DNA of 63,999 nt, counting the filler, from Collodictyon triciliatum (lineage: Eukaryota): the NCBI GenBank assembly GCA_043381765.1. It is 8 parts of 8 records of this genome, joined end to end, with 100 filler letters (N's around TTAATTAATTAA, not from the genome) between each part and the next. Parts side by side here need not be neighbours in the genome. Positions count along the whole stretch, not along the records: positions 15,944 to 23,901 come from JBHJMP010003653.1; positions 24,002 to 31,895 come from JBHJMP010003654.1; positions 31,996 to 39,949 come from JBHJMP010003657.1; 5 more parts are not named here. One strand, given 5' to 3'. Each line of letters opens with the position of its first letter. Within the stretch, counting starts at the first letter, position 1. A model generated the notes under the pieces. It saw only the letters and a list, made by a program, of their open reading frames with translations, searched no databases and was not told the DNA's origin. The position numbers were made by a program, and so were the translations under genes. This document shows positions 1 through 63,999 of the stretch, piece by piece.

Positions 1-350
1 AAAAAAAAACAAAAAACAAAAAACAAAAAACAAAAAACAAAAAACAAAAAACAAAAAACAAAAAACAAAAAACAAAAAACAAAAAACAAAAAACAAAAAC
101 AATAAAAAAAAAACAAAAACACAAACAATAAAAACAAAAACAAAAAACTAGAAAACAAGAAAACAAGAAAGCAAGAAAACAAGAAAACAAGAAAACAAGA
201 AAACAAGAAAACAAGAAAACAAGAAAACTAGAAAACTAGAAAACTAGAAAACTAGAAAACTAGAAAACTAGAAAACTACAAAACTAGAAAACAAGAAAAC
301 ATGAAAACAAGAAAACAAGAAAACAAGAAAACAAGAAAACAAGGAAACAA
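1..350. repeat. A-rich microsatellite array (AAAAAAC)n grading into (AGAAAACA/AGAAAACT)n
   Basis: Directly visible tandem repeats at the scaffold edge. Confidence 0.95.
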
Positions 351-822
351 AACGAAAATGCAAAATAGGAAAGGAAATGAGAAATATGAATAGAACAAAG
401 GTATCTGGCCGTGCTCGGGATGAAACCAAGTATCGAACGCGCTCGCGTGCCATAATTTAAATGATAAGCAAATCAAATCAATCTTAATAAATGGAGACAT
501 AACCCGCGTGCGTGAGGCTGTGTCATGCACAGAGAAAACCATATGAAACGAGATAGCAAGGGAATGAATCATATTGCATTTATCGCATCCTGACTGGTTC
601 CTGGATACGCTTTAAACCAAAACATCAGCGATCGACGAAAAAAAAACATATTAATTGGATGGAAAGAAAACATGAGCTGGCATATCTGATGGAGAAATCT
701 AGGAAAGAAAAGCGTCAATCGGCGCGGCAGGAATGTAAAATAGAAAAGGACTAAAACCCACCCTATCAAGTATGAGAAAAGATGGTTCCATCGGTAATTG
801 GTTCCATGTTGTGTATTTGCTG

Positions 823-1011
823 TTAATCGAAGAGTGCATCGGATGGAATGGTATCAGGCAGTGAAACTTCGAAGCATCCAGACTCAGAAGTCCAACATGG
901 TAGGGTCGTTATACTGCGTGGAGCTCGCCTTATCTTTGGTATCCCTGCATAAGGAACTTGCAAATTAGCAAGGCTGTCAAGGCATGTCAACCAACGCGGA
1001 AGCTCTTCCAT
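823..1011 (-). pseudogene. Orphan terminal exon homologous to the last exon of the LRR gene at 56305-57075
   Basis: cag|ATG GAA... gives MEELPRWLTCLDSLANLQVPYAGIPKIRRAPRSITTLPCWTSES, versus IETLPPWITALSRLSRLIIYNGDGEIKVKRAPLGISTLPCWTNET at 56884. The acceptor is at the same position and phase. No upstream LRR exon was recognised. Confidence 0.55.
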
Positions 1012-2360
1012 CTGAAGACCAATTTGCCACAATAAATCAAGTTTTGTTATTCAGGGGCACTCAATATAGTATGAATCATGGCCTGTGCCTGAGCCTTATA
1101 GGGCAGAGCCAGGGCTTGGGTAGGGGCCGTATGGTACCTGGGCAAGGAGGTTTGGGCAGATTCTTTTTTTTTTTAGGGTGGGTAAGTGGGAAAGAAGGGT
1201 GCTGTGTGCATGGGTAGTTGGGGTGTTATTATAGAGCAAACGGTCACTACAGAAAATGGAAGCAGATGGTGTGGCGTGGAAGGGACACAAGGGACGCAAG
1301 ACGGTACATAGGCGGCAGAGAGGATGGCCAGCGAAGAAGCGCAGCATATCGAAAGTAAGGAAGCAAAGGTGAAGAAGCAAAAGCAAGGAAGCAAGAGACA
1401 CGGGTGCATGGTGTGGAAGGCAGATGGGAACAATGGGATAAAGTGCAAATATATGTGCAGATTGATGTGGATAGAGTAGAAATGATGAGAAACTCTCAGA
1501 ATTATGCAAATTGATGTGAATGATTTGATTTGGTGGGAAATGGCACGCATTGATATATGTAATACTGTGCAAGAAAATATACAGTATATGCATAAAAAAT
1601 TAAAATCGCAGATAATAAATTAATATTATGACACATCATCTATGATTGATACTGACTTTTTTAATTTTCATGTTACTTTTGTTGCATCAAGAATGTTTAT
1701 TTATGTTCATAGCGTATAAGGTTGATTCTATTATTTGGAATTCGAGGGAGGTTAATTACAACGACGCTGGTATATTTTTAGTGAATAAGTTGGCCTCTAG
1801 ATATTTCATGCCAATGGATTTGTAGAATCTCATATGTCAAAAGAAATACTAGACCCGTGTGATTTGTTTTTTATGTTATTTTTAAATCAAGTCATATGCA
1901 CAATTCTTATAGTTCGATAAAATCTGGCCATGGATGATGTTGAAGTCTAGAATCTAGGTATTGCAGCAATATATGTGATGAGATTATTACTGATACTTAC
2001 TAGGCGCATAGGAGGGAATCTTAAATTCAGTTCCTGCTTCAACCTGACATGTAGCCCAATCCGACTTGTGTCACTGCTTTGTAACGAAGGCACAACTGTA
2101 TTATTGGACTGTAGAAGAAAAGGTAATGCATCAAATACAAAACCTCCGTCATTTTGGACGAATTGAAAGGAAGAAGAAAAAAGAAAAGGTAATAGAAAGG
2201 CAACTTTGCTAAATCGAAATAAAGTACAAAATGGCTATGCACATGTTATTTATCAAGATATATCGAACTTTAGGACGGTGTAGGTAGGTAAATATCGGGA
2301 TGCGCTAACAATAAATTGACAAAAAATAATTAATTATCGATGAGTTTTATGTTCAACTTT

Positions 2361-2439
2361 ATGTAACCAGTTCATTTTTTGTATGGCATAACCTCGCTGC
2401 ACTTTGAATCAAATAAAGGAAAAAATGTAACCAGTTCAT
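2361..2439 (+). mobile_element. Short 5'-truncated retroposon (LINE/SINE 3' end) with a 15-bp target-site duplication
   Basis: ATGTAACCAGTTCAT occurs at 2361-2375 and 2425-2439, flanking TTTGTATGGCATAACCTCGCTGC...AATAAAGGAAAAA. The same core recurs at 41622-41670. Confidence 0.8.
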
Positions 2440-4604
2440 CTATTATAATCATTATTATTATTGCTATGATTCGTGTGTATCAGCAACACCATCATTAATG
2501 CGTAAATATTGTGATTTTTTTAAACAAAAATAGTGTATGGGCTGCATTATCATTGTTGGCTCTTGAAGACCGCGATTACGCTTGCAGTGTGCAGTGGTTT
2601 ATAGATACCTCAAAATCTTATTTTGTATCATTTGTGAATAACTTATAAAGAAGAGTCGAATGGTTGAGTAAATCAAGTATCCCATTATTATTATTTGAGA
2701 CGATATGAATACAATATAAAAAGAATATATTTACGGTTCGTGAAATATTATTTGTAAATTCATGTTTAGCGTTTGATTTTGTTAAAAAATCCAGTATTAT
2801 GAAAGGGAATAACTAGTTTTTGTGCCGGAAATATGGTTTATACCGCACTATCTACTACATATTGGTCTTTGTGATTGATGGCTTACAGAAAAATGATTAG
2901 GCAAATTTTACTAGGAACTGTTTTTGAATTTTATTTTATTGGAACTTAGTTATCTTTGATATATTTGTTTACTTTTTAAAGGGCTAAGTTTGATTATTTG
3001 GTATATAGTTTATTTATTTTAAAGCATCAGAGCGATATACTTTTATTACCAATGATGACAATAACACGATTTAAAATAGTTTTACCAATATCCTTTGATA
3101 CTCGTTAAACTTATGAGCAAGTTTTTTTGGTATGCTTAAAATACTTTCGAGAGTTTTCTTCCTTCATATAGCACTAAGTTGATAGATTAGGGTGTATATA
3201 TATTTGCAGTGTGGAGAAATTTTGGTGAATTTTTTTAATTGCAGTATTTGGCCCAAAATATATGTATGCTTGAATGAGTATGGCTCGATAGTTTTATGAT
3301 GGAAAGGTAATATCTTCTTGCTATAAAGAATGGGCGTTTTATGTTAAGTTATCGAAAATATACTATTATTTTTTAGGTCTATGTTAAAATGTTCCATGTT
3401 TTTTTATACTTGAAAACATAATTTGGTATTTTGTCTAGCTTAACTCTTGATCAATTTGTGTTTCGTCATGATATTTATTTGTTTAATTATTGATGTATGA
3501 TTAAAAGGTTAAAAATAACTTGGTTTGCTAGACATATTTTTGTTCTTGAGTCAATTTATTTTCCATCGGCCATATTCTAATGCTTATACGCATAACATAA
3601 CGAATACGTATCGATACTTGAATGATGATGGACATGATTAAACTTTAAGAAAGATTTGTAATCGCCTAAGGCATAAAAAATAGTCTTACACTTAAGTCGG
3701 TGATATTGAATGTGAAAATGGAAGTCGTGTACAGTGCTGCTTGAAAATACCGAACTATTTGGCAAAAATACACTTACCCCAGGTTATCTAACTCAATTTA
3801 TTTGAGCTTGATTATGAGCCGTCGTGCTTAAATAATTCCATATTTTAAAAAAGTGTTGTAGAATAAAATTGTTTAGCAGATTACAATTTTAAAATAAATA
3901 AAATTATCTTTTTTTCACAAGATTTTATTATTTGGATATGTCAATAATTTCTCACGGATGCAGATGGCTTGAGGTATGCTTCACGGATAACTGTGCAGAT
4001 CTGCTTCATAATATGTAAGATTAGCAGTGGGTGGCAGTTTGTAACATTGATAGTTGCCGTGTTTTATTCCAGCTTTCTCTGGTGTTAAATATTGATAAAT
4101 GCTACAATAGCATAATTATCATTTTTGAATATAGGATGGTGATATGGTTTATAAAAGGATTTTATCGAGATATTATGTTATGACTGAATAGCTATAAACC
4201 TCATATTGTTACTTCAATAAAAGCATAACAGAAAGCGTAGATGAGCAAAGAAGAGCGAGAAAATGAGAAACAATATATATAAAATAAAATATAAAACAAT
4301 AAAATATAAAACAATAAAAAAAGCAATAAAAACAATAAAAAACAATAAAAAAACAATAAAAAAACAATAAAAAAACAATAAAAAANNNNNNNNNNNNNNN
4401 NNNNNNNNNNNNNNNNNNNNNNNNNNNNNNNNNNNNNNNNNNNNNNNNNNNNNNNNNNNNNNNNNNNNNNNNNNNNNNNNNNNNNNNNNCAAATTGCTTG
4501 TATGTCCGACAAGAGTGGATTCATTTGCTTTATTATATCCATTCGCCACGCTTGTATTCTTGGCACTTGCTGTGAGCGCTGTGAATCCAACAAAGGTACG
4601 GGCC

Positions 4605-5591
4605 ATGGAGCAGTTCATCTGGAACCAGTCTGCCGAAGAAGTGTCTGTCACATGGAAGGCACCCGTCACTGTGCGCGCGCGAGACTTCATCATAAAAATC
4701 GAGACTCGCTCGTTGAGTATTGGTCTGCGCGATGGGCCAGTCTTCCTTCAGGTCGGCCTTCCTTTTCCCTTTTCTCGTTTTGTTTTGTTTCGTTTCGTTT
4801 TGTTTTGTTTCGTTTCGTTTTGTTTTGTTTTGTTTCGTTTTATTTTGTTTTGTTTTATTTTATTTTATTTTATTTTATTTTGTTTTGTTTTGTTTCGTTT
4901 CTTTCTCATTTCTCATTTCTCATTTCTCATTTCGTTTCTTTCTCTTTTCTCTTTTCTCATTTCTCATTTCTCCATCATCTTTTCTCTTTTACTCTTTCGT
5001 TCGTTCGCTTCCTCTTTCTTCTAAACATAACCACGACTACAGGGGCAGCTCTTCTCATCCATCCACGCCTCGGAGTCCACATGGACGCTTGAGTCGAACC
5101 AGCTCACTCTTCACTTGGAGAAAGCCATCCAAGACGAATTCTGGGAGCGATTGCTCTTGGAGAATCCCGAGATGCAGACATCGCTCTCCCGACTGGAGGC
5201 AGCCAAAGGCGCACAGACACCAGGCTCAGGCCAAACACACCCAAGCAACGAACAACCACGAGCAGAGGCCGATTCAAATCCCGCAGAGACTCATACGGCA
5301 AAGGAAGAGCCCTCTCAACAAGCTTTCCACCAGCAAGGAGATGCCAATCCTACGGCCGATTTGAAGGAGAAAGAGATGGCCTCATCGGACAACTCCCCTG
5401 TCAGCAACACCGGCCCAGCGAGCGAGCCAGTCTCCCACAAGGCCGACGATGTGACCAGCAAACCTAATCGCAAAGAGCCTGCGTCACCCGGCTCTTTACC
5501 TGGCTCCTATTGGCTCCATTTCCCCCTCCTCTTGCTGGCTCTCGCCTTTCTCGCCGCTTTGTACAGGAGTCGGCAACAGACAAGGAATTAA
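4605..5591 (+). CDS. CS (NudC/p23-like) domain protein with a disordered linker and C-terminal hydrophobic helix; may extend 5' into the gap
   Basis: Exons 4605-4751 and 5043-5591 with a GT-AG intron filled by microsatellite. The spliced product reads FIWNQSAEEVSVTWK...LSIGLRDGPVFLQ|GQLFSSIHASESTWTLESNQLTLHLEKAIQDEFWERLL, the NudC CS-domain pattern, and ends YWLHFPLLLLALAFLAALYRSR. Confidence 0.85.
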
Positions 5592-5933
5592 ATAAATAGA
5601 GAGCAAAGTTGTCCATGTCCAATGAGTTCCTCTCTTTATTGATGTCTTTGGACAGTCGCACACTTTTTGCTGGTATTTGAAGTAGATGACGATTTTTTAA
5701 TTCCATTTTCATCAATCATCCACAAACGTGCTAACAATCCAGACAATAATAAATGTCTGCTTTTGTGTACGTCATTTGCCTTTCTTTTCTTTTTTTGTTT
5801 GTAATTATAAAACATTTCTACAACTCATCAATTTTGACACACGGCAATGTAACATGCGAGTATCGGTTTATTCGGATGAATTATAAATAGCTATCTAGAA
5901 GTGTTAAGAAGTTGCTTGACCTGCGCGAAATGG

Positions 5934-7841
5934 CTAGTCATCCAACAACACAAGCAGATTATCTATGCATTCAGCGGCTCTGCCCAAGTGCTGCAGTTTT
6001 ACAACAAATTGATTCTCAGGTTCACTAGCATCGCTCCCTTTCTGAACTCGCCTCAGCTGCTTCAGTTGCAAGACGGGAACGCGAGCAGGAATAGACTCAA
6101 TAGCTGATGGGTCAAGCGCGCAGAGGTCTAGGTCATTTCGTATCAATGTATCATTTCATTATTAATCCCCAAGAAAATCATACCACAAATTAAATTTAAA
6201 AATAATATGCCACGGAGCAAGAAACTAGAGCTAGTAAAAAATACAACATTTCTTCCCCCTTAATTTACCTTGATAAAGAAGGACTTCTGCTCGCTTTATC
6301 TTCTCTTTCAATAAGGGATTCTTCAGAGTTGATTTTGCCTGCACAGATTTAGTGAGAAGGATTTTCAAGAAAAATGGATGAGGAAATGTGAGCATGCAGA
6401 CACGAGCAGACTATGATTCAATTTACATAAAATTAAAACAATCCGATTTTGGTGGTAAATTCATTCTTGGATGTGTGATGAGAATCAATCAAACCTTCTG
6501 GTTATTGTATACAAGTGACCATAATAGCGAGCAGCAGTAATGTTTTACATCAGCAAATGGATGCCGCAAGCAGGCGACGATATCATTCAGTGTTGCATCT
6601 AGTGAAAATTGTTGGTGTTTTTTTTTTTTTTTACAACTTATAAAGGGAAACAATCAAGAATCCTTTTTTTTCTTTTGCTGTTTCTTTTTCTAAATTATTT
6701 AGCTGCGTCTTAATACTTATTACAATGTCCTTACCATTTGATGTGTAATACATTTTGCTTTCATCTGTAAACGCGATGTTACGCATGATTAACATCGACA
6801 GACCCGACACAGTTTTATCTCCCAGATTAACGAGGGTCAGGAAAATCTTTAAAGAGCCTTGAAATAAAACACGTTTAAGTAAATTATTATTTTTTTTTTT
6901 TGTCAAAGCATGAACAAACAGAAGAAAAGAAAAGAAGCTTGATATATGTCCCAGATGCTTTTGTTTACTACCTATTATGAACCGGATTCCAATATATTTA
7001 AAGTAAAAAGAAAGACCCACCCGAGACTTTTCCTATCAAGACAGCTCCATCCGTGTCAAATGATAAGGCAGCAAGGCATTGCAACAAGTAGGCACATTTT
7101 AACCACGCTCGTTCTTCCAAATTTGAATAAAGACGAATCATAAGGGTATCAACAACGCCAATTTTATTGAAAGAAGCTACGGTTTCTTTCATCGCGCAAA
7201 GGTTCGTTAGGGTCTTTAAAATAACAGTAAATATTATTTCATCAAAGCTTTTCATCCGGGCAATCGTTGCCATTAGAAGATGGAGCACCGATGCATTTCC
7301 GACCAAAAAATCCCCGATAACCGGTTTGACTCCAATCTTACACGATGTGACAGTGCATACCAGTTGCAGGCATGGAACGAACAGCTCCTTTTGTGAGGAT
7401 ATGAATTTCCACTTGTATTTTATTACTCGGATGACTTCTTGAATTACCAAGCTTATCTATTATGTTGAATTCAATGTTAAAATGCGAAAATAGCGTTAAT
7501 ATTACATAAAAAAAGCTGTGAATTTGAAGCGAATATTTGTTCTGTGATAAACCTTCTCATCTTCATTCTGATGAAAGAAATTTTTTAGCAGTTGAATAAT
7601 CATCAGGTAATCTTCCAGAGAGGTCGCTGATGTATTTTTCTAAGACGAAAATCATAGAAAAACAGGCGTTGAAAAATAATGTGTTTCATATAACAGCATT
7701 TAAAGCATAAATAAAATTACTAAATTCTCAAAAAATAAAATAAAATAATACAGCAAACCTTGCTATGAGCTTCGTCTTTATTTTTATTCATCACATCCAG
7801 TAATTGGACCAGTCTGTCAATACATTCCCACACAAAGTTAT
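5934..7841 (-). CDS. RTTN: Rotatin (Ana3) homologue, 3' part (ARM-repeat centriole protein)
   Basis: Spliced exons (including 6598-6495, 6338-6269 and 6127-5934) give LIMRNIAFTDESK...DIVACLRHPFADVKHYCCSLLWSLVYNNQK|AKSTLKNPLLKEKIKRA...AECIDNLLVLLDD*. This matches the remembered rotatin C-terminus (LWALIYNYQKAKTALKSP...CLENLVQLL). The gene is 5'-truncated by the scaffold end. Confidence 0.8.
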
Positions 7842-7849
7842 CTGCAAAA

Positions 7850-7957
7850 TAATCAAATCAAATCAAATCAAATCAAATCAAATCAAATCAAATCAAATCA
7901 AATCAAATCAAATCAAATCAAATCAAATCAAATCAAATCAAATCAAATCAAATCAAA
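7850..7957. repeat. (AAATC)n microsatellite
   Basis: Directly visible. Confidence 0.95.
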
Positions 7958-7962
7958 GCAAA

Positions 7963-8062
7963 NNNNNNNNNNNNNNNNNNNNNNNNNNNNNNNNNNNNNN
8001 NNNNNNTTAATTAATTAANNNNNNNNNNNNNNNNNNNNNNNNNNNNNNNNNNNNNNNNNNNN
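7963..8062. other. Artificial scaffold-joining spacer (44N-TTAATTAATTAA-44N); also at 15844-15943, 23902-24001, 31896-31995, 39950-40049, 47994-48093 and 56046-56145
   Basis: The identical 100-nt spacer, with stops in all six frames, occurs seven times about 8 kb apart. Confidence 0.97.
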
Positions 8063-8233
8063 GAAAAAAAGAGAGAGAAAAAGAGAGAGAAAAAGAGAGA
8101 GAAAAAGAGAGAGAAAAAGAGAGAGAAAAAGAGAGAGAAAAAGAGAGAGAAAAAGAGAGAGAAAAAAAGAGAGAATTAGACAGCAGCACGTACTATAAAA
8201 GTATTTCATGGCTGTTAAGAGAGTAATTTGTAC

Positions 8234-10194
8234 CGGTCGGGCTGAAGTTGAAGAGAGGGGGCATGGGACTTCCGTTTGGCATTTTTGTATTCGGATCACG
8301 CAGTTCATCAAAGAAAGGGTGAATCATGCATTCAACAGGCTTCAGTCGGGCCTCTGGGTTGTACTGCAGCATCTTAGATACCAGGTCAATTGCTTCTGGA
8401 GCAGTTTTGGGACGGAAAACCTATGAAATCAGGTCGATGCTCTTCATGTTAAACAAAACTCGCATTTTCAGAAACAAGAATGCAAACCCAAAAGAGAAAC
8501 GGGATTACAAGTAGTGAATATTGAAATGAAAACTCCTCCCGTGATTATTTCGGAGAATATGGTTATGAGGGAAGCATTCATCACAAACCTTGGTCCACGG
8601 AACAGCCTTCACTTGAGGGAATTTATGGTCTGTGTAGTTGGGATTCATGCTGGTGACATCGGCTCTCGTCGGGGTGCCGAGAATCTTGATGATTTCCACA
8701 AGTTGGTCGGTTCCATTCTCCCCTGGGAATAAGGGAGATCCGGTCATCAACTCGGCAATCACGCAGCCTACCGACCAGATGTCTAACATGATGTGATAAA
8801 GGAATGAATTGAGTCAACGAAACAACATAGAGATGTACGATGAGGATTACTATGACTAAATTTGCAGAGCTAGCCGACTTTCGTAGATTATAAGAAAATA
8901 TAAGGGACTTTGATGTAGACAAGCCATACCTATGGATGTGGTGTACTCAGTTGCCCCAAAAACGAGCTCAGGAGCACGATAGTATCTGGAACAAATGTAT
9001 GCCACATTTGGCTCTCCCTTGACAAGCATTTTTGCGCTATTTTTTTTTTTTTTACAATGATTTGCGTGAAAATATGATTTCAGTAAATTTTTGAGGTCCA
9101 GCACGAAGTATTACACAAGGCACGAAGAGACATAATCATGATAAATTACTCACTTAGAATCATGGGTGTTTTTTTTTTTTTTTAACATAAAGGGAGAAAA
9201 ATGAAAATGCTAATCAAGATACATATGTTACGGACCACGAAAGTATAGACTGTTTACAAAACATTACCTGCCAAAATCGCAGATTTTACAAACGCCGGAT
9301 TGTGGGTCAAGGAGGAGGTTTTGAGGTTTAATATCTCTGTGGCAGACCCCCTTTGAATGTAAATAAGCCAACGATCGGCACATTTGATAGCTATAGAGCT
9401 TGATAAAAAAGGTGGGAACGGTCTGACGGCTCTTGGAATAGTGTCGGCAAACACGATACACAGTCTCAGGAATATACTCCAGCACAAGATTTAAATAGAC
9501 CTCATCTGGCTAAAATATTATACATTAAGGGTGCGAATAAATAAGAGGATGATAAAATGTATGTAAATTTATAAATGAATAGATATAGAGAAACCAAAAA
9601 AGAACAAGGGATTTCTTCATATTCTAATTGAAGTACTTGCAAAAAAAAAAATTGTGTGAGATATCATGAAAGCGAATGTTAAGAAAAATAGCGGTTTTGT
9701 AAAGGAATGATTGCCTTTTCTCCGCTCGAATAGAATGAATGCTTGAGTAAAACAACATTTTGGTGGTTCAGAGTCTTCATGATCTGCAACTCTCGGTTCT
9801 AAAATCATAATGGAAGCTGAATTAATGGACATATATATTATTCGAAGAAGGGCAGCTAGTGAAATAATTTGAACGAAAAAAACTCAACCAAGTCGAAAGT
9901 CGGCCAGGAAAAGAGGAAAAGAGGAAAAGAGGAAAAGAGGAAAAGAGGAAAAGAGGAAAAGAGGAAAAGAGGAAAAGAAACTATGGTCTCTACCTTGTAT
10001 CTTCGGTCCTGGAGAACTTTCTTAATGGCCACGATTTCACCGGTACCGACAACAGAGGCTTGGAAAACTGTTCCAAAGGATCCGCTCCCGATGACTTTTT
10101 CTGCGGTGTAGCTGATTGTATTCTGCTCCGCTTTCCCGGTCCCACTTTTAGCTTCAGAAGGAAGCTTTGCGTCGCTGAACGATCGCTCCGTCAT
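8234..10194 (-). CDS. GSK3: Glycogen synthase kinase-3 / shaggy-like kinase (final exon probably lost at the scaffold end)
   Basis: Six exons: [13 protein letters not shown]...[21 protein letters not shown]...[17 protein letters not shown]...[10 protein letters not shown]...[38 protein letters not shown]...|[18 protein letters not shown]...PLFNFS. Confidence 0.97.
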
Positions 10195-11275
10195 TGCGCT
10201 ACTTTTCCTTCTTGATTTGACGCTTTATTTCCAATACTCAGTGATCCGCGTCGTGTTCCCCTCTCAAAACGTTGACCTCCGCGTTGACTGAGCAGTTGAA
10301 GAAGAGAAAATATCATTTCAAGGGGTACAAGGAGGAAGTGCAGGCAGAATCATGACCCAAAAGAAGACATAAAAAAAAATGACGACGAGAACAACCATGG
10401 CTATCTTCCAACAAATAAACAAGCCCGAAGAGAAAAAGACAAGAAAAAAACTCTCAAAGGCCATATCAAAATACGGTCAGTAAATAAACGTTGAAGGAGC
10501 TAGCAAGATTCGATCCTGTGAAAAGAAGCAGAGAGAGGATCAAAAGAGGGAGTTTGCATAAACTGGTGGATCAAACAAACCCAAGTTAGAGAGGAGGGAG
10601 AAAAGAAGAAAGAGCGAAGCAGAAGGGAAGGATAAAAGCAGGATGGGTATTCAGGTATTGAGTCGGGAGGCTCTTTGGGCGCGTGGGTGTGCGACAAGAT
10701 AAGACACGTCGTCTGCATTTATGTTTGTGACCAAGTGGATGCTTGGCTTGAGGCTTTGGGGTTTGAGGTTTGGGTTTGGTTTTAGGGGTCGTTCTCTGTG
10801 GACGGTTTTTGAATTTTGATTGATGTGTGATCAAACTGGAGGAAAGTGAAGAGAGAGGGTTGACACACACGAACACACACGCTCACACCTTAACACTCAT
10901 GCTGGCAAAATAGAATCGGGAAATAATCAACGGATACTAGTTTCATAATAATATATATTGTCTACTATAATTTAGACTCAATCAAGTCTGATATATCTGC
11001 TACAATAAAATTAGATCGATTGATAATATCATCCACATTTGTACTATTTCCCAAGGCAAGTCTCGCTTTTCTTCCTGCGTCGCCTTCTCATTCCGCGGAA
11101 ACGATGTTGGCGCTGCTTGTGGAGCGAATACGACAACTCTAGGAGTGGAATCGTGTGCATTTATCGGGATTGGGAGCATCTTCAAGGTGCTTATCTGTGG
11201 AACTTGGGAAGACTCACTCACAGGCGCGGTGTTTATTGATAGTCGAGTGGGTTTGGGGTGAAAAGGCTCCAGCGG

Positions 11276-12237
11276 TCAGAACCAGGGCAGCCACGTCGGG
11301 TCCATCCTGTTGATGCTGGTAGGGTCTGTCGCAGCGGCTATCAACTCCGTCACCCGGGCGTTGAGCGAGACAGATGGAATGGCAGATGCAGTGTTCTATA
11401 CATAAATATATACCATAGCGGTTATTTCGGAGCCCATGTCAAGGTTGTCTTATCGAGGGAGAGCTCGTGTAGGGTGTGGAATGTGACAAAGAAACAAAGA
11501 AACAAAGAAACAAAGAAACAAAGAAACAAAGAAACAAAGAAACAAAGAAACAAAGAAACAAACAACGAAACAAACAACGAAAAATCAGAAAATTCCAAAC
11601 AAATAGGCACAAATCGTGAGTGATTGTAGTCATCTAGGAATAAATGACGATTTCCTTTCATGTGATACATATATTGTACACTATTTTGAAGTCATAGATT
11701 TTCTGTCCTCTCGAACAGCAATCAAACCAAGGCTTACATTCGGGTCCACAGAGACAACCGGGGCAAGGGATGCAAGACGCGTGGTAATTTGAGTAAGGTT
11801 CACATGAATTTTTTCCTTCAGATTGTCTTCCGGTATCTTTTGGTCAGCTCGGAGATTACCTGCCGTGGACGGGTAGCCGCCCAAGAGCTCGTCGCGGAGG
11901 TAAAGATGAATCTGGTCACTCAGCCCGGTTTTCAACACCTTCCAAAATAATGGTCATCAATTATTATATTTTTCAATTCTGTGAGCAATCGGATTCCTTT
12001 AGGTTTTTTTTTCCTTTCTTTTTTCCACCCCTATTTCGTTTCCCTCCTTCCTCTTGTATCGGGGTCAACGTGAACATACATAAAGAAATGGATATTAAGG
12101 ATGAAAGGAGGATATTACCTTCGTATCCGAGAGACACAGAGCAGCGGAAACCATGGAAGCTGCGAACGGCCCTTCAAGGGCAAAAGACATAAACGTGGTT
12201 ATGTTTTTCGTCAATCGGAATGGTACGGGTTCCGGAT
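11276..12237 (-). CDS. TRRAP: TRRAP/Tra1 PIKK-family pseudokinase, C-terminal exons including FATC
   Basis: Exons 12237-12119 (PEPVPFRLTKNITTFMSFALEGPFAASMVSAALCL), 11938-11738 (HLYLRDELL...) and 11395-11276 (LNARVTELIAAATDPTSINRMDPTWLPWF*). Confidence 0.9.
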
Positions 12238-13633
12238 NNNNNNNNNNNNNNNNNNNNNNNNNNNNNNNNNNNNNNNNNNNNNNNNNNNNNNNNNNNNNNN
12301 NNNNNNNNNNNNNNNNNNNNNNNNNNNNNNNNNNNNNNNNNNNNNNNNNNNNNNNNNNNNNNNNNNNNNNNNNNNNNNNNNNNNNNNNNNNNNNNNNNNN
12401 NNNNNNNNNNNNNNNNNNNNNNNNNNNNNNNNNNNNNNNNNNNNNNNNNNNNNNNNNNNNNNNNNNNNNNNNNNNNNNNNNNNNNNNNNNNNNNNNNNNN
12501 NNNNNNNNNNNNNNNNNNNNNNNNNNNNNNNNNNNNNNNNNNNNNNNNNNNNNNNNNNNNNNNNNNNNNNNNNNNNNNNNNNNNNNNNNNNNNNNNNNNN
12601 NNNNNNNNNNNNNNNNNNNNNNNNNNNNNNNNNNNNNNNNNNNNNNNNNNNNNNNNNGTATGTCATCTCGAATATGCACATATGCACCTGCATCCTTTCA
12701 GAGCCTCAATGCTTTCATGGTGTTGTATAACATAGGATTCCGCCACGGAAATGAGTGGAATGATACNNNNNNNNNNNNNNNNNNNNNNNNNNNNNNNNNN
12801 NNNNNNNNNNNNNNNNNNNNNNNNNNNNNNNNNNNNNNNNNNNNNNNNNNNNNNNNNNNNNNNNNNNNNNNNNNNNNNNNNNNNNNNNNNNNNNNNNNNN
12901 NNNNNNNNNNNNNNNNNNNNNNNNNNNNNNNNNNNNNNNNNNNNNNNNNNNNNNNNNNNNNNNNNNNNNNNNNNNNNNNNNNNNNNNNNNNNNNNNNNNN
13001 NNNNNNNNNNNNNNNNNNNNNNNNNNNNNNNNNNNNNNNNNNNNNNNNNNNNNNNNNNNNNNNNNNNNNNNNNNNNNNNNNNNNNNNNNNNNNNNNNNNN
13101 NNNNNNNNNNNNNNNNNNNNNNNNNNNNNNNNNNNNNNNNNNNNNNNNNNNNNNNNNNNNNNNNNNNNNNNNNNNNNNNNNNNNNNNNNNNNNNNNNNNN
13201 NNNNNNNNNNNNNNNNNNNNNNNNNNNNNNNNNNNNNNNNNNNNNNNNNNNNNNNNNNNNNNNNNNNNNNNNNNNNNNNNNNNNNNNNNNNNNNNNNNNN
13301 NNNNNNNNNNNNNNNNNNNNNNNNNNNNNNNNNNNNNNNNNNNNNNNNNNNNNNNNNNNNNNNNNNNNNNNNNNNNNNNNNNNNNNNNNNNNNNNNNNNN
13401 NNNNNNNNNNNNNNNNNNNNNNNNNNNNNNNNNNNNNNNNNNNNNNNNNNNNNNNNNNNNNNNNNNNNNNNNNNNNNNNNNNNNNNNNNNNNNNNNNNNN
13501 NNNNNNNNNNNNNNNNNNNNNNNNNNNNNNNNNNNNNNNNNNNNNNNNNNNNNNNNNNNNNNNNNNNNNNNNNNNNNNNNNNNNNNNNNNNNNNNNNNNN
13601 NNNNNNNNNNNNNNNNNNNNNNNNNNNNNNNNN

Positions 13634-15140
13634 TGTTGTCCAGGATGTCGTCCTGGTGGGTGCATTGCGTGGTTATGCTTGGCTCTCGATGGGCCGGGCA
13701 GGCTCTTTGGTCTACTCTTAAGTAGTGATGGCGATTGTGAGGGGTGGTCAAGAAACCTTTGGTGATATTGTCTTCACAGATGGTCATGGGAAGCAGTTGG
13801 GCAAACAGTAGTTCCGAAGGGCTTCAAAGATCTTTGTTTGTTTGTGAATCGTAATATCATCGCGGGTGACAAAGCGTACCAACCCACATCATTTGTTTTT
13901 CTGTTTGGAGGAGCCGATTAGTCGAGAGTGGCCGATGCCGGTTGAAGAGAAGTAAGGCTGCAAATCAGGTGGAGATGAAGAGTTTTGAGGTGGTTGGGTC
14001 GGTGAAGTTGTGAGGGGATCGGAGAAGCCGGATCAGCCGTAACACCAGGTCTGAGCCCCATGTTTCGAAAGCACTCGGTTTGTGCGGTGGTCGGAGGAAA
14101 TATGAAAGCGAGTTGTGGGCATGCGGAAGAGGGACATTGTCGATGAGGATATGTTTCTTGCAGAAGGAAAAGTAAAAAAGAGCGAAGGAAGAGAGAGGGT
14201 CGCACGGGCTGAATGGAGTTTCCGTGAGGCCGATGTCTTTCGACGATGGTTCAAGATGGATATCAGAGAGAAAGGGAGATGAAAGTAACAGAAGAGGGAA
14301 AGGGAAATGCGTGAGGGACTCCTCGCTTATTGATCCTCACTCTCATGAGACTCGGATTCAACAGTTGGGCCAGGGCGGATCACAGACAAGAACGACAGTT
14401 CACCAAAAATATACTGGGTCATGGAAGCAGATCTGGTGCGGGCTGTCTTGGTTGTGTATGTGGGAGCGTTCATTCTTGATTCACTTGGGTTGTCTGGCTG
14501 ATCTCTTACTGAGGCGGTGTCGTATCCGGCAAAGACTGATTCAAAGGCCGGAGCTACTGCTTGGTTTCAACTTTCCTTGCCTTTGATCTCTTCTCAAAGG
14601 GCTCTCCTGTTCGCTCTGAAGCACTGGTCCCTGCCGCTTTCAGGGGCTCGCTTGTTTGCTGGCTGGTTCAGTTCGTTTCGGAAACACGTGGGGAGGGTTC
14701 AGGTGGCTGTCCTCCGGAAAGTGCAAAGCGAGGTTCAGAAGTGTGATCGGCTGCTTGGGTTGCTTTCTGTTGAGGCTTGGGTTGCTCCGACTTGTTGAGC
14801 TATGCGGTGTTGGGTTATAGGTTGGCCGATCGGAAATGAGTCCCCTACAAGTTTTATCATTTTCTTTTATGATTGAAAGATTGCATAAAAAAAAGGCATT
14901 TTCTATTGTGATTGAGCCTTCATCGAATATTAGATATTTCGTTCGGCCGCGATATTCAATGTGCGGTGGAGGAAGTCTATTGCCGACATAAACTTGTGAT
15001 TTATCTCTCTCAAAGCATCCGGCTCGTGTGCGTTCGATCATGTGATTGATCAAGCTTGAGAACGGTTTCGGAATGTGGTGCTTGGTGGTTTGAACTAGGC
15101 GACTAATCGCTATGGGTCTTGGGAATATCCATAATTAGTT
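13634..15140 (-). mobile_element. Decayed non-LTR retrotransposon: ORF1 remnant plus start of the ORF2 APE endonuclease
   Basis: The ORF1-like segment (WIFP...G.F.D...V...LP...RP) resembles 16966-17385. ACPQLAFIF matches SCPQLVFIL at ~39150-39180. GTGCTTTCGAAACATGG restores the APE motif VLSETW with a 1-nt insertion. Multiple stops and frameshifts. Confidence 0.5.
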
Positions 15141-15943
15141 AAATGACATTATTTATAGTTGTGGAAAAGGGTAAAATGACCCTCTTGTGCTTCGTTGGAA
15201 TAGATTTCTTTGTGCAACTTCCTCGTCCATCGACACTTCTGCCACTCTGACTCACATCAGAATACTTTATCGAGTGTACCACTCGACATGAATTAATATA
15301 ATGCAGGGAATTTTTAAAATAATAATAGTGAAAATACACTAACTTCATCTTCGAATTATTAGGGTTTGTTTTATTTATTCAATATTTGATGCCTTCAATT
15401 CCTGATTGAATTCACACGATTGGTTGGAAAGGTAATATTATATTATTCTTATTATATAGAATGATATAATATCCCAAGGAGGGGTTTGTTCACTTTGATG
15501 CAAACTGACTTGAGAAAGCGGCATCGATTGGCATGCGATTTGCAGTCGGAAATATAGGAATATCAGCACAAAACAAACTTTGCTCATATCTTGCGAGGAG
15601 ATGATAGCAACTTATTAGCATTCAAATTTGCTATGTGGTTTCATTTCTCTTCTTTCAGGCGTAACAGAAAAGAAATAAAAAAAAAACTGTGGGATATGTG
15701 GATTATTGATAAAAAAAATGAAAAATATCAAAAAAAATTCAAAGTAACGGTAAGATGTCGTATGGAAGAAAAGAAAACGATAGTGTCCCTTTCACTATTT
15801 GAGCAAAGAAACAAGTCCGTCCTTGGGACATGCCTGGCCGACGNNNNNNNNNNNNNNNNNNNNNNNNNNNNNNNNNNNNNNNNNNNNTTAATTAATTAAN
15901 NNNNNNNNNNNNNNNNNNNNNNNNNNNNNNNNNNNNNNNNNNN

Positions 15944-16169
15944 AGTCAGCAACAAAGTTGAAGAGCAGTGGTGCAAGTGGGCAGCCTTGATACACCCCGC
16001 TCTGTCTTTGAATTGCATCCGTAGGTCCGTGTGCCGTGAGTACCCTCACTGTTGCATTGTCGTGGAGTTTCTTGATAAGGCCGGTGAATCCGGTACAGAA
16101 GCCTCTTTTGTGTAGGATGGTTTCCAGTGCTTCGTGGTTCACATAGTCATATGCTTTCTCCAGGTCGTA
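15944..16169 (-). mobile_element. Non-LTR (LINE) reverse transcriptase fragment
   Basis: YDLEKAYDYVNHEALETILHKRGF...SGVYQGCPLAPLLFNFVAD, the RT motifs DxxKAYD and GVxQGxPLxPxLF. Confidence 0.93.
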
Positions 16170-16690
16170 TTTTTTTATTCGTCATCTAGTTTTGTGCAGG
16201 ATGCTAAGATTTTGGCTTTGGTTCGCTAGCCATCGTTTGCATGGACGCTACTTGGTGGCTGCGTGGCAGAGAAGTAGTCGGTACTCAGGAATTGAATCCT
16301 GCGGTTTGGCCTGTAGCCTGGGTCTTGTGCTTGCATGGGAGAGACAAAGCGAGGTTGAATCTCTTTCTCAGCTTCTTTCCACATGTCTCTTCTCACGGGG
16401 TCGGAGTAGTAGAGAACGTGCAGGTGGCGAAGGAAGCTGCTGAGGAAAGAGATTTGTATAATGTCATTCAGCCTGTTATCAGGAATGGGTTGTTGGTTGT
16501 TGAGTCTTGCTTTTCAACCAAGCTTCCCGCATCTGATTGTAAAACGCAAGCCGCGACCCGTCGAGAGCTTCACAAGTTGCAGCCAGTTCTGTTCCAAAGC
16601 TGGTGGGGAAAAACTCCCGAGTTGCACGTAAGTCTAGGAAGACCATGCAAGGAAGCCGCCTGCAAGTCTGTCTGAGCGTACAGTATTTTT
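16170..16690 (-). mobile_element. 3' end of a second retroelement (ORF2-like C-terminus, AATAAA and A-tail) abutting the RT fragment
   Basis: Frameshifted ...IIQISFLSSFLRHLHVLYYSDPVRRDMWKE...RIQFLSTDYFS, followed by AATAAAAAAA at 16179-16170. Homologous copies lie at ~20095-20400 and ~35410-35720. Confidence 0.6.
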
Positions 16691-17470
16691 GCACGGGGTC
16701 AAGCATGTCGTTTACAACAAGAACAAGGCCCGCAGACTCATAGATGTGCTCGCTTCCTTCTTGAAAGCGAACAAACTTTGGGAAGAGTCCATCCAACTGC
16801 GCTTACCCGGACAGCGAATGCCTTTGCCTGATCGCCTTCCACACTGCAGAAAACGCCCGAAAGCTTCTGGAGCTGAAGCAGGCAAGTTTGATCGATATTA
16901 TGAGCAGCTTCAGCAGAAGTAAACCAACAGAGACCTCGGTGATGCTCCACTAACAACCGCTGGACGTGTGGCCGCAACTCCTTCATGAGGAGGTGAAGCT
17001 GTTCAGACCGACCCACGTGGAGATCAAAAAGGACAAAGGCTTATTCACAGACACGGCCGTGGTGAAGCTTCTTTGTCATAAGAACCAGCTCCCTTCTAAG
17101 TTTACGGCCATGGGCAAAAAGTATCCAAAGCGCATCCTCAAAGAGCGTCCGCCAGCCGCAAACAACGAACGACAAGCAAAAGCTCCGCAAAAGAATACAC
17201 CTGCCAAGCAGACAAGCAGCAACGAGGTCAAGGAAGCCAAGACCAGGCAACAACAGAGCCTGCAAGGCTCACAGCAGATACGCGCATGCAGCGACAGCGA
17301 CGATGACATGGAAGGAAATCTCGCTTCCTCTTCAGAATCCTCGCACTCGAGCCCTCCACCGCCAACGCTGGACAAGACCGCATAACTGCTATCCTGTCAC
17401 TTTGGACTCAATCAAAAATCGCGTTGGAATTCGCCACTCGAGTTGAATGATCTGTATGTGTGAAGGAAAT
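16690..17470 (+). mobile_element. Decayed LINE ORF1 (RRM-like region, low-complexity tail) plus a conserved downstream spacer
   Basis: With one frameshift and one stop it reads ...LIAFHTAENARKLLELK...VMLH*QPLDVWPQLLHEEVKLFRPTHVEIKKDKGLFTDTAVVKLL...LPSKF... 17392-17468 is homologous to 39265-39342 (minus strand). Confidence 0.55.
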
Positions 17471-20094
17471 CACATTTTTTAAATAATTTTTGACTTTTTC
17501 TCTACTGATGTCCAAGAAGAAAAACCAGTGTGAAATTTATCAGGACTCTGCGCCGTTTCTCTTCAACTCACACAGCTTGACTGGTGGGTTTGGATAATTA
17601 TTTTATACTTTACAAGCAGTTTGATAAAAAAACCTTTAATTATGTAGGTGTAAGAGTAACCTATATGCTGGCGGCATGGAACCGTCAGAATGTGAAGTTT
17701 TTGATGTCACAAAGCGGCTGTTAAATTTTCTGTACAAGACGTTGGAGGCAAACCATAAATATGTTGGCTGCAGCACCCGTTACATTTCGACAACATACAC
17801 CTGTTTCTCAAGTTGATAATATCAATCCAAGAATATAATGGTTCAATCCGTGTGATACCTATTTCCTTCATATATTTTGTGCTTGTTTCGAAAAGTTTCC
17901 AAATCGAAATGAAGCAATAACAGAAATGTTGAAAAAGGGATTATTTGGGAGCATTCTGCAGCACCCGTTACATTTCGATTCTTGAAGGAAAAGCATGGAC
18001 ATCAAGTAAGAAAGCATGGCTCTATTAATATGAAAAGCTCATGATGAAAGTATGCAAAATATTTCAATACTAAATCCATTTAGTACGGCGCATGTACTTT
18101 TGATTAAAATAAGAGGATTTTAATACATAAATGAATGTATGATTATTAGGGCTTACGATACAACGCCAAGGACTCAATTTCACCATCGTTCACGAAGGAT
18201 TTCAATATGTAATATGAAAATATACTTGAAATGTCTTTTGATTTATTCATAATGCCCTCTTAATACTTGCATTTGAACAATACAATATTTAAACTTAACT
18301 TATGAACATCCAAAAACCCAATAACAGTGTGATTTTTACCCATTTTATCGATGCATAGTTGGCGAGAATCTCTATTCGAAGGCCGGTGTATACATGTCTT
18401 GGTAGATTATGTGTATCTCACAACCTTAAAAAATTTTGAATCATGATATTAATTGGATTTATATCACTTTTATGATTCTGATTTATAAACACCGTTTAGA
18501 AAATATAAAATCAAGCATGGTTTTATATTTGAACTCAACAGCTCCTGATAATATCTGCTTTTCCATTGATTTATCGCGAATTATCATCATGCTTCATATC
18601 AATCCATTTTTATAATCTATATTCCATTCATGCAACACGCCTCATTTTTTATGAAATGCTTACACTCTTATCATTTTGCATTAAATATTTAATTTTCCCC
18701 ACCAACGTTTTTTTATTCTTCCTTTCAATTTTGTGCAGGATGGTTGTGATGTTGGCTTTCCCCACAAACGTTGAATCAATTATACTATTTAAATGCTGAA
18801 CCAACACATTATTACCAATATGTATAGACTTTCTTTTCTATATACTGGTTGAATAATCAAACGAGGACTTATGAGGTTTTCGACTGCATGAGCAATAATC
18901 ATTTAGTTTTTCAATGTTGACATCTAAAGCTCAAGACATACTATGTACTTTGTGAATTTTTGTTCACTATAAGCGATACAACTAAGAGAGCATAGCCTGA
19001 AGAAATTTATATATATATATATTTAAAAAAAAGGCGATGTTTAAGAATTTATTCAAAAGATATTCATGCATCGACTAAATTTAATCAACGTAGAAAGCAC
19101 ATCCATTTCGATTATCTAAAAAAATATTTGCAGCGAATTACATATATTTTATATTTAACCATTCAAACTTGATTTGTTTTCGATGCTGTATTACATTAAA
19201 AATCGTTTTGTTATAATTCGCTCACAGTTATCCACTATCACACAAAGCATCAGACGATGTCCAGCCGAAACCAAATTATGAAATGTTTTTAAAGTATATG
19301 ATATTGCCTCATTCTCGTTATCATATTTAATAGTGTAGTTTTTATGACATTATATATTTTTTCATCGAATAACCTTAAACCAATTTTTTTGAATGTCGGT
19401 TTGCGGTCTTTATTCTTCCCTCAAAATGAAAACACAAGGTGTAATGTCCCATCTATAGCAACTAATCAAGATCTTTTCAATAGCTGTGACCTCATATGCC
19501 AAATGAGACGTATGAATGGAGTAAAAAGACGCCATCTTCACTAAATATTTCATATATGATTTACATTCGACATAATTTATACAAAAATTTGCTATCTTTG
19601 CAATATATTGCTTAATTTCTAAGTTTTATACGTGAATATATTAGTTACCTGCCGTACGCATAAAGAGTTCGTTCTGAGGAATGTTTGGATTTCCATATGC
19701 GAAGAGTTATTCATTTACACAATCACTTAGCTTCATGAATGGTTTTATAGATGAAATATGCATGGAAACTGTGGCCTATGTACAGGTTTTTATATGCAAT
19801 TATATATGAGTATAGTGAGTCATGGTTGTTTCAAAAATAAAAAAATATGGAATCATGAAGCCAGAAAAATCAGCGATGCCGAGTGAACATAACGCCATGA
19901 ACTTTATTAGATACAAAAGATCTATATATGATTCAGTCATAACCAAACTGTCCTTCTTGTATTCAATTTTTATATACTTTCTATTCAAAGCACACATAGG
20001 TCGATTTTTATCACGGCTCCATGACATGGTTTGGAATAAATATGTATCAAGACAACCAGGCATGATTTGATAAAACATCCTCCATGTTGATATT

Positions 20095-20400
20095 TTTTAT
20101 GCAAATCATTTTTCAATTTGATTTGTGCAAATTTAGATGATTTTGGCTTTGATTCGCTAGCTCTTATTTGCGTGTATGCTTTTTTCGGAACCTGAGGGTC
20201 AGAGAAGAAGTCGGTCATCAGGATTTGCATTCCGCACTTTGACCTTTAGCCATGGTTTTATAGCCACATGAAAGGTAAGGGGAGGTTTACTCACTTTCTC
20301 GGTTACTTTACACGCATCTCTTCTCATAGGGTTCTGACTAACGAAAACGTGAAGATGGAGAAATAATCAGCTGTAGAAATGGGAGCCATATCACATTGGT
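20095..20400 (-). mobile_element. Decayed copy of the retroelement 3' end seen at 16170-16690
   Basis: HLHVFVSQNPMRRDACKVTEK...MQILMTDFFSDPQVP...ASESKPKS. The nucleotide motif GATTTTGGCTTTG(G/A)TTCGCTAGC is shared with 16208-16230. Confidence 0.65.
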
Positions 20401-23400
20401 AGCAACGTTTCTGCATATTCACAGTCTCTGATATTTATATTCATGCACAGAACTGTTGTATGAAGAGACATCCTGCCGTGTGAGAAATGATTTCTAATTC
20501 GCTTTGATATCGAAATTTTATTAGTTCATTTTTTGACCTTTCATACCATAAAATACCATGTTTATTTCCTCTTGTCTTTATGCAGCTCACACTTTTTTGG
20601 AGTGTTAACTGAAATTGATGCCTTTTATTTTATTTAGACCACCTATTTTTAAAATGATGCTAATTCAACTAGAGTTGCTTGTATTTAGCTGTGCCATTTT
20701 GATGAAAAAGACGACATGATTGAATTGTTTTGATGAACCTACACAAGTAATTAAATTCAAGTATTTTTGAAAACGAAGCGATAATTCCAGAATTTATATA
20801 TTTTAGAATATCATTAATTCAATTTTGAACATTTACTATTTTTACATGGAGGCGAATAGACAATATGGTTATGTAATCATATATAAGTCGATATTGTCAA
20901 CGTAAGGTCTGATAACTACTATTTCAACGCAGTAACCTTTTTCATTTATCATTCCGATATATTATTTTTGCATTTTTATTCATATAGGAATGACTAAATA
21001 TATGCCTCTTGACGGACTGCTGCCGAAGCAAACGAAAGTGATAGAGGTTTTTTTACTCTAAATCTATATTTTTTTACTTCACACATGGAAATCGATTGAT
21101 ACGGGGACGATTGAATTTAGTCGGCTTTAATGATTACGTCAGTTTATTCTTGTCCAATTTCAATAACTGTAAATGACTATAGCCACTGCGCAACCAAATT
21201 GCTTGCATTATGAATAATGCAATATTGATATAAAATGTTGTATTCATGATTATGCCTTCATTAATGAGAAAACTTAATATTCTTTTATACCACGCAGGAA
21301 CCAGTTGGAGGCCTTTGAATATCCAATTTAGCCGAAAGTAGATGAATTTGTTTGCTCATGAAGTTGCTTATCTCATGGTCTATTACGTAACCTGCAATGA
21401 AAGATTATATTAAACAAATGCTTTTATTTTACGTCATTTTCTTTTACGTGATTAAAATAAAAGATTTATAAATTTATGTCAGTTTCATGCCGCATCGCTA
21501 ATCTGGGTAATATTATAATAGCTCAATACAGCACATTTTTTTATCATTTTTTAAATTTGATTCAATCGAAAAATTTGTTAAGCAAAAAGAGGTGTTTATA
21601 TCAGTATCATAAGAATCTCGAGGTGTATTTTTCAATTTATCTTGTATTTCCAATGCATTTGTCTTGTCTAATGACGAATCAGAATTAACATATGAATGAA
21701 CAATTTTAGTCATACTTGGGTTTATAAGAACAAACCAGCTGATGAGAGAAAAAAGATGATTTAATATCAAAGTTTCAGTTACCAACCAACGATGGTATAT
21801 GATTATTATTTTGAGGAGTTATCTATTCCAATAGTATTAATTAAGTCATATTTTGAATTATTTCCATCGTAAAAAATGACATAGAAATCATCTTTTGTAC
21901 CTGATTTTCGCTAATTTTTCACCCGCTTTGAATCCAGTGTAGTTCATCGTAAAAGGACACGAGACAAAACAACCAAGGGAAAGGGAACTGTTCGGTCTGC
22001 TGCTACTACCGAGGAGAGAGGGGTGGTTGGATGACGGCACCCAGTTTTTCCGGTGTTATAAGGGAATGGTCTAAATAAAGATTTGTGGGGTGTGGGATGA
22101 GTTGTTGTGTGAGAAAAAGCAAGTCTCAATGTTGTCCATGAATTTCATAAAATAATAATAAAAAAGCATTTCAATATATATTTGATGTGTTAAATAGAAC
22201 GCGACGGAGCGGGTATGCAATCACAAAATCATATTCTATAGATTTTTATAAATTACTATTTTCATGTAGATTTATACGATTTGTATTTTATTCAAAGAAA
22301 TCAATATGTCAATTATTCCAAAAAATACAGTTGTGTTTGTTCAGTGCAATTATATTTTGCTTTTCATAAACAATCAAAGCATGTTACACCAGCGATGCCC
22401 ATGCCTGCAAATTTCAGAACTTATCTTTTCTATTCTATTAAAAATACTATGTGAAAGATGAATTTTAATTTTGCAATGGCTCTAATTTGCCAGCTGAGTC
22501 TATTTGTTATGAAACCGATAGGAGTCCTTGCCAAAACCGATTGCCACGTTTACCACGAAAGGAGTATTGTATTCTATGCATATTTCATTATTATATTATC
22601 CTTATTACTCCAGAGCAACTATCTGCTCGAAACCCTTTATGCCTCAGTTCGCTGCCTGTGATACCACACCTTCCCTCGACTCGGCTAGTATGCACACTCC
22701 ACAACAGGTAATTCTCACCCACACAAATCGTTGCCTCGCTTCGGCTGCCTTTTCGTTGGTGCATGGTAAGGAGCATGAATTAATTTATATCCAAATGAAA
22801 ATAAATGGCATCTATTAGATGTTTACTGAAGCTCTTGTAGCTGATTTTATTTCTTTTTTTATTTTTTTCTTGTACATAATAAAATCATGGAGAACGAAAG
22901 CGCAAGCTTGAAGCAAACACAACCAAGCACAAGAACGGAGCCCTCCGCTCGACCAAAGCTTCCCAGCCACATCTGTTCACTAGTAAAAGAGCGCTCGGAA
23001 GCACATGTGCAGATTCGGCTGCCACATCCGCCTTCGAGGTAAGCACAAATGCCCAGAACTACCACGCCCACATACATGTAAGGAAATAAGAAGCCCAAGT
23101 TGTGAAAGACATTGAGTGGCTCATTTAGGAGACTATGAACCAGCTATTCGATTAACTTCAAAAATGCACATCATACTTTCCAAAAGAAATAAACGCGGGG
23201 AGAGAGAGCAAGTTAATACTTATCCGTTCTTTTTTTCCCGCCGATACAAAGAGAGGTCAGCTTTTTGCTACCCATCATCCGTGGCATTTCTCGTGGCTTC
23301 ATCAAGGAAAACATTGAAAGTACGTGAAAAACAAGCATTCATATTAGCAGTATTCATCAAATGTTCAAACGTGTTTCGATTAATGAAGCGCTGAACTAGA

Positions 23401-24001
23401 ATCCGGCATCAGAACTACGCAATCATTTATAAAAAAAACTTCAATGTTACGTTTCCCTGTCTTTCATAATCCGTCCCAGAACGCAAGAAAAAACCAAAGG
23501 AAAAAATCATGGTAAACGCCATCACAAAATACTGACAGACCGAGCATCCAAGCATAGAAAGACAATGTCGATTATTTTAAATCCAACCACGCGGTGCTAT
23601 GGAAGAATCAGCATCGCTCAAGCAAGAAGCAACTTTCACAGGAGCTCTCCATAAAGAGTTGACGGGTTATTAGAAACGCACTCCACACTGAAACAATCTG
23701 GGCTAACAACGCAAGGTAAAGTAATATCAAGATAGTAATATTTCTATTTTATATTCGAAGTCTATTATTTTACAAATTTAATTCCTAACAAGACTTTTTT
23801 TCATGATTTGTCTGTTAATCAAAGGTACTTATGGAAAACATGCTTACGTTGAATGAAAGGCGAGCAGATAAACCTTGGAAAAGTTGAGCGGTGGTCTTGG
23901 TNNNNNNNNNNNNNNNNNNNNNNNNNNNNNNNNNNNNNNNNNNNNTTAATTAATTAANNNNNNNNNNNNNNNNNNNNNNNNNNNNNNNNNNNNNNNNNNN
24001 N

Positions 24002-27000
24002 ATATTGAGTGCATCATTACCAAATCACTCCTTGAAATTCAACCTTCACGAAGAATTCCTTTATTCTCTGTAGTTGAAAAGCTAGCGGTAGTATTTTATC
24101 AGTAAAATCGCTCTAATGAGCCTTCATACTCACATATATTTACTAAATATTATAGGAATACCTTCGTGAATTTACCAAACCACATGAGAGTCCCTGAAAA
24201 GGTTTTAAAAAAATATTTGTTAGATGCAAAGTCCTGAAAAAGTAAAATGTAATTTTTTTCTTACTGTGTTTACTTGCAAACATAATTGATTGATTATTAG
24301 TTATTTGACATGAATTCAAGAAGAGGAAAAGAAACTGCAACTATCGTGTGCGCACGCATTAATGAACTTGAAAGGCTTTGGTCCGAATATCCCGATGATA
24401 TAACAGAGGCGATTATTATGCTAAGAAATATATTTGATAAGGTTAACAAAAAAAATATAAACTTATAAATTTAAATACGATATAAACCACGGCGATAAAC
24501 TTTTTATGAAACATAGCTTCGGTTGTGATTTTTATTTTTGAAAAAAATTGCTTAGGTTCTGATATCTACTGGTGGAACGGAAATTCAAAAAAGCAAGATG
24601 AATATTTATTGATGTTTTCTTTGCCTCTTTCTTCTTTACAGTTAAGCCAGATTTGGTTAAAATATTTCACGATTATTTGGTATATTGTACTAATTTAAGT
24701 TAATATTTTACAGCTAAAAAGATGAATAATTCTAGGTTTTACCATCAGCTTCAAGTAGAACTCCAGCAAATTTGTTGGCCTCATAACAACCGATTACATG
24801 AAAATATTTCAAATGAACCACCAAAAAATACCTCAGTATCTCTGAGTGTTTCTCTGGTAAAACGAAAATATTTATCCCGAATAAAAGACATATGTGTCCT
24901 ACAACACATTTCGTATTAAATATCTAATCCAGGTGGCCGATTTTGGAGAGTGTAGCATTACTAGACGTGATGGTGACTTATACGTATCGAAAGAAAAGGT
25001 AATTTTTTAGTTGATGCATTAATTCTTACCTTAATTCTTACCTTAATTCTTACTTTCTGCTTATTTCTGCTTATTTCTGCTTATTTCTGCTTATTCCTGC
25101 TTATTTCATATTATAAAAAATACATAGATAAATAAGTAAATAAAAATTTTATAAATAAATGTAGTTAATTGATCGGGTGAGGGAATTATCTGTACTTGCA
25201 AGCAACGGTCAAATGATAATAGGTTGTAAACTTTTAAAGGTAATTTGATGGGGATTAAAACCATCAGATACAAGATTTTTCATAGTATTTATCACAAAAT
25301 CATATTATTAATGCCTTTCAACTCCAAAATATTATATCTAGCAGATAGGCAAGAATAATCTTCGACTTTTTGTAACTACAAGATTAATATCGCCAGAAAC
25401 AACGTTAATGAATGAAGATAGCTTGGTTTATGACTTTTAATTTCAACTTTACCTTGCATGCATTTATTTTTTAAAAAACTATTTTCAAATTTTTATCTCT
25501 ACATCTCATGTCTCCTAATTTTGAAAAAAAAATTATTTTCACTTTTGAATTTTTGAAAAATGAGTATTTCAGTTTTGGATATTGAACGTTTTATCATAAT
25601 TAAAATGTCATAGATGCGTTCATGGTCTCTGCCGAATAAAATTCAATTGCCTGACCAAGATGATAAAATATTAAATTACTACAAAAGAAATTCAACGAAG
25701 GTTATTTTTAATTATTATTTTATTTCAAAACTTAGCTTCAGATAATTAGCATGTAGTTTTAATTACAAATAGGAAATAAAATTGCAGCATCCAAACATGG
25801 TGGACAATAAGGATTTCGATATGTTTGGTATTTATACAATCTACACTCCGATAGTCCCTTTTTTTCTCTTCCTTAAGCTATTTTAAAAAACATGATTCTA
25901 AAATATACTAGCACCCACGGAGAAGAGTTTTGTCGATGGAAACTCATCAGATATTGACGAGAAGATGTTACAGCGTGTAAGCATTCCCTGGACAGATATA
26001 AGCTTGACCGGAAAGATTATTGGGAAGGGAGCTCATAGTGTGGTATATATAGCAGATTACAAGGTGAGTTCCTGGAAAATAATTCTAATCTGTCAAACAC
26101 ATGTCAATTTTGTGGCTTCTAAAATATCTACAACTTTTTAGGCTTCTAAGGTCTCGGCCAAAATCGTAAGGGCAGATTATGCCAAAGTGGACAAGTCTAA
26201 AATAGTCAGGGAGATTTTCATTCATAGGTAACTATTTCCTCAGACTTTTTTTCGATATATGAATTTTCCATATGAATAAATCTTTTTTCCAGGAAATTGA
26301 AGCACCCAAACATTCTCCCCCTAATTGGCTTTTGTATGACTGAGCACAAAGCTGCCATTCTAACTCCTTATGTCGGCTCGATGAATTTGAAGATTATTTT
26401 GAGAAATACAGCCAAACAATTCCCATTGCATGAAAAGTACTATGTTTCATACGCTTGTAAAAATTTATTGTCTGTCACTCGAATCCTTTTTTGCGCTTTC
26501 ATATGGTATTTATGCCAAAATATTTGTAAATTTAGGCTGTCCATTTTAAAGCAAGTAGCTGAAGGCATGGATTATTTGCATACACGAGACCCTCCTGTGC
26601 TTCATAGAGATTTGAAAACTGCTAACATACTGGTCAGTATTGCGTGGTTTAATGTAATGAAGTACCAGCCATTCTTTCCACCAAATGAAGGAAATGAAAC
26701 ACTGGAGATTGAATTAGGATAACAAAATAGGTCACAAGAGAAACGCCTTTTATGATTAAAATATGCGGCTTTACATTCTCGGGTTCTTTCAAGGATGGTT
26801 TAGCAACAACAAAGTGCGGAACATTAATCTACCAGGCTCCAGAGGTAAACAATCTCACTTGAACACCTTTCAAAGGTTCATCTTGAAATTTGAATTTGAT
26901 TTTAAAAAAAAAAAGAAAAGGAATTGAAATCTGTTATATTTATTTCGCCTCATGGTAAATCCTATTATATACATTTAATGAAAATTCATGCCTTTCATTT

Positions 27001-27450
27001 TGGTCTTTTAATTGATTTCATTTCATACATTAAAATCAAAAATCATGACAGATAATTCGAGGAGAACCATATGGACTGAAAGTTGATGTGTACAGTTTTG
27101 CGATAGTAGCATGGGAAATCGAAACAAGAAGTCTTCCATATGAAAATGTTGCAATGAAAGACATTGGGATTCAGGTGCTAGAAGGAAAACGCCCAAGATT
27201 TCAGAATGACTCCAATGATGTCATTGAATACATTTCTCAATTATCGTGGAACAATGACCCTGCTTCACGTCCTTGCTTTGCAGACATTCTGAAAATTCTT
27301 GCGGTAAGTTGCTTCGATGTATTTTTATTAAAAAGGAGAAGAAAAAAAAGACAACAATAATTATTAGTGTTTGCGGAGAACAATAAGATATGGGACTATG
27401 AATATGCTATATTCAACTGTCTATTATTTCCACAGGAAGGGGTCGTTTGA
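24002..27450 (+). CDS. Kinase - (degenerate) class III nucleotide cyclase - TKL kinase protein of the Acanthamoeba/Mimivirus receptor-kinase type; 5'-truncated
   Basis: End of a first kinase: IITKSLLEIQPSRRIPLFSVVEKL. Cyclase-like exons: ATIVCARINELERLWSEYPDDITEAIIML, FYHQLQVELQQICWP, LIDRVRELSVLASNGQMIIG. Second kinase: IIGKGAHSVVY...VSAK...HRDLKTANIL...TKCGTLIYQAPEIIRGEPY...DVYSFAIVAWEIETRSLPY...VLEGKRP. Some small exon boundaries at 24150-24740 are uncertain. Confidence 0.8.
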
Positions 27451-27766
27451 GAGCTAAACGGAATTGTTGCTGTCAATCTGAATTTTTAGATGGAATGAAT
27501 TCATCCTCAAATATATATACTTTTATCATGTCCCTGGATGAGACTTTAGTATCCACAATCTTTATATTTTATCATTATTGATGGGTTTAATGTCACGTTA
27601 TCTATATTTATTTATCTGGATGTATGAGCGATGCTGTTCTCATTTACACGCTACCACCAGCGAGCAAGAGCAACTGAAGCCTAGGAACTTGCCATTAATA
27701 CTTCAAAATAAACAAAGAAATATGCTAAACCGTGCGTGTATTGATGACGCAGTTTTTGGACCTGTA

Positions 27767-27801
<35 letters not shown>

Positions 27802-27823
27802 CTATTACCATTACCACCATCAT
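27767..27823. repeat. (CAT)n microsatellite
   Basis: Directly visible. Confidence 0.9.
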
Positions 27824-28159
27824 GTGCCAGGTTTTTTGAAGACTGCTGTGGGTTGCGTAGAATCAGTAAAGTAGTGAAGGACTTGCCTCTTGCGCCCTGT
27901 TGTCATCAACCAGGACCTTAATATGTGGAATTTATCTCCGAATTTTTAATTTTTAATTACATGAGGATATAAATGACGCATAATCTGGTTTTATAACACA
28001 TAATATATAATTGTAACATAAATTTAAATATTAGACAAGGTTCGCTTGACCTACTAGCGTCAATAACGAAGTTGGTTAACACGTAGCCTTTCGGCCACTT
28101 TTCCCTTTCGCCTTAAGAATATTTCTCTGAATGTTCCATCGCCTTTCAGCTCGTGTATA

Positions 28160-29790
28160 AATTCACAACAACCCAACAACATCTTCGTTAGCATGGTCAA
28201 GTTCATCCACAACTCGCCGCGTCACGATTTCCGCCCGCCCACAACGGCCATGGAACATTCTAAACCGCAACACGATTCTGCAGCGTCGGAACAATCGAAG
28301 CGAGCGGAGCACTGTGCCGCACACCATTGCCGATGCCACTGAATTAGCGTCCGAAGCCTGGTCAAGGAACAATAATATATTCGTAACAAAATCCTCCGAG
28401 TGCGTCGGCCAGCCTGGAAATCCGGCTGCTTCAGCGGGGGTTTTGCGTCTCGCTTAGCCACTTTCGTCGTGCCTGCGATCAGGCTGCGAGCGTTGTAGGT
28501 TTGCTTGCAGACTGAGACTTGCCTGGAGAATGAGACCGCGTGGAACTCTAGACACAATTGCTTCCATTTATTCACCTCTGGAAGAAAAAAAGGAAAGAGA
28601 GGGCACTCCACCTTCGTCAAAGAACCAGTGGCTGGGAAACAGGCCTCGACTGAGTCTGTTGCAGCTCCCAGCACTCCCATAGGCATTCCCTCTTGCTGGA
28701 ACGCCTCCTTCTGCTTATTAATATGAGCGAGCTCTATACGTCTTTCTCTTTATCTTCGCTGTCTTTCAGGATCACAAGTACGCTTGGCCGAGAAAGACAT
28801 TATATGCACCATAACGGGGGTTTCTTCAGAGCTTGGCGGTGGCAACCAGTTATTGGACACGAAGTCTTCAGAGAGCAGATGTGAGCTGCGCTGCGCCACT
28901 CGTCAAAGAGTCTCCTGTCAAGACTTAGCCTGAGAAACTGGAGGACGAGATGCAGAACCTGGGGATTGAACGGCCCCCCCAGCTTATTCTCCACACGTCC
29001 TCACATCTACACATACACATGGAGTTCCTAGATCTACTTGCCTGTCGAGAGCGTGGCAGACGAAAAAGTCTCGGACACAATTCTACTAGCTTCTATGCAA
29101 GGCAAAGACAATAGTGAGATGCGCGATTGCTTAATTGAAAAGGCACCGGACACAGCCCAGTTCGAGCGTCTAGAGGCGAGAAGACCAGGCTGATATGGCT
29201 TTCCATTTAGTCAGGCTTGTATACATCTGCAGAATCCTGGAAGACGTGATATTGTGATGCGCGCAGAAACACCGATGAACTCTGGAATACCTGCGCTACT
29301 ATCCTGTCCATGCGGCTTTATTCACACCCCCGTCCTGATTTACTGATACAAGGTGTGATCGACTGCTTAGGAAGGGAAGAATCCACTCAAGCAACGGATT
29401 GGGAGGGATGTGCTGTTCTTCCTGCCGCAGCAGAAGGAAAAATAAGAATAGTGAGGAACATATTATCATACCTGATGGATCCCTAACAAGTTGAGGCCGG
29501 CCCTGCGCGTTCATGAATGTCAAGAAATCGTGCAGGCTGGATTCTCTTCTCATTTCTGGGCCGCGAATGAGCCTTTAGTCGAGTTCGGCGGGTTGTGGAT
29601 GGAGGACGGTGAATTGTTTTGGAGTCAGAATTATTGGGCCATGCCAGTCAGTCAGTCCACACATCGAGATAGCAGAGATAGTATAAGAAGTGGAGTGGCA
29701 ATTAAGATGAATCAACTATGGAGACGGCCATATCATGTTACTGTGTCAGATTGGTTTTGTTTCATAGGGGGTTTACTCATGGAAGGATGA
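28160..29790 (-). mobile_element. Decayed LINE ORF2: RT remnant and possible C-terminal RNase H
   Basis: LLEWILPFLSSRSHLVSVN followed by a frameshifted SAGIP (RT pattern W-I-x-x-F-L-x-x-R...GVPQG). The distal SDANSVASAMVCGTVLRS...HANEDVVGL is weakly RNase H-like. Many disablements. Confidence 0.55.
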
Positions 29791-31054
29791 ATGATTTGCT
29801 TTGTAATTAGACGGATCGGGGATTATATTTATTTGCGCAAACGTTTGTCTTGTGCACACAGAATCCTTTGTGTATTTACATTTGCTGTCTATTTGGATAG
29901 CTTTTCCTCTTTGCTCATCGCTCTTCATTTCCCATTATAATGTATCCTTACAAAAAATCACCGCTTCATGCATGATTCAATACCACGAGTAGTTGGTCGA
30001 AACGCAACATAGAAACACATATTGTAGCACACTATGAAACATAATAGAGCCAGAGTGATTCAAAATGAAGCAAAATGATTCATAGAACTATTATATAAAG
30101 GAAGTAAATACAAGCTTCACCAAATATCACCTCCTCCTTCTACCTCTGGGGTTCATAATCAATCCACATGCATGGCGCTGTTTTANNNNNNNNNNNNNNN
30201 NNNNNNNNNNNNNNNNNNNNNNNNNNNNNNNNNNNNNNNNNNNNNNNNNNNNNNNNNNNNNNNNNNNNNNNNNNNNNNNNNNNNNNNNNNNNNNNNNNNN
30301 NNNNNNNNNNNNNNNNNNNNNNNNNNNNNNNNNNNNNNNNNNNNNNNNNNNNNNNNNNNNNNNNNNNNNNNNNNNNNNNNNNNNNNNNNNNNNNNNNNNN
30401 NNNNNNNNNNNNNNNNNNNNNNNNNNNNNNNNNNNNNNNNNNNNNNNNNNNNNNNNNNNNNNNNNNNNNNNNNNNNNNNNNNNNNNNNNNNNNNNNNNNN
30501 NNNNNNNNNNNNNNNNNNNNNNNNNNNNNNNNNNNNNNNNNNNNNNNNNNNNNNNNNNNNNNNNNNNNNNNNNNNNNNNNNNNNNNNNNNNNNNNNNNNN
30601 NNNNNNNNNNNNNNNNNNNNNNNNNNNNNNNNNNNNNNNNNNNNNNNNNNNNNNNNNNNNNNNNNNNNNNNNNNNNNNNNNNNNNNNNNNNNNNNNNNNN
30701 NNNNNNNNNNNNNNNNNNNNNNNNNNNNNNNNNNNNNNNNNNCAAAAGCACAGGCATACTTCTGGGCTTACTCACGGCTGGAACATAGTCACTATCTTGC
30801 GAAGCCGCTGCATATGATGGCATCTTTTTAGGTGACAAAACTGCTTTGTTTCCGACCAGAGTTAATGGATTTCAAGGTCGCTCTTTTTTTTCTCCTTTGA
30901 AAAATTGAAAAATTGAAAAATTGATAAATTGAAGAATAGAAGAATAGAAGAATAGAAGAATAGAAGAATAGAAGAATAGAAGAATAGAAGAATAGAAGAA
31001 TAGAAGAATAGAAGAATAGAAGAATAGAAAACTGTGTGGCGTAGGAACAAAAAC

Positions 31055-31620
31055 CTTTAGAGCTACGATATACTTGCTAGACTTCTCACGAGCCAAGTAC
31101 ACATTCCCAAATCGACCACGACCGAGCGGACGGCCAATCTCAAAATCCTCTATGGTCCACCGACGAGAGGGTACAGAGGCTGGAACAGCAGCCGGAGTTG
31201 CAGGTGTATGTTCATCATGGGAGACAGACGAGGCACTTGATGTAAGCAGCCGTGGAGGATCAGGCTTTCTGGCCCTGACAAGAAAGCGTTCTGTTAATAA
31301 TAAATTATTTCGCATAACCACGTGAGCCCCTTCTAAAAGAAAAAATCCAATAGAAAAAAAATGGAAAAGCAATGTTCATACGGGATAGTCTCGGGCGTTG
31401 CCGAAGCTGCGGCAGGCTTTCCTCGTGGGGTGATAGGTCTTGTACTCAGAGAAGGAGCCAGCAAGGATGGAGACGGGGAGGCACGAGTCTCACGTGGGCC
31501 GTTTGACAGATTCTCTTTCGTAACTTCAGAGGAAGTCTCCTTCGGCGAAGCGGCGTGTTTTTTCAGGCCGCGAGGTACTTTGCTGGTCGAACTGTCAAGA
31601 CCGAGAGCGCGCTTTCCAAG
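31055..31620 (-). CDS. Aurora kinase, N-terminal region and start of the kinase domain (partial)
   Basis: A low-complexity N-terminal exon with a KEN box (VTKENLSN) is spliced to [39 protein letters not shown]. The remainder is not visible (gap 30186-30742). Confidence 0.88.
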
Positions 31621-31768
31621 CTGAACACATGAATAACGTGAGTGAGATGGTGTTTCCAGGAAATGCTGTGAAGTCCTTCATAGTTGAAAGAATCCAAATC
31701 CAAAAGAAAAAGAGAAAAAAAGAGAGAAAAAAAAAGAGAGAAAAAAAAGAGAGAAAAAAAAAAGAGAG

Positions 31769-31882
<114 letters not shown>

Positions 31883-33391
31883 AGAAAAAAAAAAANNNNN
31901 NNNNNNNNNNNNNNNNNNNNNNNNNNNNNNNNNNNNNNNTTAATTAATTAANNNNNNNNNNNNNNNNNNNNNNNNNNNNNNNNNNNNNNNNNNNNCAAAA
32001 AAAAGACAAAAAAAAGACAAAAAAAAGACAAAAAAAAGACAAAAAAAGACAAAAAAAAGACAAAAAAAAGACAAAAAAAAAGACAAAAAAAGACAAAAAA
32101 AGACAAAAAAAGACAAAAAAAGACAAAAGGACTAAAGGCTAAAAGACATACGACAAGAGAAAAAGTAAAAGAAAAATGAAACGATTGCAGTGGTTCAAAT
32201 TCTGATGAAACCATTCACAAATTGATTTTAAATAGATCGGAAACAGATAATACAACAGCCGAACATGGAAGTGAGTCCAAGGGCTTTATTCTTTGGAAAA
32301 TAAGAAAGGAGGAAAGACTGGCAGGTGCGATGCCCCTAGTTATTTTTCCTTTATTCTATTTTAAAGTAATCCATCTAATTCCTATTAGCAGGGTAATCAA
32401 TCCTGCTGAGACTATCTAATACAGTAGCTCGCCGCAGCTTGGTCACTCTCACGAATCAGTGCCACTGTTTCATCGGCGAATTTTTTCTTTTGTCTTTTAC
32501 TTGAGTTACTGAGTTTACTAGAAACTACGTCCAAACAAGATAGGATTGTTATGTGCAAAAGTTGATATTGTATTAATTTTTTTGTCATACAGGCGTGGTG
32601 AACATAGCTTCTCTTACAAAATATGAAGAAAAGAAAAATAAGCACAGAAATAGCTTATCTTTAGTATCTCGTCTTCCTTAATTATTGCGTAGTATCCAGT
32701 TCTTATACAATAAGTCCAACGTCTAATTTTACATAATGCTTCTTCTTCTCATGCATTATGTTAGAACGGCGTAGTATTTATTCACAAAAAAGAAATGTTA
32801 TTTTATTTTTTTTGGTTCTGCCATTGTTATCCACTGGTGGCCAATCAAACTACCCAACGCACCAAGACGTTTGGTTTATATATATATATATATATTTCTG
32901 GCTGGAGTTTAATACTGCCCAGATGATTCAATTAGTATGTATTTTTGAACTACAAGCTCTTCTTTTCCTTTTTTTTTTCTTTTCCCTTCTCTCGACCACA
33001 ATCATCACTGGTTGATGTTTGTGATGGTGCGAAGTCCTGTCGCCGATGAGCCTTGAACACACAGGGGCTACGAGTTTGGGGGTTGATTACCTCGGGCTAC
33101 ACGCTGCCGATTTCATCACTAAAATTGAACCTGTTTCCTAGAAACCTGTAAAATATGGGTTGACACTTTGGTGGAACCGTTTCTGAGATTGGCCTCTTTG
33201 ACACTCGAGCGGAAGTTGCTTTGCGACACACTCTATTACCTTTCTAGAAAACAACAACTTCACTTGCTCTCATCATATCGTTTGTTGACTAGTATGAGAA
33301 ATAGTCCCAACCACTTGCTTTGTGTTTTGAACATCTTCCTCCTACCCAGCTAACAGGGTTTCCTAACGTCTTGCCCAACGCACACACAGCG

Positions 33392-35251
33392 ATGGCGTCA
33401 GCACCGACAGAAAAAGAGGACGGTGTTGACTTGAACGTGATCGATTGTGATGAGGGATATATTGCTAGCCGAAGGCAAGGAATGGCTGATGCTACGATGT
33501 TACAACAGGAAAATATTGGTAGACTCACGAATGAAAGGGGAACAGATTCAAAGGAGCAAAATAGCGGGAAAGTATATACGAAAGTCATCACAGAACATGC
33601 GCCGTCTGTCTCTTCATCATCAGATAAGTATACAAACAAAAACGGCAGGTCTACGTATCCAATAAGTGGCCTAGAGCGCAAAAGCGATCGAATAACTCCA
33701 ACGGATAAAGCAATTGCAAGGATTCAACATCATAGTGAAGGTAGTCCCCTACACAGACAGGAATCGATTATCCGACAGCCCGATACCCGATGCTTGGTAG
33801 ACTCATTCAAGTATGCCACCGTCCGCGTGGCTTGGCTAACGTACCATTCTACGGTACTAGTATTTATTCCCTTTGCTACTTCAGTGCTGATATATGGCTC
33901 GTCAAAGTTTTTCATCGTGAATAACCGAAGCATGCTCATTTTCTTTTTAGTCTCCAATTCTTTTTTTATAGCCATGATGTATGCCACTATATCTTCGATA
34001 TTTATTCGAATGTTTGGTGAAAAGAGAATCTCTAAATTGGTAACAAGGCTTACAATACCAATCGCATTGAGTCACCTTGCAGTTCATTTTGCTTACTTTT
34101 ACTATGGATTAGCATACCTTGCTTTTGTTTATGCAAACTTCTTTCTTCTAAACTATTTTTTCGTATTGTGGTGCGTTAAAAAAGGAATTTGGAGAAAACC
34201 CTCCTCAAGTACAAAAGTAAAGTCAAAGAATGACGTCCTCTCTTCAGATGGAACCCCTATGGCACTTGTAAGAGGGATGATCCCTTACGTTGTTTTGTAC
34301 TTTTTCGGTTCCCATTTTTTCGTGAGCTACATAATATCATCGAACATCATCTTCCGAATTATCGGTAGGATTTTAATAGTCCCCGTGCTGGCTAATATTG
34401 TGGATTCATACCAAAACAAACAATTGATTTATAAATCAAAGGAGCATTTGAAGCACCGGATGATTATTGGAAGCATATTAAATTCCATTTTACTAGCAAC
34501 ATTGAGATTGATGACAACTGATACAACTAGTCTGCAATATACAACAATTCTATCATTTTGTGCAGCGATGAGTGAAATTGTGGTCCGAGTGAGCTTTATC
34601 CCTCGCACTATCTACACATTGAGAATAATGATGCTAATCGAACATCACATAGTGGGATTTTTTAACGTCGACAATAAAGTTTCGAATTTGAGTAACATTT
34701 CGAATGGGAGCAACGAGCAACATGATTTACCCCTACCAATCGATGCTCGACGAGAGCAAAATGGTCAAAACAATCATGATAAGCAGGAAATTCATATCAT
34801 TCATATTGGGAAAATTATATGGAGCACCGAAGGAATGAAAGCTCTTGTATCAGTTCTCAACAAAGAAGACAGTTTGACAGACATAATATCAACGTATCGC
34901 ACAAATAGAGCTCACGACATCGCTATGTTTGAGATACAGTCATCCATTTTTATCCCAACGTTACTTTATCTTTCATCAAGTATGCGCAGCTATTTTACAT
35001 TTGAGTCCTTCTTGAATATTGAAGAGTTGCTGTTGAATATCCTTGTGCAGACCCTGGTCGAAATATCATCTCAGGTCGTTTGCGCAGCTATGGAGCACTA
35101 TTATTTTGGAATAAAATTGATAGTGAAAGAGAACACGAGACATTATCTTAGCGCTTCTATATTACTGCATTATGCATTGTGCATCCTTACGATAGTCTTC
35201 CTTTCAGTAAGTCCTTTCCAGTTAAGTGCTGAATCGTGGCCCAATGAATAA
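33392..35251 (+). CDS. Intronless multi-pass membrane protein of unknown function
   Basis: 619-aa uninterrupted ORF from ATG 33392, with a disordered N-terminus followed by roughly ten hydrophobic segments. Confidence 0.85.
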   Translation: MASAPTEKEDGVDLNVIDCDEGYIASRRQGMADATMLQQENIGRLTNERGTDSKEQNSGKVYTKVITEHAPSVSSSSDKYTNKNGRSTYPISGLERKSDRITPTDKAIARIQHHSEGSPLHRQESIIRQPDTRCLVDSFKYATVRVAWLTYHSTVLVFIPFATSVLIYGSSKFFIVNNRSMLIFFLVSNSFFIAMMYATISSIFIRMFGEKRISKLVTRLTIPIALSHLAVHFAYFYYGLAYLAFVYANFFLLNYFFVLWCVKKGIWRKPSSSTKVKSKNDVLSSDGTPMALVRGMIPYVVLYFFGSHFFVSYIISSNIIFRIIGRILIVPVLANIVDSYQNKQLIYKSKEHLKHRMIIGSILNSILLATLRLMTTDTTSLQYTTILSFCAAMSEIVVRVSFIPRTIYTLRIMMLIEHHIVGFFNVDNKVSNLSNISNGSNEQHDLPLPIDARREQNGQNNHDKQEIHIIHIGKIIWSTEGMKALVSVLNKEDSLTDIISTYRTNRAHDIAMFEIQSSIFIPTLLYLSSSMRSYFTFESFLNIEELLLNILVQTLVEISSQVVCAAMEHYYFGIKLIVKENTRHYLSASILLHYALCILTIVFLSVSPFQLSAESWPNE

Positions 35252-35409
35252 AATAAAAAAATTAACAACATAGAAGCTGCCTACCCTCTTATATCGTACA
35301 AATTGAGCGGAATAAACATACTATGCAACTGCATACCTTGGGATTTAACTGACTTGGGTTTTTTTAACATCGAACCGAATGAAGTGGGGAAAACTTGGGG
35401 TTTAAAAAA

Positions 35410-35720
35410 ATATTTATTTGAATGTATGAAGTAGAGCCATACATAATGTGGAGATTGGTGTGTGTGGTCGAGAGCAAACGCGAGTAGAAGACGCTACCGT
35501 GGAGAGGGTAGCACTGGAAAGAAGTCAGTGATAGCGAGTTGGTCAGGTGGGTGTCCCAACTGGTTGATTCGTTGCGTGGGTAGCAGGGGTTGGATATGCT
35601 GTGGGGGATATCGCACGACACATTCCCACATCTCTCTTCACTTGCGGTCAGAGCAGCGAAGAATGCAGAGTAGTGCTTCAGCAGGCTGTTCAGGAAGCTG
35701 TATTGCACGAGGCTTTCAAG
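35410..35720 (-). mobile_element. Third decayed copy of the retroelement ORF2-like C-terminus/3' end
   Basis: LVQYSFLNSLLKH.../SDRK*REMWE...DQLAITDFFPV, followed by TGTATGGC...TCAAATAAA. Confidence 0.55.
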
Positions 35721-36169
35721 TCTGAATACATCGATTTTTTTTTTTTTTTTCATTCAAGTTACTGGAACGAGAGAATGCACACACACTCCATAAGGACCAC
35801 GGCATATGTCCCCTTGTGACTGTCCAGAGTATTCTAGAGTCGTTGGTCATTTAGTATTGTGCGCCAAACAGGATGTTGGAGCCATTTCATAATTTTATTT
35901 TCCACAATAAATTTATCTATATTTCGTCGATTATCCAAATAATAAAGAAACGTCTTTATTTGGATATTCCGGATTTGTAAATCTATTTCTAGTTCAACTG
36001 ATCGAATATGGATATTTCTTGCTAATTTCCAAAGTGCATAAAAACCTTTTAAAGAATGTTGATGATTGGATATGACGTAGCTTTTCGTCACAGGGCGATT
36101 ATGTGTAGTCTCTTTCGGAATCTGGAAGGTTATATTTCCAAAGAAAGAATATCGTGTGAACCACAAAAT

Positions 36170-36970
36170 CGAAATAGCAGGGTGAAATAGGTTGTGTCCA
36201 CCAGCAGAAACCTTGACGAGCCCAGCACAAACGCCCCAAAGGTCTGGAAAAAGGCAGCAGCGTTGGGTTTGGGTTGGTGGCCGTGGACTTGAAGCCGCCT
36301 ACAAAATAAAGAAAAAACAATGAATCCCAACCTGATATCAAGGAGAATGTCGATAAAAATAAAGCAGCAGGATGCACAGGCAATCCCAACCAAACATGGC
36401 TGTAAGATTTTCATCTGTTGACTCTCGGCGATGGGCAAAAGCAACAGCGGTGCTGTTTGGGTGAGGGTAATCCAAACAAGTGAAAACAAAGCCAATTCGG
36501 TCGTTCTGAATTCATTTCCAAATGAAAAAATAAGCCAAAAGGATTTCTTGCTCCTTTCTGGTCTTTTGCTAATACGAGCGCAGCAAAAGGCAAGCACATA
36601 AATGGAGAATCGATTCTAGCCCAAAGAAAATAAAAGTGGTTGTGGGCATCACTAAAACTTATATTCAGTTCGAGTAGGGCAAAGTGAGATGCGTCACCAA
36701 CGCGATTCAAAGCTCGTGATTTTGCCCAACCAAGTTAGAAAATTATATGAACTCAATCAGGGTATATAAACATTGAAGGATTGGCACCGGCAAGAATTGA
36801 TGAAAAGCTGGTTGGCCAAAACACAACCGAGAACCTTCCGTCTCTCTCTCCCTGGCAGCAGCCCTGAGATGCAGTCGACCTAGAGATACGGATAATTCAA
36901 TTCCCACGAGAGTAATAAACCAGAGCGAAAGCACAGTGTTGGTTCGTGGTCGAAAGACAGCGACCAATTG
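36170..36970 (-). mobile_element. Decayed LINE reverse transcriptase
   Basis: HQFLPVPILQCLYTLIEFI (NYRPI-S-LL...YK motif region), FIFIDILL, and YFVGGFK, where GGC GGC is read as mutated GAC GAC of the FxDD active site. Confidence 0.55.
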
Positions 36971-37418
36971 TAATTGCCTTTGTCCTCTCCATACATTTAT
37001 TGCTTGCTCTCTTCCAACCCCGCTCCAAGAATCGAGGGGCCAGAGAAAGGTCCATTCGCACTACTCAGTGAGGCTGTCTATCCGCCACTCAGGTGTAAAA
37101 ACATAACAATCTTAACTGTGATTCCACATCTCCAATTTATAGTGGCATATTGCTACCGAAATACCACAGATGGTTCTTTAAGAAAACGAAGGATTGAGCA
37201 ACGCAGGACCACCACTCTCCAGTCACCGCCACCAGTGCATTAAAGAGCGCCGATTTTGAAAAGGTTGGTTTGATACCACAAGCAGAGGTTATATTCCGCT
37301 AGGGTCCCTTCCTGAATATCAATCATTCTGCTACAACGTCGTCTTCCATCTAACTGAACATTGGTCTAGCCTCGTTTGCTTCTCTCAGTATAATCAACTC
37401 ATACAAAACACCGAATCG

Positions 37419-38297
37419 ATGGAAAAGGAGCAAGGGTGGCAGGCGCAAGGACCCCATGAAGAACAACACCAGCAGCAAATGGTTGACGCACTGTTGGAGC
37501 TGCTTTCTCTTCCAGCCAATTCTCACCTTCTGCAAGCTCTGCTAACGAATCACCCCAGCTCCATCCCAGACCCTACTCCTCCTGCCCAAAGTCGATCACA
37601 CTCATCGCAGTTGCCCCTGACAGCTCCTCAATCTCAGCTTCCAATGGCTTCACAAACACAAACATCAGACCAGACACCAGAGAATATCCATCCTCAACAA
37701 TTACTTTACCTCCCCCCTTCTATATCCCTCTCATCTGCCCCACCTCTGCATCCGCTCTTTCCATCTCCTACTACAAACCACTCGCACATACGCTTTCTCA
37801 TTTCACCCACCATGTCAAATCCACTTTCGCACTTTCCCATCGTGCAACCTAGTCGAGTTGGCGATATATCAGCCTCATCAACTTTGGTATTCAACCGACC
37901 AGCCCAGCTACAACTACCTTTGAGCAGCATACCACTAAGGCCAGCGAGCTCTGCCGTTCCACAGTTTAGGCGCCCGATTCCCACTCTGGACTCTCTCCTT
38001 CATTTTGCAACACCTGACGGGCCCTCAAACTCGACATCGGCCCTTCCTGACCCTGCACGAAGAAGAACTGCATTCAATTCGTATGTTGTATACACCCTCG
38101 CACACAGAGAAGCACTCCGGCGCGCAGACCCTTTCCTCTCCAACCGTGAACTCACCCGCCTCCTCGCCCAGGAATGGGCTACAGTGCCCCATTCTGAGAA
38201 GCTTCATTACAGGCGACTCGCTAGAGACTTAACCTGTCTTCGAAGGGAATCGGACACAATGACCCAAGCGCCCCGTGCATCGTCTAGCAGAAAATGA
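37419..38297 (+). CDS. HMG-box protein with a Pro/Ser/Gln-rich N-terminus, intronless
   Basis: 292-aa ORF. The C-terminal RRTAFNSYVVYTLAHREALRRADPFLSNRELTRLLAQEWATVPHSEKLHYRRLA fits the HMG-box consensus. Confidence 0.88.
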   Translation: MEKEQGWQAQGPHEEQHQQQMVDALLELLSLPANSHLLQALLTNHPSSIPDPTPPAQSRSHSSQLPLTAPQSQLPMASQTQTSDQTPENIHPQQLLYLPPSISLSSAPPLHPLFPSPTTNHSHIRFLISPTMSNPLSHFPIVQPSRVGDISASSTLVFNRPAQLQLPLSSIPLRPASSAVPQFRRPIPTLDSLLHFATPDGPSNSTSALPDPARRRTAFNSYVVYTLAHREALRRADPFLSNRELTRLLAQEWATVPHSEKLHYRRLARDLTCLRRESDTMTQAPRASSSRK

Positions 38298-38679
38298 CGG
38301 CGTTTCTCTTTCCCATACCACCTAGGAATCAGGTCTTCCAGTAAGACAATAAGGCACTCATGATCGCATATAGTGTGCCTACCAAATAGTCCTATTTTTA
38401 TTTTATTTTTATTCTCTGCAAGGGTCCTACCCAGAGAAGATTGAGTGCATAAGACTAAATGCCTTTGAAAAATAATTAAAAAATGATGCCACATCTCCCA
38501 GTAAAATAAAGGTTTCGATTGTGTAATTACATCACATTTACTGAGGACGGGTGTTTATACGAACACCAGCAATCAATCTATCAAAGCTAATAAAAAAAAA
38601 ATATAACCCCCGAAAAAAAAAGAAATGGTAGGTTATAATTGTATTTTGAGTATCTTAGTAATTGTATATGGGGATATTT

Positions 38680-39949
38680 GCTGGCGGAGGCGGTACCAAA
38701 GTGACTGAGGGGGGTCAGTTTCCCTGGTTGTCTGTTAATGTGCATCTGAGTTCCTCGATGTCAGTATTTACTTTTTTTTCAGGTGAGATAGGGCGGACTA
38801 TGAGCAGCCGTGCCTATGTGGCCGAGGTATTATTAAAGGGCAGATGGAATGGCATAATAGACAATAGATAGGGCGGTTAATGGAGCACATTTCATGAAAC
38901 GATGGACACCGGCATTTGACACGGAGAAGCAGACAGGATAAGCCATGAAAGTTTGATTATGGATGCGAAGCGGCATGCATCGATTTGAACAAGTCAAGCC
39001 CATCCCGGAGATTGTTGACAAATTACTATGTATATTATATAGAGTGTGGATGATGAATTATCCAGGAGGTATTGTGATTTATTCGTTTTTAATTAAAAAA
39101 AAAACATATAATCGAGAGAAAGCAAAGCCGAGGAGACCAACTTCGCCTCAAGGATAAAAACGAGCTGTGGACAGGACAGTGGAAAACCACGGATTGTGTG
39201 GTTGGAATTTTTGTGTTTTGGGTGCAAGCGGAAGAAAAGAAAAAACAGGATAGAGAAGAGAAAGTATTCTTTCACACGCAGACTATTCTACCCGAGGTGA
39301 ATCAGCTCCAACGCGATTTCTGGTTGTATTCGAGACTGACAGAAGAGCGGATAAAGTTGTGAGATTGATGAAAGTACGCACATAGCAGTTACTTCTCAAA
39401 TCGAATCCGACGAGTCCTTTCAACCGTCTATCTCAGACAAGGTTTACATCCTATTTCATTCCACTGGATGAGTCTTTTGAGGGGGCAACAGGTCACTTCC
39501 CTTGCGTTTCTTGCTGGGAGTCTCAGTCAAAAAGCGATACATCGTTGTTTGTCTGGTATTCATGGAAGTGACGCTTGACCGTCCCCTGGTTTCGGAACCA
39601 TGCATAGCCAGCAGTGGACTTTGCTTCACCGGAGTATAACTATGCGTTTGTGGTTTTAGAAACATACGTTCCTGCTCGCTCGGACTGTTTTTGGTGTGTG
39701 GAGTTCCAAGCTTGGATTCTACTTGTGGTGTCTGCTCATGCTCCTTGGTTCTCGGTGCGACGGGCTGGGGTAGGGTAAACGGACTATCTTTGGTGGGCGC
39801 TGGTTTTTGTGTTGCCTTCGCTTTGGAGTATACTTTTCGGATAAGTAACGAAGACTGCCTTGAGGCCTCCTATGTTAACCATATTCACGTCAGTCTGAAT
39901 GGGTAGTTTAAGGGGGGATTTCTTTCGGGGTTTGGAGATGCGCTGCTCT
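38680..39949 (-). mobile_element. Decayed LINE: ORF1 C-terminus (stop at 39456), spacer and APE-like ORF2 start
   Basis: The spacer is homologous to 17392-17468. TIRGFPLSCPQLVFIL is homologous to ~14100-14140. NNLRDGLDLFKSMHAASHP resembles the APE 'L.D..R..HP' region. Confidence 0.5.
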
Positions 39950-40049
39950 NNNNNNNNNNNNNNNNNNNNNNNNNNNNNNNNNNNNNNNNNNNNTTAATTA
40001 ATTAANNNNNNNNNNNNNNNNNNNNNNNNNNNNNNNNNNNNNNNNNNNN

Positions 40050-40143
<94 letters not shown>
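40050..40143. repeat. (AAT)n microsatellite; further (ATT)n arrays at 47324-47372, 47900-47993 and 57166-57279
   Basis: Directly visible. Confidence 0.95.
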
Positions 40144-40145
<2 letters not shown>

Positions 40146-40609
40146 GCTCGAAAGAAAATTTCAATTATTTTTCTCAAGTTCACATATAACATATGCTTAA
40201 AATGAACAGACCATAACCAACCAATGCCGAGGACAGGAAGAAGCGTTTCTCTTTCTAGTGTAATTAAGTTACAAATATTTTATTCTCGTTTAAGCGATCA
40301 TCTATTTCGAATAGAGCCAAATGATCACATTTAAATAAGAAGCTTAATTTACATAATAGAGTGGATATGGAAGACAAGGAAACGATTTGAATGATTACCA
40401 AAAGAAATTGGTATTTTTTTTTTTACAAGTTTAAACATATGATGTTATTTCTTTAATTTTTTTTGAAAAAAGAACAAACATGGTATATATACGTGTTCTT
40501 TATGTCAAGCTTCTAAGTACAACCCCTACTGTAATCCTAACATATTTTACTCTGAGAGGAATACACCACGGATATACAATGATGATTCATACATTTTAAC
40601 GCATCAAAG

Positions 40610-43600
40610 GACACGAGCACAAAGCCAAGAGGCCCTGGAAGATCGTCGTTTTCTCATACACCAAGAAATACTGGGAGCGCAACTCAATCCAGGTCGATGA
40701 GTGTTGTTAGTGAATCAGCCAAAATAAACCAAGAAACAGGCTCTGATGCCCAAAAAGATACAGACACGAATGGAATCGAGCGATTGAGTGACAGCATAGC
40801 AAACATACCGTAAGATTTTTCGTTCTTTGGTCAACAATAACCAGAAGGAATCGCTTGGATTTAATTAAGCAACCAACGAACTTTCACACCTTGAAAATTC
40901 CTTGTAGCTCATGTGTATATGTTTATGTATATACCCTTAACACGCGCAATAAAACTGTAGATTAGTCCCCTCAAAAAAAGATGTATATACACAGACAGAC
41001 ACTCTTATCGTAAGTTATTGATACTTGTAGGTCTTTGTTCTTGAAATGAGTTTTCAAATTTCAATAGCTTATTTTTTTTTAAATAAATCACGTCTTATTA
41101 GTTGATTCTTTTGATAGAAACAAAATCCACTTCAGCTATTTATTTATTTATTTTAACCTTTGTCTATCTATATTTCATAAATCATAAAATTTCTGCCAGA
41201 TAACTCGATCCCTTCTCATATTTTATGTATTCCCCCTTTTCACACAGACCAAAGTCCTCTATTTAATGAGCTGTCACTCTTTCATTCTTGATGCATCGAT
41301 TGCGTATCCAACTTATATTCTATATTACATTACAATTTATTCTTAGTCATTCGACGTGGAAGTTCAAATAAATGACCTACTTGACGAAGAGTTAGCTCCA
41401 CAATCCGGAATAGCAGGCCAGAGTCAGGACCAGAAACAAATTGAAATGGAGATTCTCCGCCTACGTCGTGAATTGAAGAGAGTAGGAAATTATGATGATG
41501 CTTACCGTTTTCTTATATGATTGATTTATGTAAATACCATTACAGCATTAGGCTATATATTCGTTGATATTAACATATGTAAAAGAAAAATGCAATCTAA
41601 TATTTAAATCTATCTCGCCCCTTTGTATGGCATAACCTCGCTGCTTTTTGAGTCGAATAAAGGGAAAAAAAAATTTAATATTTATTTCATTCATGATGGG
41701 GGATTTCCAGGTGCATGGACTATATATGGACTTATATGAACGCACAAGTAAGATCGCCTTACAGGTGAAGGAGAAGCTTGTTATTCCAGTTGGGATATTT
41801 CGGGCTCGAGAAGATGAAGGTTCCTTACTATTCACTTTCTTCCAGAATGAAAGCAAACCGACGCAACTTCATCCCTGATCATCAAATACATGATAAATTT
41901 ATTAAGTGGTTTTGACTGCAAACTTAATAATTGTGGAAATAGTCTCCCACGCCAACCGCGGGATGGATCCTTTGTACATGCGGGCGTCTGCGTTGTCGAA
42001 GAAAGAACAGGCTGCATCTTCACTAATACCTTTGCCAGTGTCCTTACCAGAAAGAGTTGGTTTTCATGCTTTTATGACAATCTAATTTTTCTGTGTATCA
42101 TATAGAATGTTTTTTTTTCCCGCACCATGATATATTTTAAAAAATTATGATATGGAATGCAAGTGACCAGTTATAGCAACACAGTAGAAAAAGAAACTTC
42201 ATACGCTACTTTGAACATGTGTAATAGGTATACCTGTCCTACAAACAGAAATTACCATCCAATATTAATGGAATACTTCAAAAAATAATTGGAAATCTTT
42301 CATCAGGTATGAATCTACCCTCCTATAGTTTTTTTTCCTTTGGGTTTTACTTGTATCTATGTGCAGTAGCCTAGAGTAGATTCTTACTATACCCATTATT
42401 CATTAAGTCAGTGATTCCATTTATACTTTTTTCTTTTGTTGCGCCTATGACATAAGATAACGAACCATATGTTGAGATTTTTTAATCATATAATCTTTGC
42501 ATATGCTCCAACTTATGTTGACAAGTTATGTTTGTTATGTACTTTAGCTATGTTATAATCAGATTCATATTTCAAGCAGCTATGTCTTACAATATCCGAT
42601 TAAAGCCCGTGCATTATGTTTTAAAACGGATTACTAGTATTCTGTCAGAGAAAGTTGGCGTTCCTAACCCATATCTTTTTGAGCCCCTGAATTTGTTCTC
42701 ATATCAATATTACATGACACGATATGGCTTGCGCTCAATCACCGAAAGGGTAGGCAACGCTCAGTCAAACTCATGCACACTAGATTTGTTCCTATATTAA
42801 TTTATCTATCATTTATGCATTAATTTGAGATATGTCACAGAGAGGGACTACTTTATCAATATTCTTCACTTTTTAAAATATATGAACACCACCGATACAT
42901 AAAATTGATGGTGCCTGTATTAATGACATGGTTTCGATAATGACAATGACAATGACAACGATAATGATAATGATAATGATAATGATAATGATAATGACAA
43001 TGATAATGATAATAATAGTACTAATGATAGGAATAGTAATAATAATTTGTAAAAAGCATATGACAGATTTTTTCTCCAATGTGAGACAACACCGAAATGA
43101 GCACACCAGAATATATCGATTTGGGCAGTTTTGCGGACTTTACGACTCACTTCCAGATAATTGCTACAGATTCTACATGTAAATTACCTTGCATATGATC
43201 AAGCCAGAGATTTCTCGTTTATCATACAGTTTACCATTTTTAAAAAAGAAATATGTAATAAAGATATCTACTTTGGTTACCAACGAAACAAGCCTTAATA
43301 AACAGCCCCAAATTATTCACATATAGTTCGATATATCAGTCGCTCTTTGAATACCATCGTTCATGGCTGGAGTTACACAACGGTACAGTTCTCTTATCAC
43401 AAGAAAGTTGTTTCAAGATTGCTGCAAAGCTTCTTGGGTGAGACCTTTTCCTAATCTACCTTTTTTTTCAGCATTTTTTTCATTCATCCTCCATTTTTAT
43501 ATTTCTCTATATTCTCTTGTTCTCTGTTTTTTCCTCTCTGGTATGCTATGTATTTTCTGTTCATTTTCCTATACCTATACCTATACCTATACCTATACCT

Positions 43601-44293
43601 ATACCTATACCTATACCTATACCTATACCTATACCTATACCTATACCTATACCTATACCTATACCTATACCTATACTCAGGTCCTCGCGCTCTCTCATAT
43701 CTATGCACAATTGGTAATTTAATCCAAGTGCCGATAGCCACCCTGGAAATTTATTTCGCTAAATGAATATAGGGACCGTTCTGGTGAAGTGCTGACCCGG
43801 CTTCAAATCGTTATTGAGAATGTATCTCAGGCAGCAAGCGGGTATATAAAAAGTTTGGATAGACGACATTCAGTTGATATAATTAGTCTAAATTAGTTGA
43901 ATGATGGTATATTGCGATAATCGCCATATTATTACAAGAATTTCTAAAGGCATTAAATTATAGAAAGGTACTGGTGTAAAATAATTACATAATCAGCTAA
44001 AAGCACTATTAATTCGATTTGTGACACTTATGGCCTCCAGGGCAATTAAAGAAAAAATCGTGGACATTGATTTACTAGTGGAGGTCATGTTTCAAGAGTT
44101 TATGGGCCTCGATTCTAGCAATGCGGGAACCGAAGTGAAGCAGCTTTCCGAGTCTGCAGAGTTGGTCAAAGCAATCCAACCTGAACCCGCGATTATAGAA
44201 GAGAATGCAGAGCTTCCGTATGACCGGCGGCGGCGGTCGTCCGTCTCCAGAAGAAGCTCTCTGGCTCATGAAGAAAACAGCACTCGTCCGTAA
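40610..44293 (+). CDS. Multi-exon coiled-coil protein with a TSNAXIP1-like region; both ends uncertain (may continue to ~45900)
   Basis: GT-AG exons give QKQIEMEILRLRRELKR|VKEKL..., LKPVHYVLKRITSILSEK...LFSYQYYMTRYGLRSITER|HMTDFFSNVRQHRNEHTRIYRFGQFCGLY..., and IVDIDLLVEVMFQEF. The family call is from a remembered motif only. Confidence 0.6.
41594..41684 (+). mobile_element. Second copy of the short retroposon, intronic, with a 13-bp near-perfect TSD
   Basis: AATCTAATATTTA (41594-41606) and AATTTAATATTTA (41672-41684) flank ...TTTGTATGGCATAACCTCGCTGC...AATAAAGGGAAAAAAA. Confidence 0.75.
43568..43676. repeat. Intronic (CCTATA)n microsatellite; others include (ATAATG)n 42937-43015, (TTTATC)n 47060-47176, (AGAATAGA)n 30933-31027 and (TATG)n 55945-56045
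   Basis: Directly visible. Confidence 0.95.
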
Positions 44294-45480
44294 GTCTATA
44301 TGCCCCAAAACACTCAAGAAGCACTTCAAGGGCTTAAATTATATATTGTTTGCATTTATAAAGTGCAAGCGTGATGTTTTATTTTATTTTATTCGTTCGA
44401 ACCATTCTCTCTGGTAGAAATAAATAGAAAAAGAAAAAGTAAAATAAGAAAAGGAGCTAAGCATATTTTACCAGAATTAGTATTATCAGTCTGCACACAA
44501 TCCGAGACGAGGCACAGTCTCCACCCCCAGCTACTGTGTCCTTAATTTCCATCCCAGAGCCGTAAGCAGTCACATTACTCCTTTTTTTCTTTCAACAAGG
44601 GTAATACCGCAATCTCTTTTAGATGAGACCGCACCGAGCATGCGCATTTGCATCTGACACCCCGAATAGAAATTGAATTCCATATAACTATTCATTTCTC
44701 ACAGAAATACAGCGCTTCAGCCCTTGGCCGAAAGCATCGCACCAATACAAGTCAAGGTATATGCAAGTCCGTTGCGGAGACACAGCATGGCGACATCAAC
44801 ATTCTTTTCTCATGCCCAAAGCCACAGAGAGTTCAACCCTGAACACCGTGTGCGCAAACAAAGCCTAGCAAACACGACCAGGTGAATTACATATGAACAT
44901 GCGCGATGTGAAAAAAATTATATAATACTTTAGTGGACAAAATACAGTGCATCAGAATCACGTTTCATCCATTGCCCTATGACACCAGAATTCAATTGAA
45001 AGAATGAATGGAAGCAATAGTTATTTTTTTTTTTAAAAAAAAAATCCTCTCTTTGGTTTCTTACCTTTTGCTCTTTTATTTTGTTTTTTGTTTTGTTTGT
45101 CCTTTTTTGTTCATCTTTAGCTCGTTTGCGCAAAAAATCAACACATCTGTAGCCGCTGGCAAATTATCATACTCCGCAATGCTCTCCAGCCTGGGAGAGA
45201 GTCCTGCAGAGGAAGGCGATGTGCAATCCACCACGCAAGTTTTCCATGCACATTCAACACAATACCGATATGGCAGGACAGCACGGCCCAGAGTCCTGTT
45301 TGCACCCCAAATCTCAGTGTACCCCCCTCTCACAAAATCAAATACTATCCACACAAGATAGCAGGCTGCACGAAAAGGCAACCCTTAACTAGTCCCATAG
45401 TGTGCGCACGGCTCAAGCCGCTCGTATGGAAAATATCTGTCAAAAGGTATATATAAAGCACAGAAAAGGTCCCCCCCCCC

Positions 45481-45539
<59 letters not shown>

Positions 45540-46063
45540 AGCAAAAAGAAAAAAAAGAAAAGGAAGGAGCTTTCTAGTCGCAGTAATAAATGAGATATAA
45601 AGGTGAGTTACAGCCTCAATTACCGACGACTTCCGTGATTAGAAGCCAACCGAAAACACGCGCAACACTCCTGCGTGTCTGATCTGTCTCTTGAGCGATG
45701 TTGGTCCCGTGAATGATCGCAACTACCCGACGCATACCACTCGCAAACAAACAAAACAGGATGGGGGTCAGAACAGAATAAAACAACATAGTATATTCTC
45801 CTCCTCGCTTAACCTCAGGCCGCCGTGTACAAAGTTCGTTCGACAAAGACTGACAACAGGCTATTCAATAAGCGGGCCATCTAAGCGACCCTTACTCGCC
45901 CACCTAGCAGATTCACAAGCAGGGCGATAATCTGCTTCACAGCGAGCCCCCAGTCCTGCATAAGCATTTGAGCCCAGTGAGCGCACGCCACTCGAGATAG
46001 TTGCAGAGCCAGACCGGAGCAGAAGAGTAGGAAAGTAGTGGGACACGAACCAACCACACATCG

Positions 46064-47322
46064 ATGGATAAGCAGCAACCGCACACGCCTGATCGGCGCA
46101 CCCGACCTGCTTCGGCTCAGCCCGCCGTGCCGCTTTCCCGCCCACAGACGAATACATACGTTTCGCCGGCTCAAGGCAAGAGTTTCTTTCTCTCTTTCTC
46201 TCTTTCTCTCTTTCTCTCTTTCTCTCTTTCTCTCTTTCTCTCTCAATGACAGACCTCATATCTAGACATAGGAGACCAGGTGTGTTGAATAGACTCACGC
46301 ACTGATGAATAATATTTTGTTGGCGGGTCCTCAAAATATGAAGATGAAGAAAGAAAAGTGTGATGAAGAGACTCACATGCCTTACTTATCCTACGCAGTC
46401 CCCACCCGACGAATCTCCAGTCTGCAGGAGCTGCCTTCCTACTCACGTGCCATAACACCTCCTGGAAGTAGTATTGGTGAGTATTATGTGACTAGAGCAG
46501 CCTTAATTCTTCATCGTCAATCATCTTTATCATCATTCGTCTTTTCCTTCCTTTCTTTTCTTGGATATTTACATTTCCTTCGTACGAGGAATGGTTTACT
46601 TTGTGAGATGACATGATTTTGGATTATTTTGCTCGAAAAGCAGAACGGCACATATAATTTGAACCCTCACTTTACCCTCTCCTAATTCACCATCATGAAT
46701 ATGTTATTATGCTCTAAAAGACTTCCTGTCTTGAAAATTCCCTTTTTCCTCTAAGCAAATACATCAAATGTATTAAGGAATTTTATGCTGTAAAACTTAT
46801 CCGCATTCCTAATATGCCAACACGCTACTGTATAACCTGTAAATGATTACGTGCCAATGCAAATGCCGACATCACACCCCTACTTTCTCTCATATTTTCT
46901 TGATTATATATGCTCTACTGTTTCACAAATGTGTTTGATGGTCTATTGCAGATGACTTTTCAGTTCTTAAGAAATTGGGCGAAGGAAGTAGTGGCAGTGT
47001 CTACAAAGTAAGAGGGAAGCAGGACTCTAAGGTGCTTCCCTTCAAGCAAATCACATTTCTTTATCTTTATCTTTATCTTTATCTTTATCTTTATCTTTAT
47101 CTTTATCTTTATCTTTATCTTTATCTTTATCTTTATCTTTATCTTTATCTTTATCTTTATCTTTATCTTTATCTTTAACCTAATCTTAATCTTAATCTTT
47201 ATCTTTAACCTGATCTTAATCTTTATTTTATATTATATTTATTTTTTAAAAGAATTACGTTTATCAACAGATTAACTTATTACAAAATATTGTATCTTCC
47301 AATATTGACCATATGATAGTCA

Positions 47323-47372
<50 letters not shown>

Positions 47373-47768
47373 CATCATCATCATCATTGTTATTATTAAC
47401 ATGGGCAGTCAATTTTGTTGAAAATGATGTCAACTAAAATGAAGCAACAATTGTAGATTTATGTAATAAAGAAAGTGCCAGTTGGGCATTTGCAGGAAGA
47501 TGACCTTCGACAACCAATATCTGAGGTATAAATACACAAATGGGCTGTCTTATATTCATATCTAACTTCGATTCGAGCCACTTCATTGTTGATGCCACAT
47601 TCATGTTATCATCAATTCTTCTCCGCTCTATCTATGGGGTTCTGAATGTCGTAGGTTTTGATCATGAGAAGACTGCAGCATCCATACATAATACATTTCC
47701 ACGGGTCCTTTGTGTATTTACAGGCAATCTACATCATCATGGAGTACGCCGATGGTGGCACACTCGAG
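46064..47768 (+). CDS. NIMA-related (NEK) kinase, N-terminal part, truncated by the scaffold end
   Basis: Exons 46064-46175 (GC donor, tentative), 46399-46476, 46952-47031, 47458-47526 and 47655-47768 give DDFSVLKKLGEGSSGSVYKVRGKQDSK|IYVIKKVPV...ISE|VLIMRRLQHPYIIHFHGSF...IYIIMEYADGGTLE. Confidence 0.85.
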
Positions 47769-47899
47769 GTTGGTGATCAAAAGATTAATTATTGCTTACT
47801 TGTGGCTTAGTTTTTGGTTTTTTGACTAATAAGGCATGAGCTTTGTACCACATTCCATTCACAATTAATTATATGAATCCATACGACCTACTGAATGCA

Positions 47900-47993
<94 letters not shown>

Positions 47994-48577
47994 NNNNNNN
48001 NNNNNNNNNNNNNNNNNNNNNNNNNNNNNNNNNNNNNTTAATTAATTAANNNNNNNNNNNNNNNNNNNNNNNNNNNNNNNNNNNNNNNNNNNNTTTTTCT
48101 CTTTTTTCTCTTTTTTCTCTTTTTTCTCTTTTTTCTCTTTTTTCTCTTTTTTCTCTTTTTTCTCTTTTTTTCCTCTTTTTTCCTCTTTTTTCCTCTTTTT
48201 TCCTCTTTTTTCCTCTTTTCTTCTCTTTTCTTCTCTTTTCTTCTCTTTTCTTCTCTTTCTTCTCTTCTCTTTTCTTCTCTTTTTTCTTTTTTTTCTCTTT
48301 TTTCTCTTTTTTCCTCTTTTCTTCTCTTTTCTTCTCTTTTCTTCTCTTTTCTTCTCTTTTCTTCTCTTTTTTCTCTTTTTTTCTCTTTTTTTCTCTTTTT
48401 TCTCTTTTTTCTCTTTTTTCTCTTTTTTTTCCTTTTTTTTCCTCTTTTTTCTTTTCCCTCTTCCAGAAACATCCTCTGCCTTAACCGCAAGGTACCCAAA
48501 GGCTCCCGCACTCACTCTCTCGCCGTGTGCTTTCCCACTTGTGTCTCTGCCCCCAGCAAGCGCAGGACAACCCGCAT

Positions 48578-51500
48578 ATGATCATGCCGCAGCAAGGCCA
48601 GCTGGACTGGAACTGGAGCTGGACAACATCCGGCAGCGATGCCGATGCAGAAGCCTCGTGGCTGTCCTACACGCCAGTTTCTTCCTCTGCAAACATCCTC
48701 TCTGCTGGCTCGGCCTCCTCCTCTGCGGCTGGGAATTATGCCTCTTCTACTGCTCCTGCTTCTACTTCTACTTCTGCTTCTGCCCCTGCTTCTTCTATGA
48801 ACAGCTCAAATCCTCGTGCAACACCCAATCGTGCAGGTACTTCATCGATTCCCATGGCGAGACACTCATCTAGCCCCGAGGTACGGCTTTGCTTTAGTTT
48901 TATTAATTATAGAACTTACACAGCACCTTGCACGCGCTTTATCCACTCTCAATCCACTCTTTATCCACTCTTTATTTACTCTTTATTTACTCTTTATTTA
49001 CTCTTTATTTACTCTTTATTTACTCTTTATTTACTCTTTATTTACTCTTTATTCATCTGTAATGTTCACTCAACTCATTCCATTTTACAGAAGACCGAAA
49101 GACAAGTCAAGTATGATATGCAAGCAAACGATGACGAAGCGGAGATCCACACACTCTTGAAGGAGGCCTCTGCAAAAACGTTGCAGTTGTCTGACCGAGT
49201 GACCTCGGCACCGCAGACCATGGATGAGTCCGAGCAACAATTTTTCGTTTTCTCGCGAGGAAGTGATTATGCCGCGTCATTTCTTACTGGCGTGTCTCCT
49301 CCGGACGATATTCATTCATCTTCGTTCATGGGCTCAGGCCCAAATGCTGCTGCTATGAATCCAGTTGCCCAGTCCATCGACCAATACTCTCCGTATCGTT
49401 CGTACAGCCAAACCGACTCTTCTAGGATTGGCGAGCATGTATATTGGATAAATTTTTGTTTATGTTTCTTTGTTTATGTTTCTTTGTATCTATGTATGTA
49501 TTTACGTATGTATTCATTATTTGTAGTCCCCATGGTCTGTGAACAACACCTCTCAAGAAGGTGATTCAACGCTTTTTTCAAAAATGAATGAACGATTCAG
49601 CGGATTGAGCCTTGTAAGATACATTTCATTTTGTTGTTTGTATTCATATATCTGCTTTGGTATGACTCACAGAATTTGCTGAAAATAAAATGTATGGTGT
49701 TTTTATACTTTCATCTAATTCTTGCCCTGTTACCTCGCTGCAGGAAAAGGAGGAGGATCCAGAACTTTCTGGCGCACGTTTCGAATCTCTGATTGAGACG
49801 TCTGTTCTGGCCAATACACCTCCATCCCAGTCCCGCTATATTCGCACACAAGAGGTATTAAGTTGCTTTTTATGCCAAAAATCTATGTTGATTATTCGAT
49901 CTAACCTATGTCAATCTTTCCTTCGCCATTTTTATCGCGTCTGCCAGGCCTCCTATGATTCTGGTGTTTCCCAGCACAACGCTCGCTATCCAGACCACAT
50001 GCACGCCTATCCCGATCAGTATGTGACAAGTGCGAGGGGGTAATTTTTTTTATCGACATATATTTTCTTATCTTTGTTTCTACCAGCACTTCATCTTAAC
50101 GGGTTTCAATGATTTCAAAAATGGGCAAAAAAAATAATATTTTATAAAATATATCTCCATTGTGTTCATAGTCCCCTACCACATAATGGCTACGGGAATG
50201 TCGATTATTACGAACCCGAGAGACATGGCTACTCCCCAGCAGGTACCGAATACCGCAAAGAGTAAAATCAATCAAAGTGCAACCTCTAAAATAATTATGA
50301 AATCTGAATCCATAATTTGTTTTGTTCTCTCGTAATCGACAACCGACCACATAGCAATGGATCCTTCATATGGTTACTATCCGCAACATGCACAATCAAA
50401 TGCAGATTACTCTGCTACCACAGGGTATTCTCGCCACGGAACACATACTGACCCACGAGGTTGTTTCCCTATTCTATTTTATTCTATTCTTGCGCTGCAT
50501 TCAATTGAATGATTTTGCTTTTTTAATTTTTTTATATTCATTAATTATCTATGAACAAGCGTGTATTCTTTTCTATGTGATGAACAAATTGTACCCCAAG
50601 GTAACTACGCTTATCCGCCTCCACCTCCGATGGCTGATATGGATCGAGCTCGCATGAGCCAGAACCCATACTACTATACCAACACCGGTGTCCCAACAAA
50701 TCACCAGAATGTTTCTTACAAACGACCCGGATACTCACGTATAAAATTGAGGAACTTAAATGAATACGAATTGAAATTTAAGAAATTAAATATTTGTGAT
50801 AACATGTAAATAACTCTTTCTGTGAAAAGTAATACATGGAATATCTATTTACGTAGCCAACGACGCGTATCTCCAACGTAATACTTTCCACCAAGAGATG
50901 TATGCCCCGTATGGCGGTGCTGCAATTCCACCTCATCATATGGGTTATTCGCACCATGTGTACTCTGCAAATGGGAACATCGCGGGTGGTAAGTTACCGG
51001 GTTTTCTTATTCCTACATTTTTTTTTCTCGTATCTGCGATTGAATGGACCAGTTATTGTTTGGATTTTATTTTATTACTACATTTCATCATACAAAATGC
51101 TACCAGGAAATCCTCTAATAAATCCTTTTTTTTTTTTTTCAATTGATATCATCTGATTTGACAGACCCTGACCATGCCAGGTTTGCCTACACAATACATT
51201 ATTAATTGAACTATCTTTCAGCTTGTATCTTTCATCGTTTTGCAACAGGTTCATTATTGCCTTTTATATCGTAGTTATCAAAGAGGAATGCAGGCACAGC
51301 AAGATCGTAACAGAAAACTCGGAAATCGACCTAGTATGAATCGATCCCAGAGTAAGAATTAACCAACATCACAATTTAAACCCAACTTGATTTTTTCTAT
51401 TTCTTTTTTAGTTGAGATTATATGTATGTCTGCATAGATAAATTTATAATTGAATTCATTTATCTTCTTTTTTTTTTAAAAAAAAAAATAGTACCAAAGA

Positions 51501-63999: not shown

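What the first reader, a model, noticed from the sequence alone, without database searches (positions are those of the whole stretch)
16170..35720. Three diverged retroelement 3' ends all keep a p21-type PIP box at the protein C-terminus
Seen: homologous decayed minus-strand segments at 16170-16690, 20095-20400 and 35410-35720 (two scaffolds) share FL...H...(SD/NP)..R(D/E).(W/C). They end in QFLSTDYF (16294-16271), QILMTDFF (20227-20204) and QLAITDFF (35541-35518), each followed by an AATAAA or A-rich end. The third copy is downstream of, and co-oriented with, an RT remnant. Established: Q-x-x-[ILM]-T-D-[FY]-[FY] is the high-affinity PCNA-binding motif (p21 QTSMTDFY), and human L1 ORF2p binds PCNA via an internal PIP box between EN and RT. 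Inference: this is a LINE lineage with a C-terminal TD-type PIP box that couples integration, or protein turnover, to PCNA.
Basis: partly seen in the sequence, partly recalled or inferred. Interest (0 to 1): 0.7.

Follow-up and report, generated by a model that had tools for sequence, protein, structure and literature searches.

The report
LINE tails with conserved PCNA-docking motif
Three dead, front-truncated copies of a LINE-type jumping gene in a freshwater protist end in a short, well-conserved peptide that matches the strongest known docking tags for the DNA sliding clamp PCNA, but binding itself has not been shown.

Summary
The segments are truly homologous. The pattern occurs 3 times in six frames of the window, against 0.01 expected from shuffles.

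They are 5'-truncated 3' ends of one LINE group. Metagenome relatives carry the same tail in one frame behind a Pfam zf-RVT zinc knuckle. A fourth 48-bp copy at 18709-18756 has an A7 tail and a 15-bp target-site duplication. Other copies run on past the truncation point of copy 1.

Across five sublineages the consensus is Q-x-x-[IM]-T-[DN]-[FY]-F. These positions are far better conserved than the 28 residues before them. Synonymous changes there are saturated, so the constraint is on the protein.

- The motif lies 7-14 residues before the stop, not at the end.
- The extents of copies 1 and 3 were wrong.
- No RT remnant lies upstream of copy 3. The only RT match, 15945-16181, is a separate truncated LINE copy downstream of copy 1.

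Continuity with an APE-RT ORF and PCNA binding remain inferred. This scan reported the same motif twice before on other pieces of this genome (e1-7246953, e1-7201261). I class it as a new variant of a known kind, of moderate interest.

The parts
16170..16513 (-). Copy 1 (lineage A): 5'-truncated LINE 3' end. It holds the last 95 codons of ORF2 (16513-16229), the stop, a UTR of about 50 nt, AATAAA and an A7 tail.
   Evidence: It is 85-88% identical to the metagenome proteins P0001 and P0006 from KARLNN onward. Family contigs run on past 16513 with letters that read ..TMWIARIY.R, as in P0006.
16271..16294 (-). PIP-like motif QFLSTDYF of copy 1. The Ser at the hydrophobic position is private to this copy.
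   Evidence: Most family contigs read A instead of C at 16284, which turns AGT into ATT (Ser to Ile): X10 depth 316 of 322 in 11 contigs, X2 43 of 43, X1 6 of 21. P0001, P0002 and P0006 have Ile.
20093..20379 (-). Copy 2 (lineage B): an older 5'-truncated 3' end. Its frame is broken by a 2-nt deletion before the motif and an indel after it. It has an A-rich end.
   Evidence: 70% DNA identity to copy 1 over 244 bp. Summed contig depth over it is 0-13.6, so close relatives are few.
20204..20227 (-). PIP-like motif QILMTDFF of copy 2.
35411..35877 (-). Copy 3 (lineage C): 5'-truncated 3' end. It starts in the ILFGxQ / LWTVTRGH block of ORF2, carries an internal A-run at 35745-35760, one stop, and a frameshift near 35640. 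It ends at AATAAATA.
   Evidence: tblastn matches of P0003, P0004, P0006, P0008 and P0010. Comparison with locus L001 of the same lineage.
35518..35541 (-). PIP-like motif QLAITDFF of copy 3. The stop comes 7 codons later, at 35496-35494.
   Evidence: The motif is identical in P0005, P0009, P0010 and L001.
18709..18756 (-). Copy 4: an extremely 5'-truncated copy of about 48 bp, 3' UTR only, ending in GAATAAAAAAA.
   Evidence: 81% identity to the 3' UTR of copy 1. Alignment. Summed depth is 65-146 against single digits in most neighbouring bins, and contig joints run from 18744-18759 back to 16207-16221.
18757..18771 (-). Upstream half of the target-site duplication of copy 4 (ACGTTTGTGGGGAAA).
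   Evidence: 14 of 15 letters match the downstream half at 18708-18694.
18694..18708 (-). Downstream half of the target-site duplication of copy 4 (ACGTTGGTGGGGAAA). Its first A overlaps the A-tail.
15945..16169 (-). Neighbour, not part of copy 1: a separate 5'-truncated LINE fragment encoding RT motifs (YDLEKAYD .. GCPLAPLLFN). It abuts the A-tail of copy 1 and is cut by the end of the piece.
   Evidence: Pfam RVT_1 E 1.7e-7, 31.6 bits against a cut-off of 29.6. Its relatives continue upstream of 16169 with unrelated letters in X1, X10 and X2.

Best explanation
The segments are dead, 5'-truncated 3' ends of a group of L1-like (zinc-knuckle-bearing) LINE retrotransposons in a freshwater protist genome.

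The ORF2 protein of this group ends as follows: a helical segment, then a poorly conserved stretch, then a conserved eight-residue motif Q-x-x-[IM]-T-[DN]-[FY]-F, then 7-14 more residues with a Pro at +6.

The motif is a canonical PIP box of the rare T-D subtype found in p21, Cdt1 and Set8.

Most likely it is a short linear motif that docks ORF2p onto the hydrophobic pocket and Q-pocket of DNA-loaded PCNA. That would bring target-primed reverse transcription to primer-template junctions or repair sites, or recruit PCNA partners to finish integration.

Shown here: the homology, the LINE hallmarks, the link to zf-RVT, and protein-level conservation of the motif.

Inferred: continuity with an APE-RT ORF, PCNA binding, and the role in integration.
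For: 1. LINE identity
- A profile of the three window tails found 5 proteins with E up to 0.001 among 1.84 billion. Five further members of their clusters were read.
- P0003 and P0004 pass Pfam's cut-off for zf-RVT: 36.4 and 27.8 bits against 27.5.
- P0003, P0004, P0006 and P0007 carry the knuckle and the tail motif in one frame. P0008 has the knuckle but a frame-broken tail without the motif.
- Thirty of 30 named Atlas feature hits of P0008 are zf-RVT clusters (top score 0.98). One structure row is a cluster with zf-RVT on 98% and RVT_1 on 84% of members. The Atlas gives leads only.
- Copies are truncated at different 5' points: 16513, about 20379, 35877 and 18756.
- L001 ends in AATAAA plus A10.
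- Copy 4 has a target-site duplication matching at 14 of 15 letters.
- The family is multi-copy in three metagenome runs.

2. Motif conservation, taking one consensus for each of 5 lineages over 123 scored columns
- The six defined PIP positions have a mean modal fraction of 0.90 and a mean BLOSUM62 pair score of 4.6.
- The 30 scored columns before the motif give 0.45 and 0.16. The 7 after give 0.49 and 0.83. The other 115 columns together give 0.59 and 1.78.

3. Protein-level constraint
- Copy 1 against L001, six PIP codons: 5.0 synonymous differences on 2.8 synonymous sites, and pN 0.13.
- The 28 codons before the motif have pN 0.66 and the 7 after have pN 0.60.
- Copy 1 against copy 3 gives pN 0.13 (motif), 0.66 (before) and 0.53 (after).

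4. In the AlphaFold2 model of P0003 the motif (237-244) lies in a stretch where the 10-residue block means of pLDDT fall from 68 (residues 221-230) to 48 (231-240) and 33 (241-250), behind helices scoring 69-85. That fits a linear motif. The whole model is weak, with mean pLDDT 54.5.

5. Established knowledge
- The canonical PIP box is Q/N-x-x-psi-x-x-theta-theta. [quoted passage not shown]
- PCNA co-purifies with human L1 and is needed for retrotransposition (PMC7617806 and PMC5371812, passages).
Against: - No relative was found that reaches an RT or APE domain. Three word-based protein searches found nothing. The metagenome scan gave one 1157-bp locus. The viral and prokaryote contig scans gave none. 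The ORF2 assignment therefore rests on zf-RVT and on the LINE hallmarks.
- No binding test was possible.
- The D is N in lineage E (P0004) and in P0006. Copy 1 itself has Ser at the hydrophobic position.
- The outside relatives are few: 10 proteins and 1 locus, all from short metagenome contigs. The five 'lineages' are not fully independent samples.
- PIP-like motifs can bind other partners, so a match to the consensus does not prove that PCNA is the target.
- Human L1's own internal PIP box has recently been questioned in favour of a non-canonical site (PMC7617806). Motif matches in LINE proteins can mislead.
Confidence: 0.6

Rival explanations
1. The motif is a PIP degron. ORF2p that docks on chromatin-bound PCNA is ubiquitylated by CRL4-Cdt2 and destroyed, limiting LINE activity to a short window or serving as a host brake.
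For: The TD pair is 'specifically present in CRL4-Cdt2 substrates' among human partners (PMC3973308, passages). The majority sequence of lineage A has Arg at +4: SATR in P0001 and P0006. At 16260 the change T to C is read in 11, 7 and 5 contigs of X1, X10 and X2.
Against: The degron signature needs R or K at +4. The lineages read: B Q, C P, E P, D H. Copy 1 has Q and P0002 has L. The +4 position is therefore not conserved while the PIP core is. Whether this protist has a Cdt2 pathway was not examined.
Confidence: 0.12
2. The conserved peptide serves something other than PCNA. It could bind another host factor that reads FF or PIP-like motifs, or it could pack back onto ORF2p itself or onto ORF1p or RNA.
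For: Conservation alone does not name the partner. A Pro at +6 is present in all 5 lineages; I did not check whether the PIP consensus covers it. AlphaFold2 draws a helix over residues 234-245, at low confidence. It is my recollection, from no call, that PIP, RIR and MIP motifs overlap in sequence.
Against: All six defining PIP positions are kept, including Q and the TD pair, not only the aromatic pair. PCNA dependence has been shown for the best-studied LINE.
Confidence: 0.2
3. The segments are terminal exons of a host gene family rather than retroelement ends. Homology between copies 1 and 2 starts right after a splice-acceptor-like CAG.
For: Copies 1, 2 and 3 each have ...cag just before the FL..H block. 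DNA identity between copies 1 and 2 begins there.
Against: Homology runs through the supposed acceptor: RLNDIIQISFL in copy 1 against RLESLVQYSFL in copy 3 and in P0006 and L001. Relatives carry zf-RVT in the same frame. Copies are frameshifted, truncated at different points and multi-copy. One copy has a target-site duplication and an A-tail.
Confidence: 0.03
4. Conservation reflects an RNA or DNA element near the LINE 3' end, for example a site that the RT recognises, not a peptide.
For: Some LINEs need 3' RNA structures (recalled, from no call). The motif lies about 100-170 nt from the 3' end.
Against: Synonymous differences in the six PIP codons are saturated between lineages, while non-synonymous ones are 4-5 times rarer than in the flanks: CAA/CAG, ACC/ACT, GAC/GAT, TTC/TTT.
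Confidence: 0.03

Closest known systems
Human LINE-1 ORF2p and PCNA (internal PIP box at residues 404-419 / 407-415; 'PUB' motif in the wrist domain)
   Same: A LINE reverse-transcriptase protein that uses the sliding clamp. PCNA co-purifies with the L1 RNP and the contact is needed for retrotransposition (PMC7617806, PMC10830420 and PMC5371812, passages).
   Different: The human PIP-like helix lies between EN and RT and packs against the RT. The 2025 structure paper places the real contact in the wrist domain and calls it non-canonical. Here the motif is a textbook TD-type PIP box, 7-14 residues from the C-terminus, behind the zinc knuckle. No sequence or fold match to human ORF2p was obtained.
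Pogo / Tigger / Lemi1 transposases
   Same: Mobile-element enzymes that carry a PIP box. Pogo transposase was found as a PCNA interactor in a two-hybrid screen (PMC5371812, passages).
   Different: They are DNA transposases, not LINEs. [quoted passage not shown] That Pogo's motif sits at the C-terminus is my recollection, from no call.
p21, Cdt1 and Set8 PIP degrons (Q-x-x-psi-T-D-theta-theta-x-x-x-R/K)
   Same: They share the TD-type core, which gives high-affinity PCNA binding (PMC3973308, passages).
   Different: They are host cell-cycle regulators. The +4 basic residue that defines the degron is not conserved here: only the majority sequence of lineage A has R.
Bacterial IS and Tn7 transposition proteins that bind the beta sliding clamp
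   Same: A mobile-element protein carries a short clamp-binding motif, a case of convergent use of the clamp (PMC5371812, passages; PMC4549789, listing and start of abstract only).
   Different: A different clamp, a different motif (QxxL(x)F) and a different transposition chemistry.
L1-type LINE ORF2 C-terminal region with the zf-RVT zinc knuckle (Pfam PF13966)
   Same: P0003 and P0004 pass the family cut-off. The C-x2-C-x7-H-x4-C knuckle is followed by roughly 140-150 residues to the stop.
   Different: Pfam's model covers only the knuckle region. The helical segment and PIP tail behind it matched no Pfam family, no PDB chain and no fold.

Membership tests
LINE (non-LTR retrotransposon), L1-like | Reverse-transcriptase domain in the same ORF as the tail | tested here: inconclusive
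   No relative long enough was found. The longest are P0008, open for 232 aa upstream of the knuckle, and L001, open from its contig start. The RVT_1 match at 15945-16181 belongs to a separate copy.
LINE (non-LTR retrotransposon), L1-like | C-terminal CCHC zinc knuckle (Pfam zf-RVT) in the ORF | tested here: met
   P0003 scores 36.4 bits and P0004 27.8 bits against a cut-off of 27.5. The knuckle is also present in P0006, P0007, P0008 and L001. The window copies themselves are truncated downstream of it.
LINE (non-LTR retrotransposon), L1-like | Variable 5' truncation with a common 3' end | tested here: met
   The copies start at 16513, about 20379, 35877 and 18756. Family contigs continue past 16513.
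LINE (non-LTR retrotransposon), L1-like | Poly(A) or A-rich tail, with a polyadenylation signal | tested here: met
   AATAAA plus A7 in copies 1 and 4, AATAAA plus A10 in L001, and an A-rich end in copy 2. Copy 3 has AATAAA but no A-run.
LINE (non-LTR retrotransposon), L1-like | Target-site duplication | tested here: met
   Copy 4 has a duplication matching at 14 of 15 nt. For copies 1-3 none of 8 nt or more with at most 1 mismatch was found in 30-nt flanks.
LINE (non-LTR retrotransposon), L1-like | APE-type endonuclease at the N-terminus of ORF2 | not testable with these tools
   No whole genome is held and no long relative was found.
Canonical PIP box | Q-x-x-[ILMV]-x-x-[FY]-[FY] | tested here: met
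   The consensus of all 5 lineages fits. Copy 1 alone has Ser at position 4, a private change.
Canonical PIP box | Lies in a flexible, exposed region | tested here: inconclusive
   In the P0003 model the 10-residue pLDDT block means fall to 48 and 33 over residues 231-250, but the whole model is weak, with mean pLDDT 54.5.
Canonical PIP box | Binds the PCNA hydrophobic pocket and Q-pocket | not testable with these tools
TD-type (high-affinity) PIP box | Thr-Asp at positions 5-6 | tested here: met
   TD is present in lineages A (majority), B, C and D. Lineage E (P0004) and P0006 have TN.
PIP degron (CRL4-Cdt2 substrate) | Basic residue four positions after the PIP box | tested here: not met
   The lineages read: A majority R (copy 1 has Q, P0002 has L), B Q, C P, D H, E P. 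The position is not conserved across the group.

The most novel reading that the evidence does not exclude
A protist clade of L1-like LINEs has moved PCNA docking onto a modular, p21-strength linear motif at the tail of ORF2p. That would be an independent, canonical solution to the same need that human L1 meets with a buried, non-canonical wrist contact. It would imply that clamp docking is a general requirement of L1-type target-primed reverse transcription. A tail this strong could also compete with host PCNA partners. In lineage A, which has Arg at +4, it could double as a PCNA-dependent degron that times ORF2p destruction.
Probability: 0.4. Interest if true: 0.6.

Novelty: new variant of a known kind. 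Interest (0 to 1): 0.45.

Why it matters
The role of PCNA in LINE integration is debated even for human L1. The classical internal PIP box has been challenged by a newly proposed non-canonical site (PMC7617806).

A LINE lineage with an unmistakable, selected, terminal TD-type PIP box would have three uses:
- It would be independent evolutionary evidence that L1-like elements need the sliding clamp.
- It would offer a simple peptide-level system to test that need.
- It would add retrotransposons to the list of mobile elements (pogo, bacterial IS elements, Tn7) that converge on clamp-binding motifs.

Limits: the same motif was already reported twice by this scan in the same genome. What this window adds is more sublineages, the selection test and the LINE hallmarks. 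It does not add a new phenomenon.

Tried and rejected
SEARCHES THAT GAVE NOTHING USEFUL
- Word-based protein searches for longer relatives found none: the 95-aa tail, the 107-aa ORF upstream of copy 1 and P0003.
- A profile of A4 against PDB sequences gave only a chance CBS-domain row at E 0.95.
- Foldseek of the P0003 model against PDB gave no match at E 0.001 or better.
- The Atlas search on P0008 residues 1-195 scored at most 0.88 with mixed families, so it was uninformative.
- The viral contigs and genome-contig scans found no relative.
- The metagenome scan found one 1157-bp locus. An earlier attempt with a 12-row alignment was rejected because it had no conserved stretch.
- Look-ups in earlier scan notes by sequence found nothing.
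- No whole genome is held for this window.
- No RNA holder was listed for the stretch I searched.
- The complex prediction of the tail with an archaeal PCNA stand-in was not folded, so there is no verdict.
- The target-site-duplication search around copies 1-3 found nothing of 8 nt or more with at most 1 mismatch.

IDEAS DROPPED
- Terminal exon behind a splice acceptor: homology continues upstream of the CAG.
- Copy 1 nested inside an older RT-bearing LINE: the 107-aa upstream ORF has no RVT_1 match, and the RT fragment's relatives diverge at 16169.
- The FPTSF resemblance between 16600 and 35390 is a 10-nt chance match.
- The TDFF strings at 43063 and 1651 have no Q and no surrounding homology.

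LITERATURE
Four searches found 7, 3, 21 and 14 papers, of which 7, 3, 12 and 13 were listed. By title and start of abstract, none describes a C-terminal PIP box in a LINE ORF2. I read passages of only four papers, and subscription journals are not covered.


Full report
WHAT THE WINDOW IS

The window has 63,999 bases at 37.6% G+C and holds 2,564 N. It is a chain of eight pieces of about 8 kb joined by N44-TTAATTAATTAA-N44 spacers. Copies 1 and 2 lie in the piece 15944-23901. Copy 3 lies in the piece 31996-39949. No whole genome is held for it. Public runs that hold parts of it are freshwater, lake and subsurface metagenomes; the best holder shares 0.29 of the sampled words. I did not test that.

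THE OBSERVATION

The three peptides are read on the minus strand at exactly the stated coordinates. The pattern Q..[ILMVS]TD[FY][FY] occurs three times in the six frames, only in these segments. In 100 shuffles the mean was 0.01.

Copies 1 and 2 share 70% DNA identity over 244 bp. Copy 3 is weak on its own (tblastn E 0.024). It is colinear, with RL...Q.SFL.S.L.H, then R.MW, then exactly 28 codons, then Q..xTD.F.

The motif is near the end of the ORF, not at it. Fourteen codons follow it in copy 1 and seven in copy 3. Copy 2 is frame-broken on both sides of the motif.

WHAT THE SEGMENTS ARE

A profile of the three tails (A2) was run against 1.84 billion representative proteins. It found five proteins with E up to 0.001. 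Their clusters gave five more. All come from short metagenome contigs of 1.5 kb or less.

P0006 is 88% identical to copy 1 over the shared part, and P0005 is 93% identical to copy 3.

P0003, P0004, P0006 and P0007 carry a C-x2-C-x7-H-x4-C knuckle and, roughly 140-150 residues downstream in the same frame, the tail with the motif. P0008 has the knuckle, but its tail is frame-broken and lacks the motif.

P0003 and P0004 pass Pfam's curated cut-off for zf-RVT, 'zinc-binding in reverse transcriptase' (36.4 and 27.8 bits against 27.5).

As a lead only: 30 of 30 named Atlas feature hits of P0008 are zf-RVT clusters. One structure row is a cluster in which 84% of members also carry RVT_1.

One metagenome locus, L001 (1157 bp), shows the whole 3' end of lineage C. 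It holds an ORF open from the contig start, the knuckle, a frameshift, the tail QLAITDFFPVLASPR, the stop, a UTR of about 115 nt, AATAAA and A10.

LINE HALLMARKS IN THE WINDOW

tblastn with the outside proteins shows that copy 1 is family DNA only from 16513, copy 2 from about 20379 and copy 3 from 35877.

I laid the contigs of three metagenome runs on 15944-20600 at 80% likeness. The findings were:
- Family contigs run on past 16513. The letters there, read on the minus strand, give ..TMWIARIY.R before KARLNN. That is the P0006 sequence, so copy 1 is truncated exactly there.
- The block 15944-17350 is repeat DNA. Summed depth there is 6-260, against mostly single digits in the other bins, apart from 65-146 over copy 4.
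- Copy 2 has few close relatives (summed depth 0-13.6).

A fourth, 48-bp copy lies at 18709-18756. It consists of 3' UTR only, ends in GAATAAAAAAA, and is flanked by ACGTTTGTGGGGAAA and ACGTTGGTGGGGAAA, which match at 14 of 15 letters.

Variable 5' truncation, A-tails, a target-site duplication and many copies are the marks of target-primed reverse transcription.

THE RT REMNANT

Of 99 ORFs scanned in the two pieces, one matches RVT_1. It is 15945-16181, with E 1.7e-7. It lies downstream of copy 1, directly after copy 1's A7 tail. Its relatives continue upstream of 16169 with unrelated letters in all three contig runs. It is therefore a separate truncated LINE copy. Whether it belongs to the same family cannot be told.

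Nothing upstream of copy 3 matched RT, the RT fragment, or the N-terminal half of P0008.

CONSERVATION OF THE MOTIF

Five sublineages can be told apart:
- A: copy 1, P0001, P0002, P0006. Motif QFLIT[D/N]YF.
- B: copy 2. Motif QILMTDFF.
- C: copy 3, P0005, P0009, P0010, L001. Motif QLAITDFF.
- D: P0003, P0007. Motif QTAITD[FY]F.
- E: P0004. Motif QSVITNFF.

The Ser in copy 1 is private. At 16284 the family contigs read Ile: X10 depth 316 of 322, X2 43 of 43, X1 6 of 21.

I took one consensus per lineage and scored 123 columns:
- The six defined PIP positions have a mean modal fraction of 0.90 and a mean BLOSUM62 pair score of 4.6.
- The 30 scored columns just before the motif give 0.45 and 0.16.
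- The 7 after it give 0.49 and 0.83.
- The other 115 columns together give 0.59 and 1.78.
- The motif window ranks 18th of 116 sliding 8-column windows. The eight best windows printed all lie in the W.V.RGH.LW block.
- One caveat: a few out-of-frame residues of P0010 entered the lineage-C consensus upstream of the motif.

The constraint is on the protein. Between copy 1 and L001 the six PIP codons carry 5.0 synonymous differences on 2.8 synonymous sites but have pN 0.13. The 28 codons before have pN 0.66 and the 7 after have pN 0.60. Copy 1 against copy 3 gives 0.13, 0.66 and 0.53.

WHAT THE MOTIF IS LIKE

From PMC3973308 (passages):
- The canonical PIP box is Q/N-x-x-psi-x-x-theta-theta.
- A PIP degron adds T-D and a basic residue at +4.

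The consensus here meets the canonical and TD definitions. The +4 residue is R only in the lineage-A majority (P0001 and P0006, and 16260 T>C in the contigs). Elsewhere it is Q, P, H and P. The degron signature is therefore not a conserved property of the group.

A Pro at +6 is present in all five lineages. I have no explanation for it.

The AlphaFold2 model of P0003 is weak, with mean pLDDT 54.5. Helices between residues 92 and 225 lie in 10-residue blocks whose mean pLDDT runs from 52 to 85. Behind them the block means fall to 48 and 33 over residues 231-250, which hold the motif. This is compatible with a linear motif in a flexible tail.

MECHANISM

The most likely reading is that ORF2p of these elements docks through this tail onto DNA-loaded PCNA.

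For human L1:
- PCNA co-purifies with the RNP.
- A PIP-like helix between EN and RT was first proposed as the contact.
- A 2025 structure paper instead places the contact in the wrist domain, calls it non-canonical, and proposes that PCNA recruits the RNP to suitable target DNA (PMC7617806 and PMC10830420, passages; PMC5371812, passages).

The tail described here would be a separate, canonical way to reach the same clamp. It would be comparable in logic to the PIP box of pogo-type transposases and to the beta-clamp motifs of bacterial IS elements and Tn7. Binding, and any role in integration, are inferred.

WHAT IS NOT SHOWN

No copy reaching an RT or endonuclease domain was recovered. All three word-based searches, the metagenome scan, the viral scan and the prokaryote scan failed to give one. 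PDB sequence and fold searches gave nothing.

RELATION TO EARLIER WORK

This scan reported a C-terminal PIP box on LINE ORF2 tails twice before, on other pieces of the same genome (e1-7246953 and e1-7201261). Those notes are unchecked leads. My results agree with them and were reached from this window and from outside sequences.

Four literature searches listed only human L1 work and general PCNA or transposon papers. By title and start of abstract, none describes a terminal PIP box in a LINE. I read passages of four papers only.

VERDICT

The LINE reading is supported short of the RT link. The motif is a selected, canonical TD-type PIP box. PCNA docking is the best but untested mechanism. I class this as a new variant of a known kind, of moderate interest.

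Noticed in passing
window 7963-8062, 15844-15943, 23902-24001, 31896-31995, 39950-40049, 47994-48093, 56046-56145: Regular N44-TTAATTAATTAA-N44 spacers show that the window is eight separate pieces of about 8 kb chained together. Several pieces end in microsatellites.
   Followed up: yes
window 16514-17350: A G+C-rich block (about 50%, against about 30% around it) of other repeat DNA lies upstream of copy 1. It has long ORFs on both strands, no Pfam match, high summed contig depth and several break points at 16545, 16590, 16802, 16952 and 17382. It is probably a mosaic of other mobile-element fragments.
   Followed up: partly
window 15945-16181 (-): A 5'-truncated LINE fragment with RT motifs starts directly after the A7 tail of copy 1, in the same orientation. 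Two LINE copies thus sit head to tail at an A-rich site.
   Followed up: partly
window 33305-35248 (+): A 648-aa open frame with many hydrophobic stretches and no Pfam family. It may belong to the intron-free membrane-protein family that an earlier scan note describes for this genome (e1-7201255). I did not compare them.
   Followed up: no
window 37260-38294 (+): A 345-aa open frame, rich in Pro, Ser and Gln, with an HMG box near its end (Pfam HMG_box E 7.2e-8).
   Followed up: no
window 26276-27357 (+) and 30875-31375 (-): Exons of a protein kinase: PK_Tyr_Ser-Thr E 2.3e-14 and 1.1e-10. A second, weaker kinase start matches Pkinase at E 6.9e-4, below the cut-off. A run of 12 His is encoded at 27542-27871.
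   Followed up: no
window 52047-52553 (+): Pumilio-family RNA-binding repeats (Pfam PUF E 3.8e-35).
   Followed up: no
tail alignment A3, position +6 after the motif: A proline six residues after the second aromatic residue is present in all five lineages, while the residues around it vary. I have no explanation for it.
   Followed up: no
window 20097: One contig of run X10 matches the flank up to 20097 and then runs on for 255 unlike letters, at the 3' edge of copy 2. Its first 30 letters do not match the DNA beyond copy 2's 5' end, compared by eye, so it does not look like a simple empty site.
   Followed up: partly
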